Virus record (IMG/VR): IMGVR_UViG_3300030106_005509
Location: 32,001 to 96,000 of that record
Strand: one strand, 5' to 3'
DNA from: a virus
Length of the DNA: 64,000 nt
Position 1 is the stretch's first letter; every line of letters starts with the position of its first letter. Below, piece after piece: positions 1 through 64,000 of the stretch. A model generated the notes under the pieces. That model saw only the letters and a program-made list of their open reading frames with translations, had not been told where the DNA came from and made no database searches. The translations under genes and the position numbers were made by a program.

Positions 1-135
1 GGAGATATTGGCAAACATATAAGAGCCAGTAGACTAGTTAAACTTAAGAAAGAAGGGACTGTAGCTCACCATGCATTTTCTGACATACAAGCGGATCTTA
101 AAGGGCAATTAATGGAAGCAGGTGCAGAATTTTAG
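1..135 (+). CDS. 3' end of a hypothetical protein (partial, begins upstream of the window)
   Basis: Frame 1 is open from base 1 (GDIGKHIRAS...EAGAEF) to TAG at 133-135, which overlaps the AGGAG RBS of the next gene. Confidence 0.6.
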   Translation, partial: GDIGKHIRASRLVKLKKEGTVAHHAFSDIQADLKGQLMEAGAEF

Positions 136-144
136 GAGAGAAAA

Positions 145-546
145 ATGGATGATTCTTATAACGAATTAGTTAGAAAATCTCAAAGTTACAAAGAAAACAG
201 AGATACAAAATATAAACAAGTTTCTAAGGAAAGATTGCTAAAGATATCGCAAAAGAAAATACAAACAACTATGATTGGTGCTTTAAGCACAATTGAAAAG
301 TACTTTGGTTTTCTTTGGGGTCATGAGACTTCCGATGGTGAATTAACACCAGAGCAGAGCCACATGAAGCAGCAGTTTGAAGAGGTTAGGGCCGAAATAT
401 TAGATAGAGGCAATAATCAGATTAGAAACTTAGAAGCTGAATTTGTTAATTATGATATTAGCTGGTTAAGATATCAAATGAAATTACCGGTAAAGCCAGT
501 TAATTTGGACCATGAAAATCAAGGAGATGAAGATGGCAAAGAGTAG
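145..546 (+). CDS. hypothetical protein, 133 aa, in the tail module
   Basis: AGGAGAG RBS upstream; helical, charged sequence; lies two genes upstream of the TMP. Confidence 0.7.
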   Translation: MDDSYNELVRKSQSYKENRDTKYKQVSKERLLKISQKKIQTTMIGALSTIEKYFGFLWGHETSDGELTPEQSHMKQQFEEVRAEILDRGNNQIRNLEAEFVNYDISWLRYQMKLPVKPVNLDHENQGDEDGKE

Positions 547-1489
547 GAACAAAATTGAATCTAATGACGCAGATGGAAATAAGAAGGTCTTATACCTCAT
601 TGATCCTGATGCAAAAATTAATAAGGAAGCACAGCTTGCTTACAACAGAGCTTTTAGAGACGCGCTACAATCTGGTGCTATTTTAAGACAAAAGCTTGAT
701 GACGTTCTCAGAGATCAAGAAATCTGGGACGATAAGAAGCAAGAACGATACAACCAAATTTTGAAAACCTTAAATGATAATGAAAAGGCTATCAAAAAAG
801 GCGGTATTAAACTTTCTGAAGCTAAGGATATAGCTGAAGAGATGGCTGTTGTTAGAGCAGAATTTAGAGCTTTGATCGCTGAGAGAAGTTCTATGGATGG
901 CAACACAGCTGAGGGACAGGCAGACAACGCAAGATTCAATTTCCTTGTCTATGCTTGCACCAAAGACCTTAAGAATCAACCAGTATTTTCTAGTGTAGAC
1001 GAATACGAAGAAAATGCAACTGAGCCATACGCTCTTGAAGCAGCAAAACAGCTTGCAGAGAAAATGTACGGCTTGGACGCAAACTACGAAAACACACTTC
1101 CTGAAAATGAATTCTTAATCAATTATGGTTTTGTAAACGACAACCTTCAATACATTGATAGCGAAGGCAAATTAATCACGGCTGACGGACAGCACGTAAG
1201 TGAAGACGGCAGACTGATTGAGTGGCAAGAAGATGGGTCATTCATATATATAGATGGCGACGGAAATAAACTAACCGAAGATGGGGAATACGATGTTGAA
1301 TTTTCTCCGTTTTTGGACGACGAAGGAGAGCCTGTAGAGAAGGCTGTTTCTGAATCGGAAGAAGTCTCTGAAGAAGCTTCAGAAGAAGCATCTGACGAAA
1401 CTGAGGAAGCTGAGGAGTCTAAAGAAAAGGAACCTGCCCCAAAGAGAGGCAGAAGATCTAAAAAGACAACTGTAAACAGCAACGAATAG
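533..1489 (+). CDS. hypothetical protein, possibly a tail assembly chaperone (acidic C-terminus)
   Basis: The ORF track starts it at 512, but AAGGAG at 521-526 favours the ATG at 533. It has a helical N-half, D-G-rich hairpin repeats and an E-rich then basic tail. Its position directly before the TMP is typical of chaperones; the function is inferred from position only. Confidence 0.6.
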   Translation: MAKSRNKIESNDADGNKKVLYLIDPDAKINKEAQLAYNRAFRDALQSGAILRQKLDDVLRDQEIWDDKKQERYNQILKTLNDNEKAIKKGGIKLSEAKDIAEEMAVVRAEFRALIAERSSMDGNTAEGQADNARFNFLVYACTKDLKNQPVFSSVDEYEENATEPYALEAAKQLAEKMYGLDANYENTLPENEFLINYGFVNDNLQYIDSEGKLITADGQHVSEDGRLIEWQEDGSFIYIDGDGNKLTEDGEYDVEFSPFLDDEGEPVEKAVSESEEVSEEASEEASDETEEAEESKEKEPAPKRGRRSKKTTVNSNE

Positions 1490-1500
1490 TAAACGGAAAG

Positions 1501-1548
1501 TAGACGCGACGATAAACACAACTGTCTATCGGTGCGTCTATTTTTTTT
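1501..1548 (+). terminator. long hairpin plus T8: intrinsic terminator or attenuator just upstream of the TMP gene
   Basis: TAGACGCGACGATAAACA-caac-TGTCTATCGGTGCGTCTA (15/18 Watson-Crick pairs) followed by TTTTTTTT, then a GAGAGG RBS and the ATG at 1560. Confidence 0.7.
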
Positions 1549-1559
1549 GAGAGGTAGAT

Positions 1560-4500
1560 ATGGCTAAACCGTTTGTATTAACAACACAACTACAGATACA
1601 GATACCAAACCTTAACCAAGTTGTCAGTCAGCTTAACAAGGGGTTAGGTAATGTAAATGTTCCTGTTAATATTAATATACCTAAAAATGCCAACACTCAG
1701 CTTACTAATTTAAACAAAAACGTCAAGAACGCTGGAGCCTCTGCTCGCGGTGCAGCAAAAAACTTTGACTCCATGAGAAACTCTCTTAGGGGTGCGCTTA
1801 CTTATATAGCTAAGTACGACGCCGCTAGAGAGATTTTCAATCTATTTGCACAAACACTTAGAGATGGTGTTTCTTCTGCAATAGCTTTTGAAAAAGAAAT
1901 GGTTAAGGTCAGTCAAGTTACTGGTCAAACCATGAAACAATTAAGGGGTTTGGAGCGAGAGATAACCAGAGTTTCTACAGGCTTTGGGGTCTCTTCAGGA
2001 TCTTTAATTAAAACCTCTAGGGTATTAGCTCAGACTGGTATGTCTGCTAGAGATGCTAGGATAGCTCTTGAAGCCCTCGCTAAAACAACTCTGGCCGCTA
2101 CGTTTGACGATATTACATCTACCACAGAAACCGCCATTGCTGCAATGAGGCAGTTTGGTATAGCCTCGACAGACTTAGAAAAGACGCTTGGTAAAATTAA
2201 CTCCTTAGCAGCTAACTTTGCTGTTGAGGCTGGTGATATCGGCGTAGCCATCAGGCGTGCTGGTGGTGCGTTCAAAGCTGCCGGTGGAAGTCTTGATGAA
2301 CTTAATGCTCTCTTCACCGCTGTTCGTTCTACCACTCGTGAAACAGCGGAAACTATTGCTACTGGTTTTAGAACTATCTTTACCAGAATACAAAGACCAA
2401 AAACTATACAGTTCTTAAAACAGTTAGGTATAGAACTGCAAAATGTAGAAGGTCAGTTCGTAGGACCGTTTGAGGCTGTAAGAAAATTAAATATAGCTCT
2501 TAAAAGTCTAGACCCCAAAGACGTTAGATACTCACAGATCATTGAACAGCTTGGTGGTTTCAGGCAGGTCTCTAAAGTTATACCACTTATTCAACAATTT
2601 GGTCAGGCACAGAAAGCCCTAAATGTATCTCAGCAAGGTGGTACTAGTCTTGCTAGAGACGCTGCAAAAGCACAACAGAGTCTTGCAGTCCAGTTGACAA
2701 AGGTCAAAGAAGAATACATGGCTCTGTTTAGAGAGATATTTGGCGGTCAAGGAATGCAAACCGTCATAAAGACCACGCTTAAACTAGCCTCCGCTTTCGC
2801 TAGAGTTGTAGATTCTCTTTCTCCTATAATACCTCTTATTGCAACTATAGGTGCTGCCAAGTTAGGTCAGTTTGCTCTCTTTGGAAGTCTTGGCAGAGGT
2901 AGAAAACAGGGAGGTAGAATAAATAGGTTTGCTACTGGTGGTATGGTTCCCGGAAAAGGAAATAGCGATAGCGTTCCTGCCATGCTTACTCCCGGAGAGT
3001 TTGTAATACGTAAAAGTTCTGTAAGAACAATTGGCGCCAACCGTTTGCAAAAGATGAACAGATACGGTAACGGCGGAACTGTAGAAAGAGGTCAAGTACA
3101 ACGAGTCGCCAACAGAAAAGCTTCTCTAAAAAATAAATATGATATTGGCGAAGGTGGTATTCACGATAAATACAGAGCCAAATTGACAATTAAAACTTTC
3201 GACCCCAATGATAAAGAGGTGGGTCGCAAAGCTATTGAAGCCGAAGCAAAAGAAGCAAAAGCATATGGTCAAAAAAGATATCAAGCCCTTCTTAAAACCA
3301 GTGGGGATGAAAAGAGGTCTGCGATAAGAGCTGGTGCTTTGATGCGGAAAAGATTTGGTCTTTCAGGATTCATAGGTAAAAGGACAAGTGGTCAATCTAA
3401 ATTTTTTACGTCTAAAACTCCAAGACAATCACAAGGTGTTACGAACAACCTCGTGGGAGGAATCCATGAAAGAAATGTAAGTGGATGGGCAAAGAAAAAT
3501 TACAAGAGCGCAAGAGTTGGTAAGCTTCCAGACGCAGACGGAATGGATTTTAGAGTTGGTAACAGCGGCGTTCTCATCGAAGCGAAGAGCCTAAAGAGAA
3601 AATTAAATAGAGACGAGATCATAGCAAAAGGTTTACTCGCTAAAGCCGTCAGTAAAAACTATCAAGACAAAGTTTCGCAAGATGTTAATTTAAAAGAACT
3701 TGTATATGCTGAAGCGCCAGCGAGCCTGAAAAAATCTGGGTTTACCAAGAGGAATAGAGGAGGAGGCATATCATCAACAGATACAGTTCCCGCACTCCTT
3801 ACTCCCGGCGAATTCGTAATCAATAGAAAGTCCGCAGCTAAGATTGGTTACGGCAACCTTAACAATGCAAATAGATTTGGTAAAACACCTAAAGGATTTG
3901 CTGCTGGTGGAATAGTAGGCGTACAGAAATTCAATAACGGTGGAGAAGCAAGAAGTCCCCGTCTTGGTTTAGGCGTTTTTGTTGCACTACAAACAATATT
4001 GCCACAGTTAGCAGAAGCTTTTAAATCAGCCGATGGAGAAGTTACCGATCTTTCTATGGGGCTTGACGCGGCAAGCCAAGGCTTGATGACATTTGCTACA
4101 TTGAGCTTTGCTACTGGTGATTTGCTAGAAGGTTTTGGTGGCAAAGTAAAGTTTGCTGCAACAGGCTTATTGGCTGTAGGGGCAGCTGCATTTGCTGCTT
4201 ATCAGTATGAAAAACAAAGAGGGATGGAGAGAGAGAAGCGTGCTGTTAAAAACCTTGAAGAAGGAGGTTTTCAATCTGAAACGCGAACAGCAGGTCTTAG
4301 GCGTCAATTCATAGACGCTAGGAGGCAACAAACTGAGGGTGCTGGCGGAGCTGCTGGTCGTGTAGCTGGAGCTGCTGGTGGCGCTTATGCTGGAATGAAA
4401 GCTGGAGCATTAATAGGAGGATTGACTCCAGCTGGCCCAGTTGGTGCTTTGGTTGGAGGTATACTTGGAGCTATAGGAGGAGGTATCGCTGGATATTTTG

Positions 4501-7500
4501 GTGGCGGTGCTATTGGAGAAGCAATAGGAAAATTAAACTTTGATGAAGCTGGAGCTATAAGAGAGTTTAATGAAAAAGTTAAGTCGTTAAAACTTGGCGT
4601 GTCGATAGACGGGTTAACAAACTCCTTAAAAGCTTTTTCTGAAGGAAGAGCTTCTATTGGCGCTATAGCCTCTACTGTTAGAAGCGGTATAAAAAGTCTA
4701 CAAAGAGGCTTCTTTGATGTTAGCACCGAAGAAGGTCTTGAGCGATTTAGAGGCCAACTACAAAAAACTTTACCAGCACTTTCCGAGTATATAAACAAAG
4801 CTGCATCTTCTGCAAAAAGCATGGCTGAGTTTGATGCGATCATAGGTGACGAGGCTTTAAATGCATTCTCGCAACTTAGCGGACAAAGCATTCCAGAGTT
4901 AAGAAGACAAATACAAGAAAATATAGCGCAAAGAAAGAAAAGCGCCGCTGCTCAAAAAGCAAACATAGCAGCAATTCAAGCATCAAACAAAGTCCTCTAC
5001 AGAGCAAGAGATGCTGGTACTGCATTTATGGAACTAGAAAGAAGACTTGTTTCCTTCGACAATGTAATGTCTGGTGTTGAAGCTTCTATAAACAACACCT
5101 TCTCTGGGCTTTCGATTGGCAAGATCGCTCCCAACTTTGATGACATAACTAACATATTTGATATGTCTGCCTTTACTGCTCAGGTAGATAGCCTATCAGG
5201 TGTACTTGGAGAGTCGGGACAATCTTTGGGTCAAGACCTCAAAAACTTTGCCGCCCTTAACTCTCTTCTTCCTAACATATTAACAGAAGCCGCTGGAGAA
5301 ATTGGAATTGGTGGCGCTAGAGCTTCTGAAATTATAGAGTCTAAATTAATGGCTGCTGATCCGGGAGGGATTATAGGCGCTGAGTTTAGAAGGGTTATTG
5401 CACAAAGAGTTCAGGCCATTGCCGAGATGGGTGAAGGTGGCGAAGGTAAGTTTGCTAATAGAATAAGAACAGATATTGAAGGTGTTGTAAGAGACCTCAC
5501 TAAAGGCATGTCTGAAACTGCTGAAGCTTTCCAAAAAGCTGCTCAGTTTATAGATAGTGCAAATCAAAGATTAGCTAAGGCGTACAACTTAAGAACTCAA
5601 CTTGAGTTAAAACAAGCTAGACAGCTTTATGACATTATAGGTCTTCAGGCTGAAAACGCTGAAAGAATGTCAAAGGCCAGACGCCAACCAGTCAATGCTG
5701 ATGCTGATTTAAATACGTTTAATAACCAACAAAACGCAATCTTAAGCGGAACTGCCATAAGCGGCTTGGGTTCAAGCGTAACTATAGTTTCAAACGAATT
5801 TAACAGGCTAAAGCAAAGAATAAAAGAAAGTGATGCTGCACTTGCAAATCTCGGAATTGCAGCAGATTCTAGTGGTGACCTGTTAGAAAACAATAGAGCT
5901 TTAATTGACGAAAACGCAGCTCTAAAATCGCAATTTGAAAAAACAAAACAAGTTCTTGAGAACTATGCTAACGTACAAGCTAGAGTAGCAAAAGTTCAAG
6001 AAGAAATTGCAAATGCTCAAGCCAGACAAGATAAAGCAAAAGCTGTAGCTGAAAATATAGCCTTTGGTACAGATCAAGAAAGACTAAAAATCTTTAGAAG
6101 CTTTAAAGCCGCAGAAATTGTGGCTTCTAGAGGTCTAGCAGCCTTACCTCAACAATTTAGAGGCGATGCTAGGAACATGTTATCACAGTTTGCTGATGCT
6201 CCAATATTTGGAGGGAAAACAGGTCAGCAGATACTAGACCGAGAAACCGCCAATCTGTTTAAGCATTTTCCACCTAATATAAGAAAAGCTTTAATGGCGG
6301 AGTTTGCAGACGCAAGAACAGATGAGCAGAAGTTCTTAGATAGGCTAGACAAGATTCAGCAAGACGCTGTAAAAGCTCAATTTGCTTTCCTTGAGGGTAT
6401 GCGTGGGGATAGCAAAGACCTAAAAGAAACCATAGCAAAGCTCAACGCAACTCTTGCAAATGACTTAAGGACTATATTCCAACAACAAGAAAATAGAGCT
6501 TTGGCAAGAGAGGTGTCTGAGAGCAAAGGCACGCTAGCTAACTCTAAAGCCCAGCTTGAAAAGTTAAAAGAAATAAGAAGTGCTGGAATACCCGTTCAAG
6601 ACCCGGCTGTTTTAAACGCTGTTAGAAGCAATGTAGCTGGCATAAAAGCTCTCAAAGACGCTAGACAAAATCTTGCTAGGTTTACGGGAGCGCAGGAATT
6701 TGGTATCAATCTTAGAAGCCAAGAGAATAGATTTACAGGCTTTGCTGCGGCTGATTCAGGCAGAGACAATCTAAAAGCCATAAAAGTGTTAGGCGCACAA
6801 CTTAGACAGCAGTTTGGCGCAGATGTTGGAAACCAATTACTACAAAAAGCAATTGATGCTCTTGCTCAATTTAGGGTAGAGAACCCAGAGGCGACAGGCG
6901 CAGAAATAGCTAAGGTCATCGGAGACACGATTAGTGGCGCTGGACTATCGGGTGCTAGTAGCGCACAAGGCATTATTGATGAAACAATGGCAAATCTTAA
7001 TGCTGCTGGTCTTGGGCCATATGTAGATACATTGGTTAACAATGTAGACATGATATCTACAGCCTTGGCAGCATTTCCAAGTGAAGCAAGTTGGTCTTCA
7101 TTAGAAGAGTCTATAATAAGAACCACAACCACTATAAACAACGCAAACGCTGCTATTGCTGCTAATAGTCCGGCGGGAGCTGTTAAGCTGGCGTCAGGTG
7201 GAAGTATATTTTCTCCACACGGAACAGACACCGTCCCTGCTATGTTAACACCCGGCGAATTTGTCGTTAACAGAAAAGCTGCTCAAAGAAACATGGGTGC
7301 GCTGTCGGCTCTTAATAGTGGAAAAACCCAATACTTAGCTGGTGGTGGTAAAGTTGGTGATTACTTTGGAACCCAAGCCGTCAGAGAGGATGGCAAAAAA
7401 GTAGAAGATGTATGGGGGTCTCACAATAAAGCTGCTGAGGCAATTGCGTCGTGGTATAAAAAACAGACTTCAAGCAGTGGTGCAGGTTCTGTATTTGACT

Positions 7501-10500
7501 CATCCAGACACTACATGGCTAAAAAGTACGCTGACCAAGACATGGCTGGAATAGCCAAAAATATACTCAAGTCAAAAGACAACGGCGATGGAATCCCTAT
7601 GAAAGACCCTCAGTATAGGGCGATGGGGGCTGGAGCTGAAAGAAAATCTTATAGTGGTAAGTATGCAAACTTACCAAAAGCCGTTAAGAATTATTTTCAA
7701 AGCGGATTCTTAGGCGTCAATGGATATAGCTATGGCCAAATGAGTGGTATAGAAGCCTTAGACTATTTTAAGTACGGCACTAGAATGTTCATGGATGGTG
7801 CTGGGAGTGGTGCAACTGGCAGGAATTACGGCGGTCAAGCTCTAGGTGAATATAAGACTATTGGTAATTTACAAAAAGCAGCAGGAAAAAGCAGAGAGAA
7901 TCAAGCAAGCAAACTATACGAAAAAGTAGTAGAGTGGGCTGAAGATAAAGCCTTTAGTAGAAAAACAATGAAGGTTGGTCTCTATAGATTCCCGCTTAAA
8001 AAATCAAAAATAGAAGCCTATGATGATCCAGACACTAATATAAGTGTTGATGGGTTCACGTACCCTAATATTCAACCGGGTGACATATTAGAGAACGATC
8101 CGCAGCTATACGATCTATTCACAGGCGGCAGTCCGGGAGGCAGAAAGCTAGGAGTTGTTTCTTCTGGCTGGGTTCCTGTTGGAGACGCATCTGAAGCTGG
8201 TGCTGGATTTACAGGAGGTCAGTTTTTCCCCGGTAATGAGCTTGAAGAAGTTTACAAGAACTTAGAAGGGTGGATATTTAACTCAGGCTCTCAATATAGC
8301 AAATTTGTTAAAGAGTATCTCACCGGAAATGCTGGAAGAACTGAACTAGCTGTTGTTCGACAGGCTTTTGGTGAGTTTGACAAAATCTGGGGTGGGCTAA
8401 AGCCTAAAAATTGGAAAACCCCAGCAGGATATAATTTAGCAAACGAACCTAGAGCTAACTTTAGTTATATCAAAGGTCTTGTTGAACGTAGACTTTCAAC
8501 AACAGAAAAACAGCTTGCTGACAGTTTTCCATTTAATCCCATGGATATAGATACTTGGGGTTCAGCAATAACTAGCAACACAAGACCTGTCGCTGCGCTT
8601 CAAGAACATTCTCAAAATAGAAGTGATCTATATCAGAAGATGAAAGACTTCTATGCGCAGTTTAAGTTTAAAAATGCACAAGACCCAACGCTTGCATTTG
8701 GTAAAGCTTTTGAAATTGTTCAAGACGATCTTAAAACTGGAGTTAAGGGATACGACGCTAATAATTTTATAAGATTAGCCAACAAAAATGTAGCAGGTCA
8801 ACAAGACGAAAAACAAAGACGCGAAGAAAAGCTAGAGTCCGTCGCAACCGCTATGAAAAACGTGAAAGGTCTCCCTACTGGACTTGGGGCGTTATCAGAA
8901 CACATAGCACAATCCATTAAAGGATTCAAAGCAGCAGGCAACTTCACTAAAATTCCTATGTACGCTAAAAGATCGTCAGCATCTTTGAGAGGTGTTAGAG
9001 ACTTCTGGCAGGCTAAGGATTGGGGCCAAGGAGAGACAAAAGCTTTATATCCTTGGTTAAGCGCTTTGGCTACTGAATTAAGCAGATGGGTAAGCGGCGG
9101 TCTTGTTACAGGAGCTGGAGCTGATAAAAAGGGCGCGTTTATAAACCTAAACGACGCCGAGGTTTTCCGTCAATTAGCAAGAATACAAGACGCTAGAAAT
9201 CAAGGTAAGAATATAGAAGAAGGCGTTGAGGTATTAAAGAAAAACCAGCTGGGAGAAATAATCCAAAGCTTTGAAGGTCCTAGCTTAATGGGTCGTATAG
9301 CGAGGATAGCCAGAAATAAACCTAATGCTTGGTATAACGTAGGTTTTGGTGATGAGTTTCCTTACTATGGAACTTTTGGTTTCGACTCTGTATCAGAAGC
9401 TGTAGGCAAACTTCAAGAAGAAGTAAAGAGAAGTTTTGAAAATACAATACTCATATACAATGAGCAATTTAAAGCAGGTCAAAGACCATTCCAAGCGGCT
9501 AATAAAAATCCTCTACTAATGGCTACGGGTGGTAAAGTTCCCCAACGTTTAGCTTCTGGTGGCGGTGTCTTCGCGTCACGAGGAACCGATACAGTTCCGG
9601 CGATGCTTACACCGGGTGAGTTTGTTGTTAATAAAGATGCGGCCTCTAAAAACAAAGGAGCTTTACAAGCTATTAATAGCGGCCAAACACAATACCTTGC
9701 CGGTGGAGGTGAAGTGCAAGCATGGAAGATGAGAGGTTTTGAATCGACTGGAGGGGTTGGTAATAAAATACTTGCAAGAAACTGGCGGGATACAGCTGCA
9801 AAATACTATCCAGATAAAGAGTTGCCAATGTTATCAACTCCAGCAAGTATAAAATATTCTGGGCCAGACAGAAACCGTGCCGCCATGTCGATGGGCCACC
9901 TCATGCGTCTTGAAGAGATAGCTGGATGGGACATACTTAAATTTCGCGAATATAGAGATAAAATACTTAATTTAAAACTTGCAGACCTTGGGGTTGATCC
10001 TTATGAAATATATCCAAAAGCGCAATCAGGAAGTATTGATCATGAATACGAAGGACAGTCACAAAAACGAGATTTACCAGTTATTTCCAAAACGGGAGAA
10101 GTAAGGCATGTAAATGCTTTAAGAGGTCAGGCGGGACAAAAGCTATTTGGGCATCTGACTAGTGATCCTGTAGCTTATCTTGCGAACTTTAAAAGAGATG
10201 ACTTTTACGAGTATGGAGCAACTGGTGGATATACCGTTAGGGATGCTAACAGATACAGTAGTTTTGATTTAAGAGACAAAGCAAATCCCGGAGGAAAATA
10301 TCGTTTGGTAGGACCTCCTAAAGGTAAGCTACCATCAATTGGAAACATATTTCAGGGTATGCGTGCAAAAGATCAAAAGGCGAGTGGCGATGCTGCTGCG
10401 CTTGCAGATAAAGAGCTAATCGCAATGCAACAGCTAGTTGCAGCTAGAGGTAGCTTCTACGGAGGCGACAGATTTGGTGATATAGAGACCAAAGCCTTTG

Positions 10501-13500
10501 CGTATATGAATAGGGACATGGATGGTGGAGAGTTTGTAGATGTACTTTCCGAAAAAGCTTTATCCAGCATACTTGCTAAAAGCGATATATCGCCTGAAAA
10601 CAAAGAGATTCTAGGTAGAAAATGGGCGAATGTTCACACAAGATTTAAGCGCCAGACTAAGCATGTCATAAGGGGAACAGGGATGGTAGATCCCGAAAAC
10701 CCCGCTTTGACAAAATACGGAGGAGGCGCATCAAGTTTCGAGAGCAAGCTAACTCAATCCTACGCAAAGCTACGTCAGCTAGCGCAAGAGAATTCGGTAA
10801 GCGAAGCTCACCGGGTCAAACTTACGTATGGAGGGATGACTCCAGAACGTATGCGTGGCGGCTTAGAAGGTGACGAAAAGGCTATTATTCCTTTAAATGA
10901 TCCAAACATACTCGATATTATCGAATCGCAAGCAGGGTCTCACTGGAGAAACAACAGCCTGCTTCATATGACACAGCTGAAAAACGATTTGGAAAAAAGA
11001 GTAGCTGGCGGCTCTCTTGGTCCTGAAGACCTGTCGGGTGCGCAAGCGCGATTAAAACAATACGAAGAGTCGATGATATGGGCTAGGTATCTTGAAACGA
11101 TTAGGATGCAGCCCGGCCAATATGGTAAATACATACTTAGAGACATAGAACAACTTTCTGAAACAAGAGCTGGAGGTTTAGACAAACAAACCTTTAACCA
11201 AATGCAAGTGCAGAAAGAGCGTCAGGCAAGAGGTAGAAGTCTTGAACTGACAGCTAAGCATTCAGGACTTTCAGGACTGGTTGATTACTTAGGCTATGCC
11301 TTTAGTCCTTTTGAGCAATTTGAAGATCAAATGCTTAAAAGCAAAGTTGCTGAAATGAGGGATCAAGGATATTCAGAATCACAGATCGCCAGTTTTGTGG
11401 GCGAGGTGAAAAAACATAACTCAATCGCTACCGCCATGACAGAAAGTGTAGCGGCTAATCCGGTGACTAAAGCTCTCGGTAAAGTTGGCATCAGTATGGA
11501 GCAAGTGCTTGGGTCTGGATTGCAAGCACTAAAAGGTTTCTACCATCTATCAGCGGGTGAAGAAAGAGCAGCAGCAATAGAGTTTGGAGCTGCGGCAGTT
11601 AGTTTTGATGAAGGTCTTAACGCTCTTGAAGCTTTGCCCGATTGGAACAAACAGCATGTAAGCAAGGTTGAAGAAAGATGGAAGGCCGAACTTGGGTTAA
11701 GCGATAAAGAGGTTGGAAATAGATCACGCGCTCTTATGATGGCTGATATAGCATCTATGTTCGTTGTGCCTCCGGGACTGCTTGCAAAAGCTGTAACGGC
11801 GCCGATAAAGCTTGGGAGGAAATTGACACCAACAGTAGTAAGAGCAGCTATTGCTACACAAAGAACCGCCAAGAAAACTCTGTTCGGAGCTGGAGAAACA
11901 GGTGCGGCTTTATCTAGAGGTGGAAAATCTGGCGCAGGTTTGCCTAAATATATTGGTGACGATTTTGCAACCGCAGGGAAGCTAACACCGAATCAAATCG
12001 CAAAAGCGGAAGTAGTCACCGATTTACGTGGGCCTGTAAGACCAAAGTCGGGTGTGCAGCATAGCGCTAATAATCCAATTAGACAAAATGCCATTGCTAA
12101 TTATAACAGGGCAAATCCCGAATCAATGGTAAGTAAATTTGATGAGCTTCCAGCATGGGCTAAGCGAGACGCTGTGAATGCGGAGACCGCAGCACGAAAA
12201 CTTGGAGAAATGCGAGATAGTCTTGGCACTTTCTTCAAAAAAATGACAGACACAGACAAATCAGTCGTAAAAGGAGGTGTAACAGCTGACGCTCTTAGTG
12301 TAAATAAAAGAACAGGTGTAGCAACACCATACAAGAAAACTCCTTTCCAAGATGCGGATGCTATGTCGGGGGTAGTGTCAAAAGCTGATGCTGATGCAGC
12401 TATAACAAAAACTCTTAAAGACGCAGAAACTACCGGAATGATTGATGATATCTCTGCGGGTATAGACGCTGATAGAGCAATAGTTAGAAAAACAATTGAT
12501 GATGCTATTGTGCGTCCTAAAATTAGTCAGCAAGAAATTGTACGAGCCAACATGGAGCAAACTAGGATACCTCGTCATGGAGGAATAGTTGAAGGACCTG
12601 CTGGTCCAGTTGCGTTAGACCCTAGTCAAGCCGGTTCTCGCTTTGCGACAACAAAAGCTGATGTTATCTCTGTTGGAGGTGTTGGAGACGATGTTACTAG
12701 AGGTGCTACAAAAACTACAGGTCCACACTCACGGTTCGATGCTCACCTACAGTCTCAGAAAAAATTAGCAGACATAAGGTCGCAACTTAAAGATCCAAAC
12801 TTAACCCCTGAACGAATGGCAGCGCTTAAGCGTCTTGAGTCTCGTTATAGTGGCTCTATCCAAGCAAGAAGTACAAAAGCCACCGATATCTCGGGTCCCA
12901 CAGGTCTACAAGGCACAGGATTAAGTACTCGTCGTAATGTTATTGATAGGGCAGTGGCGAGAGAAAAAGTTGTCAATAACATTGTAGAATCAGCTACGGA
13001 CAACACGATTCCAAGAGCTACCCAGACCAAATTCACTCCTGCATCCACCGCCGCAGACCCTGCGACTACAGCAAAAACAAAAACTTTTGCTGGAAAGATG
13101 AATGAAAAAGGCCGAGGGTCAATACGTAAAGAAGATTTGGATACTGTTGAGATGAGGACTAAAACAAGTCCTGATGATGCGTATATAGATCAGGCGGCTA
13201 TGCAGCAACAAGCTATTAATATACAAAAACAGTTACAACAATTTGAGGCAACTCAAGTAGCATCGACTCCAACAACTGCTGGGGGTAGAAGTGCCAAACG
13301 AGCCGCAAATCAACAGGCAAGTGATAATGCGGCAGCACTGGCAGCAAAGAGGAAGGAGCTTTATGAAGCAGCAGGCTTTGGTTCTGAAAAAGAATATAGA
13401 AAAGCTCTCGAAAAAGCCCAAGCTAATTCAATGTTTGATACATCTAAAGGAAACGTAGATGTAAGAACAGCAGATGTACAGGCAAGTGATGAAGCAATCG

Positions 13501-14801
13501 CTCTTAATCGTGACAGGAAAAGACTTTTCAACATAAGAGAGAGACTCCAAGACAGAAGAAGTTTAAGTGGTGAAGAATTACAAAGATTGGAGCAACTGGA
13601 GTCAACTTATGATAAACAAGTTAAGTACGCGAAAGGTTTACTTGAAGGAAAAATAGCACGCGGTGAACGTCTTACTTACACGCGTAAGGCAAAACAAGCT
13701 GCGGAAGCTGAAGAAATGATAACGATTTACCGTGGTCTTGGAGATGATGGTGGCGAGGCCCTTTCCAATTGGTGGACTACAGACTTAGAAAAGGCAATGA
13801 GTTTCACAGGGAGAGAATCTGGGTCTTTGGTTTCTGTCAAAATTCCAAAATCAGCTGTGAAAAAATTTGATGTTAAGAGTCTTAACGAAAGCCTTCAACT
13901 GCAAAAACAAATGGATGCTGGTGGAATTTCTCAAGATGCATTTGATGCTTTGGGGGTTTCTAAGTCTAGGTTGGAAGAGATTGAAAGAATCGCGATTGCT
14001 GCTAAGGGCCAGAAGGAGACAGATTTTGGTCTAGAAATGTTCTTCTCACAAGATTTTCTTAATCAGTTGAAAGGCTCGAAAATGAAGAGGCTTGACGTTG
14101 CTGATTTGGGTCTGGGTCCGACAGCGAAGAGGCCAAAAATGCCGAAAGGTGCGCAAGGATCTATGCCTTCCCCTGAACAGATGAAAGAGTTTACGAAGCT
14201 CAACCGTAAGGTCACTGCGGACCATTTTAAACGTAAAGAAACAATATTAGATGCGGCGAAAGATTTATTTAAGACTCAGGGATATGCTAAGGGTGGCATT
14301 GTATCTTACTTTAATTCTGGTGGACCGGCTATGGGAACAGATACGATTCCTGCAATGCTCACACCCGGAGAGTTTGTTGTAAGAAAAGCCGCTGTAGATT
14401 CTGTAGGTGTAGAAACACTTAGAGCTATAAATAATATGGGCAAAGGCTCAACAAGTTCTAAGCCTAAGAAAAGAGCTGGAGTTAACTACTTAGCTAATGG
14501 TGGTCAAGGTGAAGCCTCTGGGTTGAGAATGCCAACTCTAGATGTAAAAGACTTTAATACAGCTATAAGTAAATTTGATAGCTCTGTTGATAGACTTGAA
14601 AAAATATTCGGCAACGGCATACAAATGACGCACAATTTTGAGGACATGAATGTTATTGTAACAGTAAACGGAAACTTTGGTGATGATGACGGTGAATTAA
14701 GTAACGGAATGCAGAGAAGAATTAACAGAGAAGTTAGAAAGGGTATAAATGACTTTATAGACAGGTCATTCCCAGATATACCTAGAATGGACATAGCTTA
14801 A
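1560..14801 (+). CDS. giant tail tape measure protein (4413 aa) with repeated GG...LTPGEFV modules and embedded nuclease-like and ADP-ribosyltransferase-like domains
   Basis: N-terminal TP901-family TMP core (FEKEMVKVSQVTG...LAQTG...AGG); TM helices and a glycine zipper at about 3960-4530; long Ala/Gln-rich coiled coil; five copies of a module resembling the lambda gpH C-terminal FATGG...GEFV motif. Confidence 0.9.
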   Translation: MAKPFVLTTQLQIQIPNLNQVVSQLNKGLGNVNVPVNINIPKNANTQLTNLNKNVKNAGASARGAAKNFDSMRNSLRGALTYIAKYDAAREIFNLFAQTLRDGVSSAIAFEKEMVKVSQVTGQTMKQLRGLEREITRVSTGFGVSSGSLIKTSRVLAQTGMSARDARIALEALAKTTLAATFDDITSTTETAIAAMRQFGIASTDLEKTLGKINSLAANFAVEAGDIGVAIRRAGGAFKAAGGSLDELNALFTAVRSTTRETAETIATGFRTIFTRIQRPKTIQFLKQLGIELQNVEGQFVGPFEAVRKLNIALKSLDPKDVRYSQIIEQLGGFRQVSKVIPLIQQFGQAQKALNVSQQGGTSLARDAAKAQQSLAVQLTKVKEEYMALFREIFGGQGMQTVIKTTLKLASAFARVVDSLSPIIPLIATIGAAKLGQFALFGSLGRGRKQGGRINRFATGGMVPGKGNSDSVPAMLTPGEFVIRKSSVRTIGANRLQKMNRYGNGGTVERGQVQRVANRKASLKNKYDIGEGGIHDKYRAKLTIKTFDPNDKEVGRKAIEAEAKEAKAYGQKRYQALLKTSGDEKRSAIRAGALMRKRFGLSGFIGKRTSGQSKFFTSKTPRQSQGVTNNLVGGIHERNVSGWAKKNYKSARVGKLPDADGMDFRVGNSGVLIEAKSLKRKLNRDEIIAKGLLAKAVSKNYQDKVSQDVNLKELVYAEAPASLKKSGFTKRNRGGGISSTDTVPALLTPGEFVINRKSAAKIGYGNLNNANRFGKTPKGFAAGGIVGVQKFNNGGEARSPRLGLGVFVALQTILPQLAEAFKSADGEVTDLSMGLDAASQGLMTFATLSFATGDLLEGFGGKVKFAATGLLAVGAAAFAAYQYEKQRGMEREKRAVKNLEEGGFQSETRTAGLRRQFIDARRQQTEGAGGAAGRVAGAAGGAYAGMKAGALIGGLTPAGPVGALVGGILGAIGGGIAGYFGGGAIGEAIGKLNFDEAGAIREFNEKVKSLKLGVSIDGLTNSLKAFSEGRASIGAIASTVRSGIKSLQRGFFDVSTEEGLERFRGQLQKTLPALSEYINKAASSAKSMAEFDAIIGDEALNAFSQLSGQSIPELRRQIQENIAQRKKSAAAQKANIAAIQASNKVLYRARDAGTAFMELERRLVSFDNVMSGVEASINNTFSGLSIGKIAPNFDDITNIFDMSAFTAQVDSLSGVLGESGQSLGQDLKNFAALNSLLPNILTEAAGEIGIGGARASEIIESKLMAADPGGIIGAEFRRVIAQRVQAIAEMGEGGEGKFANRIRTDIEGVVRDLTKGMSETAEAFQKAAQFIDSANQRLAKAYNLRTQLELKQARQLYDIIGLQAENAERMSKARRQPVNADADLNTFNNQQNAILSGTAISGLGSSVTIVSNEFNRLKQRIKESDAALANLGIAADSSGDLLENNRALIDENAALKSQFEKTKQVLENYANVQARVAKVQEEIANAQARQDKAKAVAENIAFGTDQERLKIFRSFKAAEIVASRGLAALPQQFRGDARNMLSQFADAPIFGGKTGQQILDRETANLFKHFPPNIRKALMAEFADARTDEQKFLDRLDKIQQDAVKAQFAFLEGMRGDSKDLKETIAKLNATLANDLRTIFQQQENRALAREVSESKGTLANSKAQLEKLKEIRSAGIPVQDPAVLNAVRSNVAGIKALKDARQNLARFTGAQEFGINLRSQENRFTGFAAADSGRDNLKAIKVLGAQLRQQFGADVGNQLLQKAIDALAQFRVENPEATGAEIAKVIGDTISGAGLSGASSAQGIIDETMANLNAAGLGPYVDTLVNNVDMISTALAAFPSEASWSSLEESIIRTTTTINNANAAIAANSPAGAVKLASGGSIFSPHGTDTVPAMLTPGEFVVNRKAAQRNMGALSALNSGKTQYLAGGGKVGDYFGTQAVREDGKKVEDVWGSHNKAAEAIASWYKKQTSSSGAGSVFDSSRHYMAKKYADQDMAGIAKNILKSKDNGDGIPMKDPQYRAMGAGAERKSYSGKYANLPKAVKNYFQSGFLGVNGYSYGQMSGIEALDYFKYGTRMFMDGAGSGATGRNYGGQALGEYKTIGNLQKAAGKSRENQASKLYEKVVEWAEDKAFSRKTMKVGLYRFPLKKSKIEAYDDPDTNISVDGFTYPNIQPGDILENDPQLYDLFTGGSPGGRKLGVVSSGWVPVGDASEAGAGFTGGQFFPGNELEEVYKNLEGWIFNSGSQYSKFVKEYLTGNAGRTELAVVRQAFGEFDKIWGGLKPKNWKTPAGYNLANEPRANFSYIKGLVERRLSTTEKQLADSFPFNPMDIDTWGSAITSNTRPVAALQEHSQNRSDLYQKMKDFYAQFKFKNAQDPTLAFGKAFEIVQDDLKTGVKGYDANNFIRLANKNVAGQQDEKQRREEKLESVATAMKNVKGLPTGLGALSEHIAQSIKGFKAAGNFTKIPMYAKRSSASLRGVRDFWQAKDWGQGETKALYPWLSALATELSRWVSGGLVTGAGADKKGAFINLNDAEVFRQLARIQDARNQGKNIEEGVEVLKKNQLGEIIQSFEGPSLMGRIARIARNKPNAWYNVGFGDEFPYYGTFGFDSVSEAVGKLQEEVKRSFENTILIYNEQFKAGQRPFQAANKNPLLMATGGKVPQRLASGGGVFASRGTDTVPAMLTPGEFVVNKDAASKNKGALQAINSGQTQYLAGGGEVQAWKMRGFESTGGVGNKILARNWRDTAAKYYPDKELPMLSTPASIKYSGPDRNRAAMSMGHLMRLEEIAGWDILKFREYRDKILNLKLADLGVDPYEIYPKAQSGSIDHEYEGQSQKRDLPVISKTGEVRHVNALRGQAGQKLFGHLTSDPVAYLANFKRDDFYEYGATGGYTVRDANRYSSFDLRDKANPGGKYRLVGPPKGKLPSIGNIFQGMRAKDQKASGDAAALADKELIAMQQLVAARGSFYGGDRFGDIETKAFAYMNRDMDGGEFVDVLSEKALSSILAKSDISPENKEILGRKWANVHTRFKRQTKHVIRGTGMVDPENPALTKYGGGASSFESKLTQSYAKLRQLAQENSVSEAHRVKLTYGGMTPERMRGGLEGDEKAIIPLNDPNILDIIESQAGSHWRNNSLLHMTQLKNDLEKRVAGGSLGPEDLSGAQARLKQYEESMIWARYLETIRMQPGQYGKYILRDIEQLSETRAGGLDKQTFNQMQVQKERQARGRSLELTAKHSGLSGLVDYLGYAFSPFEQFEDQMLKSKVAEMRDQGYSESQIASFVGEVKKHNSIATAMTESVAANPVTKALGKVGISMEQVLGSGLQALKGFYHLSAGEERAAAIEFGAAAVSFDEGLNALEALPDWNKQHVSKVEERWKAELGLSDKEVGNRSRALMMADIASMFVVPPGLLAKAVTAPIKLGRKLTPTVVRAAIATQRTAKKTLFGAGETGAALSRGGKSGAGLPKYIGDDFATAGKLTPNQIAKAEVVTDLRGPVRPKSGVQHSANNPIRQNAIANYNRANPESMVSKFDELPAWAKRDAVNAETAARKLGEMRDSLGTFFKKMTDTDKSVVKGGVTADALSVNKRTGVATPYKKTPFQDADAMSGVVSKADADAAITKTLKDAETTGMIDDISAGIDADRAIVRKTIDDAIVRPKISQQEIVRANMEQTRIPRHGGIVEGPAGPVALDPSQAGSRFATTKADVISVGGVGDDVTRGATKTTGPHSRFDAHLQSQKKLADIRSQLKDPNLTPERMAALKRLESRYSGSIQARSTKATDISGPTGLQGTGLSTRRNVIDRAVAREKVVNNIVESATDNTIPRATQTKFTPASTAADPATTAKTKTFAGKMNEKGRGSIRKEDLDTVEMRTKTSPDDAYIDQAAMQQQAINIQKQLQQFEATQVASTPTTAGGRSAKRAANQQASDNAAALAAKRKELYEAAGFGSEKEYRKALEKAQANSMFDTSKGNVDVRTADVQASDEAIALNRDRKRLFNIRERLQDRRSLSGEELQRLEQLESTYDKQVKYAKGLLEGKIARGERLTYTRKAKQAAEAEEMITIYRGLGDDGGEALSNWWTTDLEKAMSFTGRESGSLVSVKIPKSAVKKFDVKSLNESLQLQKQMDAGGISQDAFDALGVSKSRLEEIERIAIAAKGQKETDFGLEMFFSQDFLNQLKGSKMKRLDVADLGLGPTAKRPKMPKGAQGSMPSPEQMKEFTKLNRKVTADHFKRKETILDAAKDLFKTQGYAKGGIVSYFNSGGPAMGTDTIPAMLTPGEFVVRKAAVDSVGVETLRAINNMGKGSTSSKPKKRAGVNYLANGGQGEASGLRMPTLDVKDFNTAISKFDSSVDRLEKIFGNGIQMTHNFEDMNVIVTVNGNFGDDDGELSNGMQRRINREVRKGINDFIDRSFPDIPRMDIA
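2901..3077 (+). repeat. TMP spacer module, copy 1
   Basis: RKQGG-RINR-FATGG-MVPGKGNSDSVPAMLTPGEFVIRK...RYGNGG. Confidence 0.9.
3750..3944 (+). repeat. TMP spacer module, copy 2
   Basis: RNRGGG-ISSTDTVPALLTPGEFVINRK...FAAGG...FNNGG. Confidence 0.9.
7188..7349 (+). repeat. TMP spacer module, copy 3
   Basis: LASGG-SIFSPHGTDTVPAMLTPGEFVVNRK...LNSGKTQYLAGGG. Confidence 0.9.
9519..9710 (+). repeat. TMP spacer module, copy 4
   Basis: MATGG...LASGG-GVFASRGTDTVPAMLTPGEFVVNKD...INSGQTQYLAGGG. Confidence 0.9.
14283..14504 (+). repeat. TMP spacer module, copy 5
   Basis: YAKGG...FNSGG-PAMGTDTIPAMLTPGEFVVRK...YLANGG. Confidence 0.9.
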
Positions 14802-14812
14802 AGGAATAACCA

Positions 14813-17290
14813 ATGGCTGATTCTTCAAAAGATCTCGGCTTAGTCATGTTTGGAAGCGTTGCTCGCATGACGGAGAGGGAGATATTTCCAAGCGGTGTCA
14901 ATAGGGAATTTGGATACTGGCGAGGAAGTGAAAACAAAAAGATCGTAAATAAGTTTAATAAGCTTTATATGCCTCTTGAGGGTAGCGGTCTGTATTCTGG
15001 TTCTCCTGTTGTAAAAGCTAAAAAAGATACTGCAAGCAATGCTAGTGGATTAAGTTGTGACCCAGAAGGTTGCGCTTGGATGTTTGATGGTTCTGATTGG
15101 TCTTTATATGAAGACCTATGTGGGTTAAGACCTACAGCATACGATGCTACTTGTGGATGCACAGAACCTCCTGAAGGCGGTGGTTTTATGGGCGACATAA
15201 AATCGACTGCATGTGTTGGCGGTGTTGGTGGAGGTGGAGGTTCAACCGCTGATGGAGACTCTGCTGGTGACGGATTTGCTGTATGGCAAAGAGCCGGAGA
15301 CCTCGTAGATATAATTGGTCAAGAGGCTATACAAGAAAGATGTCTATTCCTTTCCCAACGAGCTAATGTAAATCTTGGAAGCGGCGTTAGTCTAGCAAAC
15401 GCAAAAGGGTTTACTGTCTATTCAAAAATACTACCTAGTGGTGATATCAGTGATACAATCATCCTAGCTCAACACAAAGAAAACCCAGCAAAATTCGTTC
15501 TTGGTTGTGACTTTGATGGTAGGTTCTATATTCGTGCCGATGGAAATATAGAAGGTGCAAACACTGCTTTTACTGCTAAGTCAGCAAAGAGTTATCAAGA
15601 ATACAAATATCCTGCGCATGTAGTTGGTGTTTTTGCTTCTGGAGACTCAAAACTAAAGATATATGTAAATGGTATTAATGAGGGCGAGTCTCAGGTATTT
15701 AAAAGAGATCTAAGCGGTGCTGACAATACAGACATTATTTTAGGTAAAAGAGGTTTTGCTATATCTGAACGTGGTTACACGGGATGGGTAGATGAAGTAG
15801 GTATTAGTAGCAAGAGCTTTAGTGACGAAGAAGTTAGTCAGTTTTATAATAGCACTTTTGGCGTTACAGATATTATTAAAAGTTACTCTCCTCCTACAGG
15901 AGCTGCTTTTGACGCTGGATTATTTGCTGCTGACTTTGATGCTAAAGATAAAGACTTCATAGAATTTACCGTAGCTTCTGGTAATAGCGAAGGCGCTCTT
16001 GGTGGAGCTTTTGACCCAAATCTTTGGGGTAATTCTAATTACGCTGTATCTTCTGTGTTAAGTATTAGGATTGAAGAAGCGCCGCCAAACTTCCATCAGT
16101 TAGATACCGTAGCTGTTGATGTGTGGGTTGAAAATGCCACAAACCATCCAAGCGGAGCAAAATTCACAGCAGCGCTAGTGCATAAAGATGCAGAAAAACC
16201 TATCAATACAAGCAGGAGTCTCAATTGGTACGCTAGTGGCGTAATGATTCCTTCTGGAGATAGACAAAAAATAACTTTTGAAGCGCCACTAAATGGGTCG
16301 GATACTTTCTTCCCAGACGGCGCTATCCCTTTCAAAGATGATTTTGGAAAACATAATTTAGACCTTACAGTATTCTATCCAGAGTACGACCATCCATACG
16401 ATGCTGAATTCAAAATATATTCTACCAAAATAAGATATACGTCGTTTGACAGGTATCTTGGATTCAACAACATTGACGGATCTATATTAAATGGAGCGTC
16501 TTTAGGATTAAATAACGGTCAAGACCAACCCCTGTTTGTGGATGGGGGTTTGAAGGCTAAGGCTTCTGGTGATTTGAGACTTACTGTGTTTGCAGACAAA
16601 GCAGCACAGAGTATGCCTTTGGTTTTAAACCAAGATGCTAAAACTAGCATGGGCGATACGGGTCATGGGTATCTAACTGCAAATGGCGCGGTCTTGATAA
16701 ACCAGAATATGAACCTTAGTCTTCTTGGCGCTATTGAAAGAATGACTAAGACGTTGTTTATTGGTGGTAAAGTATTCACCGTAAACAACAACTTAAATTT
16801 GGAAACTAAGGGTGGTGTTAATATATATCCATATATACAAAAAACACTTCCCATCTTAATTGCTACAGAGCCGGGTTCTGGAATTTTTGAAGCTAGCATG
16901 AATCTAGCTCTCCCCAAAGTCAATCCGGCTAAGTTAAATGTTGACTTCCCTCAGTTTATTGAGGGTGAGCGACCAGTTGCAACAATGCCTCTGTATGTAA
17001 AAACAGCAGAGAGTGGAGTTACAACATTCCCGATATCATTATTAGGACCTTCTGTATATAAGAAGAATGAATCTATGAATCTTTATATGCAACCTGATAG
17101 TCCACAATTTTTAGCCAGAGGAAAGAGGCTTTCTGGGTCTCCCACAGTTAAGCAAAATAGTAATTTTGATTTAGTAACAGTAGGTAAAGCTACTTCAAGT
17201 GGAACTATGGATTTAGTGATAACATCCGTAAAGGCTAGTGGTAATTGGAATACAACTTTATACAGTCAAGGTTTTAGAACTACAGATTAG
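14813..17290 (+). CDS. LamG/concanavalin A-like domain virion protein (tail fibre or adhesin-like)
   Basis: LamG signature HVVGVF...LKIYVNG...IILGK...YTGWVDEVGISSKSFSDEEVSQFY; AAGGA RBS; C-terminal short beta-strand repeats. Confidence 0.75.
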   Translation: MADSSKDLGLVMFGSVARMTEREIFPSGVNREFGYWRGSENKKIVNKFNKLYMPLEGSGLYSGSPVVKAKKDTASNASGLSCDPEGCAWMFDGSDWSLYEDLCGLRPTAYDATCGCTEPPEGGGFMGDIKSTACVGGVGGGGGSTADGDSAGDGFAVWQRAGDLVDIIGQEAIQERCLFLSQRANVNLGSGVSLANAKGFTVYSKILPSGDISDTIILAQHKENPAKFVLGCDFDGRFYIRADGNIEGANTAFTAKSAKSYQEYKYPAHVVGVFASGDSKLKIYVNGINEGESQVFKRDLSGADNTDIILGKRGFAISERGYTGWVDEVGISSKSFSDEEVSQFYNSTFGVTDIIKSYSPPTGAAFDAGLFAADFDAKDKDFIEFTVASGNSEGALGGAFDPNLWGNSNYAVSSVLSIRIEEAPPNFHQLDTVAVDVWVENATNHPSGAKFTAALVHKDAEKPINTSRSLNWYASGVMIPSGDRQKITFEAPLNGSDTFFPDGAIPFKDDFGKHNLDLTVFYPEYDHPYDAEFKIYSTKIRYTSFDRYLGFNNIDGSILNGASLGLNNGQDQPLFVDGGLKAKASGDLRLTVFADKAAQSMPLVLNQDAKTSMGDTGHGYLTANGAVLINQNMNLSLLGAIERMTKTLFIGGKVFTVNNNLNLETKGGVNIYPYIQKTLPILIATEPGSGIFEASMNLALPKVNPAKLNVDFPQFIEGERPVATMPLYVKTAESGVTTFPISLLGPSVYKKNESMNLYMQPDSPQFLARGKRLSGSPTVKQNSNFDLVTVGKATSSGTMDLVITSVKASGNWNTTLYSQGFRTTD

Positions 17291-17298
17291 GTGACAAT

Positions 17299-19236
17299 AT
17301 GCCAGTTTATTTTAGAGGTGACGATCCAGACCAAGATTGTTATTTGACACCAGCTCCTTTTGTAAGTATAGACAAAAATTACGAAAGAGCTGGCGATGGT
17401 CAAATACTTGGAGTTAGATATGTAATAACTTTAGAAGGCAGTATGGTTGCTGATAGAGGATCTCCGTCTACTCATGAAGACGCAACTAATGGATGGTTGA
17501 CAGACAGTGCGGACAAGATCATTAACGATCATGTACATGCCCACTCTTATACTGACATTATGAAAAAGCAGCAGCTTATGAGAAAGCTGTTTTCTAAACG
17601 TAATGAAGGTGGAATTTTATATATATCCGCTCCGTTTACCGGAGGCGCAACAATAAGTTGTCATGTAGAAATAATTGGTGTTAGTTTTCCGCAGCAGCCA
17701 CCGGGACAAGTTCTTGTTCAACCATACAGTATAACATTTGAAACCTCTGCTCTTAGCGGTGCTGGTATAACTGACCCAGACGACATGAGTATCAAACATC
17801 AGCTTGTGTCTGCTGCTTCTGAGAATTGGGATATACAGGAAGATACTGGCAGGAATTTTATAAACCATAAAGATGACGGAGGGTTCAAAAACACATATGG
17901 AACTTACACCGTGACCCATACTATTAGCGCTACCGGCAGAAGAAAATTTAGCAGTGATAATAGAGGAATGCAACCAGAAGCGTTTGGTAGAGACGCTGGA
18001 CGTAGTTCGGAAGACGGATTTTTTAACAGGTTAGATACTGATGGTCAAGCTTGGGAACAGGCTAGAGATTTTTGCCGTAGAAAGTTGATGCATGGTGTTC
18101 ATATTCACAATCCTTCCAGTAGTGATGGAATAGACCTTACAAAATATGGGGCAAATATACCGTGGGAGTTAGATGATGAACACGACCTTACGGGAGCCAC
18201 GATAGATGGTTACTATGCCTTTAACTACACAAAGACGGAATCCATTGGAGAGATGGATGGGACTTTTAGTGTAACCGAGACGTTTGATTTACTTCCACAA
18301 AACACCATAGCTATAGAGACTATGGAGGTACAAAAAGGTAGAGATGCAGGACATGGTAAGTCAACGGTAACAATAACCGGAACTATTGAAGGTGTGAACC
18401 TAGCACCTGTAATAGACGGAAAAATAAAAACAGCAAACTCTACTCATAATTTAGAATCAGCAAAAGCTAATAATAATGGATTTGATAAATTTACCAACGC
18501 AAAGACTAGGCTAGGCCAGATAAAACCAATACTTTACCTTCATGCTAGAGAGTTTACTGGCGATACAGGAATATTGCCAACACCAGTTTCAAGCAACATA
18601 TCAAGAAATCCATCAGCTGGAATTATAAATTACAGTTATACCTTTGAGAATAGAAAATATTATATACCATTTTGCCGGGCAGAAACCGTTACATTAAATG
18701 ACACTTATCCGGGACATATAATTGCTCAACATCAAGTCATAGGACGAAAGACTGGACCTGTACTGCAAGATATAGGCACTCAAGGGCCTTGGAAAAGAAA
18801 CATGTCTATAACTTGCGTTGTCGATGTTGATAGTCAAAAATTTTGCGTAGACTCTGGCGGCGATAGAACTTTGCATGAAAATAAAACAGACTGTGAGGCA
18901 ATATCAGGAAACACTTGGGCTACAAATCCAAACTACATAGCAACTGATTATAGTGATGCAAATACTAAAAAACCAAGCATGGTTGATACGGCGGTAGTAG
19001 GCACGTTAAGTCAAAGAACCGCTATAAGAAATGTAGTAAATACATTTAAACCTGACAGTGCTTCTGCAAGAGCTATTTTTGCAGACACAGCACCTACAGA
19101 AACTTGGGACCCTCAAAGTGGATCTTGGAGTTATAGTATTGGATGGACTTATGAGTTAGCAGAAAGTTACATCTGCAATGAAGATGTAGATAATATAACT
19201 GGTGGTGACAACAATTATCCGGGAACACCTAAGTAG
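17299..19236 (+). CDS. putative tail structural protein (distal tail or hub-like)
   Basis: 645 aa, beta-strand-rich (ITLEG, YTVTHTISATG, VTITGTIEG, YSYTF), located downstream of the TMP. Confidence 0.55.
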   Translation: MPVYFRGDDPDQDCYLTPAPFVSIDKNYERAGDGQILGVRYVITLEGSMVADRGSPSTHEDATNGWLTDSADKIINDHVHAHSYTDIMKKQQLMRKLFSKRNEGGILYISAPFTGGATISCHVEIIGVSFPQQPPGQVLVQPYSITFETSALSGAGITDPDDMSIKHQLVSAASENWDIQEDTGRNFINHKDDGGFKNTYGTYTVTHTISATGRRKFSSDNRGMQPEAFGRDAGRSSEDGFFNRLDTDGQAWEQARDFCRRKLMHGVHIHNPSSSDGIDLTKYGANIPWELDDEHDLTGATIDGYYAFNYTKTESIGEMDGTFSVTETFDLLPQNTIAIETMEVQKGRDAGHGKSTVTITGTIEGVNLAPVIDGKIKTANSTHNLESAKANNNGFDKFTNAKTRLGQIKPILYLHAREFTGDTGILPTPVSSNISRNPSAGIINYSYTFENRKYYIPFCRAETVTLNDTYPGHIIAQHQVIGRKTGPVLQDIGTQGPWKRNMSITCVVDVDSQKFCVDSGGDRTLHENKTDCEAISGNTWATNPNYIATDYSDANTKKPSMVDTAVVGTLSQRTAIRNVVNTFKPDSASARAIFADTAPTETWDPQSGSWSYSIGWTYELAESYICNEDVDNITGGDNNYPGTPK

Positions 19237-19245
19237 GGGTAAACA

Positions 19246-22200
19246 ATGCCAATAAATTCATCTTATGATAAAGAATATCTGTTTCAACAGACTTTTCTGG
19301 GTGCATCTATAAAAAGCTGGAACACAAGTATTGGGTTCAACAGTAACAGTACCACCATGAATATTATATTGGTAGAAGATCAATTTTTCTACAGGGGTGC
19401 TAACGCTGTAGATGAAGGATACCATATCTGGGATGAAGATGGCTTTCCAGATGGAGCAGACAAAAATTACACAGCAACCGGAGACAAATTTTTCGCACCT
19501 GTGACCGGTGAGCCTGCTTACTTCACATATTATAAATCATCTGTTCCTAGCTGTGGAGCTTGTTATGACACAAGCGTTGGAAAGAAAGACGACATTCTTT
19601 CTAACTATACAGAAAAAAGCGGAAACGAAAGCGAAGCTGATTGTAAAGCTGCTGGTTTTACTTGGATTAAACCGTCTAACTCAAAGAAGGCAAAGCAAAA
19701 AGAAAGAGGGATAATAACAGAAGTATTTGAGTTTAACGGAATAGTAAGCTCATATAAAAAATACAGTGGAACTGACGGTGTTAGATATGAAGTTATTTTA
19801 GAAGATCCAAGAAAGATGCTTGAAGGTTCTCAAGTTATTTTGGGTGGCTATGCAGGAACCACACCCCCTCCAGACAGATCTTTTGGAATGATAGATAAGT
19901 TTGACGATGGAGACTATTCTAATGTAAGAACTCTAAGCAATGGCTATATGGGTTATTACAACATAATAAACGCCTTTGGTTACTATGAGCATTTTAACTT
20001 TGGAACAGCTTTAACAAATGCAAATGGCTTCTTGTGGAGAAGAGCATTAGACGCATGTCAAAAAATATTGCAGGGAAAATATGATATAGTTGGAGGCGCG
20101 GACTTAGAGAGAATGGGTGGTCCTCTCTATTACATGAGAGATACAAGAAGCGCCCAACAAATAAAAGCCAGTGAACCTATTGATGTTCATAGGTATAAAG
20201 TTGATTTGTCAGAACTAGATAATCTCAGTGACACTAATGGCGGCTTGCTTCCTGACCTGTATAGATTGCAAGGACAAAAAGCCTCATTGCTATCAATAGT
20301 ACAAACTATATGTGAAACAGCAGGCGCTGACTTCTTTGTTAAGCTTGACAAAACTACAGCTAGAACTAAAAAAGATGATGATAGAGAATATTCCGGCGTT
20401 GTTAAAATTGTGCCGCTTCCTAAGAACGCTCCGATTGAATACGGAAAGATTAGAAAAGTAATAGAAGAAGCTCACACAGATGAAGCTTGTGGGGCGACTG
20501 CTACACACCCTTGGGCAAATAGAATATCCAGCGAAAGCATGGGTTATGAATTTAGAGACCCTCTCTGTGGCGTAATGATGCTTGGTGACAAAAGAACAAA
20601 AGTTGCTGGCGTTACCGCTATGGGTTGGTTTCCATCTATTAATGGGGGTATGATTCGTGAAAGATTTGCTGTTGGTTCTGACAAGCTAAAAGAAATGCTT
20701 CCTGCTGTAGAGCATGACGGAGTAACCTTTGCTAATCCCGGATGGTATCATCCATTCAATCTTCCATACACAAAAGGCTTAAGTGCAGATCAAGTTGGAT
20801 TAGGCGTTCTACCTCCCGCTGCAAATATACCTTACTCTCCAGCTCCTGCGTCAAATGATGACTATATTGCTTGGGGCAAAGCTTTAGTGCCGGACATGCA
20901 TACTGACACTGGTGCTGCAAATTTAGCAGGACCTTTAGCTCCGGGAACTAAAGCTTCATTTCAACCTTCAGGAGCTTGGGGTGATGGACTATTAGATATA
21001 TTTCCTTGTTGGGGTTTTCTAAAAGGCATTGACAGGATGCAAGGACCTTTTGCAAATATAAACTTGCTACAGTTAAAAGCTGAAGGTATTCCAATCAAAG
21101 GGGGATTTGCTGACGACAATGTTTACAATGATTATGATACTAATGAAGGAATATTTACTATATTTGAATACTATAATCCGTATTCTTCAGTTCCTATATT
21201 TGGAAAAAGTAAAACTATTACTTCTGTTGGTGGCGTTAGTCAGTTAGTAAAAAATCATTTAGTTTACAGTGTGTCAACGGCTCTAGAATTTAATGAAGAC
21301 CAAGCACTTAGGCGAGCTATGAGACAGCCAAAATGCTTTGTAGGCCCCGGAGGGATTGCAAACGCACCCTGTTGGCAAGACGACGTTTTACCCGGCTCAC
21401 CAATCCCTGTTGAATACCCTGTATGCAAATCAAATCCTTATCATGCAGCTTGCTACACCCACGGAAAACCGGGACCAACTTACAGATATAAGCTAATAAA
21501 TCAAAAGTGGGACAATAGAAGTACTATATATGTAAACCCAGATTGCGTTTGTAAAGAGAGAGATCTTATAAATGGAGATTGGGAACACAAGCATTGTCAT
21601 GCTGATTATACAGAAGACAAAAACGGAGTTAAAACGGCGCTTCCTAAAGACCAACAAACGACAGCTGGTGATTACTATAAGCTGGGAGGAAGTAATTCAA
21701 AGCTCGCTAGATTTTGTTTTGAAAATCCTGTTTACCAAGTTCCAAGAATCCAAGGCGGAAAAGCTATGGTTCAGGCAGTTAAAAATCCTGAAGTTTATAA
21801 AGGCTGGTTGAAATCTTGGGACTGGTACATACCTGCTGTAAATGTTATTCCCATTGATTTAGCAGGAACAGGTTGGACTGGAGGACCAATAGGATCAAAT
21901 GGAAACTACTCTCATTTCTACTACACTACAGTAACAGCTTTAAGGGCAGCTATAAAAGGTTACAAAGACTGGTTTGAATATACAACAATTTTTGAGCCTT
22001 GGCTTCATTGTAAATTTAATCTAGACAGCTGTCCGATGACCTTAGAGATGGATATTGAAAATCACAACAGAAATGATTTAAGTGGAGGTATACAAGCGGA
22101 ACTTTTTCAAGACCCAGAGACAGGTAAGGAAACAGCCGGAGACATAACATACGGAACAGGATATGTTGTCCATAGTTTCAATAGATGGCTTGGACAAAAC

Positions 22201-23661
22201 AGGACGGGAGTTCATAAAGATGCTAATGCCGGAACAGATGGCAGGTTTAAGGAAGTAGAGCTAAAAAACGAACAAGCCCAACCTTTTGGAATCCCGGTTC
22301 TTCAGGGTCATTCAATTCAACAAAATAGTTTACTTGACGAGGTATTTAAGAGAGTCAAGAGAGTTGCAGATGAGTTTTACGGCAAGAAGTACTTAGTGCC
22401 TTTACCCTTCACACCTAATGAAGTTGAGCAACACCTCAGACAAGTATCTGACGAAGCTTTTGAATTTGAAAGTTCTTGGGAGCCTACTTCTGAAGGAGGA
22501 TGGGTTGATGTTGATATATCAACTCCAGAAATAGGAAAAAGATACCCTCAAAATGCTAGCTTCTTTAGTCAAAATGGAAAGTTGCTTCCTTTTGCTGTGT
22601 TCCCAACACATCATATGCAAGTTATGAATAAAAAACTTACCTCTATTAAAGTGGATGGTAAACTTCCCTCCGCTGGAGATCCAAGAGAAATACATGTCAC
22701 CACTAACCATCCCGGAAATAGTTTAGGTGGGGGAAGCGTAGGAAAAACATACATAAAAACATCAGTAGATTCTCAAGTATACTGGCTTTGGAATCCTACA
22801 ACATATGCAATACAAACAGGAAGAGCTACAAGTGGAAGCTTAAAACCTTACGCTTTAATAACACTAAACAAACATGTAGATTGCGGCATATTTGATGTTG
22901 CTGCATATCCATCTATAGTTAGCAAAAGAGACTACATAGGTCTAGGTTATGCAACCAATTTTCAACCGCTTCTTACAGAACCTCAAGATGTGGTCAACAC
23001 AAACAGGACTATCATAAAATGGTCTGATTGGTTTCATGTCGGTGGTGAAAATCAAGACGATGGAAAAAATATGTTTGGATCTGATGCTAACCACCCGTAC
23101 AGTAAAAGTAAGGGGTGGGTAATTGGTGACTATGAAACTGAAGGCACAGGAAGATTTGGGTTGGCTCCTGCTAGGATGAAACCTTGGACAGCAGCTGTAC
23201 CTCTAAAAAGCAATAGATACAGATGGGGACCTTGGGCTGAGGGAAGAGGCTTTGGTAAAGCAGAACTAGAAATTGATAGTACCTTTGCTCCAGAGAATTT
23301 TGGTGGTTTTGATTTGATGGAACAAGCTGCAATCGCAAAATTGCAAGCGGCTGTAGAACCTGCTGGAGCTGCAAATGGTGTTGCTATCGAATCTGGTTCT
23401 GTAAGTTTAGCTGGACTTCCCACTATAGGAACAGATGTGAAAGAACCCACTATCACAGGCTTGCAGCTTTTTGACACAGGTCCTTATATATCAGATGTTT
23501 CTATAGACATAGGAGCAAACGGCGTAAGAACTACATACAATATGAAGACACAAAGAAAAGCACATAAGCTAAACGAAATATATGAAAATAGAATGAGGAA
23601 AAATGCTCAAGACTTTATGAAGCTTTCTCACGAAATAATACAAGGTTATAATCCAAGGTAA
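19246..23661 (+). CDS. putative tail tip or baseplate hub protein (1471 aa)
   Basis: N-terminal FLGASI..., FEFNGIV...YEVILEDPR, LLSIVQTICETAGADFFV; C-terminal ISDVSIDIGANGVRTTY. This pattern is typical of hub proteins and fits the position in the tail module. Confidence 0.55.
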   Translation: MPINSSYDKEYLFQQTFLGASIKSWNTSIGFNSNSTTMNIILVEDQFFYRGANAVDEGYHIWDEDGFPDGADKNYTATGDKFFAPVTGEPAYFTYYKSSVPSCGACYDTSVGKKDDILSNYTEKSGNESEADCKAAGFTWIKPSNSKKAKQKERGIITEVFEFNGIVSSYKKYSGTDGVRYEVILEDPRKMLEGSQVILGGYAGTTPPPDRSFGMIDKFDDGDYSNVRTLSNGYMGYYNIINAFGYYEHFNFGTALTNANGFLWRRALDACQKILQGKYDIVGGADLERMGGPLYYMRDTRSAQQIKASEPIDVHRYKVDLSELDNLSDTNGGLLPDLYRLQGQKASLLSIVQTICETAGADFFVKLDKTTARTKKDDDREYSGVVKIVPLPKNAPIEYGKIRKVIEEAHTDEACGATATHPWANRISSESMGYEFRDPLCGVMMLGDKRTKVAGVTAMGWFPSINGGMIRERFAVGSDKLKEMLPAVEHDGVTFANPGWYHPFNLPYTKGLSADQVGLGVLPPAANIPYSPAPASNDDYIAWGKALVPDMHTDTGAANLAGPLAPGTKASFQPSGAWGDGLLDIFPCWGFLKGIDRMQGPFANINLLQLKAEGIPIKGGFADDNVYNDYDTNEGIFTIFEYYNPYSSVPIFGKSKTITSVGGVSQLVKNHLVYSVSTALEFNEDQALRRAMRQPKCFVGPGGIANAPCWQDDVLPGSPIPVEYPVCKSNPYHAACYTHGKPGPTYRYKLINQKWDNRSTIYVNPDCVCKERDLINGDWEHKHCHADYTEDKNGVKTALPKDQQTTAGDYYKLGGSNSKLARFCFENPVYQVPRIQGGKAMVQAVKNPEVYKGWLKSWDWYIPAVNVIPIDLAGTGWTGGPIGSNGNYSHFYYTTVTALRAAIKGYKDWFEYTTIFEPWLHCKFNLDSCPMTLEMDIENHNRNDLSGGIQAELFQDPETGKETAGDITYGTGYVVHSFNRWLGQNRTGVHKDANAGTDGRFKEVELKNEQAQPFGIPVLQGHSIQQNSLLDEVFKRVKRVADEFYGKKYLVPLPFTPNEVEQHLRQVSDEAFEFESSWEPTSEGGWVDVDISTPEIGKRYPQNASFFSQNGKLLPFAVFPTHHMQVMNKKLTSIKVDGKLPSAGDPREIHVTTNHPGNSLGGGSVGKTYIKTSVDSQVYWLWNPTTYAIQTGRATSGSLKPYALITLNKHVDCGIFDVAAYPSIVSKRDYIGLGYATNFQPLLTEPQDVVNTNRTIIKWSDWFHVGGENQDDGKNMFGSDANHPYSKSKGWVIGDYETEGTGRFGLAPARMKPWTAAVPLKSNRYRWGPWAEGRGFGKAELEIDSTFAPENFGGFDLMEQAAIAKLQAAVEPAGAANGVAIESGSVSLAGLPTIGTDVKEPTITGLQLFDTGPYISDVSIDIGANGVRTTYNMKTQRKAHKLNEIYENRMRKNAQDFMKLSHEIIQGYNPR

Positions 23662-23665
23662 AAAC

Positions 23666-25498
23666 ATGAGTGCAGATTCAGATAGAGAAAGAAGAAGTCA
23701 AGAAGACAAGCAGACTGTAGAGAGTCAAGTTAAAGATATTCTGCAAAAGGGTCTTGAGGGTAAGCATCAAAATTATGGAGCGGCACTGTTCACCGGCTCG
23801 CTTACAGAAGCAGACGCTTCACCAGTTGCAGCAAAGAACAATGACGGAATTGACTTGATTCCTGTAGATGCTACCTTTCCAAACGGTTTTGCAACAAATA
23901 TGTCCTACGCTTCGGTGGGAACTACAGACACAAATTCTTACGTTAAAAAAATGCAAACCGGCAAACGCAATGCTGGTAGCGGTGGATTTACTGACAAGCA
24001 AACTTGGCAATCAACTGCGGCTATGAGTCAAGACGGGTTATTACTGCCTTTCTCAACAACTTTCGTTCAGAGAAACCCAGCAGGTATTCTAGCGGAGCTT
24101 GCTAAGCCTGAACAAGAAGGAAGACCAAGCACTATAGACGGAAGACTTCCTCCCTATGAGTTTCCTACGACGTTAATAGACGGTGGAGATATAACTAACG
24201 GGGTGGTAACATCTTTAACTTTGAATCCTTTTGCTCAAGGTCATAGTATAACAAAAGTTAACAGAGGTGAAACACCCGGAAACATAGATGTTAGAAATGC
24301 TTCTGGTGGTGGCGGTAGTGAATTACCACTAGGTCAAGGTCAGAGTTTTCCTAAAAATGCTTCTAGACCAATGTCACTTAGAGGTCCTTTAGTTTTAACT
24401 GGTTGGGGATACGATACGGAAGGCAAACCAACACCTAACTTCAAAAAAGAAGCAGGCCAAAGAGATGCTACGCCTAGATCTCCCACTTTTGGTAAAGCTA
24501 TAGTACCCGGTTTTTTAGATAAACCTAAACAAGACAAACACTTTCTAACAGGTCATATGGCAACAATAGACCGTTGGAAAACAGGTCCTGTAGATCTTAG
24601 GTGGGACAGAACTAGAAAAGTATGGGTATCTCCCGGAACAAATAAAGTTTATCTATGTAAAGCTACTAGATGTATTTTGCCTACATCTGGACCTGATGGT
24701 CTTAATTCATTTAATTTTGGTGTAAATAATGTAGTAGGTGGTCTTAGACAGTATGGAAATCCATGTCCTAATAAAGCATGTAGGTATGATACATACTTCC
24801 CAAAAAGTGAACAGTATCCTGATATTGAAATATATGACCCTGAAGACAAGCAGTGGTGTGGTAACTGTCAAGTAAAAGATACGGTCAATGGTCCTCGTGT
24901 TCATTGTGAGGATCCTAGCACGGGGTGTGTGCCTTTTTATGATGCTGTTGTTATTAGGTCAATGGCTCACATAACATCTGGAAAAAATGTAAAGTCAGAT
25001 TGTGGGGATAAATTCAAAAGAACGCAATCTTCCGATCCTTACAGTAAAAGAATGGGCAATCCATGTCATGGATGGGGTTCTAGCTATGATGGCAAGTTGC
25101 AATATCTAGCAGATAAAGTTGTTGGACCAAATAAAGAATATCAAGAAGAAGCTTACGACATTTTATACGAAAGAATTCTAATAGAGAATCCTTTAAGTCA
25201 AGGACTTATGCTTGGAGACTCATTCCTGAGTTATGATACAGGTAGAAGAATAACACTCACATACACAAGAACTGATGGAGATGGTTGTGGAAAGGGTGGA
25301 AACCCAGTAACTGTGACGGAGAGTTTGCCTGTGCATGTTATACTACAAGCTGAGTTTGTCGGTGTAGAATTAGTCACAGACGCTCACTGTGAAGCTGGCG
25401 AGATGGGTGCTTGTACAAGAAAGATCATGGCTCAAGGTATGGTAACTTCTAAGGACTGTGGTCCTGATGAAGACTTACCTGCGAGTACAGTTAGTTAA
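23666..25498 (+). CDS. putative tail-associated protein with Cys-rich C-terminal half
   Basis: 610 aa, in the same operon; LRGPLVLTGWGYDTEGKP and WKTGPVDLRWD motifs; many Cys after about residue 330. Confidence 0.55.
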   Translation: MSADSDRERRSQEDKQTVESQVKDILQKGLEGKHQNYGAALFTGSLTEADASPVAAKNNDGIDLIPVDATFPNGFATNMSYASVGTTDTNSYVKKMQTGKRNAGSGGFTDKQTWQSTAAMSQDGLLLPFSTTFVQRNPAGILAELAKPEQEGRPSTIDGRLPPYEFPTTLIDGGDITNGVVTSLTLNPFAQGHSITKVNRGETPGNIDVRNASGGGGSELPLGQGQSFPKNASRPMSLRGPLVLTGWGYDTEGKPTPNFKKEAGQRDATPRSPTFGKAIVPGFLDKPKQDKHFLTGHMATIDRWKTGPVDLRWDRTRKVWVSPGTNKVYLCKATRCILPTSGPDGLNSFNFGVNNVVGGLRQYGNPCPNKACRYDTYFPKSEQYPDIEIYDPEDKQWCGNCQVKDTVNGPRVHCEDPSTGCVPFYDAVVIRSMAHITSGKNVKSDCGDKFKRTQSSDPYSKRMGNPCHGWGSSYDGKLQYLADKVVGPNKEYQEEAYDILYERILIENPLSQGLMLGDSFLSYDTGRRITLTYTRTDGDGCGKGGNPVTVTESLPVHVILQAEFVGVELVTDAHCEAGEMGACTRKIMAQGMVTSKDCGPDEDLPASTVS

Positions 25499-25508
25499 AG
25501 GTAAATAG

Positions 25509-28500
25509 ATGGGGATTGGGGACAATTTTGACACATCTAATATTGGACTAAGGAACGCTAGAACCGGCAGGAAATCTGGCCATGGACACTCATGGATGGA
25601 CGATAATGGCGGTCATCCTTGTAATATAGGTTGTGGATGTAAAGAAGTTTTCTACGGCGCTGAAGGCAATTGCTCTTTGCCTCCTGAGATTAGAGTCTCT
25701 ATTCTACAAGTCCCTTCTTACTGTTCAGATAATAATACTGATCCAGAAACCACAAACAATGTTACTACTGTTTTTGGTGAGTCTGCTACTGCTGATAAGA
25801 CCGCAACACAATGCGAAGCTAATAATGGCGTGTGCAAAAAAGATGGAGCTGAAATCTTTCAGTTCAACAGAGAAGGCACAATAATAGAAATAGTTGATAA
25901 GTACACCTGTGAGGACCCTGTCGCCGGAGGTACTTGGGAGACTAGCGGTACATTTCATAAAACAAGCAGAACGGTAGCAAGAGCAAAACAAGAATCTGCG
26001 GACTCTTTCTTACTCAGGTATAAGAACGGAGCATGGAGAGGAAGAAGAGCTTGTAGACAAACTCCAGACCCCTATCTAAATGATAGTGGCAGTTCGTACA
26101 GAATGTTTGGCAAAGAAGGTCATATTTATGATCCTGTAGGTGGAGCAACACCCGGAGCTAGGTTTGGGCGCACTAGTCGTGGTAAAGGCACTGTACCTAG
26201 AATTGATAGTATGCTTGGGGAAGCTCCACGAGAAGCAAAGTTTGGAACGCACTCTTTAAGAAGCTTCCTTATAGAATGGCTTCCTAACGATGTTCCATAC
26301 GGCACGGCTGAACCCGTACACATCCAGAAGATGAAAAACATAATCTTGATGGGTTCTGAAGAGACAGATACAGATATCATGGACAAACTTGGTGCGTCTT
26401 TTGATGAAATTGACGTTCCAGACGAAGACCCTATCAATAAAGTGACAGCCAAAGCCGGTAAATTAACTAAAGTAATAGCAACCGCTAATCCTTTCCTCGA
26501 AAATTACAAAGAAGCCATAGCTGTTTTGCACGAATCTAATGATTCTTATGATGAAAATCTGGGATGTTTGCAAAACGGCGAAAGATTTCATATACCACAC
26601 GCTTGTGCTAGACTGCTTCCAAATGGCGACATGGAAATGGCCTCTAAGAGATATCAAGTTTGTTACAAAGAGGTATGTACTGGAGCAAATGAAACCAGTA
26701 AATTAGCCTGTGAGGGAAAAGGTGGCGCTTGGGACATTCAATTCATTAGCGATTCTGAACCAACAGCAGGTCATGAAACGTCTTGCGAAGCTAGTGGAGG
26801 TAAAACATTTACAGGATTAAAGTATTTAGATGAATCTGAATGTGCTGAAGAAGCAAAATGTTTGACTGAAGATGATGACGAGGAATCTTCTACATTCGGT
26901 GAATTAATAGACGCTGAAGACGATGATGGAAATGTAATAACTGATAAATATGAGTGTTTAGCCAGAAGTATTGGAAATACTTATAAAGAGTTAGATCCAG
27001 CTGATATTCCATCTGTTGGCGACTTTGGGGGAACTGTAGAGCCTATAAATCACTGGACTCATGAGTGGCAAGAGTTGCACACTGATGACGCAGCAGCCAT
27101 AACTAACAAGCTTGACTTAATTATTGGAAGCTCCTATTCTGCGGGGAATGCTTGCTGTGATGGTCATATTGATAGAAAATCTCCGGGTTGGCATAACAGT
27201 ATAAGAAATGCTAACCAGTATGGATCTAGAGCCGCTGAAGTTCAAAATACCTGCACGGGAGAATATGAAGAAGTAACACTTATACCGGGAAGACCTAGCG
27301 GTAGTGTAGTAGATCTTTTAGGAGGAACTGGAGGAGGTCCTTCGTTCCACTCATCCCAAAGAGCTGACCAAGCTCAGTATGACGATATATCTATGGGTGG
27401 ATTTACTTTAGTCCACAAGCCTTGCACTTTTTACGGTAACTGTTTTGCTGAAGGAGCGGAAGATGCTGGTGTTGGTCAGGTAACTGTGCTAAGAATACCT
27501 ATGGATCAGATAATGAACTGCTCCAATTTAAGGCTAACAGATGCTCAAGACAAAACGTTTGGATGGAAAGAGCAGTTTGGTTGGTGGGGAAATCCAGCAG
27601 GCTTCTATCCCGGAGATCCTCAAGAAGAAAAAGACATACCATTTACCGGCAGACACCTTAATTACTGCCATACAAGAGGTGGAATGGGTGACGGCAATGA
27701 CGACGGAATTGCTGATTGGACTTCTATAGGTAAGCAAACCCATAGTTTTTACGGCAATGCTGGAGGTGAACATTGGGACACTCATGGAAATACAAACTTT
27801 AATTTTGGAAGTTGCGCAATAGCTCTATACTGGGAAAACCAGATGGGGTTAGTGCCTCACAATTCAAGATCCTTCCACAAACCCGGCGATTGGGCATTAA
27901 GAAAACTAAACCTTCAACCTCAACCCTTCAAGGCTACAGAAGCTAAGCAAAACTCTTATAAAAGTTTGAGAGAAGCTCAGAGAGATAAAAACCTCTTTGA
28001 CCTTTGGTTAAATAGTTTCTTTCTAGGGGGCGATATTGATCAAGTCCTTGTTTCAGGAATACTAGGAGGTCAGCGATTACACTGGCACAGTCTTGCTTAT
28101 TGGTTCGAGCATGATTGGATTGCCTACGACCTATTTCGAGATGCACAAGGTAAAATCCGCGTAGGGGATCTAAAGGTTCACTTTAAACGTATAGGTGACG
28201 AATTAAAACGAGCAAACGCCGGTAAAATGGGAAGGTTTGACCATGGCGGTATGGGTTCGACGGGAGGCCCAAGACAATATCCAATATGGAATATATTTGA
28301 TCACCCAAGAAAAAGAACCGATGGATGGTTGGAAGATGGTGAGTATCCAGACGACCATTGGGAAAAAGATAACGGCTTTAAAGAAGGTTATACTTGGCAC
28401 TTAATAACACACGCCAAGACTATACTAGGCCCTCACGCGTCCATGATGGCTGATGTTTATCACAATAGAAAAGAAAAAGGAAAAATACATGACAGTTTAG

Positions 28501-31500
28501 ACTACTGGGGAAGAACTGGGCTTTATCCAACAGCCGATGAACCAAGCTACGTAGTCAATACCTGTTTAGGAGCTGGTCCCGGAGAAAAGATAATAGAAGC
28601 CGCTTCAAACACCACGCCAATTGTTGTAAGAAGCACTGGTCATAGCCTTAAAGATGGAGACCATATACAAGTTAAAGAAGTTTCTGGGAATTTGTCTGCC
28701 AATGTAATGACTCTTAGAGAGTTTATGGAGGAACAGTGGGGTAAAAAACTAGCCGCAAAGTGCAAAGCGGAAACCTGTGATGATCCTTATTATCCATTTG
28801 CTGTATGTCCTTGTAATGGGTCAAAATCTTATAAAGATGATTCTGGTGTAGATCATTGCAGTGGGGTGATAATAGATGGCGAAGATCCTCTTCCAGCAGA
28901 CTTTTTTGTAGTAAAAGTCATTAATTCTGATGAATTTGCTTTATACACATGTGATGGATTTCCTGTAGATGGAAGAGTAAACACTTTAATTGGCGCAGAC
29001 TTTGCAAAATGCGAATCTTCAAACCCAGATCTATTTCCTAGATTATGTGCTTCAACTTTTTCTTCTGCTCATGAAGTTCCTACAACTAATTCCACTGTAA
29101 CCTTGAATAACGGTAAGTATGAAGTCGTCAGTGCAGCAGAAACAAAGTTTGAAAATGAATCAACCTGTCAGTCATATGGAAACTGTCTTCTTTTCAATCC
29201 GCCTTATGGAACTGGAACAACCCTTACAGAATCTGAATGTAGCTTATTAGCTAGTCAATATGATCACATTGATGTCGATGTTAAAGATGGCGCAGTCACC
29301 TATAAATACTACGAGTTAACCGGCGGTGCAGGACCAGCCTGTGGAAATGAGTGTTTTGAACCTTTACAATGGATAACTGAAAAAAATCTAGAAGCCATGC
29401 AGGGTAAGGGTACAGATCCAGAAGAGGGAGGATTGTCTAACTATCCATACTGCCCATTCACCGGCTATTGGCGTCAAAGTGATATAGTAGACCCGTATAT
29501 GGGACCGCCTAAAAATGATTACAGAATAGGCTGGAAAGAATTCTATAAAAAAGATACATCAAAAGCTGAAGACTATTATGTATGGATGGATCAAGAAGAG
29601 ACATGCCCTGTCTGCTGTGATCATTTCATGCCTAAAAAATTAAAAGCAACAGTAGCTGGTCATGCAGCTCACGGCGCTAGTACCATGCTAAACAGCTTGA
29701 TGTTAATAGGTAGTGTTACTACGACAATGCATGATCCTGATTCTGATGTCTGTATGGAAAGACCTAGTGGGAGTAACGGCGGATGGTCAGAAAGCTCAGA
29801 TATTAAAGATGGAATGTCTGGTGTCCCAGCAGAAGAAAGTTGGCAAGACCAATGTAATAGTGATGATGAGACTGAAAGAGAATTAGTAAAAGGCAAAAAA
29901 CAACAAGAAGTTCCTTGCGGTATTAATAAATGCACAGGTGAATTCCATCCTCATGTCATAAATTACTGGGGACTGCCTGTAGGTGGAGAGTTCTGTTGTG
30001 ATTGTGGAACTTATAACACAGAGCCTTTGAATTGGGGTCCTAACAATAAGCCTGCTGGTCCGGGACATCATAAGTGTTTTAAGTGCAGTAATGCTATAAG
30101 ATTTAATGACAACTGGACAGGTCTCGGAGGCCACATATCACATCCAGACAGTTCTGTGTGGGAGTGGGCAACTTCAGGCGCTTTGGTAGATAAAAACCGC
30201 GCTCTATGCTGTGAAGCTGAATGTAATCCGGGAGCAGGAGCTGGAACTTACCCAACTGCTCAAATGGTCATGGATGCTGCTCCTGATGGATGCAATCATA
30301 CAATAGGAAGCCTTACATGTAAGACTATGGATGTTGGCGGTGGCGGCGGAGAGGGCGGCGACGATGGAGAAGGCGAAGGCGGCGATGATGGTGGCGACGG
30401 TGGCGACGGTGGCGACGGTGGTGGCGGTGGTGACGATCCCGGTGATGCCGATGGCGGTGATGATAGCGGCGGTAGCACTTACGAAATGTGCATTTGCGGT
30501 GAAGACACTGGAGAAGCAAGTCAAGAAGGGATACCATGTTTCGGTTTCCCAAATGGAAGACCGATGAAATGCGAGCCTCCTGAAATTACAGGCTACCAAA
30601 TGGCGGGATGTCCATCAGGCAAAGGAGAAGTACATAGCAACGCAGAAGCACAGGGAGATGGATGTGGAGATCCAAACGTCTTTGCAATGCCAACAACTGA
30701 GTGTTATGATTTCGTACCTCGTCAAGGAATAGGCTACACAGGAGGTGATTATGATATCAAAGATGGTTGTTCAGGTCTTAGCTCAACGACAATCGACCTG
30801 AATTACAATGGCTCTCACTGGGTTTCTAACTGGGAACCCATGATGGGGGATTCTCCCTCTACTAGAAAATTAGGTAGCGGCAAAACACACACCGAATTTG
30901 TTGGGGGAATGTCTTGCAATCACTATCCAAATGTTGGCGCTCAATCAATATGTGCTGCTGGATATCCCGGATGTGTGGCTTATGACAAAGATACGTGTAA
31001 GGTTTGTGGCGGTAAATGGTTAAATCCAGAACCATTCCGATTAGCAGAGTCTACAGGTGGCGATTCAGATTTACCTATGGATGGAAATTGCGGCCAATGC
31101 GCAACAAGAAGCTTTACCGGCTATATAAAAGGTAGCAATTTAGGCCCTCCAGTTCCAACTCCATCAAAAGACGCTTTCCTAATGAGATTCCGTCTTGGGT
31201 GTGGAGGAAACTTCCAGCAATACTATGGCTCGGATGTGTTAAAAAATGGTGATTACTATCAAAACAACCAACTTAACATGTACATTGAAGTCAGTTCGTG
31301 TAAGTATAATTCCTGCAACAAACTAGCAGCCTTCAACGCCTTCAGACCTCCATGCCCTAACTCTTTAATAATAAACGACCCTAAAAATTCTGGCGGGCTG
31401 ACCGTCGATAGGGATGGAAAAATAGAGGACACTATATCAAGAACGATATCTGGAGGTAGTGGAGGAGATTTCAAATTAGCTGTCAATGGAGGAGATCCAT

Positions 31501-34463
31501 ACTGGAACGTACCTCAGTGTATCATTAATGGTCCTACTTCTGGTATCACAGGTTATTGCAGGTATAAGGTTCGTGGTCCTGCGGGAAGCGATGCCGCTCC
31601 AAATACTATAAAACCTTTTGATTGCAACAAACCCGCACCTCCAATAGAAGAATTACATCAAACTACTACTGTTGCCTATTGTCACTCTCTTGATGATGAG
31701 GGAACCTGCGAAGGAAAAGAGTTAGATGAATTTTGTTACGCAGAAGCATTCCCAGAGGGCTGTACTGGTGAGTTCATTCCCGGAGGGCGAGGGGCTGAAT
31801 TTTCAGGCACAGAATGGGATATGGACAATTGTCCAGCACAGCCAGCTGATCTTGATTGGGTTGGTAGCACTCCTACTGTAGATCTTCGCCGTCATGTAAA
31901 TCCTTCTGCTGGGTTTAACGATTGTTATAGCATAGGCTCCAATATTGATTTTGTATTTTCAGACCCAAGTGTTTGTGATGCTGCTTTTCCATGTACAGAG
32001 TGTTGTGAGTTTAATCCTACTCCTGCTGGATACCATAGAGTATTTGGAGGAACACAAAGAACAGACTATATCACTTGTGCCGTAGCTAACGAATTAACAT
32101 CACGTTACGATGGCGGTCCTTATGGTCTTGGAGGTACTCAAATTCCTGATGGTAGATTCATAAACCTACAAGGAGGAAAGCACCCTGAAAACTTTGAGGT
32201 TGTAGGAGCTTATCCTAATGACTATGGTACAGCTCTCGTAGTTAAGAAAAACAACAGGAACACTTGCGGGTGGCAAAAAGGAACTCCTGTTAGCATAGGC
32301 TTAGCTGATAAATATGAAGCGGAGCATGGAAACTTATTGCAAAGCACAAGAAATAAGCTCAGCAGAAACTGGAATAGAGATGCAAATGGGCGAATGGTCA
32401 CTAGTTTATCAGAAAAAATACCAAACGGAGAAGTTAGATATGCTAGAAATCCAAACTCTGAGTACATGGAAATAATAGTTAAAGATGGCGCTCAGTTAGT
32501 CAGTCGCGCACATGCTGTCAATAATGAATTTTGGGATGCAGTTGCACACAAGCGTCCTATTGATAGACATGGAGATAATGCTTTTTCTGGATGGCCTTAT
32601 GACGGAAAGTTAGGAGGTCTTTCGGGTCTGGTCGCTCCTCAAAGTGATACCAGAGTTCCCTCAACAAGAGCAAACGACCTGCATATGGAAAGGCTTGGAC
32701 AAACCTATATTCGTAACGGAAGAAGAGGTTTTCATCCAACAATGTCAAACATATTAGATGACACAAAGGCTGTTTTCCTATCTGAAATACCAAAGATGGA
32801 TGTTAGCTATCCAGACAACGACACATCAAAATCACCAAAGGTTGTTTATTACAATGAGATGAATATGTCTTTGAGTATTATCAACATCGAAAATATATAT
32901 GATCCAGAACAGTCTTATTGCACAAACCCTAAATTTACAGACGAAGCAGATTGTAATGAACAGGGCGTTTGTAAAAAGATTGATATGTCAAAACCTGAGT
33001 CAAACTATATTGTTGAGACGACTGATAATAAAACTGATTGTGAAGACAAAGCAGCTAGCGATCCTGATTACAGCTGGGTGAGAACATCTTGGTGGAAGCC
33101 AAAATTCTTGTATACAGAGTTTACTACACATAGAAATCACGATCTTCTAGACGGAGAGAGGATAATAATAAGTGGTAGTAGGACTCATGAAGCTAAGTGT
33201 CTTAATATTAAAAATCTTCCTCCAGATCCAGCGGGTAGTGCCGGAGGAGGCTCAAGAGGCGACCTCCCACAAGGCTGGGAAATGTCTGATGTCGATCAGA
33301 ACATATGTGAAAGTGTACTCGGTGGTACTTGGTCTTTTGACTTTAGTGATATGGATACAGCCAAAAAGGGATGTCCTCCATTATGTGACTTAGACAAGCT
33401 TATTGGAAGAAACACATGTGGTGAAAACGAATGTCCAGACTGCGTATTTATACCAGCCCATTGTGAGGACGATCAATATAAGAATAAAGTAGAATGTGAA
33501 GCTAACGGAAAAGAGTGGATTGAAGATGACGAGTATTGTTTTAGGTCTTCATTTGATGGACATCGTATTGTTGGAAGTGTTCAAGATGACGAAGGCGCAA
33601 CAGTACTAAATAAGTTCACAATAGTCAAAGATTCTAGAATTACTTTTAGGGGTACATCAGCTGCTTATCGTAGCAGTTTTGTAGACATCACAAAAGTTGG
33701 TGAAACCGGACCTGTGGGTCCTGATGAAAACGGATGTGGGCATATTAATAATGAACAAGAGTGTAATGCACATACCGCAACCGCAAACTGTAAGTGGAGA
33801 AATGACAATACTCTTGTAGCTGGAGGAGAATGTTATCACTTAAGTGAGTGTGCTAAGCTAAAAGGTCAAAACGATGCTTGCTCAGCTAGTCCGTGGTGTA
33901 CAGTTGATGTCGATGAAGATGGCACTGACATTTGTGTTGGCGGGGTCACTCGAATGGATGAGCATTGGAAGCAAACTACTGCTGCTACAGATATGAATGA
34001 TGCTTTAAGAAATCATCATGGCATAAGTATGGGATCTCCATCTGATTTATACAGAGGTGAAGAGTACTTTATTCCAACAGCGGACAGTGCTGGCAACTAC
34101 GGCCCATACTTTGGTGGACAATGGAGTAGAGGTGGTGGTACTTTTAATATAAGAGTTGGGCAGGAAGTAGCTCTTGATGATTGTAGACAAGGCGGATCTG
34201 ATACACCGACAAATCTTAAATTTGTATTTCCAATGGCTGATGAACTTTGTAATCATTATTTACCAGCGATTGATACAGATATATCACCTTTAAGAGGTTA
34301 TGGGCCTTATACAGAGCCTACAATGGATATTAATAGACCTTTTGGGTTCCCTGCAAGAGCGTTTTTGCGTGTAGATATCCATGAAGGAAGTTCGCCTGTT
34401 GATGACTTTGATTATCCGTGGACAAGAGAAGGACAAGCAGACTACAAGGAGGAAAATGAGTAA
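25509..34463 (+). CDS. giant cysteine-rich virion or tail-fibre-like protein (2984 aa)
   Basis: About 115 Cys by manual count; recurrent ExxCExxGGxW units; two FCCH-like beta domains of the kind seen in phage tail proteins (IEAASNTTPIVVRSTGHSLKDGDHIQV; TTHRNHDLLDGERIII). Confidence 0.7.
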   Translation: MGIGDNFDTSNIGLRNARTGRKSGHGHSWMDDNGGHPCNIGCGCKEVFYGAEGNCSLPPEIRVSILQVPSYCSDNNTDPETTNNVTTVFGESATADKTATQCEANNGVCKKDGAEIFQFNREGTIIEIVDKYTCEDPVAGGTWETSGTFHKTSRTVARAKQESADSFLLRYKNGAWRGRRACRQTPDPYLNDSGSSYRMFGKEGHIYDPVGGATPGARFGRTSRGKGTVPRIDSMLGEAPREAKFGTHSLRSFLIEWLPNDVPYGTAEPVHIQKMKNIILMGSEETDTDIMDKLGASFDEIDVPDEDPINKVTAKAGKLTKVIATANPFLENYKEAIAVLHESNDSYDENLGCLQNGERFHIPHACARLLPNGDMEMASKRYQVCYKEVCTGANETSKLACEGKGGAWDIQFISDSEPTAGHETSCEASGGKTFTGLKYLDESECAEEAKCLTEDDDEESSTFGELIDAEDDDGNVITDKYECLARSIGNTYKELDPADIPSVGDFGGTVEPINHWTHEWQELHTDDAAAITNKLDLIIGSSYSAGNACCDGHIDRKSPGWHNSIRNANQYGSRAAEVQNTCTGEYEEVTLIPGRPSGSVVDLLGGTGGGPSFHSSQRADQAQYDDISMGGFTLVHKPCTFYGNCFAEGAEDAGVGQVTVLRIPMDQIMNCSNLRLTDAQDKTFGWKEQFGWWGNPAGFYPGDPQEEKDIPFTGRHLNYCHTRGGMGDGNDDGIADWTSIGKQTHSFYGNAGGEHWDTHGNTNFNFGSCAIALYWENQMGLVPHNSRSFHKPGDWALRKLNLQPQPFKATEAKQNSYKSLREAQRDKNLFDLWLNSFFLGGDIDQVLVSGILGGQRLHWHSLAYWFEHDWIAYDLFRDAQGKIRVGDLKVHFKRIGDELKRANAGKMGRFDHGGMGSTGGPRQYPIWNIFDHPRKRTDGWLEDGEYPDDHWEKDNGFKEGYTWHLITHAKTILGPHASMMADVYHNRKEKGKIHDSLDYWGRTGLYPTADEPSYVVNTCLGAGPGEKIIEAASNTTPIVVRSTGHSLKDGDHIQVKEVSGNLSANVMTLREFMEEQWGKKLAAKCKAETCDDPYYPFAVCPCNGSKSYKDDSGVDHCSGVIIDGEDPLPADFFVVKVINSDEFALYTCDGFPVDGRVNTLIGADFAKCESSNPDLFPRLCASTFSSAHEVPTTNSTVTLNNGKYEVVSAAETKFENESTCQSYGNCLLFNPPYGTGTTLTESECSLLASQYDHIDVDVKDGAVTYKYYELTGGAGPACGNECFEPLQWITEKNLEAMQGKGTDPEEGGLSNYPYCPFTGYWRQSDIVDPYMGPPKNDYRIGWKEFYKKDTSKAEDYYVWMDQEETCPVCCDHFMPKKLKATVAGHAAHGASTMLNSLMLIGSVTTTMHDPDSDVCMERPSGSNGGWSESSDIKDGMSGVPAEESWQDQCNSDDETERELVKGKKQQEVPCGINKCTGEFHPHVINYWGLPVGGEFCCDCGTYNTEPLNWGPNNKPAGPGHHKCFKCSNAIRFNDNWTGLGGHISHPDSSVWEWATSGALVDKNRALCCEAECNPGAGAGTYPTAQMVMDAAPDGCNHTIGSLTCKTMDVGGGGGEGGDDGEGEGGDDGGDGGDGGDGGGGGDDPGDADGGDDSGGSTYEMCICGEDTGEASQEGIPCFGFPNGRPMKCEPPEITGYQMAGCPSGKGEVHSNAEAQGDGCGDPNVFAMPTTECYDFVPRQGIGYTGGDYDIKDGCSGLSSTTIDLNYNGSHWVSNWEPMMGDSPSTRKLGSGKTHTEFVGGMSCNHYPNVGAQSICAAGYPGCVAYDKDTCKVCGGKWLNPEPFRLAESTGGDSDLPMDGNCGQCATRSFTGYIKGSNLGPPVPTPSKDAFLMRFRLGCGGNFQQYYGSDVLKNGDYYQNNQLNMYIEVSSCKYNSCNKLAAFNAFRPPCPNSLIINDPKNSGGLTVDRDGKIEDTISRTISGGSGGDFKLAVNGGDPYWNVPQCIINGPTSGITGYCRYKVRGPAGSDAAPNTIKPFDCNKPAPPIEELHQTTTVAYCHSLDDEGTCEGKELDEFCYAEAFPEGCTGEFIPGGRGAEFSGTEWDMDNCPAQPADLDWVGSTPTVDLRRHVNPSAGFNDCYSIGSNIDFVFSDPSVCDAAFPCTECCEFNPTPAGYHRVFGGTQRTDYITCAVANELTSRYDGGPYGLGGTQIPDGRFINLQGGKHPENFEVVGAYPNDYGTALVVKKNNRNTCGWQKGTPVSIGLADKYEAEHGNLLQSTRNKLSRNWNRDANGRMVTSLSEKIPNGEVRYARNPNSEYMEIIVKDGAQLVSRAHAVNNEFWDAVAHKRPIDRHGDNAFSGWPYDGKLGGLSGLVAPQSDTRVPSTRANDLHMERLGQTYIRNGRRGFHPTMSNILDDTKAVFLSEIPKMDVSYPDNDTSKSPKVVYYNEMNMSLSIINIENIYDPEQSYCTNPKFTDEADCNEQGVCKKIDMSKPESNYIVETTDNKTDCEDKAASDPDYSWVRTSWWKPKFLYTEFTTHRNHDLLDGERIIISGSRTHEAKCLNIKNLPPDPAGSAGGGSRGDLPQGWEMSDVDQNICESVLGGTWSFDFSDMDTAKKGCPPLCDLDKLIGRNTCGENECPDCVFIPAHCEDDQYKNKVECEANGKEWIEDDEYCFRSSFDGHRIVGSVQDDEGATVLNKFTIVKDSRITFRGTSAAYRSSFVDITKVGETGPVGPDENGCGHINNEQECNAHTATANCKWRNDNTLVAGGECYHLSECAKLKGQNDACSASPWCTVDVDEDGTDICVGGVTRMDEHWKQTTAATDMNDALRNHHGISMGSPSDLYRGEEYFIPTADSAGNYGPYFGGQWSRGGGTFNIRVGQEVALDDCRQGGSDTPTNLKFVFPMADELCNHYLPAIDTDISPLRGYGPYTEPTMDINRPFGFPARAFLRVDIHEGSSPVDDFDYPWTREGQADYKEENE
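30336..30478 (+). repeat. GC-rich Gly/Asp low-complexity tract with a (GGTGGCGAC)x3 tandem repeat
   Basis: Encodes GGGGGEGGDDGEGEGGDDGGDGGDGGDGGGGGDDPGDADGGDDSGGS; the 9-bp unit occurs three times at 30390-30416. Confidence 0.9.
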
Positions 34464-35047
34464 TGGCTTGTAATAACTGTAATAAAAAATGGCTTACATC
34501 TCATGGGTCTAAGCCGGACACCCACAAAACTAAAGGTTTTTTTGGAGATGACGGCGAATTACCACAAACAGAAGCCATATCTATTGACCTTTTAACAAAT
34601 AAACTAACACCATGTGAGTGCGATTTGACTGAAGATGGTGGTGGTGTACACTGCGAGAGACATAAGTGCTGGAAAACTCCAGACCTCGTACAGTTATGCC
34701 AAAAGAGAAAAGACTATTTTGATTTATGGGAGCAGGGCGTAGGACCTCTTCAAGACATGTATCAAAATGTTATGAAAGAAGGCACTAAAACTTCTATAGA
34801 AACTGCTGAGCTAGAGCAGAAAACGCTAGAAGAAGAGTATTTTATGGGAGATCCTCATATCCCTAAAAAATCTAGAGGATTGGGCGATACAGTCGCAAAA
34901 ATCACCAAAGCTACAGGTATAAAAGCCACTGTGGATAAGGTGTTTGATTCTATAGACAAAGACTGTGGTTGCAAAGAGAGACAAAGTAAACTGAACAAGC
35001 TTTTCCCCTATGGTAAGCGCAAGAAAACAAAAGGCTTTTTTGAATAA
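34463..35047 (+). CDS. Cys-rich hypothetical protein with a C-terminal SRGLGDT...DCGC..R..KLN.LFPY motif
   Basis: TAATG overlap with the upstream gene; N-terminal CxxC. I recognise the C-terminal motif from uncultured phage small proteins. Confidence 0.7.
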   Translation: MACNNCNKKWLTSHGSKPDTHKTKGFFGDDGELPQTEAISIDLLTNKLTPCECDLTEDGGGVHCERHKCWKTPDLVQLCQKRKDYFDLWEQGVGPLQDMYQNVMKEGTKTSIETAELEQKTLEEEYFMGDPHIPKKSRGLGDTVAKITKATGIKATVDKVFDSIDKDCGCKERQSKLNKLFPYGKRKKTKGFFE

Positions 35048-35048
35048 T

Positions 35049-35062
35049 GGTGTATAATATAT
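35049..35062 (+). promoter_or_regulatory. candidate promoter (GGTGTATAATATAT)
   Basis: Perfect TATAAT at 35053-35058 in a 43-bp intergenic gap, followed by an AAAGGAG RBS; no canonical -35. Confidence 0.4.
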
Positions 35063-35090
35063 TAGTAGATAAACTCCAAAGGAGATAGAT

Positions 35091-35801
35091 ATGGCCTCAA
35101 TTAATTTTTATGCTGGTGATACAGCTGTTAACCACCTTTCTGGCTCAGGGCTAGGGTTTTTTGGTGGTTCTTTTGGTGCATCAGTTGAAATAAATAAATT
35201 TCAAGACACTACCTTTATAACAGACGGAAATGGTACTGTCCAAGGTGGTGCAGCTAACAATGTAAAATATTCAACAGACAGTCTAGGCTTTGCTGCTGGC
35301 GTAGTTCCAGCTACAGGTTTAAAGTATATACCAAACTCAAAAGCGACTGCTAACATTAGATTCACAAATAGCACTTCGGTTAGAACTCAGAATGTAAGAC
35401 TGAGAATTTTTGATAGAACAAATAAAAACCATCCTGCTAGTGGTGTTATTACTAGAGTTTGCGAACTGATTCATCCTCAGACTTCTTATGATATTGAAGG
35501 CTCTGGAGATGCTACTTGGTGGGGAGGATCAACGCATACCGGTACAGACGCTCAGGGGACGTTTACAGGCGCTCCAAACCCAAGCGATAGGTTACCCGCA
35601 GGTACTAACACAGTGGGCGGTAGCGGCATCCTAGTACCTCTGTCGCAATCTCCCGGCCCTAGCGGTATTTTTGCAGGTGACGGATCTTCAAACACTGGTC
35701 AATATACGCAACACGACTGGTACGTTGGTATTTCTGCCTCGCCAGACAGCGTTGGAAGTAAGACACTATACGGTCTATATGTGGAACTAGAGTACCTGTA
35801 A
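35091..35801 (+). CDS. hypothetical, probably structural, protein (236 aa, Gly/Ser/Thr-rich)
   Basis: Strong AAAGGAG RBS; beta-rich composition; last gene of the plus-strand block. Confidence 0.65.
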   Translation: MASINFYAGDTAVNHLSGSGLGFFGGSFGASVEINKFQDTTFITDGNGTVQGGAANNVKYSTDSLGFAAGVVPATGLKYIPNSKATANIRFTNSTSVRTQNVRLRIFDRTNKNHPASGVITRVCELIHPQTSYDIEGSGDATWWGGSTHTGTDAQGTFTGAPNPSDRLPAGTNTVGGSGILVPLSQSPGPSGIFAGDGSSNTGQYTQHDWYVGISASPDSVGSKTLYGLYVELEYL

Positions 35802-35826
35802 ACAAAACCTCGTCTAGATTCTACAT

Positions 35827-35864
35827 AAAAAAAGCCCGACTCTCGCGAGACGGGCTTTTCTTTT
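35827..35864. terminator. bidirectional intrinsic terminator between the convergent gene blocks
   Basis: AAAAAAAGCCCG-AC-TCTCGCGAGA-CGGGCTTTTCTTTT: GC stem with an A-run on one side and a T-run on the other. Confidence 0.85.
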
Positions 35865-35875
35865 CCATTGACTTA

Positions 35876-36211
35876 TTATTCTTCCTTTTGTGTATCAGGA
35901 TTCCATTTGACCCATCCTCGGTCATTAAGCCAATTACCTTCCTTATCTTTTCGTCGAGGGAATAGTCTTCCACCCTTCTTCATCACACCGAAGGATAGCT
36001 TAGCTCCGCAATCCATACAGCGTAATTCGTAGTAAAGGTTATCCTCTACTGTGCGAACTTGGAAGCGAACATTTTCACTTCCACATTTTCCACAAACAGA
36101 CTCATCAAATATTTCTTGAAAGTGAGCTAATTGCTCAAAAATTTCAATCTGAGTATCTGCTTCAATATCGACGTTAATACGTCCCGATAGGTTAGTGTAG
36201 TTAACTTTCAT
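35876..36211 (-). CDS. zinc-ribbon protein (CxxC...CxxC)
   Basis: CGKCGS and CMDCGA pairs; 111 aa. Confidence 0.7.
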   Translation of the reverse strand: MKVNYTNLSGRINVDIEADTQIEIFEQLAHFQEIFDESVCGKCGSENVRFQVRTVEDNLYYELRCMDCGAKLSFGVMKKGGRLFPRRKDKEGNWLNDRGWVKWNPDTQKEE

Positions 36212-37087
36212 TTAACTTCTCCAATTCTTATAACCCTTGATGTTGTTTGGTATTTCTTTGTTGCTATTTTGATAGTTATTCAAATGTTTAACCATCATTT
36301 TAGCACAATCTTTGGTGACATCGTTAATACTATTGTAAGTATTTTCACCTATATTGATGAACTTCAAAATGTCAATGTCTAACTGAGAACACTTAGTGTC
36401 AATAAATTGAATCTGTTGCAAGCTGATTCTGCTATCATCTGTAACAGTAACAGATTGCTGTACAATTTCAACAATATCTTTCTTAGCTAACTCTTCAGCC
36501 GCTAGACATCTTACCTTCAAAGCTTTTCGTAACGCTCTTCCTTCTGCTCTGGTTGATGCCGTTGCTACAGGATGAGCGCAGAACAAGTCGTCTGTATTTC
36601 CGTGCCAAACATCGGCAACGTCCTTCCAAACTCTAATCTCTCCAGAATTCATCCAGTTAAAGGCAACCTTATAAAGAACAGTAGCTCTGCCCGGCCCTAA
36701 AGCGTCTGTTGCTGGAAATACCTGTTCTGGGCCAGATTCGATTACATCGCCAAGCAACAACTCAGCAACTCTTCTTAGTCCAGCACAAATAGGGTTTCCT
36801 TCAACAAGTTCATTCTTCTGAAAATGACTCATTACATAGTCGCTCCACTCTGGAGATCCGTATGTAGGACTTTCATCTTCGGGATCTTGAGAAATCAATT
36901 CGCTCTCTGTCACCTCGGTGAGAGAGGGTTCATCCTCAAAAACTTCTTCAAATAATGTTTGTTCAGACATCATTTCCTCCACTAACTTAACCAAATCAGA
37001 CTTCTTGGCTCCACTAGGAATCGCACAGTTATGTGCCTCAAGAAGTGTTTTCAATTCTTTAATAGGCTTTTTATTGTAATCTATCAT
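36212..37087 (-). CDS. HeH/LEM-like N-terminal domain plus putative Rad52/Sak-like ssDNA-annealing domain
   Basis: N-terminal IKELKTLLEAHNCAIPSGAKKSDLVKLV (helix-extension-helix); ATASTRAEGRALRKAL resembles the A.T.A..RA helix of Rad52-like SSAPs. Confidence 0.5.
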   Translation of the reverse strand: MIDYNKKPIKELKTLLEAHNCAIPSGAKKSDLVKLVEEMMSEQTLFEEVFEDEPSLTEVTESELISQDPEDESPTYGSPEWSDYVMSHFQKNELVEGNPICAGLRRVAELLLGDVIESGPEQVFPATDALGPGRATVLYKVAFNWMNSGEIRVWKDVADVWHGNTDDLFCAHPVATASTRAEGRALRKALKVRCLAAEELAKKDIVEIVQQSVTVTDDSRISLQQIQFIDTKCSQLDIDILKFINIGENTYNSINDVTKDCAKMMVKHLNNYQNSNKEIPNNIKGYKNWRS

Positions 37088-37872
37088 GCTTCTATTTCAA
37101 TTAGTCTTTTTGCCGATGAAGGGAATTTTTTATCAATTTTTTTAAGCTCATCAATAACTTGATTGAGAATATCTCTCATGCGTTTCTGGGAGATGTTTTT
37201 AATCAAGTTTTTGACACGTAGAATCACGTAGCCTCTGTTGATAAGCATACCAGCTTTTTGAGCATCTGCCCGAATATGTTTCTGTAGACTCTCTTCTCCC
37301 CAGATTGGGAGAAAGTGAGCTGGGCCGTCAATCTCTATTGCCGTTTTTAATCCCGGCACAAACAAATCGACTTCCATATTGTCGTTTGGAATCAGACCCT
37401 TCTTATGAAAGATAACATCAAAACCATGCGAGGTCAAACCCTCATATATAAATTTTTCAATTTTAGAACCTTCTTTACTGGCTTTTCTGACAGCTTCAGC
37501 AGCCAGCTTTCTAAGATGCGCTTTGTCTTCTTCCGACATAGAAGCCCACTGATCTTTAGATATCTTAGATCTTCTCTTGCGTTCTGAGTCATCCATTTCA
37601 TCCCAGAAGTGTGACATGCCGTTGCTAATCGCTATTTTTTCGGCTTGTGTTCTTTTCTTACCTCTAGTAGGATGTTCGTGACGACCATTCTCTATAGCTA
37701 CCGTCTGAGCTGTGCTACGATTTCTCAAGTCTACCCCAAGAGTTATTAAGGTTCTTCTTATTTTATTGGCATAAGTACCTAGCTCTTGAGCTATCTCATA
37801 TGTGCTTTTCTTATGGTTTACATATTGATCTATTATAAACTCTTTGTACTTTTCTAGAAATTGACTAGACAT
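37084..37872 (-). CDS. DUF559/Vsr-like endonuclease with N-terminal HTH and NUMOD-like segments (homing-endonuclease-like)
   Basis: STYEIAQELGT HTH; GKKRT...KIAIS; EVDLFVP...AIEIDGPAH...D..K...GYVILRV. Confidence 0.7.
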   Translation of the reverse strand: MSSQFLEKYKEFIIDQYVNHKKSTYEIAQELGTYANKIRRTLITLGVDLRNRSTAQTVAIENGRHEHPTRGKKRTQAEKIAISNGMSHFWDEMDDSERKRRSKISKDQWASMSEEDKAHLRKLAAEAVRKASKEGSKIEKFIYEGLTSHGFDVIFHKKGLIPNDNMEVDLFVPGLKTAIEIDGPAHFLPIWGEESLQKHIRADAQKAGMLINRGYVILRVKNLIKNISQKRMRDILNQVIDELKKIDKKFPSSAKRLIEIEA

Positions 37873-38341
37873 TATTTATTATCTCCATTAATTGTTCTGT
37901 GTTAAAGTTTTCAACTATTCCGTGAACATCTCTGTTTGAATAGTTTTTAATTGCCTTTGCGTGATCTTCGCTTCTGGCTATTAGCTTGACATCATCAATA
38001 CAAAAAGCCTGAATCATAGTTTCAAAAGATTCGTCTTTCTTTCTTATCCACTCCAAGTCCCAAACGTAAAAGAATCTACTTTCAGCGGCAAAGGTTTTAG
38101 AAATTGATAGGGCTGTAGAAGCAGAGGTGGCTACTAAGGAACCATCAAAGCTCCATATTTCATTTACGCACATAGACGCAAAACTCATAGGAACAAAAAC
38201 TGAGGTGTAGTTTTCAAAAAACGCTACAAAATCGGTGTCATTGTTCTCTATATACCTGTTGGTATTTTTTATCATGTTGAATGAAAGTTGGCTTGCGCTA
38301 AGCTCCTCAACTAGGAATCCAACCTTTTTAGTTTTTTGCAT
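37865..38341 (-). CDS. hypothetical protein (possibly a GT-B-like fragment)
   Basis: 158 aa, overlapping both neighbours; LVATS...FFYVWDLEW. Confidence 0.55.
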   Translation of the reverse strand: MQKTKKVGFLVEELSASQLSFNMIKNTNRYIENNDTDFVAFFENYTSVFVPMSFASMCVNEIWSFDGSLVATSASTALSISKTFAAESRFFYVWDLEWIRKKDESFETMIQAFCIDDVKLIARSEDHAKAIKNYSNRDVHGIVENFNTEQLMEIINNV

Positions 38342-39281
38342 CAGCTTCCTCTTTGTTTTGTATATACCATTTTATTGTTTTTCTTATTCCGTCGTAGGTT
38401 GACAGAGGATCTATGTCGATGATTTTTCTCATTCTGGTTGTATCTAAAAGTTTTTTCATCTGGCCGTCTGGCTTATCAGTATTCCAATAAACTTCGCCGG
38501 TATAACTTATTGCTTCTACTATAATTTCTACAAGTTCTTTTATGCTGATATCTTTACCAGTACCTATATTAAGAGGTATTGAGCTGTCCTCGTATTTCTC
38601 TAAAGCTTGCACAACTGCTTCACCAGCGTCATCTACATACATAAACTCTCTCATGGGAGCGCCTGTCCCCCAACATTCGACTTCATCTTCTGCGTCAATA
38701 TCCGCCTCTACAAACTTCCTTATCAGCGCGCCTACAACTTTTGTTCTAACTAAGTTGAAGGTGTCATTTGGTCCGTATAAATTTGTTACGCAAGCAGTTA
38801 CTGATTTTAAATCGTATTGCTCCCCATAAGCCTCGGCTGCTGTTTGCAACGTTCTTTTTGCAATCCCATGCGCTCTGATTGTTTTATTCGGAAGACCATC
38901 CCAAAAGGTGTCCTCCTTTAACAATTCCATACCCGTGTCTGGATAAGCGCAGGAGGTCATGATGGAAAGGACTTTTTTGACTTTCATATACTCACATGCG
39001 TGATGTAAATTTAATCCCATAACTGTATTTGCATATAGGATGTCGGCAGGATACATTCTGTTAAACTCGATGCCGCCGTTATATCCAGCTGCGTGTATGC
39101 AATAGTCCGGTTTAGTTGACTCTAAAAAGAGTATAGTCTCTTCAATATCTAAAAGGTTTACAGTGTCAGAGTTCACCGCTATGACTTCTGCGCCTCTAGT
39201 TTCTAGGGCTTTGCATATGCCCCTTCCAAAAAAACCAGTTCCGCCAGTTACTAATACCTTTGAACCTTCTAAGTCTATCAT
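38328..39281 (-). CDS. fcl: GDP-L-fucose synthase-like epimerase/reductase with substituted catalytic residues
   Basis: VTGGTGFFG, HAAGYNGGIEFN...PAD, SCAYP, NLYGPND, WGTGAPMREFMYVDD, KPDGQMKK. The YxxxK motif reads HGIAK. Confidence 0.8.
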   Translation of the reverse strand: MIDLEGSKVLVTGGTGFFGRGICKALETRGAEVIAVNSDTVNLLDIEETILFLESTKPDYCIHAAGYNGGIEFNRMYPADILYANTVMGLNLHHACEYMKVKKVLSIMTSCAYPDTGMELLKEDTFWDGLPNKTIRAHGIAKRTLQTAAEAYGEQYDLKSVTACVTNLYGPNDTFNLVRTKVVGALIRKFVEADIDAEDEVECWGTGAPMREFMYVDDAGEAVVQALEKYEDSSIPLNIGTGKDISIKELVEIIVEAISYTGEVYWNTDKPDGQMKKLLDTTRMRKIIDIDPLSTYDGIRKTIKWYIQNKEEADAKN

Positions 39282-40213
39282 GAGTATTGATGCCTAATTT
39301 GTAAGATTGGTGCTACTTTAATTAACTCGTCGATGCCGGTTTTCATGTCTACGTCGCAGGTAAACCCTTCGGCTTCTAGTTTATCATAACTAACTTCATA
39401 GTCTCTTTGGTCAGCGTCTGTTCCGATTTCTTCGTAATGTACGAAACACCCTGTCTTTTCTTTTACATACTCAGCAAGCTCTCTTTTTGTCCAATTCAAA
39501 TGATTAGCCCCACAGTTATATGTTTTGTGTTTCCAGTTACCCATATTCTCTACACCCATAGTAAAAGCCTTAGCCATATCTCTTACATGGATAAAAGTTC
39601 TGCGGAAATCTGCTTGAAAAATAGTGAGTATGCGATTGGTAATAGCTTGATACACAAAATCGTTTACAAGCAAATTCACCCGCATACATGGGCTAACACC
39701 GAAGCCGGTTGCAAAGCGGAAAGATACGGTATTATCTTGAGTAGCTACCATTTCTTCTGCGACCCGTTTATTAACACCGTAAAGAGATACGGCGTTCAAG
39801 GGTGACTCTTCAGTACAGGTTCCCTTTACTCTTCCGTAAACGCTTCCTGTCGAGGCGTACACCAAAGGTATATCTGGATTGTATGCTTCTCTTGCAAAGA
39901 TAATATTTCTCGTACCCTCTACATTTACTTCCGTAGCCAGCGCAGGTTGGGATTTGCAAGCCGGAAAGCCAACAATAGCAGCGAGATGAATAATAGCGTC
40001 ACACCCACGTACAGCCTCCTTCATTTGTTCCAAAACAGTAACATCTCCATATTCAAACTCAAATCTTGGGTTTGTTGCTAATGGAATAATTGCGTCACAT
40101 TGACCCTTATGAAAGTTGTCAACACACTTTACTTCATAACCTTTGTCTAATAGATGTCGGCATAGTACGTTTCCTACATACCCGCCTCCTCCTGTTACTA
40201 ATATTTTAGACAT
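39278..40213 (-). CDS. NAD-dependent sugar epimerase/dehydratase (extended SDR)
   Basis: VTGGGGYVG, HLAAIVGFPAC, YASTGSVYG, YGVNK, RTFIHVRD. Confidence 0.85.
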   Translation of the reverse strand: MSKILVTGGGGYVGNVLCRHLLDKGYEVKCVDNFHKGQCDAIIPLATNPRFEFEYGDVTVLEQMKEAVRGCDAIIHLAAIVGFPACKSQPALATEVNVEGTRNIIFAREAYNPDIPLVYASTGSVYGRVKGTCTEESPLNAVSLYGVNKRVAEEMVATQDNTVSFRFATGFGVSPCMRVNLLVNDFVYQAITNRILTIFQADFRRTFIHVRDMAKAFTMGVENMGNWKHKTYNCGANHLNWTKRELAEYVKEKTGCFVHYEEIGTDADQRDYEVSYDKLEAEGFTCDVDMKTGIDELIKVAPILQIRHQYS

Positions 40214-40331
40214 TATTTCTCCTGTAAGCTACGAAAGCTAAAAATATACAAGTGGATTGCACCACCGGAAATTGCACTGTAAATAAAATTGCCATCAAAG
40301 AAATAAAACCCATGTCCCTGCCTCTTCTCAT
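40206..40331 (-). CDS. small hydrophobic protein, 41 aa (absent from the ORF track)
   Basis: The ATG overlaps the upstream stop (ATGA). It translates to MRRGRDMGFISLMAILFTVQFPVVQSTCIFLAFVAYRRNNV* and fills the only sizeable gap in the cluster. Confidence 0.5.
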   Translation of the reverse strand: MRRGRDMGFISLMAILFTVQFPVVQSTCIFLAFVAYRRNNV

Positions 40332-41095
40332 AGGTTTTCCATTGACGTTATCGTTGCTGTATCTTCTAGAACTTTATCGTATTCATTATATCCTACACAA
40401 GCTCTATAGCACAAAAAACTACCCATGTCTGTTATCTCTACAAGCTGGCAGTTGTCTTTCATTATTTCTATCGACCTTGAATTGTCTATATCAACACCTT
40501 TGTGCATGAGGTAGCATATAAACAAAAATGACTCTGGAGCTAAACCGTCATGGTCGTAGTTTTCGATTACTGGATTATCTTTGCCAGAACTTTCCTCACA
40601 TATTCTAACCGCATTATTAAAAAGACCTTTGACATCTTCTGTTTTGCCGCCAATAACGTGGTCTGATGGGTGAAACTTACAAAACTCATCTGATGTAAAC
40701 AGAAAGTTATTGGTTGTTAGCTTGTCTGGCGATGATTTCATAACCTCTATAAATTTGGAAAGGTCAGTATAGATTTCATCACATCTAGCTTTTATCACAA
40801 ACTCGGTGTCTACCACCTCAATGCCATTTAGAGATGTCGCTGCTTGATAGGCTAGGTTTGAATGGTTGTAGTACCCTTCGTATTTGTCAATCGAGTCTTC
40901 AACGTAACCTATGTCATTCTTAGCTAGAAATCTTTTTGATGGTTTAACTCTATGATGATCCCAAGTAGATATTACTATCTTCCCTACATACTTTTTATAG
41001 TTTTGTATTTTTTTGGGTGATAGGACAGGCGCTATTTTGCCTGACATGCTCAGTAAAGGTCCCTGTAATACAAGTGTTACATCATCGTGTTTCAT
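40328..41095 (-). CDS. WavE-like LPS synthesis family protein
   Basis: VTLVLQGP, IVISTW, N.AYQ..TSLNG, VIKARCD, FHPSDHVIGG. Confidence 0.7.
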   Translation of the reverse strand: MKHDDVTLVLQGPLLSMSGKIAPVLSPKKIQNYKKYVGKIVISTWDHHRVKPSKRFLAKNDIGYVEDSIDKYEGYYNHSNLAYQAATSLNGIEVVDTEFVIKARCDEIYTDLSKFIEVMKSSPDKLTTNNFLFTSDEFCKFHPSDHVIGGKTEDVKGLFNNAVRICEESSGKDNPVIENYDHDGLAPESFLFICYLMHKGVDIDNSRSIEIMKDNCQLVEITDMGSFLCYRACVGYNEYDKVLEDTATITSMENL

Positions 41096-41552
41096 TAAAT
41101 CCTAAGCCTTCTCCAGCCCGTCTACCTGAGTATACGCCTACATAATCTGAACATATGGCGTGGCAGTCAGATATAGTGTCCATTGATATTAATTCTGGTT
41201 TCATACATATCACATTTTCTCCAGTCGCGTATCCGGGATAGCTTATAATCAAACCTCTGCTCGTGATAGTATAGTAATCTTCTTGATGCCAAAAGCAATG
41301 AACATCAAGTTCAAGCAGTGACTTTAAAGCATCTAAATTCTTTGCGTGAACTAACAGGTTTTTCTTTTTTAAATAGGATTCGTCTACTCCATACATAGGA
41401 CCGTCGTGACCTAAAAACCAACTATCTTTTATTTTCCACACATCTATTTCTACATGGTAGTTATCTTCGATAGCAGAATCTATATAGATAGGATTGTTTT
41501 CAAGTTTAGGTTCTGGCCCAAAGGTGTTGCCTCTGTGTGATATCAATATCAT
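41082..41552 (-). CDS. glycerophosphodiester phosphodiesterase-like small protein
   Basis: ISHRGN...ENNP.YI..A...VEIDVW...LGHD; C-terminal ICSDY. Confidence 0.7.
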   Translation of the reverse strand: MILISHRGNTFGPEPKLENNPIYIDSAIEDNYHVEIDVWKIKDSWFLGHDGPMYGVDESYLKKKNLLVHAKNLDALKSLLELDVHCFWHQEDYYTITSRGLIISYPGYATGENVICMKPELISMDTISDCHAICSDYVGVYSGRRAGEGLGFNETR

Positions 41553-42337
41553 ATTTCTACCATCCCTCCAAAGTCTTCCATCATGGTAAAGTTAATTCCA
41601 TAAAAATCAAATAACTGTCTAGTATAGCTCCATCCTTCATACTCCCTAGTAATTCCAACAGTATGAACTTCTTTAATATCATTTAGCCAAAGCCAATTTA
41701 CTAAGAAGTGTAGAGAGCTACAATGATTCCTAAGCGTGCCATCTCTCTTCAAAAAATCGTCGATTGGGAGATGAACTAGATCAACATCTTCTCGCTTAAA
41801 GACTTCTATTTTGTATTCATCTTTTATATCTATTACTTTTTCTACATCCTCGTAGTTTACATGAGGGTGGAGTATTCTACATCCATGCTCGTCTAAAACC
41901 AGAGGCTTTTTATAGTCCTGAAACTCCACCATGTGAGCAAGCATATTTGAGTGCTTTGGGCTTTTCTTGTAGATGTATTGGACATCAGACCAATCTTTAC
42001 TAGAGCCAATATTAAATGAGCCTGTATTAAAGCTGTAGATCGGGCTTGTATTTGCTATCTCTTTTATTCCAGACTTATCGCCTGTCCAATATCTAAGAGT
42101 GAAGCAGTGGGGAACTAAGAACTTGTTCCACCTGTCAGAAAAGTTGGATATGTTGTGAACAAACCTAACAAGGTCTAGGCATGTAACAATGTCTACCTTG
42201 TCTATAGCGTGTATCGCTCTTCCTGTACATAGAGTAAAGTATTTGCTTGTGACTTCTGGTGTGAGATATTCTTCGGATGCAGGTCCCGAACCAATCAGTA
42301 AGACTGGCTTATTTATCTTCACCTTTTCCAGATCCAC
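41549..42337 (-). CDS. hypothetical, possibly GT42/Maf-like transferase fold
   Basis: N-terminal VLLIGSGPA and C-terminal S.....V..L....IKEVHTVGI pattern; weak similarity. Confidence 0.45.
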   Translation of the reverse strand: MDLEKVKINKPVLLIGSGPASEEYLTPEVTSKYFTLCTGRAIHAIDKVDIVTCLDLVRFVHNISNFSDRWNKFLVPHCFTLRYWTGDKSGIKEIANTSPIYSFNTGSFNIGSSKDWSDVQYIYKKSPKHSNMLAHMVEFQDYKKPLVLDEHGCRILHPHVNYEDVEKVIDIKDEYKIEVFKREDVDLVHLPIDDFLKRDGTLRNHCSSLHFLVNWLWLNDIKEVHTVGITREYEGWSYTRQLFDFYGINFTMMEDFGGMVEI

Positions 42338-42689
42338 CGCTATCTTTCCTTACTATATCTTTTGGGTCTAGTCCGTCTATCCAGTATACCTCTAAAGCTT
42401 TAGTGTCTTCCATAGCTATAAATCTATGGTCTATTCCGGGAGGTACATCTGAGAACATTCCATCGGTTAAGATTGTCTCATCTTCACTATCCTGCTTATA
42501 TATAATAACCTTCAAAGCACCCTCAAGCACAATAAATCTGTTCCATTTGTTTTCATGGTGATGACGAGAGCAGTACCCATCCTTCTGCGCCTCTATATAA
42601 TGTACTTCGCTGGTATAGTTTTCAAAGAAGCATCTTGTTGATCCCCAAAATTTACCTTGAACAGCTCCGGTTAATGTTTTATGACCCAT
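42309..42689 (-). CDS. cupin-fold protein (sugar isomerase-like)
   Basis: KFWG...CSRHHHENKWNRFIVLEG...VPPGIDHRF. Confidence 0.75.
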   Translation of the reverse strand: MGHKTLTGAVQGKFWGSTRCFFENYTSEVHYIEAQKDGYCSRHHHENKWNRFIVLEGALKVIIYKQDSEDETILTDGMFSDVPPGIDHRFIAMEDTKALEVYWIDGLDPKDIVRKDSGGSGKGEDK

Positions 42690-43617
42690 TTAATTCCTCC
42701 TCAAAAACTTCCTTAAGATTTTCAAACATAGTGCCTTCTTCTATTTCTTTCATTTTATACTGAAAATAAGAAAGAGACCTTCCTAAAGAATGCTTTTCTT
42801 CAAGCGTTGGTTTGTATATATCGTTTATGTGGTTAAGTTTGGTACTAGAAATAGGCTTCGCTATAGCGTCTCCCAAAACAATAGTTGGAACACCATAAAA
42901 ATTAGCTTCTAGAGCCGCATTACTAGTATGTGTTATTACGCAGTATAAGTCTTTTTTTAGTAGTTCGTGAAACTTTACTTTACGACTACCTATGTATATA
43001 GTTCCTTCGACATCCTCTTTTGCGTTCCAGCTGGGCTTAGGTCTGTATATTATTGTTCTGTCTGTCAGCTCACCAAGCTTCTTTACAACGCCTCTCGCAA
43101 AAGTAGTAGGATCTTCAATATCCATGTATAGATGGTACTTTGCAGAGCTTCCTGCGAGTAGTATAAACTCTCCATCTTTTTTATGATGAGGCTTAGGGTC
43201 TAAAGTTTCTATACTTATTAATTTTCCATCTTTTGTATTTTTTCTTATTGGTATACTTAGCAGCTCTTTCCATCTGTCATTTCTATCGCTAAATTTTTTT
43301 AAGTATTTTAGGGGTTGCCAGTTATTGGGACTAAATCTTATAAAGGCTTCAGGATCTCTAAGCCTTGCGTTTCTACAGTAACCTTTGTCCATGTAAATAT
43401 AAGGCTTGCCATATTCAATCGCTAAGTCTCTTATCCAGTCTCCAGTTATAGTAAATACAAATACAAAATCGTAATTTTTAATACAATCTGGATTTTTAGA
43501 AAGCTCATCTCTTAGGATGATATCAACTTTTTGCCCGTGTTTTTCTAAACCACTCTTTAGGACTTCTGAAAGTAGAAGAAAGTATTTGCTGTCTTTTATA
43601 GGTAGTAGAAATTTCAT
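42679..43617 (-). CDS. KpsS/Capsule_synth-like putative glycosyltransferase (paralog 1)
   Basis: TDRTIIYRPKP...CVITHTSNAALEANFYGVPTIV; start assigned to the ATG at 43617 (TAATG overlap). Confidence 0.55.
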   Translation of the reverse strand: MKFLLPIKDSKYFLLLSEVLKSGLEKHGQKVDIILRDELSKNPDCIKNYDFVFVFTITGDWIRDLAIEYGKPYIYMDKGYCRNARLRDPEAFIRFSPNNWQPLKYLKKFSDRNDRWKELLSIPIRKNTKDGKLISIETLDPKPHHKKDGEFILLAGSSAKYHLYMDIEDPTTFARGVVKKLGELTDRTIIYRPKPSWNAKEDVEGTIYIGSRKVKFHELLKKDLYCVITHTSNAALEANFYGVPTIVLGDAIAKPISSTKLNHINDIYKPTLEEKHSLGRSLSYFQYKMKEIEEGTMFENLKEVFEEELNGS

Positions 43618-44606
43618 TAATCTGCTAACCATTTAGGGTTTTTTAAAGTCCATTGTATTGTCTTTTTTATTGACTCCTCAAAGGACACTGGGTACTTATA
43701 ACCCATTCTCCACAGCTTTGTGTCTTCTAAAGCGTACCTTAAATCATGTCCGGGTCTAGATGAGTGAAAGTCTACTAGTTCATAGTTCAACTCTTTGCCT
43801 AAAATGTCTGCCACAGTCTGCGCAAGCTCTAGATTAGAAAGCTCTTTTTGACCCACAAGATTATACTTGTCTCCAGCTTCTGCTTTTTCTGTCAAGAATA
43901 AAGATACGTCAGCTACGTTTCTTGCGTGTACATAAAACCTTGTTCCCGGATTCTTGTCAGGGTCTGAGTGTATGTACACCTTCTCGCCAGCCAGTATTTT
44001 TTTTATGCAAAGAGGCAAATATTTTTCGGGATGCTGTCTCTCACCAATAACATTCATACAGTTAGTTGTTACAATAGGTAACCCGTAAGTATTATGAAAG
44101 GCAATGCCTAGCTGCTCTGCTCCGGCTTTACTAGCAGAATATGGATTTTTTGCTTTATGACGATCCCATTCTTTGTAGGCAGTTCCTACTGGTGCATCAC
44201 CAAACACTTCATCTGTACTAAAATTCTGTATGTAGTCGATTGTGTCGCAGTTTCTGGCGAAGTTAAATAAGTTGCAAGAGCCTACCACGTTATCGTAGAC
44301 GAAGCTTAAAGGGTCTTCAATGCTCCTGTCTACGTGAGAAGACGCAGCTAAATGAAAAACAATGCTGACATTACCTATTTGCCTTGCTAGTTGTGAATTT
44401 ATTTCAGCCTTTAAATCGTGATATAAAAACTTAAATTTCTTTTTCCAAGAAGGGTTAGCATCTAGAAACTCTGATATCCGGTTTAGATTGCCAGATGTGT
44501 CTAACCTGTCCAAGCAAACTACAAACCAGTCTGTGTTTTTTAATATATGTTCTATGAGGTGATGACCGATAAAACCAGCACCACCAGTAACTAAGACTTT
44601 TTGCAT
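43617..44606 (-). CDS. rmlB: dTDP-glucose 4,6-dehydratase
   Basis: VTGGAGFIG, HLAASSHVDRSI, STDEVFG, PYSASKA, RPGHDLRY. Confidence 0.85.
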   Translation of the reverse strand: MQKVLVTGGAGFIGHHLIEHILKNTDWFVVCLDRLDTSGNLNRISEFLDANPSWKKKFKFLYHDLKAEINSQLARQIGNVSIVFHLAASSHVDRSIEDPLSFVYDNVVGSCNLFNFARNCDTIDYIQNFSTDEVFGDAPVGTAYKEWDRHKAKNPYSASKAGAEQLGIAFHNTYGLPIVTTNCMNVIGERQHPEKYLPLCIKKILAGEKVYIHSDPDKNPGTRFYVHARNVADVSLFLTEKAEAGDKYNLVGQKELSNLELAQTVADILGKELNYELVDFHSSRPGHDLRYALEDTKLWRMGYKYPVSFEESIKKTIQWTLKNPKWLAD

Positions 44607-45172
44607 TTTATAAACTCTTTAAATTTTTCGCTAAGCTCAAACTCTCCTCTATTATACATCCTTGGAGGGTACTTATAACACTTTTCTATTTGTTTTTCTT
44701 CCATGCTCTCTAGCAACTTTAAACTGCTATAGACAAAAGAAGGCGCTATTTCTAGCATTCTTTTATACAGGTCAAAAGAACAATCAGTGTCTAATACCGG
44801 ATATGTTATCTTGCTTATTATTGGGCCATAATCAAGGTCTCTAGTCATTTTATGAAAAGTGAGACCCTGTTCGTTGTCTTTGTTTTTAATTGTATGATCT
44901 AGTATGTCTCTACCTCCATAGTCTGGTAGAAGACCGGTATGTAGATTGTAAGCGTTTGATGTGTCCTCAACAAAAATATCGTATTGTAAAGAAAGCTTTA
45001 TATCGCATGGGGTATCAACTTCTACCTGTTTAAGTGGCACTTTTCCATTAACAGGTGTATTCCTACAAGGTACATAACCAATTAAGTTATAATCACCCAT
45101 GTCTAGGATATGTTTGACGGCAAGCTCTGTTAGGTATGAAGAGCCTAATATGAGTATGTCAAAGCTCCTCAT
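44591..45172 (-). CDS. sugar N-formyltransferase (Formyl_trans_N)
   Basis: NLHTGLLPDYGG and GLTFHKMTRDLDYGPII. Confidence 0.8.
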   Translation of the reverse strand: MRSFDILILGSSYLTELAVKHILDMGDYNLIGYVPCRNTPVNGKVPLKQVEVDTPCDIKLSLQYDIFVEDTSNAYNLHTGLLPDYGGRDILDHTIKNKDNEQGLTFHKMTRDLDYGPIISKITYPVLDTDCSFDLYKRMLEIAPSFVYSSLKLLESMEEKQIEKCYKYPPRMYNRGEFELSEKFKEFIKCKKS

Positions 45173-45785
45173 AGTATTCGCCTATCTTAAAGGACATCCC
45201 TTGAGTGACGCTTTTCTTACCTGTTGCTACGTATTTTGACTTAGGTAATACCCTAAAATCAAAGCTAACCCTAGTAGATCCTGTTTCGTTTTTCTTGTTT
45301 CCGTGTGCTAAGTTAGCTCCGTCCCACATATAGAACTCACCGTATTCCGCTTCCATAGGACTAAAGTCTTCTTTTCCTTCTTCACTTTCTACCCACACAG
45401 TATTTGAGCCAAAGGCTTTTGTTAACGGGACGAAAAAATTTACTTCATCTGTAAAATGATTGTAGTCCCTATCTCTGTGAAAAGCACCTACCGCAACATT
45501 GTTTCTTAGATGAACTCTAAAGGTAGGTTTTTTCTGAAAGATTATAGGTTCGTCAAACAGTGGTTTTATTTCATTTACTACAAACGCTCTAAAATTTAAA
45601 AAGAACAAATGATCTTCGGGAAGCTCGTAAAACTTTTTGTGATACTTTGAAGATTGATCTGTGTCTACATCGAATAGTTTTATTTCTTCATGTAGGCATG
45701 ACATATCTACACAGCCAAAAACCCTCTGCAATATTGAAGCAAACCTGTATTTAAATGATTTATATTTAAATTTATTCATTTCCAA
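45159..45785 (-). CDS. StrG/PhyH-like Fe(II) dioxygenase
   Basis: PTFRVH, FHRD (HxD), NFFVPLT, HGNKKNETGSTRVSFDFR. Confidence 0.7.
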   Translation of the reverse strand: MEMNKFKYKSFKYRFASILQRVFGCVDMSCLHEEIKLFDVDTDQSSKYHKKFYELPEDHLFFLNFRAFVVNEIKPLFDEPIIFQKKPTFRVHLRNNVAVGAFHRDRDYNHFTDEVNFFVPLTKAFGSNTVWVESEEGKEDFSPMEAEYGEFYMWDGANLAHGNKKNETGSTRVSFDFRVLPKSKYVATGKKSVTQGMSFKIGEYYEEL

Positions 45786-46579
45786 AAATATATTAAACCC
45801 CCTCTTCCATAAGCAGAATTCTTTTCATACTTGATGTTAAATTGTGACTCAATCCAACCAATTTGCACTTTGGTTATTTTGTTATTCATTACGCCTTCTA
45901 TATGTGGCGCCATTTTTCCCACAATTATTCCCATGCTACATTTTTTTATGATGTTGTCAAAATAGAATTTTTGTACATCGTGAGTTATCTCTGTAAAAGC
46001 AAAGTTAGATATGAACAAATCGTAATGAGTTTTTAGTTTGTTAATGTCTTTGTATGGATTTATATAGGTAATGTCGGGTGTTTTAAAGTTAGAAAGATAA
46101 GCTGACTGAAGTTTTAACATGTCTGGCAGATCTACGTGGGTGTAGCTCTTGTAACCAACGATGTCGTGAAAAATTTTAGCTTCTATTCCAAAGCCACATC
46201 CAACTTCTACTATGTCAAAGTCTGAGGAGAGGTTAAGATTCTCCTTTATTTTTGTTATATCGTACAACGGTGGAAAAACTGAGTCCGAGCAGTTAATCTT
46301 AAAATTTTCACGCTCAAAACTTTGAAGTACAGGATTGCCAAATGAGTCCCATTCTTTTATCTTGTCTAGGTTTTTAGTTAATATCTCTGGGTTGTTTTTT
46401 AATAGATAGCTTAATTCACCGTTTGCTCTCTTAGCGTTGTCTCCGCTTATGTTTCTACGCAAGCTTTCCATCTGTCTAAAGTTGGTATAATCTCCGCTTT
46501 CATGCAGTGAAGAAATATCATCTAAAAACTCTATTCTGTACTTTATAGTCCTATGCCAAGACTCTTCATGTGATTCCAT
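45776..46579 (-). CDS. putative sugar O-methyltransferase
   Basis: IVEVGCGFG, VDLP...LQ..YL, YDLFISNFAFTE. Confidence 0.7.
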   Translation of the reverse strand: MESHEESWHRTIKYRIEFLDDISSLHESGDYTNFRQMESLRRNISGDNAKRANGELSYLLKNNPEILTKNLDKIKEWDSFGNPVLQSFERENFKINCSDSVFPPLYDITKIKENLNLSSDFDIVEVGCGFGIEAKIFHDIVGYKSYTHVDLPDMLKLQSAYLSNFKTPDITYINPYKDINKLKTHYDLFISNFAFTEITHDVQKFYFDNIIKKCSMGIIVGKMAPHIEGVMNNKITKVQIGWIESQFNIKYEKNSAYGRGGLIYFWK

Positions 46580-46580
46580 T

Positions 46581-48620
46581 TTAACTCTCTCTACCCACGT
46601 AAAACTCTTTTATTTTAGTCACAACCTTTCTGATTCTGTGTGGTGTCATCCACCAGCCAACAGGGAGGCAAAGCATCTCGCGTGACACTTCGTTCATCAC
46701 AGAAAGCTTCCGTTTTGTTGAATACTTTTTGAATACTAGATGTTTGTCATTTCTAGAATGAACCACATTTGTTTGTACGCCTCGATCTAAAAGATATTTC
46801 TTCAATTCGTCTCGGTAGAGAGCCTTTATCGTGAACAGCCAGTAACTGGAATCAAATCCAAATTTGTTTTCTGGAAGTGTGACATAGCGTAAATCTTGAA
46901 GATTTTCATAATATGTATGAGCATGTTCTCTGTTTTGCTCTATACATCCTCCTACGTATGGCATATTTCCAATACCTATCGCAGAAGATATATCATTCAT
47001 ATGAAACTTGAAACCCAAATCTTTTATAGGCTGTCCGCTCCTAAAGTCTTCCTTGTTATCTCTGTCTATGCCAAACCATCTTTTTCTTCTTGCGATTGAT
47101 TTGAATTTAGGAGGCGTGATCAACAAACCTCCATCTCCAGTCGTTAGAGATTTAATAGCCTGAAAACTGAAACAGCTAAATGTATATTGATCTTTCAAGA
47201 CATTCCCTACATAAGAACCATTCCAAGTAGAACCCCAAGCGTGAGCGCAATCCTCAACCACATATAAAGGTTTTCCGTATTTTAGAAGATAGCCTTTTTT
47301 TATCTCTTCTAGTCTTTGGTAGTCTATCGGATATCCACCCCAATGCACGAAGCTTAATATCCTAGTATTTTCATTGAGTAGCTTTACTACTTTGTTCAAG
47401 TCAATATTAAAATTTGACGATTCTATATCACACCACTTTATAGACAAGCCATTAGACACTATTGGTAAAAGACCAGCTGCGCAGGTTAGTGGACTGCAAA
47501 TGACCTCGCATGATTCATCTAATTTTTCTGCTTCTTTTATCAAATCAAATGCAAGATGTAAAGCAGACGTACCAGAGTTAACGGTTACTATATTTTTATT
47601 AGCAAAATGATTGACAAGCTTTTTCTCAAAAATTTCATTAACACTACCCTGAGCTATATGACCAGATCTTAAAACTTTATGGCTTTCTGTTATTGCATCT
47701 TCGTGCATAAAAACCCTAAACAGGGGAACTACTAATTTTTTAGGTTTTGTTTTTCTTATATTCTGAATCATATCTACTACATGTGCCATGTATGATAATT
47801 CATTTTCAGGTTCAGTCCCCTTAGCTGAATACACTTCGTCTTTTTTATCTCTAGGCTTTACTTTCATCCTAATATGCGAACCAAAATACTCATTTCCTTC
47901 TTTCCAGAAGTAATTATTTTTTGCGGCTTGTGGTGATTTCACGCCGTATGCACTGGACAAAGAATTCTTTGTATATGGAAATTTTACATGTGGCCTTGCC
48001 GATAACTGATCTCTTACTTTACTGTCTTCTACTGATTGCTCAACATATCCGTAATCATATTCTAAGTGTTCTAAGTATACTTTTGTACCAGTGTCACCTT
48101 TGTACAAATCTGTAGGCTGTGGAGTAAAATCAAATTTAGAAATATCTACTTTTGTTGTGTCTACAAACATGCAGTAAACACACGGGAAAGTGTGACTAAC
48201 CCTATCAGCTGAATCTATAGCATACGGAGTACCGAAAAATGCTAAGTTGTTCTTATCCATATGGTCTATGATCTCTAATAGAGATGGGCCAATGAAAAAA
48301 TCTGGGTCTAGAAAAAGAACATACCTTGTTTTTATATGGCGTATAGTTTTGTTTAGACCTGCTGCATGATGAAAGCTTCCTACATGTATAGCTCTATTTT
48401 TTTGGGGAACCTCTACTTTTGACTGATCAACACCCTCAATAATCTTGAAATTAGGAATACTCTCAACCATACCCAAACTCTTCGAGGGTTGATTATTTGC
48501 GACTACCCATTGCAAACCGTCTGTTGAGTATTCAGATATTAATTTCCAGTTTGATTCTAAAAAATTAGAGCAGTTCCAAGCTGCACTAGCTATCGTTAGA
48601 TCGCTAATCTGTACTGACAT
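46581..48620 (-). CDS. fusion of a GT-A (GT2-like) glycosyltransferase and a DegT/DnrJ/EryC1/StrS aminotransferase
   Basis: N-half HAAGLN...YVLFLDPDF; C-half NSGTSALHLA, VHWGG, EDCAHA, SFQAIKSLTTGDGG (PLP lysine). Confidence 0.8.
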   Translation of the reverse strand: MSVQISDLTIASAAWNCSNFLESNWKLISEYSTDGLQWVVANNQPSKSLGMVESIPNFKIIEGVDQSKVEVPQKNRAIHVGSFHHAAGLNKTIRHIKTRYVLFLDPDFFIGPSLLEIIDHMDKNNLAFFGTPYAIDSADRVSHTFPCVYCMFVDTTKVDISKFDFTPQPTDLYKGDTGTKVYLEHLEYDYGYVEQSVEDSKVRDQLSARPHVKFPYTKNSLSSAYGVKSPQAAKNNYFWKEGNEYFGSHIRMKVKPRDKKDEVYSAKGTEPENELSYMAHVVDMIQNIRKTKPKKLVVPLFRVFMHEDAITESHKVLRSGHIAQGSVNEIFEKKLVNHFANKNIVTVNSGTSALHLAFDLIKEAEKLDESCEVICSPLTCAAGLLPIVSNGLSIKWCDIESSNFNIDLNKVVKLLNENTRILSFVHWGGYPIDYQRLEEIKKGYLLKYGKPLYVVEDCAHAWGSTWNGSYVGNVLKDQYTFSCFSFQAIKSLTTGDGGLLITPPKFKSIARRKRWFGIDRDNKEDFRSGQPIKDLGFKFHMNDISSAIGIGNMPYVGGCIEQNREHAHTYYENLQDLRYVTLPENKFGFDSSYWLFTIKALYRDELKKYLLDRGVQTNVVHSRNDKHLVFKKYSTKRKLSVMNEVSREMLCLPVGWWMTPHRIRKVVTKIKEFYVGRES

Positions 48621-49197
48621 TCTTTTTTACCTTTGCTAATCTAAGATGTATGTTGTTCTTCTCAACGATCTCTATAGGGTCTAGTCTATCCACCAAAAAA
48701 TTAGGATCTTTGTCAAGCTCGTCTATGAGTTTTTTGCATCCATAGTCATCTCTGTTTTCGTAATAGTCGTCAAATATAACAACTGTTTCGTCGTCCATGA
48801 ACTTTTCTACATTCTTCCAGTCACTTTCTATCGTTTCTACTGAATGTCCACCGTCAATAAAAACAAAGTCTATTTGTCTTTCTGGAGAGAATCTGGCTAA
48901 TGTTTTCACGGTATTCCCAGCAACCAATTTATGCTGTATACCCTCTCGTCTAAGTCGGCGCTTGGCTCTTCCAATATTGGCATGGCTTTTTCCATTAAAC
49001 TCCCTATCCATGAACTCTTCATTTCCCCAGTCAAATATGTCAAAGCCGTAATAGAATACGTCATCGTTATATTCTTTTGCCTTGTTAACCATAGTTATCG
49101 CACTGTTTCCACGATGCGTTCCAACCTCAAGTATGGTTTTAGGCTGTCTGCCTTCTACTTCTGCTATTAATGTTTTGTATCGCCCAAGTAATTCCAT
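48604..49197 (-). CDS. class I SAM-dependent methyltransferase (Methyltransf_24-like)
   Basis: LEVGTHRGNS, DFVFIDGGHS, VIFDDY. Confidence 0.8.
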   Translation of the reverse strand: MELLGRYKTLIAEVEGRQPKTILEVGTHRGNSAITMVNKAKEYNDDVFYYGFDIFDWGNEEFMDREFNGKSHANIGRAKRRLRREGIQHKLVAGNTVKTLARFSPERQIDFVFIDGGHSVETIESDWKNVEKFMDDETVVIFDDYYENRDDYGCKKLIDELDKDPNFLVDRLDPIEIVEKNNIHLRLAKVKKNVSTD

Positions 49198-49931
49198 GCT
49201 TCACCTGATCTTATTTCGTCTAAAGTCCATTGTTGATAAGCTAATCCGTAAAAAAAGTCACGATCCATAGGTGGATTCTCAATGTCCGACACCTCACCCA
49301 GATTTCTCGATGGGTTAGTAAAGATCGTAGGAACTCCGTTGAGTAATGCTGTTATTCCTGCATTTGAATGGTCTGTTACCAACGCCCATGCATTCGGTAG
49401 CACTCTTTCTAGAGGGATTTCATTTTTTATAGATACAACTATTTTTCTGTCTGTGTATTGCTGCAACTCTCTTACGGTATTTCTTAGCCAGTCATGCATA
49501 CCCCAATAGTCCGCCATATATTTTGACGGAGGGACAACTATTACATGATCTCCTGTTTTACGCCAGTCTTTTACCTTCAAACCTTTTAGCTGTAATTGTA
49601 AAAAACGATCTGAGTCAAACTTACCAAGACCGTTATGCCAAAATGTGTTGTTAGTTATTCTATAATACCCATCGTAAGACTCTGGCGTGGTTGATCTAAA
49701 AAAATATCCGTGATCTATATGCCAGTAATCCTTTGCGGCTTTAAGGGCATCTCCACAACCACGAAGTATTCCGTAACTAGCAACGCGAGGAACTATTATG
49801 TTTCTCTTTGCTAATTCTTGAAGCTTAAAAATGTCTATGATTCCACCACCACAGCCTTCAGCAAAAGCCCTTCCTACAACCTTGCTTCTCTCATGTTGTG
49901 TAAGAATTGTCTTTGGTGGAGACGCTGCCAT
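49167..49931 (-). CDS. KpsS/Capsule_synth-like putative glycosyltransferase (paralog 2)
   Basis: IDHGYF, WRKTGDHVIV, TDRKIVV, AWALVTDHSNAGITALLNGVP, LAYQQWT.DEIRSG.AW. Confidence 0.55.
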   Translation of the reverse strand: MAASPPKTILTQHERSKVVGRAFAEGCGGGIIDIFKLQELAKRNIIVPRVASYGILRGCGDALKAAKDYWHIDHGYFFRSTTPESYDGYYRITNNTFWHNGLGKFDSDRFLQLQLKGLKVKDWRKTGDHVIVVPPSKYMADYWGMHDWLRNTVRELQQYTDRKIVVSIKNEIPLERVLPNAWALVTDHSNAGITALLNGVPTIFTNPSRNLGEVSDIENPPMDRDFFYGLAYQQWTLDEIRSGEAWNYLGDTKH

Positions 49932-49932
49932 T

Positions 49933-50709
49933 CTATTGTGGATCTTTATGACCTTTCATAGAGGGTAAACCGTGCCTTTTCCAATGTATTCCTTTTTTAT
50001 GAACTAAGTATTCAGCAAAAGGCCCATGTTCTACGACATTGTTTTCTTGGACATCTACAATATCTCTGGTTGCTATATTTGTATATTCTTCAACGACCAT
50101 TCTAAATACATAGCCGTCATCCCATCTAAGATATTTTCTAAACTCACCACTTCTAAACTTGTTGATAACAATACTTAAGAGCAAGGCTCCTTCTTCTTTT
50201 AAGTTAAATCCAATTATGCCGGACTCTATCCCAGTGCCAGACTTTTTCCTGTGAGGCCCTAAGTGATAGAACATAGAGTGACCGCTAAATATCTCCTCTA
50301 TCTTTGATCCCGGCAGATGCTTATTTACCACCGTGTCGCTATCTAGGAATACTATAGCCTCGTAGCCTGACTTATTATCCATAGCCGCATTGAGTGCTAC
50401 TATCTTTCTAAACCACTGAGAGGCTCTTTGATTGAATTTAGTTTTTTCCTCATAGACACCTTCAAATTTACCACCAAGCTCGACAGGTATGATGTCCTCG
50501 TTTTCCTTTAGCCATGAAGAAAGAAAGCTATCTTGTTCTAAGTCATGAAAAATAAACTTTCTATGGTGGGGAATAACTGCGTCTAGACCGTCTTCGTGAG
50601 CAATGAGAAGATCGCCTTCTGTCTTATATTTGACGAAAGACGTAATCATGTCATTTCCGGTAGCTTTAAAAAGCTTGTCATTGAATGTCGTTACATAAAG
50701 GACTTTCAT
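49933..50709 (-). CDS. putative GT-A nucleotide-diphospho-sugar transferase
   Basis: FRKIVA...VFLDSD (DxD), ESGIIGFN, WDDGYVF, HKKG. Confidence 0.6.
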   Translation of the reverse strand: MKVLYVTTFNDKLFKATGNDMITSFVKYKTEGDLLIAHEDGLDAVIPHHRKFIFHDLEQDSFLSSWLKENEDIIPVELGGKFEGVYEEKTKFNQRASQWFRKIVALNAAMDNKSGYEAIVFLDSDTVVNKHLPGSKIEEIFSGHSMFYHLGPHRKKSGTGIESGIIGFNLKEEGALLLSIVINKFRSGEFRKYLRWDDGYVFRMVVEEYTNIATRDIVDVQENNVVEHGPFAEYLVHKKGIHWKRHGLPSMKGHKDPQ

Positions 50710-51380
50710 GCCATTTCTTCCAGTAAGGGAAAGAACCTAGAAAATACTCCAAGTCTCTTGCCATAAACTAATTGGTGGTTAACCTTTTTTGTATTTACTA
50801 CCCACAATGCACCAGAACCAAACTCAATTTCGTGACAATTCTGTTTTTGTTTGCAGGCATCGCAGTAAGTGCAGGGACAGGAGATCCTCCACACTCTAGC
50901 TTCATTATCAAGATTCAAAAATATTCTCATAGGCTCTTGATCATAATTATCCATGTGCATTCTACGAGGTATTTCTTTTGTATCAAACCTAAGATTGAAT
51001 TGGTCATCTCTGACATACTTCAAATCTCCCATGAAGTACCTAGAAGCCAAATCATTGCTAAACAATCTATATCGCTTTACAGAGAATTCCCCAAGTCTAT
51101 CTCTTATATTTGCTAAAATTGTTCCAGCCTCAGCATTTCTAAACAAGGTGCTTGGCTTCCCAATGATTCCCTCTACGGTATGCTTTCCTCCGACATCATA
51201 GTTGTTTTTGTTTTGTGTTTGTGAATCTTGAAGTATTGCAATTTCATCCTTAGAAACAAAGTTGTCAATTATCACAAGTTTCTTGTCTAGGTAATATTGA
51301 GACAGATCATCTGATTCTTTTTTATGTGAAACAATAATATTGTTAGGCAGTTCTTCACTTAGCGTGACTTTTGTTTTCAT
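50706..51380 (-). CDS. Kdo hydroxylase (KdoO)-like dioxygenase
   Basis: LRF...RMHMDNY...MRIFLNLD...RVWR...EFGSGALWVVN...VNHQLVYG matches the remembered HxD...RVF.N...RVWR...F.PG..W...H....G pattern of the Kdo_hydroxy family. Confidence 0.55.
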   Translation of the reverse strand: MKTKVTLSEELPNNIIVSHKKESDDLSQYYLDKKLVIIDNFVSKDEIAILQDSQTQNKNNYDVGGKHTVEGIIGKPSTLFRNAEAGTILANIRDRLGEFSVKRYRLFSNDLASRYFMGDLKYVRDDQFNLRFDTKEIPRRMHMDNYDQEPMRIFLNLDNEARVWRISCPCTYCDACKQKQNCHEIEFGSGALWVVNTKKVNHQLVYGKRLGVFSRFFPLLEEMA

Positions 51381-51903
51381 TTAACTTCTCCATCTTAGAA
51401 GCTGGAACTATATAGTTTTTTGGTAGATACGGGCCATACTGCTTTTCTTGCTTGACTTCGTCAAACTTATCTCTTGTTATTTGACCTAGTACTTCTACCA
51501 CCTTATTTTTTATATCCCATCTGGTAAGGACATAAAGTTTTGGAGGGGTTCTTTGTTCGTATTCTTTTACTGTGATTTTCAGTTCTGGCTCCCCTCTACC
51601 CATGTAGGTTATCGTTTTAACCTCAACCCCATCGAAGTCTTGACCAGAATCTCGAACTGAATATATTTCTTCATCAACCTTTTGGTCTGTTGCTAGAGCG
51701 TATCCAAGCTCGCCAATAACACCAAGAAAATGAGCCATGTATTGTTTATCAACTTTAAACTCGGAAGACATCTCCTCCTTGCCATCATTCATAAACTTAG
51801 CAACGTCTTTGTTTCTAAACGATACATCTTTTGCGTCATGTCGCTTCATCGCAAGGTCTAAAGCGTAATCAAGTTGTTCGTGGTTCAATTTAAATTTTGT
51901 CAT
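51355..51903 (-). CDS. PD-(D/E)xK-fold hypothetical phage protein
   Basis: GVIGELG...DSGQDFDGVEVKT. Confidence 0.55.
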   Translation of the reverse strand: MTKFKLNHEQLDYALDLAMKRHDAKDVSFRNKDVAKFMNDGKEEMSSEFKVDKQYMAHFLGVIGELGYALATDQKVDEEIYSVRDSGQDFDGVEVKTITYMGRGEPELKITVKEYEQRTPPKLYVLTRWDIKNKVVEVLGQITRDKFDEVKQEKQYGPYLPKNYIVPASKMEKLNENKSHAK

Positions 51904-52574
51904 TTGTCAAATCCATAAATCATTAGGCATTTACTATCTACTGGTATTCTTTTTCCGCCAAGAGACTCCAAAAGATCACAGCACAAATCTTTGTCTTGGT
52001 CTATCTCGAAGACAACCACAGGCTTCCATTTCTCTATCGTTCTCTTTGCACCTTTAAGTATCCTAAGCTCATGCCCTTGCGTGTCAATCTTTATTAACCC
52101 AACTTCATGAAAGTTGTGAGAATCTAATGCTCTGACATCGACTACATCTTCAGGGGTGAACTTGTTTCCTTTGATCTGGTCTGTGTAGACTATTTTGCAA
52201 TCGCCGCAATTTTTGACACCCAGAAGTAGATTTCCTTGAGTTTTCTTCTCGCCTAGACCATGACTGTAAAGACTTATGTTGTCTAAATTCTTTGTGTTTT
52301 CAATGAAGCACTCTCTGTTTTTTTCGGCTGGCTCGAAAGCTTCTACTTTGTCAAATTTTTCAGCAAGCGGCCTGCTCCATATACCTACATTACCACCAGC
52401 GTCAACAAACGTACCGAAGTTAGTAACGGCATCTAAAGCAGCCTTCCTCACTCTTCTTTCGTAGTAAAGATCTGTGTGAGTAGGATCAGAATCCTTCTTC
52501 TTTCTCTCGTTTATTTTTCTTGTTATAAGTTCGTCCCCGTCAGGAACGCACCACACGTCATTTATCCTGTGCAT
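51900..52574 (-). CDS. FkbM-family methyltransferase
   Basis: VDAGGNVG, AFEP, IKIDTQGHE..IL.GA, PVVVFE. Confidence 0.85.
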   Translation of the reverse strand: MHRINDVWCVPDGDELITRKINERKKKDSDPTHTDLYYERRVRKAALDAVTNFGTFVDAGGNVGIWSRPLAEKFDKVEAFEPAEKNRECFIENTKNLDNISLYSHGLGEKKTQGNLLLGVKNCGDCKIVYTDQIKGNKFTPEDVVDVRALDSHNFHEVGLIKIDTQGHELRILKGAKRTIEKWKPVVVFEIDQDKDLCCDLLESLGGKRIPVDSKCLMIYGFDK

Positions 52575-53538
52575 GTTTTAGATTACTCCTTAAATGATTC
52601 CAAGCAAGCCCTTGACGCATCTCTTCTAAAGACCATTCTGCGTAAGACATGTCGTAAACCCATTGATTTCTGCTAGGCTTTTCTGGGTCTTCTATCTTCT
52701 TTATTGTATGCCCTGCAACATCATAAGCTAAACAAATTGGATCTTCCGTTATGACAGGTATACCGTTAAAAGCAGCGTCAACAGCGCCGTTTGACGTTCT
52801 AGTCACAGCGCACCAAGCATTTTTTAAGTCTTCTTTGATGCTAACCTGTTTAGCGTCAGTTAGTTTTATATTATCGACTCCTTCTGGAGGTCGAATTCTA
52901 TTTCTTATCTCTTTATCGCCTATGGGATGTGTTCTAAAGACAATAGGTCTGTCAGTATACTCCCTAACCCTTTTGACTAGATTGTGATAGTAGTCTGTAG
53001 GATCAGTCCACATATTAGACATTGGGTCGCTTTCGGTTCCAACATGAGACAGGCCAGCGCCGTAATGTGTTTGACCTATGATCAAAACATGATCGCCAGA
53101 GTTGCGCCACTCTTTTATTCGTAACTTTCTCTTTTTAAACCTGTCGTTTGGGCTATTCTCGTTGTAAAAATTTGCACCCCTTTTGATGCCATCAACACCT
53201 ATTGAGTAATATCTCTCACTAGAGTCTCTATTTCTATCGTCGTCAAGAATCCCACAGTCCAGCATCACTCTTTGGCGACCAAGCTCTATCATTTTATTTT
53301 TTATGGCAACCCTCATGTAGCCTTCTTCTGCCATGCCATGAGGATCGGAGTGATAACAAAGAGATTCGTATCTTGTTACTTCAGCTATTTGAAACGATAC
53401 ATCGCATCTTTCAAGTTTATGCAGGTCACTTTTTGACTTTACAAGCTCAACGTGATCTCCAGAGCTAACGACCCCTTTAGTAAAGGACTCCATTATCTCA
53501 TCTGTTCTTCTTTTTGTGTAACATATAGCTACTTTCAT
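52558..53538 (-). CDS. KpsS/Capsule_synth-like putative glycosyltransferase (paralog 3)
   Basis: WRNSGDHVLI, TDRPIVFRTHP, AWCAVTRTSNGAVDAAFNGIP, SYAEWS.EEMRQG.AW; start at ATG 53538 (TAATG overlap). Confidence 0.55.
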   Translation of the reverse strand: MKVAICYTKRRTDEIMESFTKGVVSSGDHVELVKSKSDLHKLERCDVSFQIAEVTRYESLCYHSDPHGMAEEGYMRVAIKNKMIELGRQRVMLDCGILDDDRNRDSSERYYSIGVDGIKRGANFYNENSPNDRFKKRKLRIKEWRNSGDHVLIIGQTHYGAGLSHVGTESDPMSNMWTDPTDYYHNLVKRVREYTDRPIVFRTHPIGDKEIRNRIRPPEGVDNIKLTDAKQVSIKEDLKNAWCAVTRTSNGAVDAAFNGIPVITEDPICLAYDVAGHTIKKIEDPEKPSRNQWVYDMSYAEWSLEEMRQGLAWNHLRSNLKHAQDK

Positions 53539-54200
53539 TAGAGGTAACTCCTCCAAAGCTCAGCATAATCCACATCTTGCCAGTTATCAAACCAAGGACC
53601 ACCATTGGTAAAGTGAATCACAGCAGGCGGTGTTTCAGGCTTGTCGTACTCACCTTCTAGCCAGTTCCACTCTAGAGGTATCTCGCCTATCTCTTCATCA
53701 TTTAAAAATTGAAATCTATGCAGAAAAGCTCCCGACTCGCTACTTGCTATATCTTTTGTTAGGGCTTTATTAGAAGGATGAGAGCAATTCCATAATATGC
53801 AACTAGACCAGTTTTTTCTTGGGTAAGAAACTTGCTTTTGACCATCCATTTTTACAGCGTTTCTAGGCACATAGTCATGTTTAACGCACATTAGTGCGTA
53901 TTTGTCGTCTGCCATGGCGAACAACTCAGCTACGTCTTTCGTGAATAAAAAGTCACAGTCTATGAATAATGCCCAGCCGTTGTAATCTGCTAGATATGGA
54001 GTCAGAAACCTAGTGTAAGTAAACTCCACAGAACCAGCTTCTGGTTGTGGCCTGTAATACTCTCCGGTCTCAATAAGCGTCTCTCTAACAATCGGTGTGA
54101 TATCAAGCTCTTGCGATGCGTGTTCTTTTAGGGATTTAACACAGACATTGTAAGCGTCTGTTTCTCTGCTGTCCCATCCAATAAAAACTTTAAGTGTCAT
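53538..54200 (-). CDS. GT8-like glycosyltransferase
   Basis: VFIGWDSRE, SVEFTYTRFL.PYL, FIDCDFL, YPRKNWSS, HFTNGGPW. Confidence 0.8.
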   Translation of the reverse strand: MTLKVFIGWDSRETDAYNVCVKSLKEHASQELDITPIVRETLIETGEYYRPQPEAGSVEFTYTRFLTPYLADYNGWALFIDCDFLFTKDVAELFAMADDKYALMCVKHDYVPRNAVKMDGQKQVSYPRKNWSSCILWNCSHPSNKALTKDIASSESGAFLHRFQFLNDEEIGEIPLEWNWLEGEYDKPETPPAVIHFTNGGPWFDNWQDVDYAELWRSYL

Positions 54201-55566
54201 TTAGAAATACCTCTAAGTCTTCTGGCGTTCCAAGACCCCACATTTTGTCGATGTCGAACACCTTTATTTTTTTCTTATCTTCTATAGCTTCGTTAAATAC
54301 AGGGCAGACATAAAACTCATTGTTTACCCGCTTGTCTTTTGTAATCATTTCCTCGGCATATTTTACATAGTCGCTACCTTTAGACCAGTAATACACACCT
54401 ACCGTAGCCTTGTTGCTGATGGGTTTCTTTTCAGCAACTTCGGAAACAAACCCGTCGTCATCAAGTTTAGCAAAGCTCCACTTTGGATGAACCGACTCAA
54501 AAGTTAAGATTCCGCCGTCTACACCTGAAGCTTGCATGGAATACAAGAATTCATTGCTGTTCCAGTCAATAAACTGATCGGAATTTGCTGTTAAAAGCGG
54601 CTCGTCGTTGTTGATGAATTCTTTTGCCAACAATGTTGTACAAGCCGCACCTTCAGTTACTCCATCAACTTGAACTATCTCGCAATTAGGAGCTATTAAG
54701 TTAAGTAGATACTGAAGATTGTATTTTTCGTAGTGGCTTTTTTGGACTATGAATATGTGTTGAGCATCAATGTTCAAATTTTCAACGACAACCTGTATCA
54801 TCGGCTTGCCATTGACTTCAATAAGCGGCTTAGGAAAGGTGTATCCCGCTTTTTCAAAGCGAGAGCCAGCCCCAGCCATTGGTATCAAAACTTTCATATT
54901 TCCACCCTGCCATTTGGGTCTTATCGGTTTATGCTTACATTCAGCTTTTTCTATAGCTTTATGTATGTTATCTAATCTTACGTCTTCTAGACCTTTTACG
55001 CCTAAAACATTTCCTCCAGATTTTGCAGCCGCCTCTCTACCTATATGAGAGTCCTCTATAATAAGACATTCTTCTGGGTTGACTCCAGCATGTACCATGC
55101 ATTTTAAGTATATTTCAGAGTGTGGCTTTGGGTTTTTTACGTCTTCGTTAGAAAAGTACTCATCTATGTATTCTAAGTAACCTGCTTTTAAAAGCATTAG
55201 CTTTACACTAGACCTTATTGAGTTTGATGCGCAATATATTTTATATCCTTCACTACTAAGTCTTCTTAATACCATGCATATACCAGCGTGTGCAGTAGGA
55301 CTAACTACATCTGATATTACTTTCTGTGTGCATTTTTGTTTTTCTTGCCAAACTTCTTCATGTATATCAGTAGGTAGCCCTTTTTCTTTAGATAGCTTAG
55401 CCAGTTTTTTGCTTGTAGGAAGTCCGTCGTAAGAAGAGAGATGTTCTTCTAGTGATATTACATACTCCTCTCCAAACTTAGACAAGGCTCTATTAAGAGC
55501 TTCGTAATGTATGTTTCTGGCTTCAACTAATACGCCATCAAGATCAAATATTACAAGTTTTATCAT
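54190..55566 (-). CDS. fusion of a HAD phosphatase and a BcbE-like sugar nucleotidyltransferase
   Basis: FDLDGVLV, KPHSEIY, IEDS..G; then LIPMAGAGSRF..AGY..PKPLIEV.GKPMI, TEGAACT, EKKPIS, NEFYVCPV, GLGTPEDL. Confidence 0.85.
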   Translation of the reverse strand: MIKLVIFDLDGVLVEARNIHYEALNRALSKFGEEYVISLEEHLSSYDGLPTSKKLAKLSKEKGLPTDIHEEVWQEKQKCTQKVISDVVSPTAHAGICMVLRRLSSEGYKIYCASNSIRSSVKLMLLKAGYLEYIDEYFSNEDVKNPKPHSEIYLKCMVHAGVNPEECLIIEDSHIGREAAAKSGGNVLGVKGLEDVRLDNIHKAIEKAECKHKPIRPKWQGGNMKVLIPMAGAGSRFEKAGYTFPKPLIEVNGKPMIQVVVENLNIDAQHIFIVQKSHYEKYNLQYLLNLIAPNCEIVQVDGVTEGAACTTLLAKEFINNDEPLLTANSDQFIDWNSNEFLYSMQASGVDGGILTFESVHPKWSFAKLDDDGFVSEVAEKKPISNKATVGVYYWSKGSDYVKYAEEMITKDKRVNNEFYVCPVFNEAIEDKKKIKVFDIDKMWGLGTPEDLEVFLNDT

Positions 55567-56228
55567 GCGTATTGTCTACCTCTTAGTAGCATTGGAAAAT
55601 CTATTCTTTCTACCGGTAGGTTATTGTAACTAATATGGTATTTCAGTATGTATTCAGGATGTATTGTAATATTGTTTCGTGCATAGTGTCTTATATGATT
55701 ATAAACAGAATTATAAAAATTCATATAGTAAGGAGAGCTAAAGGCTAACGAGTCTTGATAGCCACCTCTACCATCAAGTCCGTATGGTATAACAAGATTG
55801 CTGTAAGCAAGTTCTATCTCTTCTTGAGTTATGGCTCTTTCGTACTCTATCTCAGTTCTACACCTAAAAACAACATCGTATTTTTCATTGTTTACCTGCT
55901 CAAAACACTTCATGTTCGTATAGAACATGCACATCATTCTTTCAGCGCTTGTCTCTGGGGACTTTGTAGGAAAGTCAAAACTCTTTCCACTTAAAAATTC
56001 ATCACAATCCTCAAGAACGATTGATTTTGGCTTATAAGAATCTATAAATTCTTCTACAGTTCCATCTTCAGAGAACCGGCTAGTCACACTATTTTGCTTT
56101 TGTTTTTCAAAATCCCAACCATAGACAAACAAGTCTGCGTTTGTAGGCTCTATTATGTTTTTGAAGAGAGAGTCTCTGCTCTTCTTAAAACTTCTTAGCT
56201 GTCCAGATAGGCAAACTGCGACTTTCAT
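55563..56228 (-). CDS. putative glycosyltransferase (KVAVCLSGQLR family)
   Basis: MKVAVCLSGQLR, YDVVFRCRTE, QDSLAF, HPE.IL. Confidence 0.55.
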   Translation of the reverse strand: MKVAVCLSGQLRSFKKSRDSLFKNIIEPTNADLFVYGWDFEKQKQNSVTSRFSEDGTVEEFIDSYKPKSIVLEDCDEFLSGKSFDFPTKSPETSAERMMCMFYTNMKCFEQVNNEKYDVVFRCRTEIEYERAITQEEIELAYSNLVIPYGLDGRGGYQDSLAFSSPYYMNFYNSVYNHIRHYARNNITIHPEYILKYHISYNNLPVERIDFPMLLRGRQYA

Positions 56229-56932
56229 AGTTTCTTTCTTTCCAATCTATTTTGTTCACAGTTACTAAACAGCCCTTTGTCATGAATGACTTTAGGCATG
56301 ACGTAGTAAGTTTTCATTTCTTTATGTAGATCTCTATTTAGTTGAGAGTCTATCGGGTTCACAGGCTCAAGCCCTATTAGCTTATCAAGCATTGTGTGAT
56401 TGATTATAACGCCGTGCATACCGCCACATGTAAAGTGAGCCTCGGATACAATCCCAACACCTATATGTCCATGCTCAGAGTACATTCTTTCTACAGTTTC
56501 GTTCCAAGCATCATCTGCTTCGCCTATCCACCAGCCTAGAAACAACATGTCAAAATCTAAATTTTCAAAGTCAACTATATAGTTGCCAAGTCTTGACATA
56601 ACATCGTCAAATCTTTCGGTAAAGTAAGCGTCATCTTCTAGCATCAAAAATCTTTTGACGCCCTCTTCCTTCATCTTCTTAAAAATTTCTATGTGAGACA
56701 TGAAAGCATTGTAATGTCTTATCTTTGTTGTATCATTGCCATAGCCCCACTCAGACATGTCTGCCGATTCGTCATCAATTCTGTCGTATTCTTCGTTGTT
56801 TAGTAGGTTTCCTTCGCCCACAACATAAGGCTCAAAGTCTATGCCTTTTGATTCACATTGCTTTCTAAGATCTTCCCACTCATCTTTCCGCTTGTCTAAA
56901 CAAAGACAGACAGCTTTTTCTATTCCGAGCAT
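56225..56932 (-). CDS. GT25-family glycosyltransferase
   Basis: CLDKR.D, MSHIEI, LMLEDDA, DMLFLG, PID. Confidence 0.7.
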   Translation of the reverse strand: MLGIEKAVCLCLDKRKDEWEDLRKQCESKGIDFEPYVVGEGNLLNNEEYDRIDDESADMSEWGYGNDTTKIRHYNAFMSHIEIFKKMKEEGVKRFLMLEDDAYFTERFDDVMSRLGNYIVDFENLDFDMLFLGWWIGEADDAWNETVERMYSEHGHIGVGIVSEAHFTCGGMHGVIINHTMLDKLIGLEPVNPIDSQLNRDLHKEMKTYYVMPKVIHDKGLFSNCEQNRLERKKL

Positions 56933-57972
56933 TTTTTCATCTCTTCCAATAAATACTTTGCCATTGATTCTGTAGTCAAATACTTTTCGGTGTAATCTCT
57001 AAACTCTTGGCATAAATTAAAATATTCAATTGTATTGAAATTTGAATGGTCTATATACCCTCTAGCTGCACCGTCTTGTATTTTTCTAGATGTTCCTATA
57101 TACGTGTCTTTGTCTTGGTCAAAAGGGTCTTTAGTTCCGGGGAATACCCCGTAAACCTTTTTGGCTTTTACGCAAAGATCTTTTGGAAATCTAAACATGC
57201 TTTTCTCAGGGCATTTTTCTATATCTGTAAAGTACGGCACTGAACCAGCGGCTAGTATTTCATAATGTCTCATACAATCCCAAGACTCTTCGATTACATC
57301 TTCTCTACCCTTCTTGCACGTAAAAGAAAAGTAGCTTTTAGAATACATTTTGTAGTAATCGTCTTCATTGTCGTATATATATGACTTCATGTGAGGGTCG
57401 TCGAAATGTCCATATGCAGGAACAAGAGGTGCAAAGTCAAACTCTTTGATCCTCTCTATCGGTCTTATTTTCTCTTTTGGTAAAGAGAAGGATATAGGTA
57501 TAGCACCTTCACTTTCAGGCCCTATCTCTCTTTTAAAGAATGGAAGCATAGATATTAGTGATTTATCTGTCTTTGGTCTGTCCCAGCCGTCTATTAAGCA
57601 AACCCTATTTGAGGGGAACTTATCTATGACTTTAGATATTACTTCTTTTATCGTTTGCCAGTCTTGAACAATAGTGTGATGAAGCGGGCATATGATGTAA
57701 TCAAAGTATTGATTTACTATCTTGCTACCTATATCGTCTCTGTCTATTTCAATTTCTGGAAGAAGTCCGTAGGTAGTAAACCCCTTTCCCCATAGCTTGC
57801 TAAGCTTTTCTTTAGGTGCGTCTTTATAAAGATGCCACATCCTGTAGCCGTCTACTAGGTCTTCACCAAGAATTGATCTAAGCCCATGAAACAGAGTGTC
57901 AGTCAGATAATCTCCTGCCTGAACTGAGTCTACAGCGTGGTGTTGTATCAGAGGGTAGTATAGAACTTTCAT
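56920..57972 (-). CDS. putative GT-B glycosyltransferase
   Basis: DYLTD.LFHGLR, FFKRE, Y.YDNE.DY, WDCMRHYEILAAGSVPYF. Confidence 0.55.
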   Translation of the reverse strand: MKVLYYPLIQHHAVDSVQAGDYLTDTLFHGLRSILGEDLVDGYRMWHLYKDAPKEKLSKLWGKGFTTYGLLPEIEIDRDDIGSKIVNQYFDYIICPLHHTIVQDWQTIKEVISKVIDKFPSNRVCLIDGWDRPKTDKSLISMLPFFKREIGPESEGAIPISFSLPKEKIRPIERIKEFDFAPLVPAYGHFDDPHMKSYIYDNEDDYYKMYSKSYFSFTCKKGREDVIEESWDCMRHYEILAAGSVPYFTDIEKCPEKSMFRFPKDLCVKAKKVYGVFPGTKDPFDQDKDTYIGTSRKIQDGAARGYIDHSNFNTIEYFNLCQEFRDYTEKYLTTESMAKYLLEEMKKCSE

Positions 57973-58919
57973 TTTGCATTTCTAACAACGTCAAAGATTA
58001 CATCTTTTGATTTTGGAAACTTTGGTATCCAGCCAACAGACTTTAGTAGCTCGTTACTAGCTCTAATTACTCTATTGTCACCCTTCCAGTTTGCTTCTTC
58101 TCCAAGCCACTTAATTGGCTTCTGTATTTCCAAAGCGTCCATCGCAGCCTCTGCCACTTCCTCTACAGTGATTGAGTCATCGGGGACAACATTGAAAATT
58201 TTATTTTCCGTATTTTGCATCCCAAGCATCATCAATGCTTCTACAGCATCTTCTATATGACAAAACGGCTTGGTAGATCCCGGATAAGAACCTAAAGCTT
58301 CTAGGTTTGGATTGTCGCTCTTAATTTTTCTGATAAAGTCTTTTACTATTCCGTGAGTTAAACCTGAACCCACAGTGGCGCACAACCTTGCCGATACTCC
58401 ATCTATTTTGCCTGAATTAGTATACGATTGAATTATGCTCTCAGAAGCTCTTTTAGTCATTCCATAAATTGACGTAGGCTTACAAGCGGCGTACTCCTTG
58501 TATTCTCTGTCGGGGTTTGAAGAATTGTAAACCCAATCACCATAGACTATAACGGAAGAAGCTAAAACAACCTTGCATCCTTCAGGTGCGTAATGAGCTA
58601 CTTTCTGTGTGCTTATAGTATTGTCTAAGATAATCCCGTGTGGATTGTCATCGTCTGGTTTTACTACAGCGTTGCTTGCCAAATGAAATATCAAATCAGG
58701 ACTGTGTTGCCTACAGATGTTTTCAAACATGTAGTAGCTATCTTTCGACCTGTCTACTTCGCCAAGATCAAGAGCGTAGTGAGTGCTTAGTTTAACATCT
58801 TTTTTGTTTCTGATTACAGGTCTTCTAGAAACCGTAATAAGCTCATGACCCAGAAGTTTAAGCTTGAGGGTTAGATGTCTCCCTATAAATCCTGTAGCGC
58901 CTGTGATAAGTATCTTCAT
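57969..58919 (-). CDS. NAD-dependent epimerase/dehydratase (GalE-like SDR)
   Basis: ITGATGFIG, FHLAS, ASSVIVYG, PTSIYGMTK; start reassigned to the ATG at 58919 (ATGA overlap). Confidence 0.85.
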   Translation of the reverse strand: MKILITGATGFIGRHLTLKLKLLGHELITVSRRPVIRNKKDVKLSTHYALDLGEVDRSKDSYYMFENICRQHSPDLIFHLASNAVVKPDDDNPHGIILDNTISTQKVAHYAPEGCKVVLASSVIVYGDWVYNSSNPDREYKEYAACKPTSIYGMTKRASESIIQSYTNSGKIDGVSARLCATVGSGLTHGIVKDFIRKIKSDNPNLEALGSYPGSTKPFCHIEDAVEALMMLGMQNTENKIFNVVPDDSITVEEVAEAAMDALEIQKPIKWLGEEANWKGDNRVIRASNELLKSVGWIPKFPKSKDVIFDVVRNAK

Positions 58920-59962
58920 TCTTCTATCATCTTCTCTAAAGCTTCCAGACACTTTTCAGCTTGCTCTGGCATCTGCAATTCGTTAAATAGATCGGCTATT
59001 CTGTGAAAATAAGTATGGTTTCTTAAAACCGACTCGTACCCTCTTTGTATGTACGGGAGTCTTTCCTCTGGATTATTGACGTAGTATGAAACCAGCTTTT
59101 CAAATTCTTCTGGAGTTTTTGCGAACACTAATTCTTCGTTTGTGAATACGTCATTCGCCATAGATTCTACATAATCTGAGATACAAAATCCACCACTCAT
59201 CAAGATCTTAAAAGGTCTTTCTATAATATCGTAGCCAAAATCTTGAGAATGTGGCTCGCTGACGTTTGGGCAGACAAGAGAAGATCTAAAAGCGTGTTTT
59301 ACGTTTTCATTTGAGATATGTCCGCAGTACTGAACGACAGGCCAAGAAGATCCGCCAAATATTTTTATATTGAATTTACCTACTGGATTGCACAGCCTAA
59401 TCATGTACGGGTCTAGTCTTTCAGCTTTGTAAGGCCAGTAGCCGCCAATAAAAGTCACATCCGACTTCAAATTGTCTATGACTCCAGAACCAGCATAGTC
59501 AAATACATCGGCCCCATGCATCATAGATACGACTTTAACACCAATCATTTCCCATCTATTGTGGGTGGCTTTCATCCATTTGTCATGATAATGGTTGTGA
59601 ACAAAGTCGGGCTTATCACATTCTCTCTTCAGTCTTTCAACCCATATTGACTCTTCTTTGTTAGCAACCAATATTGGGTATCTGTCTGTGTCTATTTCAT
59701 TCTGCATGTCTCCCCAGTCTGATGCTCGCATCACAACCTTCATCTCTGGGCGTTCTTTTATACAGTTGAATAGAGACCTGTCTAAATTGTAAGTTTGACC
59801 CATGAATATGTCTGGTTCTACTTCATCAAATGCATCGTAAGCAGATTTAGTAGATATATCCCATATAACCACTTGGTGACCTATAGCTTGAAATACTTTA
59901 GCCCAGCCTAGACGTATATAATAATGAGCATGAGGCCCATCGCTTGAAATCATTATTCTCAT
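58916..59962 (-). CDS. CgeB-like (Glyco_trans_1_2) glycosyltransferase
   Basis: DVTFIGGY, ERPFKI..SGGFCISD, YY..NPEER..Y...GY..V...HTYFHR. Confidence 0.75.
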   Translation of the reverse strand: MRIMISSDGPHAHYYIRLGWAKVFQAIGHQVVIWDISTKSAYDAFDEVEPDIFMGQTYNLDRSLFNCIKERPEMKVVMRASDWGDMQNEIDTDRYPILVANKEESIWVERLKRECDKPDFVHNHYHDKWMKATHNRWEMIGVKVVSMMHGADVFDYAGSGVIDNLKSDVTFIGGYWPYKAERLDPYMIRLCNPVGKFNIKIFGGSSWPVVQYCGHISNENVKHAFRSSLVCPNVSEPHSQDFGYDIIERPFKILMSGGFCISDYVESMANDVFTNEELVFAKTPEEFEKLVSYYVNNPEERLPYIQRGYESVLRNHTYFHRIADLFNELQMPEQAEKCLEALEKMIEE

Positions 59963-60678
59963 TTTTTAAGATCCTTAAGAGAGTCTATCTCTTTTATATT
60001 CATGTTCTTAGGCTCAAAAGATTTCAACATCCCTCCAGATCTCATGACAATATTGAAAAGCTCAAAAGGGTACATTTTAGACTTGGTCTTATCTTGACAT
60101 AGACTACTGAAGCTTTCATATTCTTCACCTTCGAGATACGCTATGTGGCACCATTTAGAGTCTAAGCCGTAAGCAAAGTTTGTCGCCACACCATCGACAA
60201 CAGTCACTCCTATTTCCTCGTCATCAAACCTGTTTTTCTTATCAACCAAAACGCAAGACCCGTTTTTGGTCATTCCCTGTATGCAATTTATATTAAAGAT
60301 TAAATCGCCATATATGATTAAAGCATTGTCATTTATAGAGTTGTTTATACCTAGTCTTATGCTTTCGACAATATTTGTCTCTTCGTAAGAATGATTCTCT
60401 ACTATTCTCACTCTTCTGTCTAAAGTTTTTATTATTCGTTCTGACTCAAAACCGACAACCACTATTATGTCGCAAAATTCATAGCTCTTTCTGACATTGC
60501 TAATTATCTTGTCTATTATTGTGTTTGTTTGATTTACAGGCAGCAAGCATTTAGGGCCATAGGATTTCATTCTATGACCCATTCCAGCAGCGGGTATTAT
60601 AACCGTCAACTGCTTATCAGCATCTTTGCCCGCCCCATTGTCTTTTGTGGAGCTTGTAAATCTATTGTACTTTCGCAT
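59959..60678 (-). CDS. sugar- or choline-phosphate nucleotidyltransferase (NTP_transferase)
   Basis: IIPAAGMGHRMKSYGPKCLL, VVVGF, IIYGDLIF, EIDSLKDL. Confidence 0.8.
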   Translation of the reverse strand: MRKYNRFTSSTKDNGAGKDADKQLTVIIPAAGMGHRMKSYGPKCLLPVNQTNTIIDKIISNVRKSYEFCDIIVVVGFESERIIKTLDRRVRIVENHSYEETNIVESIRLGINNSINDNALIIYGDLIFNINCIQGMTKNGSCVLVDKKNRFDDEEIGVTVVDGVATNFAYGLDSKWCHIAYLEGEEYESFSSLCQDKTKSKMYPFELFNIVMRSGGMLKSFEPKNMNIKEIDSLKDLKK

Positions 60679-61456
60679 TTAGCCTTTCATGAAGCTTGTC
60701 CATAACCCTGCCCCAGTTACGCTCCCAGATTCTTTTTTCAACCACAAAACTAGAATTTTCACCATCTGTCCTAACCATAGTTAAGCATTTAGGTACATGC
60801 TGAATAACAAACTTTTCACTTATTCTCATCCAAAGATCATAATCCTCACAAGTTCTCATGGTTACGTCGTAGTAACCAGTAGACTCCTCTGTAGCAACAA
60901 ATGCTTTTTTATTAATAATGCTTCCGCTATGAACTATGCACTCCTCAAGAAGTCTTCTTCTACTGTAAGGCTCTTTATATTCTCGTATGATCTTGCCCGT
61001 ATTCAAATGATGGTTCTCGTAGTCTCCATAAACAACGCCTATAGATTGCATGTCTTGTTTCATTACGTCAACCAGCGAGCTAATTTTGTTAGGAAACATT
61101 TCATCATCAGCATCTAATACCGCATATATATCCGTGTCGTGGAGTGTGTATCTAATTCCTATATTTCTAGCGGAGCTTGGCCCTCCGTTTGCTGTGTTTA
61201 TCGCTACAATCTTGGTGTCAGTATAAAGGTCTTGAGGCCACTTTATTAAAACATCACTATTCTCAAAACAGTCTTTAGCTGGACTATTTATATTTTGCGA
61301 TATCACATCCCAAGAATCATCTGTAGAGCCATCGTTTATAACGCATATGGTCAATGGCCCTTTGTAGTCCTGCTTTAAGCAGCTATCTATAGCTCCCTGT
61401 ATATAATGTGAATCATTGTAACAGGCAAGTATTACGGTTACTCTAAGTTCTTCCAT
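60662..61456 (-). CDS. GT2-family glycosyltransferase
   Basis: VILACYN, INDGSTD, NGGPSSARN.G, LDADD, EDYDLWMR. Confidence 0.9.
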   Translation of the reverse strand: MEELRVTVILACYNDSHYIQGAIDSCLKQDYKGPLTICVINDGSTDDSWDVISQNINSPAKDCFENSDVLIKWPQDLYTDTKIVAINTANGGPSSARNIGIRYTLHDTDIYAVLDADDEMFPNKISSLVDVMKQDMQSIGVVYGDYENHHLNTGKIIREYKEPYSRRRLLEECIVHSGSIINKKAFVATEESTGYYDVTMRTCEDYDLWMRISEKFVIQHVPKCLTMVRTDGENSSFVVEKRIWERNWGRVMDKLHERLNAKVQ

Positions 61457-62261
61457 TTGAAAGTTCTTCTAAGCTCCAAACAACAGAAATTTTACTACCA
61501 TCTTCACTCTGTATACCTTTTATTTTTTCAATAAGCGGCATCCCATAGTTTCCATTTAGATATTTATGCATCGTTGCCTGAGCTGCGTATGGAATATCAT
61601 CATCGGAAAATTTGACGTAAGCTACAGGGTCTAATTCGTCATTAGTTCTTTTATCAAGAAGTTCTACAATGTTAGTGACAGGCTTTTGGCCAGACTTTAG
61701 TACATAGTAATAGCCGTTTTTTATGTGTGAGAAGACAAGGTCAATGCTTCTGAGATTTTCAGCGTCTTTCTCGACTAACTTACTAAGTTTCCAGTCATGC
61801 TCGCTCTCCTCACCAAACACTTTTTGGCAGTTATCAACCATTGTAGTGTACTCCTCTTCTGAAGAGTCTGAAATGATGATATAACTGATTTTATCTTCGA
61901 CAAGTTTAATTTGTTCGATGGTCAAATTAAGATCATCTAGTGTTGAATTCTTGTCAAATAAAACCAAGAAGCCTAAAGGAGGAACGGTTTCTTCCCTCAT
62001 CTTATTTAAAAGGTTAGACTCTTGATCCTCTGATATATCTTTGGATTCTGCCCAATCTTTATCTCTGTAGTGGTTACACCAAGACTCTATAACGAAGAAC
62101 TCGTTTTCTTCCAAGTCTTCTGCTTCGATGATGTCAACGCCTTTTTCTCTGTATTTATCTAGCCTTCCTGTCTTGCAGCCCGTCTGTGTTTTTTCTTCGT
62201 ACTCAGCAAACACACATTCCTTACAAGAAGTGGTCAATTCATTCCCTAAATTGTCGTTCAC
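61443..62261 (-). CDS. hypothetical protein with an N-terminal Cys cluster (CKEC...C...C)
   Basis: 272 aa, overlapping both neighbours. Confidence 0.6.
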   Translation of the reverse strand: MNDNLGNELTTSCKECVFAEYEEKTQTGCKTGRLDKYREKGVDIIEAEDLEENEFFVIESWCNHYRDKDWAESKDISEDQESNLLNKMREETVPPLGFLVLFDKNSTLDDLNLTIEQIKLVEDKISYIIISDSSEEEYTTMVDNCQKVFGEESEHDWKLSKLVEKDAENLRSIDLVFSHIKNGYYYVLKSGQKPVTNIVELLDKRTNDELDPVAYVKFSDDDIPYAAQATMHKYLNGNYGMPLIEKIKGIQSEDGSKISVVWSLEELSNGRT

Positions 62262-62767
62262 GGTCTTTCTCCCTCCACGATCATATTTATACCTTCGATT
62301 CTTTTCTTTGTGATTTTGACACCGTTTGCTTGGAGCAAGCCTATCAAATCTTCTATTTTTCTATGGCTAAGTTTAACACTCCAAGGCTTTTCAAAAGTTC
62401 CATGCACAACCTGATTGAAATCCTCAGTTGTTATCTTGCCGTTTTTAAATATTCTACAGACTTCTTCTATGTCTGTTCCCCCGATTGCTATTTTACCGCC
62501 ATGTCTTAGTCTAGACACCCAATGAGAGACTACCGTTTTAGATTCTTCAAACTGCAAGTAATCTAAAATATCAGCGGCGTAAATCTCTGTGCATTCATTT
62601 TCTTGTGATACTTCGGAAAGATTTCTTATATCAGCTTTAATAACATTTGTCTGATCTTCGTTTCCATTTTCGAGTATGACCTCCTCCCCCATTCTTTGTA
62701 GGGTAGGGTCTATATTAACAAAGCCAGATTTATATCCTGAGCCGCCAAGTGTTATATTTATCTTCAT
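62258..62767 (-). CDS. degenerate methyltransferase-like protein (Methyltransf_11-like)
   Basis: INITLGG....GFVNID, ADIR, EIYA.DILDY, W.SRLRHGGKI. Confidence 0.6.
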   Translation of the reverse strand: MKINITLGGSGYKSGFVNIDPTLQRMGEEVILENGNEDQTNVIKADIRNLSEVSQENECTEIYAADILDYLQFEESKTVVSHWVSRLRHGGKIAIGGTDIEEVCRIFKNGKITTEDFNQVVHGTFEKPWSVKLSHRKIEDLIGLLQANGVKITKKRIEGINMIVEGERP

Positions 62768-62768
62768 C

Positions 62769-63785
62769 TCAACCTCTATATGTCGTATTAGCTGCTTCTT
62801 TAAATATTTGATTCCAAGAGTCGATAAACTTTTTCTCGGAAAATTTTTGTTCTATTGTTTGCCGAGCTTTGAGACCCATCTCTTTTGCTAAGTCTTCGTC
62901 GTTCAGCAGATCTACCAAATGCTGTTTTAATTCATTGGGGTCATTACTAATAAATCCATTTACTCCATGATCTATAACCTCTGGTATCATACACGTTGCG
63001 GTACTAACTACGGCACATCCACAAGACATAGCTTCAAGAAGTGCTGTAGGGACTGGTGATATCGTAGAGGTATTAAGAAATATCCTAGAGTTTTGATAAC
63101 CAGCAACTAGCTCTTCTGTAGAAGAAGCAGGCTCAGAAAGTCCCGGAGTGTCACCTATAACCTTATATGGCAATCCTTGTATGACATCTCTCCATAGGTG
63201 AAATCCACAACACCAATCTCTATTTATCCAGTCATTTACTACAGACAGGATATTATTTTCCCTCTCTCCAGTTCCGTAAGAGAATTTTTCAGAATCAACT
63301 CCGTGCTTGATAACAACGGTATCTTTACCGTCTGGAAGCCATCTCCACTCTTTTATGCTATAGCCAGATATAAAAACGTTTTTGACACCTCTCATATTGT
63401 AAGTTCTTTGTAGTACATCTATTCCCCACTCAGGCATCGGAAGGGTATGTTCTAGGCTTACTAATGGAAGATGCAGTCTTCTGGCTAAAGACTCTGCTAG
63501 TTGAAATTGCCCAAATTTATTTTGTGAGAGGATGAGATCAAAGTCTAGGTTCAGCGGTATCTGTCTGTCTCCTAGATTTTTATCTAACAAGGTATAGTTT
63601 TCTGGTAGCTTTGCGTATGTGTGATTCCATTCTTTGATACCTTTAGCTCTGTACGCATAAAAATTGTGACCAGTTCTTGCCAGAAGAGTTTCATATCTCT
63701 CATGAGTGGGAAATGTTAGTATGTTTAGAGGCTCCACATATTTCCTAGTAGAGGCTCTAATTATGGAGGATACAGCGTTAGTCAT
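62769..63785 (-). CDS. GT4 (Glycos_transf_1) glycosyltransferase
   Basis: HGVD, IFLNTS..SP.P.ALLEAMSCGCAVVST...PEVI.HGVNGF. Confidence 0.85.
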   Translation of the reverse strand: MTNAVSSIIRASTRKYVEPLNILTFPTHERYETLLARTGHNFYAYRAKGIKEWNHTYAKLPENYTLLDKNLGDRQIPLNLDFDLILSQNKFGQFQLAESLARRLHLPLVSLEHTLPMPEWGIDVLQRTYNMRGVKNVFISGYSIKEWRWLPDGKDTVVIKHGVDSEKFSYGTGERENNILSVVNDWINRDWCCGFHLWRDVIQGLPYKVIGDTPGLSEPASSTEELVAGYQNSRIFLNTSTISPVPTALLEAMSCGCAVVSTATCMIPEVIDHGVNGFISNDPNELKQHLVDLLNDEDLAKEMGLKARQTIEQKFSEKKFIDSWNQIFKEAANTTYRG

Positions 63786-64000
63786 TCAAAATATCCTTTA
63801 TGAGCTTGCCTATGTTTTCATGGGAATATTCTTTTGCTCTTTTTATTCCCTCACTCTTCATTGATACGTACTCTTTGTCTCCAGCTTTATACATCTCAAA
63901 GACTTTTCTCATGGCTTTTCTTAATTGATTTACATCAATCGAATACCAATCCTCGTCGCTTGTAAACAGATCTTCAAAGGTGTTTGTCATCCCGTAGACA
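63778..64000 (-). CDS. 3' end of a probable GT-B glycosyltransferase (partial, begins beyond the window)
   Basis: W...D...LRKAMR.VF...G...A..YS.ENIG..I is typical of GT4 C-termini; the frame stays open to the window edge. Confidence 0.5.
   Translation of the reverse strand, partial: VYGMTNTFEDLFTSDEDWYSIDVNQLRKAMRKVFEMYKAGDKEYVSMKSEGIKRAKEYSHENIGKLIKDILND

Follow-up and report, generated by a model that had tools for sequence, protein, structure and literature searches.

The question raised by this locus is why a single phage tape measure protein (TMP) should carry five copies of an element that is found once in lambda gpH, and what the long segments lying between these copies might do. The usual view of TMPs is that they measure the tail and form a channel, and that any wall-degrading domain they carry is small. 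The window (the whole stretch of DNA analysed, 64,000 nt) belongs to a single 136-kb contig of an uncultured tailed phage, and contains an ORF that is open throughout (4413 codons' worth of amino acids).

1560..14801, + strand: tape measure protein (TMP) gene, 4413 aa, 0 Cys, PF10145 and TIGR01760 matches

In this protein, PF10145 is matched at aa 135–333 (E 7.7e-26, 91.6 bits against a curated cut-off of 33.2) and TIGR01760 at aa 98–433 (E 2.5e-33, 115.5 bits against a curated cut-off of 28.8), which on sequence grounds identifies the product as a TP901-type tail tape measure protein and bears out the preliminary description, where it had been called a TMP. Whole-protein searches of Pfam, NCBIfam and PHROGs returned matches to TMP and module families only, and a PDB sequence search with the whole TMP gave nothing useful. 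TM-like peaks occur at aa 409–444, 862–881, and 950–982, and the helicity prediction is unreliable. The gene is flanked by two overlapping ORFs upstream and by large co-oriented ORFs downstream, an arrangement that is syntenic in L005 and would suit a place between tail assembly chaperone genes and distal tail or hub genes; PHROGs and Pfam searches of the neighbours matched no tail family, and one neighbour has a Laminin_G_3 domain. The gene had no megablast match in 50,697 phage records, tblastn of aa 1904–4413 returned three records that each matched the module 5 zone only, and an IMG/VR pattern scan with the TMP (P0001) gave 13 pattern matches and no relative.

The repeated element is a module of ∼70 aa with the core DTVPAMLTPGEFV, present five times in the TMP. 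The pattern D[ST][VI]PA[ML]LTPGEFV[VI] has exactly five matches (aa 470–483, 741–754, 1890–1903, 2677–2690, and 4261–4274), which start at nt 2967, 3780, 7227, 9588, and 14340, the same places at which the preliminary description had put them (near 2970, 3780, 7225, 9590, and 14340). A sixth GEFV at aa 2990 is bare, the rest of the module motif being absent. The extent of each module was taken from profile searches.

2907..3125, + strand: module 1, aa 450–522, profile domain E 1.4e-30
3732..3956, + strand: module 2, aa 725–799, profile domain E 1.1e-23
7173..7355, + strand: module 3, aa 1872–1932, profile domain E 9.6e-25
9522..9731, + strand: module 4, aa 2655–2724, module profile envelope
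14286..14519, + strand: module 5, aa 4243–4320, module profile envelope

Outside the five envelopes lie segments of 449, 202, 1072, 722, 1518, and 93 aa, so that the inserts earlier sized at ∼220, ∼720, and ∼1520 aa come to 202, 722, and 1518 aa. Gly-Gly stands on either side of every module, as had been described, though the pair is not confined to them: of 63 GG in the TMP, 18 fall inside the module envelopes, which cover 8% of its length. At the DNA level, the 55-nt core is only 69–80% identical among its five copies. The copies are therefore old and have been preserved by selection acting on the protein sequence; a recent repeat or a chance origin of the five modules is ruled out by the same values. 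In a six-frame translation of the contig, no further copy of the module (hereafter the joint) was found outside the TMP.

The family to which the TMP belongs consists of 258 relatives of 2427–7723 aa (E ≤ 0.001), and the counts given below use the best 120 of these 258, that is, the studied TMP (P0001) and 119 relatives, with lengths of 2,461–7,512 aa. A module profile search, which had been suggested earlier as a check on phage TMPs, found 610 joints in 120 of the 120 proteins (best 120 of 258), with 2–9 in each, and the core residues are 84–100% conserved across the 610 copies. The joints are maintained by strong selection on the protein. The last joint is located 60–200 aa from the C-terminus in 92 of 120 proteins (best 120 of 258), as in gpH, and here 93 aa separate the end of module 5 from the C-terminus. 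Lambda gpH itself matches the family module profile at residues 732–787 (E 2e-8, two-sequence search), and a profile of the five TMP modules matched 8iyk_H in the PDB at 733–779 (E 0.15). By profile similarity, the TMP module is thus the lambda gpH element, in keeping with the earlier statements that gpH carries a single related module and that this module has been multiplied here. The joint also occurs in 117 of 50,697 phage records, in features mostly annotated as TMP among the matches listed, and in a hub-cluster virion protein of S-SCSM1. A complex prediction for three module copies (28-row alignment) scored 0.01, which is evidence neither way.

Three further parts of the protein are shared by most of the family.

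1560..2906, + strand: N-terminal TP901-type core, aa 1–449, ending in the hydrophobic stretch aa 409–444
3957..7172, + strand: TMP body, aa 800–1871, TM-like at aa 862–881 and 950–982, followed by a long Ala/Gln/Glu-rich segment
14520..14798, + strand: C-terminal tail, aa 4321–4413

The N-terminal core has BLAST matches in 119 of 120 family proteins, itself included, and iterative searches found the body (Ala-rich and poor in aromatics) in 119 of 120 and the C-terminal tail in 79 of 120 (all for the best 120 of 258). The core is 92% identical to that of P0004, and the C-terminal tail is identical by 100% to P0003 and by 97% to P0004. This tail is likely to be the docking piece for the tail tip, because of the lambda, T5, JBD30, and Douge structures, as far as the available descriptions of these go.

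The three remaining segments, which are referred to as slots, behave differently.

3126..3731, + strand: slot 1 insert, aa 523–724, with an E...G-x-D-F...h-E-x-K motif, PD-(D/E)xK nuclease-like
7356..9521, + strand: slot 2 insert, aa 1933–2654, aromatic- and Gly-rich
9732..14285, + strand: slot 3 insert, aa 2725–4242, composite

With the studied protein included, slot 1 is found in 6 of 120 proteins, slot 2 in 5 of 120, and slot 3 in 4 of 120, while the final 190 aa of slot 3 occur in 1 of 120, i.e., in itself (best 120 of 258); judged by this distribution, the three inter-module segments (aa 523–724, 1933–2654, and 2725–4242) are clade-specific. Identity to P0003 falls from 76–100% to 24% at the downstream edge of module 4. 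Similarly, slot 3 of L005 is unrelated apart from one island, and 91.7% nucleotide identity to L005 resumes at 14281, the edge of module 5, with two proteins downstream of the TMP being 99.5% and 93.3% identical to those here. The identity therefore breaks at module edges, and cassettes have been swapped, the joints being where the breaks fall. It had been proposed earlier that the inter-module segments should vary between close relatives, and this is what the comparison gave: the modules, N-terminal core, body, and C-terminal tail are conserved, and the inter-module segments vary sharply.

We read the TMP as a conserved chassis with three exchangeable slots, the segments of which would reach the host as passengers, and in which the joint would be both a docking or processing element and a recombination boundary; a rough probability of 0.55 is given to this reading as a whole. 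The chassis consists of the TP901-type N-terminal core, the body with its TM and helical parts, the C-terminal docking tail, and five gpH-type joints, and the slots between the joints hold lineage-specific segments that have been swapped at the joints among close relatives. The whole polypeptide would lie in the lumen of the tail tube and give a very long tail, and as the TMP is expelled ahead of the DNA, the slot segments would be carried to the host envelope or cytoplasm. The inserts thus probably enter the host together with the TMP. Two published TMPs set a precedent for such passengers, T5 pb2 with its muralytic domain and P23-45 gp96 with its virion RNA polymerase, both of which are described further below. 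For the joint, a docking or processing role that doubles as a recombination boundary is favoured by analogy with lambda gpHC.

The best-surviving alternative, which we regard as possible and clearly less probable than the passenger reading, is that the protein is a ruler only, with the slots serving as extra tape for a tail of ∼690 nm; only length and solubility would then be constrained, and recombination at the joints would shuffle alleles that have no host function. The preliminary description had taken the length of such a tail, ∼650 nm at about 0.15 nm per residue, as a sign that part of the protein is probably cargo, and this argument is contradicted by cultured phages. In the available portions of their descriptions, Mic1 (TMP 2572 aa, tail 400 nm), Douge (1699 aa, 269.6 nm), and JBD30 (1158 aa, 180 nm) have 0.155–0.159 nm of tail per residue of the whole TMP, joints included, and P23-45 couples a 5,002-aa TMP with an "extraordinarily long tail" (PMC10770324). 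If the same 0.155–0.159 nm per residue applies, the tail here would measure ∼690 nm. The slot lengths are also nearly constant at very low identity (722, 717, 747, and 706 aa in slot 2; 1518, 1487, and 1435 aa in slot 3), which agrees with the constraint on length that a ruler would be under. Pfam searches of the slots, which yielded no enzyme family, are in line with the ruler reading as well. The contents of the slots argue against tape only, as set out below.

In slot 1, which has homologues in 5 of 119 relatives (best 120 of 258), the E, D, and ExK residues (aa ∼630–700) occur in order and do not vary in an alignment of six sequences or in one of four, and this invariance over six diverged proteins is against a segment constrained by length alone. 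The segment had been described as a ∼220-aa nuclease-like insert; the invariant motif is in favour of this, whereas no Pfam (E ≤ 10) or PDB profile match was obtained and the fold prediction failed. Judged by this motif, a PD-(D/E)xK-type nuclease is the most likely identity of slot 1. Structure prediction, which had been advised for each segment, was run on slots 1 and 2 only, and both AlphaFold2 models are unusable (mean pLDDT 37.4 for slot 1 from a 4-row alignment and 39.9 for slot 2 from 6 rows); they are of low confidence and mostly helical, which would suit a ruler, and the unreliable slot 1 model has a helix-strand-strand-helix at the motif. For slot 2, BLAST detected homologues among 119 relatives in 4 (90, 37, 29, and 24% identity; best 120 of 258), and the slot 2 composition differs from that of the body, with 8–15 aromatics per 100 residues vs. 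3–10, which also speaks against the ruler. No stand-alone slot 2 homologue of 397–1264 aa was present among 8000 scored candidates, no PDB profile match was obtained, and the ESM Atlas gave no usable match.

Slot 3 is composed, in order, of a variable N-terminal part, a TM-like stretch (aa 3391–3412), a conserved island, a low-complexity charged part, and the unique last 190 aa. Two of its stretches are listed separately, the second being a putative ADP-ribosyltransferase (ART)-like one.

12017..12404, + strand: conserved island in slot 3, aa ∼3486–3615
13710..14198, + strand: ART-like stretch (putative), aa 4051–4213, IYRG...WWTT...GLEMF

The island has 91.5% nucleotide identity to L005 with flanks that have no similarity, and the island zone is 75% identical to P0004 over 162 aa. 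The ART-like stretch is absent from 119 of 119 relatives (best 120 of 258). An exhaustive search of 1.84 billion representatives with aa 4030–4245 as the query gave two matches, P0122 and P0123; P0122 was dropped because its score was made up of nine weak repeat matches added together, and P0123 is the one true homologue (E 3.5e-4), sharing YRG, WWT, and a late E-M with the stretch. A profile search for longer proteins with the stretch again returned P0123 only. The stretch had no Pfam match at E ≤ 10 and no PDB profile match of note, and Pfam searches at E ≤ 10 of seven TMP sub-segments gave nothing near a cut-off. For slot 3, the ESM Atlas produced leads that all scored <0.9, some of them to ART-PolyVal or TNT clusters, and those bearing on the ART-like stretch scored 0.78–0.85. 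The enzyme cargo proposed earlier accordingly has no family or fold in the 722-aa and 1518-aa segments by Pfam, PDB, or ESM Atlas. Among the relatives, P0080 has a Pfam ADPrib_exo_Tox domain at aa 1303–1513 (26.8 bits against a cut-off of 23.4) between joints at ∼627 and ∼1811, and P0083 has a precomputed SNase family assignment; in total, only 10 of 120 listed relatives have a Pfam family besides PF10145, and only two of these are enzyme families (best 120 of 258), which counts against the passenger reading. The slot 3 island, together with the Pfam-verified ART and the precomputed SNase of the relatives, shows that slots can hold folded enzymes, which weighs against the ruler and for the chassis with passengers.

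It is also conceivable, and in our view unlikely, that the TMP is a true polyprotein, in which the joint is a processing signal and cutting at several joints, in tail maturation or after ejection, frees effectors. In lambda, gpH leaves before the DNA and makes a trans-envelope channel, and it is processed to gpH* and gpHC, as the preliminary description had stated; the cut falls in a Gly-rich region at about residues 690–710, just upstream of the joint at 732–787 (PMC12617516). The order of Gly-rich region, joint, and short C-terminal docking tail is the same here, where a Gly-rich stretch precedes every joint, and the conservation of the joint core is as expected of a recognition site. The link between joint and cut in gpH is one of proximity only, however, as the cut site is unmapped and neither it nor the protease is established in the available portion of the source (PMC12617516), and gpH differs in having one joint, 853 aa, and another N-terminal family, against five joints, 4413 aa, and large inserts. 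T5 pb2 is cut after R1127, which frees the muralytic pb2C (PMC10038345), and in this its processing separates an enzymatic piece from a Cys-free TMP, as a polyprotein would require; but the module profile found no joint in pb2, which has one cut and one small domain, so that cutting and joint are separable. P23-45 gp96 is likewise a giant TMP of a very long tail, fused to a virion RNA polymerase and thus bringing along an enzyme that works in the host once ejected, but the enzyme is N-terminal and stays in the full-size protein in virions, so that delivery need not involve cutting, and repeated joints are not reported in the available part of the source (PMC10770324). In addition, the Douge TMP, with two internal joints, is described in the available account only as a 1,699-residue trimer that fills the tube, and the TMP here has no HExxH motif and no peptidase family (motif scan and Pfam). 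The fuller proposal, that the joints are processing or hand-over signals of a tail-borne delivery polyprotein, each cassette being freed in the host as an exchangeable effector (nuclease-like, ART-like, and others), is equally doubtful; if true, ready-made proteins directed against the host or its defences would travel in the phage tail as a kit that can be changed.

A further reading, which we consider improbable, is that the slots are envelope-crossing or evasion determinants rather than enzymes, and that they diversify through host exclusion, immune recognition, or matching of membrane partners. It would agree with the known action of superinfection-exclusion proteins and of host factors in the inner membrane on TMPs, with the TM-like stretch within slot 3, and with mosaic exchange among phages whose neighbouring tail genes are 93–99.5% identical. 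The motif of slot 1 and the relatives' ART and SNase domains, however, point to enzymes.

For the chassis with passengers, a matching concept is that of the polyvalent proteins, several effectors in one polypeptide delivered with the DNA (Iyer et al., 2017, PMC5512222). Several effector domains are recognisable there and none was recognised here by Pfam or NCBIfam, and the built-in metallopeptidases by which separation is inferred in that work are absent from this TMP; tape measure proteins are nowhere mentioned in that article (PMC5512222). Within the available literature on TMPs and polyvalent proteins (PMC7824862 included), no description of a multi-joint TMP with swappable inserts was found, and neither a publication joining tape measure with GEFV nor, by title, a TMP–ADP-ribosyltransferase fusion came up. 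The same joint is located inside annotated TMPs of Douge (gp16, the two copies noted above), Gordonia phages, Nodularia phage vB_NspS-kac65v151 (gp180, also giant at 3282 aa and Cys-free), and Microcystis phage Mic1. Cultured-phage TMPs have at most two joint places per record among the matches listed (45 of 117), none has the layout of five joints and three slots, and those with the joint have no similarity to this TMP outside the joints.

The absence of Cys from the 4413 aa, reported in the preliminary description, was reproduced by a recount (0/4413, with ∼73 expected from the 1.65% Cys of the contig's other 137 ORFs), and the giant TMP family has 46 Cys in 512,257 residues. The neighbouring tail proteins had been called Cys-rich, which was an overstatement, as all are below the genome mean of 1.65% (0.97–1.29% in the downstream proteins; 0 and 0.31% in the two upstream ORFs). 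Freedom from Cys is not special to the 4413-aa TMP, because lambda gpH (0/853) and T5 pb2 (0/1219) also have none. The scarcity of Cys in the family is consistent with crossing of the envelope in an unfolded state.

In this large uncultured family (2,461–7,512 aa in the best 120 of 258), a lambda-type element of old origin has multiplied, and segments of 200–1,500 aa are swapped between phages whose tail genes are otherwise near-identical. Should the segments act in the host, the tail lumen would join the capsid as a second route by which variable proteins are delivered at the very start of infection, and the joints would be a handle for finding such cargo in metagenomes. If they are no more than tape, the evolution of very long tails by cassette exchange can still be followed in this family. 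It also offers a simple system in which to test the cleavage of lambda gpH, which is unmapped.

Two minor observations concern the DNA just upstream of the gene. No slippery site for a lambda-type −1 G/GT frameshift was seen for the ORFs 145–546 and 512–1489, the second of which is in the +1 frame relative to the first. The second observation is a hairpin.

1499..1548, + strand: hairpin followed by U8, terminator-like, 11 nt before the TMP start codon

Its minimum free energy is −23 kcal/mol (z −4.73), and none of 200 shuffles folds equally well; a consensus terminator scan, the rule of which permits loops of 3–8 nt only, did not flag it. This hairpin may possibly be an attenuator of TMP expression.

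The tape measure protein (TMP) gene at 1560-14801 (+) in the window is one uninterrupted frame of 4413 codons on a single contig of 136,411 bp, and its product (P0001) matches PF10145 at aa 135-333 (Pfam, E 7.7e-26) and TIGR01760 at aa 98-433 (NCBIfam, E 2.5e-33), both well over cut-off, which identifies it at the sequence level as a TP901-type TMP. The preliminary description had counted a recurring module core five times in this protein, and the 14-residue core was indeed found exactly five times, at the places that it named. The profile envelopes are as follows:

aa 450-522 (+), module 1
aa 725-799 (+), module 2
aa 1872-1932 (+), module 3
aa 2655-2724 (+), module 4
aa 4243-4320 (+), module 5

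Every copy has the layout GG...(A/S)GG...GTDTVPAMLTPGEFV(V/I)N..A......L..(I/M)N...GG, while the five DNA copies of the 55-nt core share just 69-80% mutual identity, so that the modules are old duplicates maintained by selection at the protein level; no further copy was found elsewhere in a six-frame translation of the contig. The modules are GG-flanked as described; GG is enriched there (18 of 63 GG in 8% of the length) but is also common outside them.

Restricted to lengths of 2427-7723 aa, a whole-length search scored 1518 candidates, of which 258 reached E<=0.001. The best 120 of these were listed; with P0002 omitted as identical to P0001, 119 relatives and P0001 itself form the set of 120 analysed. 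All 120 contain modules, 2-9 per protein and 610 in total, most commonly five (35/120), with 84-100% conservation of the core residues across all copies. The gaps between modules vary widely (quartiles 321, 822, and 1101 aa; maximum 2246 aa), too irregularly for evenly spaced nodes, and in 92/120 the last module lies 60-200 aa before the C-terminus. A related module had also been claimed for lambda gpH, where the profile of the five copies matches residues 733-779 and the family profile residues 732-787. The five-copy profile also detects two internal modules in the TMP of mycobacteriophage Douge (966-1011 and 1414-1459), and the module profile finds none in T5 pb2. With tblastn, the module matched 117 of 50,697 phage records at 150 places, mostly within an annotated tape measure and at no more than two places per record among the 45 of 117 records listed. 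In the T4-like cyanomyophage S-SCSM1, the module occurs with an identical core (GTDTVPAMLTPGEFV) in gp213 (L002 4243-7095), a virion protein of 950 aa that has a lysozyme annotation and is encoded in the baseplate-hub cluster, and the joint is therefore not restricted to siphovirus TMPs. Sequence comparison thus establishes P0001 as a protein in which the gpH-type joint has been multiplied under strong protein-level conservation. A possible laboratory model for giant TMPs with modules is Nodularia phage vB_NspS-kac65v151, a cultured cyanosiphovirus of ~147 kb:

L006 6409-16257, gp180, a 3282-aa TMP whose two modules, at aa 883-921 and 956-1004, are adjacent

The segments between the modules behave differently. 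Among the best 120 of 258 proteins, counting P0001 itself, the N-core is present in 119/120 and, by iterative search, the body (aa 800-1871) in 119/120 and the C-tail in 79/120, against 6/120 for slot 1 (aa 523-724), 5/120 for slot 2 (aa 1933-2654), and 4/120 for slot 3 (aa 2725-4242), the final ~190 aa of which are found in P0001 only (1/120). Identity profiles against close relatives break at the modules, as expected if the slots vary while modules and body are conserved. For example, P0001 and P0004 are 92-100% identical as far as module 1 and 80-96% identical from module 2 on, with 12-52% identity across slot 1 between them. Similarly, identity to P0003 falls from 76-100% through module 4 to 24% directly beyond; it is 8-32% at aa 4050-4224 and returns to 92-100% for the remainder of the protein, starting with module 5. 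The metagenome contig L005, the one relative locus compared at the DNA level, encodes the last 928 aa of a TMP resembling P0004 and is 91.7% identical to the window in nucleotides over 6.9 kb, starting at 14281, the edge of module 5, with proteins downstream of the TMP at 99.5% and 93.3% identity. Upstream of 14281 its similarity is limited to one island:

12017-12404 (388 nt), TMP aa ~3486-3615, 91.5% nucleotide identity with L005

Gradual divergence is excluded by this contrast between slot 3 and module 5 with the downstream genes, and slot 3 has been exchanged; the comparisons show P0001 to be a mosaic of chassis and slots with break points at the joints. The island itself has an amino acid identity of 75-82% or more with P0003 and P0004 inside the otherwise exchanged segment. 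The N-terminal half of slot 3 has a distant colinear homologue in P0005 (22% over 727 aa, E 1e-11), and slot lengths are near-constant among the slot-sharing relatives compared, which makes the exchange look like one between old alleles of a single slot.

The slots gave nothing recognised in Pfam, NCBIfam, PHROGs, or PDB by sequence and profile searches. Slot 1 contains E...G-x-D-F...(12-15 aa)...h-E-x-K, invariant across six diverged proteins, a motif with the PD-(D/E)xK arrangement that suggests a candidate nuclease; its fold prediction was unusable (pLDDT 37.4), as was that of slot 2 (pLDDT 39.9), which differs from the body in its richness in aromatics and Gly and for which no stand-alone homologue was found. 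In slot 3, an ART-like stretch (aa 4051-4213) has a single true homologue in a search of 1.84 billion representatives, namely P0123 (813 aa), with which it has YRG, WWT, and a late E-M in common, and Atlas leads from the slot to ART-PolyVal clusters scored <0.9; calling this stretch an ADP-ribosyltransferase would be a guess. A second match, P0122, was rejected as a repeat artefact. At the family level, annotated inter-module enzymes do occur, namely ADPrib_exo_Tox between modules in P0080 (1303-1513, exceeding the Pfam cut-off) and an SNase family in P0083 (precomputed annotation), and Pfam families other than PF10145 were found in just 10 of the 120 relatives (best 120 of 258). Enzyme-bearing or processed TMPs (T5 pb2, P23-45 gp96) and the single gpH joint are already known; the multi-joint, slot-swapping layout was not found in the literature searched. 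The polyvalent-protein paper makes no mention of tape measures (PMC5512222).

A tail of ~650 nm had been considered too long, a view that published values for cultured phages do not support. For Mic1, whose TMP of 2572 aa carries one C-terminal module, the tail measures 400 nm (0.156 nm per aa); for Douge, with two internal modules in a TMP of 1699 aa, the tube measures 269.6 nm (0.159); and for JBD30, the values are 180 nm and 1158 aa (0.155). By these ratios we infer a tail of ~690 nm for the present phage. P23-45 has a TMP of 5,002 aa, an "extraordinarily long tail", and virions with the N-terminal RNA polymerase within the full-size TMP (PMC10770324). Anything in the tail lumen probably lengthens the tail, and cargo and ruler are therefore not mutually exclusive. 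By analogy with lambda, T5, JBD30, and Douge, the TMP would fill the tail tube, dock through its C-tail, and be ejected before the DNA, and the slot segments would then arrive in the host as passengers. As to the proposed cutting at internal joints, no peptidase was found in P0001 by Pfam or motif scan. In lambda gpHC, residues 818-849 alone are resolved, bound to gpI (PMC12617516); the lambda joint lies within the unresolved start of gpHC, near the gpH cut, a relation of proximity. T5 pb2 is cut despite having no joint.

The reported lack of cysteine was confirmed (0/4413, with ~73 expected from 1.65% Cys in the other 137 ORFs), but calling the neighbouring tail proteins Cys-rich overstated their 0-1.29%. 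Cys-free proteins make up 106/120 of the family (46 Cys per 512,257 residues; P0001 and 119 among the best 120 of 258), and the 3282-aa Nodularia phage TMP is Cys-free too. Lambda gpH (L003, 853 aa) and T5 pb2 (L004, 1219 aa) have zero cysteine. Since it is common to gpH, pb2, and the Nodularia phage TMP, the absence of Cys may be a general TMP property rather than a mark of cargo, and it fits unfolded passage of the TMP.

The TMP gene matched none of 50,697 phage records at the nucleotide level and a pattern scan of IMG/VR found no relatives, which places the phage far from cultured phages. Its neighbours include the following ORFs:

145-546, upstream of the TMP, 133 aa
512-1489, upstream, overlapping the former, 325 aa
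14813-17290 (L005 2799-5276), directly downstream, 825-aa protein with a Laminin_G_3 (ConA-like) domain
19246-23661, co-oriented with the TMP, 1471 aa, no PHROG or Pfam match
25509-34463, co-oriented with the TMP, 2984 aa, no PHROG or Pfam match

The two upstream ORFs, without family match, occupy the place expected of the tail assembly chaperones G/GT; the second, which has an ATG of its own, is shifted by +1 in frame from the first, and no obvious slippery site was seen in the overlap. Between them and the TMP, 11 nt 5' of its start codon, lies a terminator-like hairpin with U8 (1499-1548, -23 kcal/mol, z -4.7), which might reduce TMP expression relative to the upstream tail genes. On the 3' side follow large co-oriented ORFs of 825, 645, 1471, 610, and 2984 aa; the TMP neighbours matched no tail family in PHROGs or Pfam except for the Laminin_G_3 domain, and a role in the tail fibre or baseplate is presumed for the 1471- and 2984-aa products. 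The 825-aa protein is 99.5% identical in L005, whose TMP slot 3 is unrelated, and for the 1471-aa protein the identity with the 1408-aa counterpart in L005 is just 71%. Starting ~1 kb past the tail genes, the minus strand at 36000-64000 carries a long series of co-oriented ORFs with tight packing.
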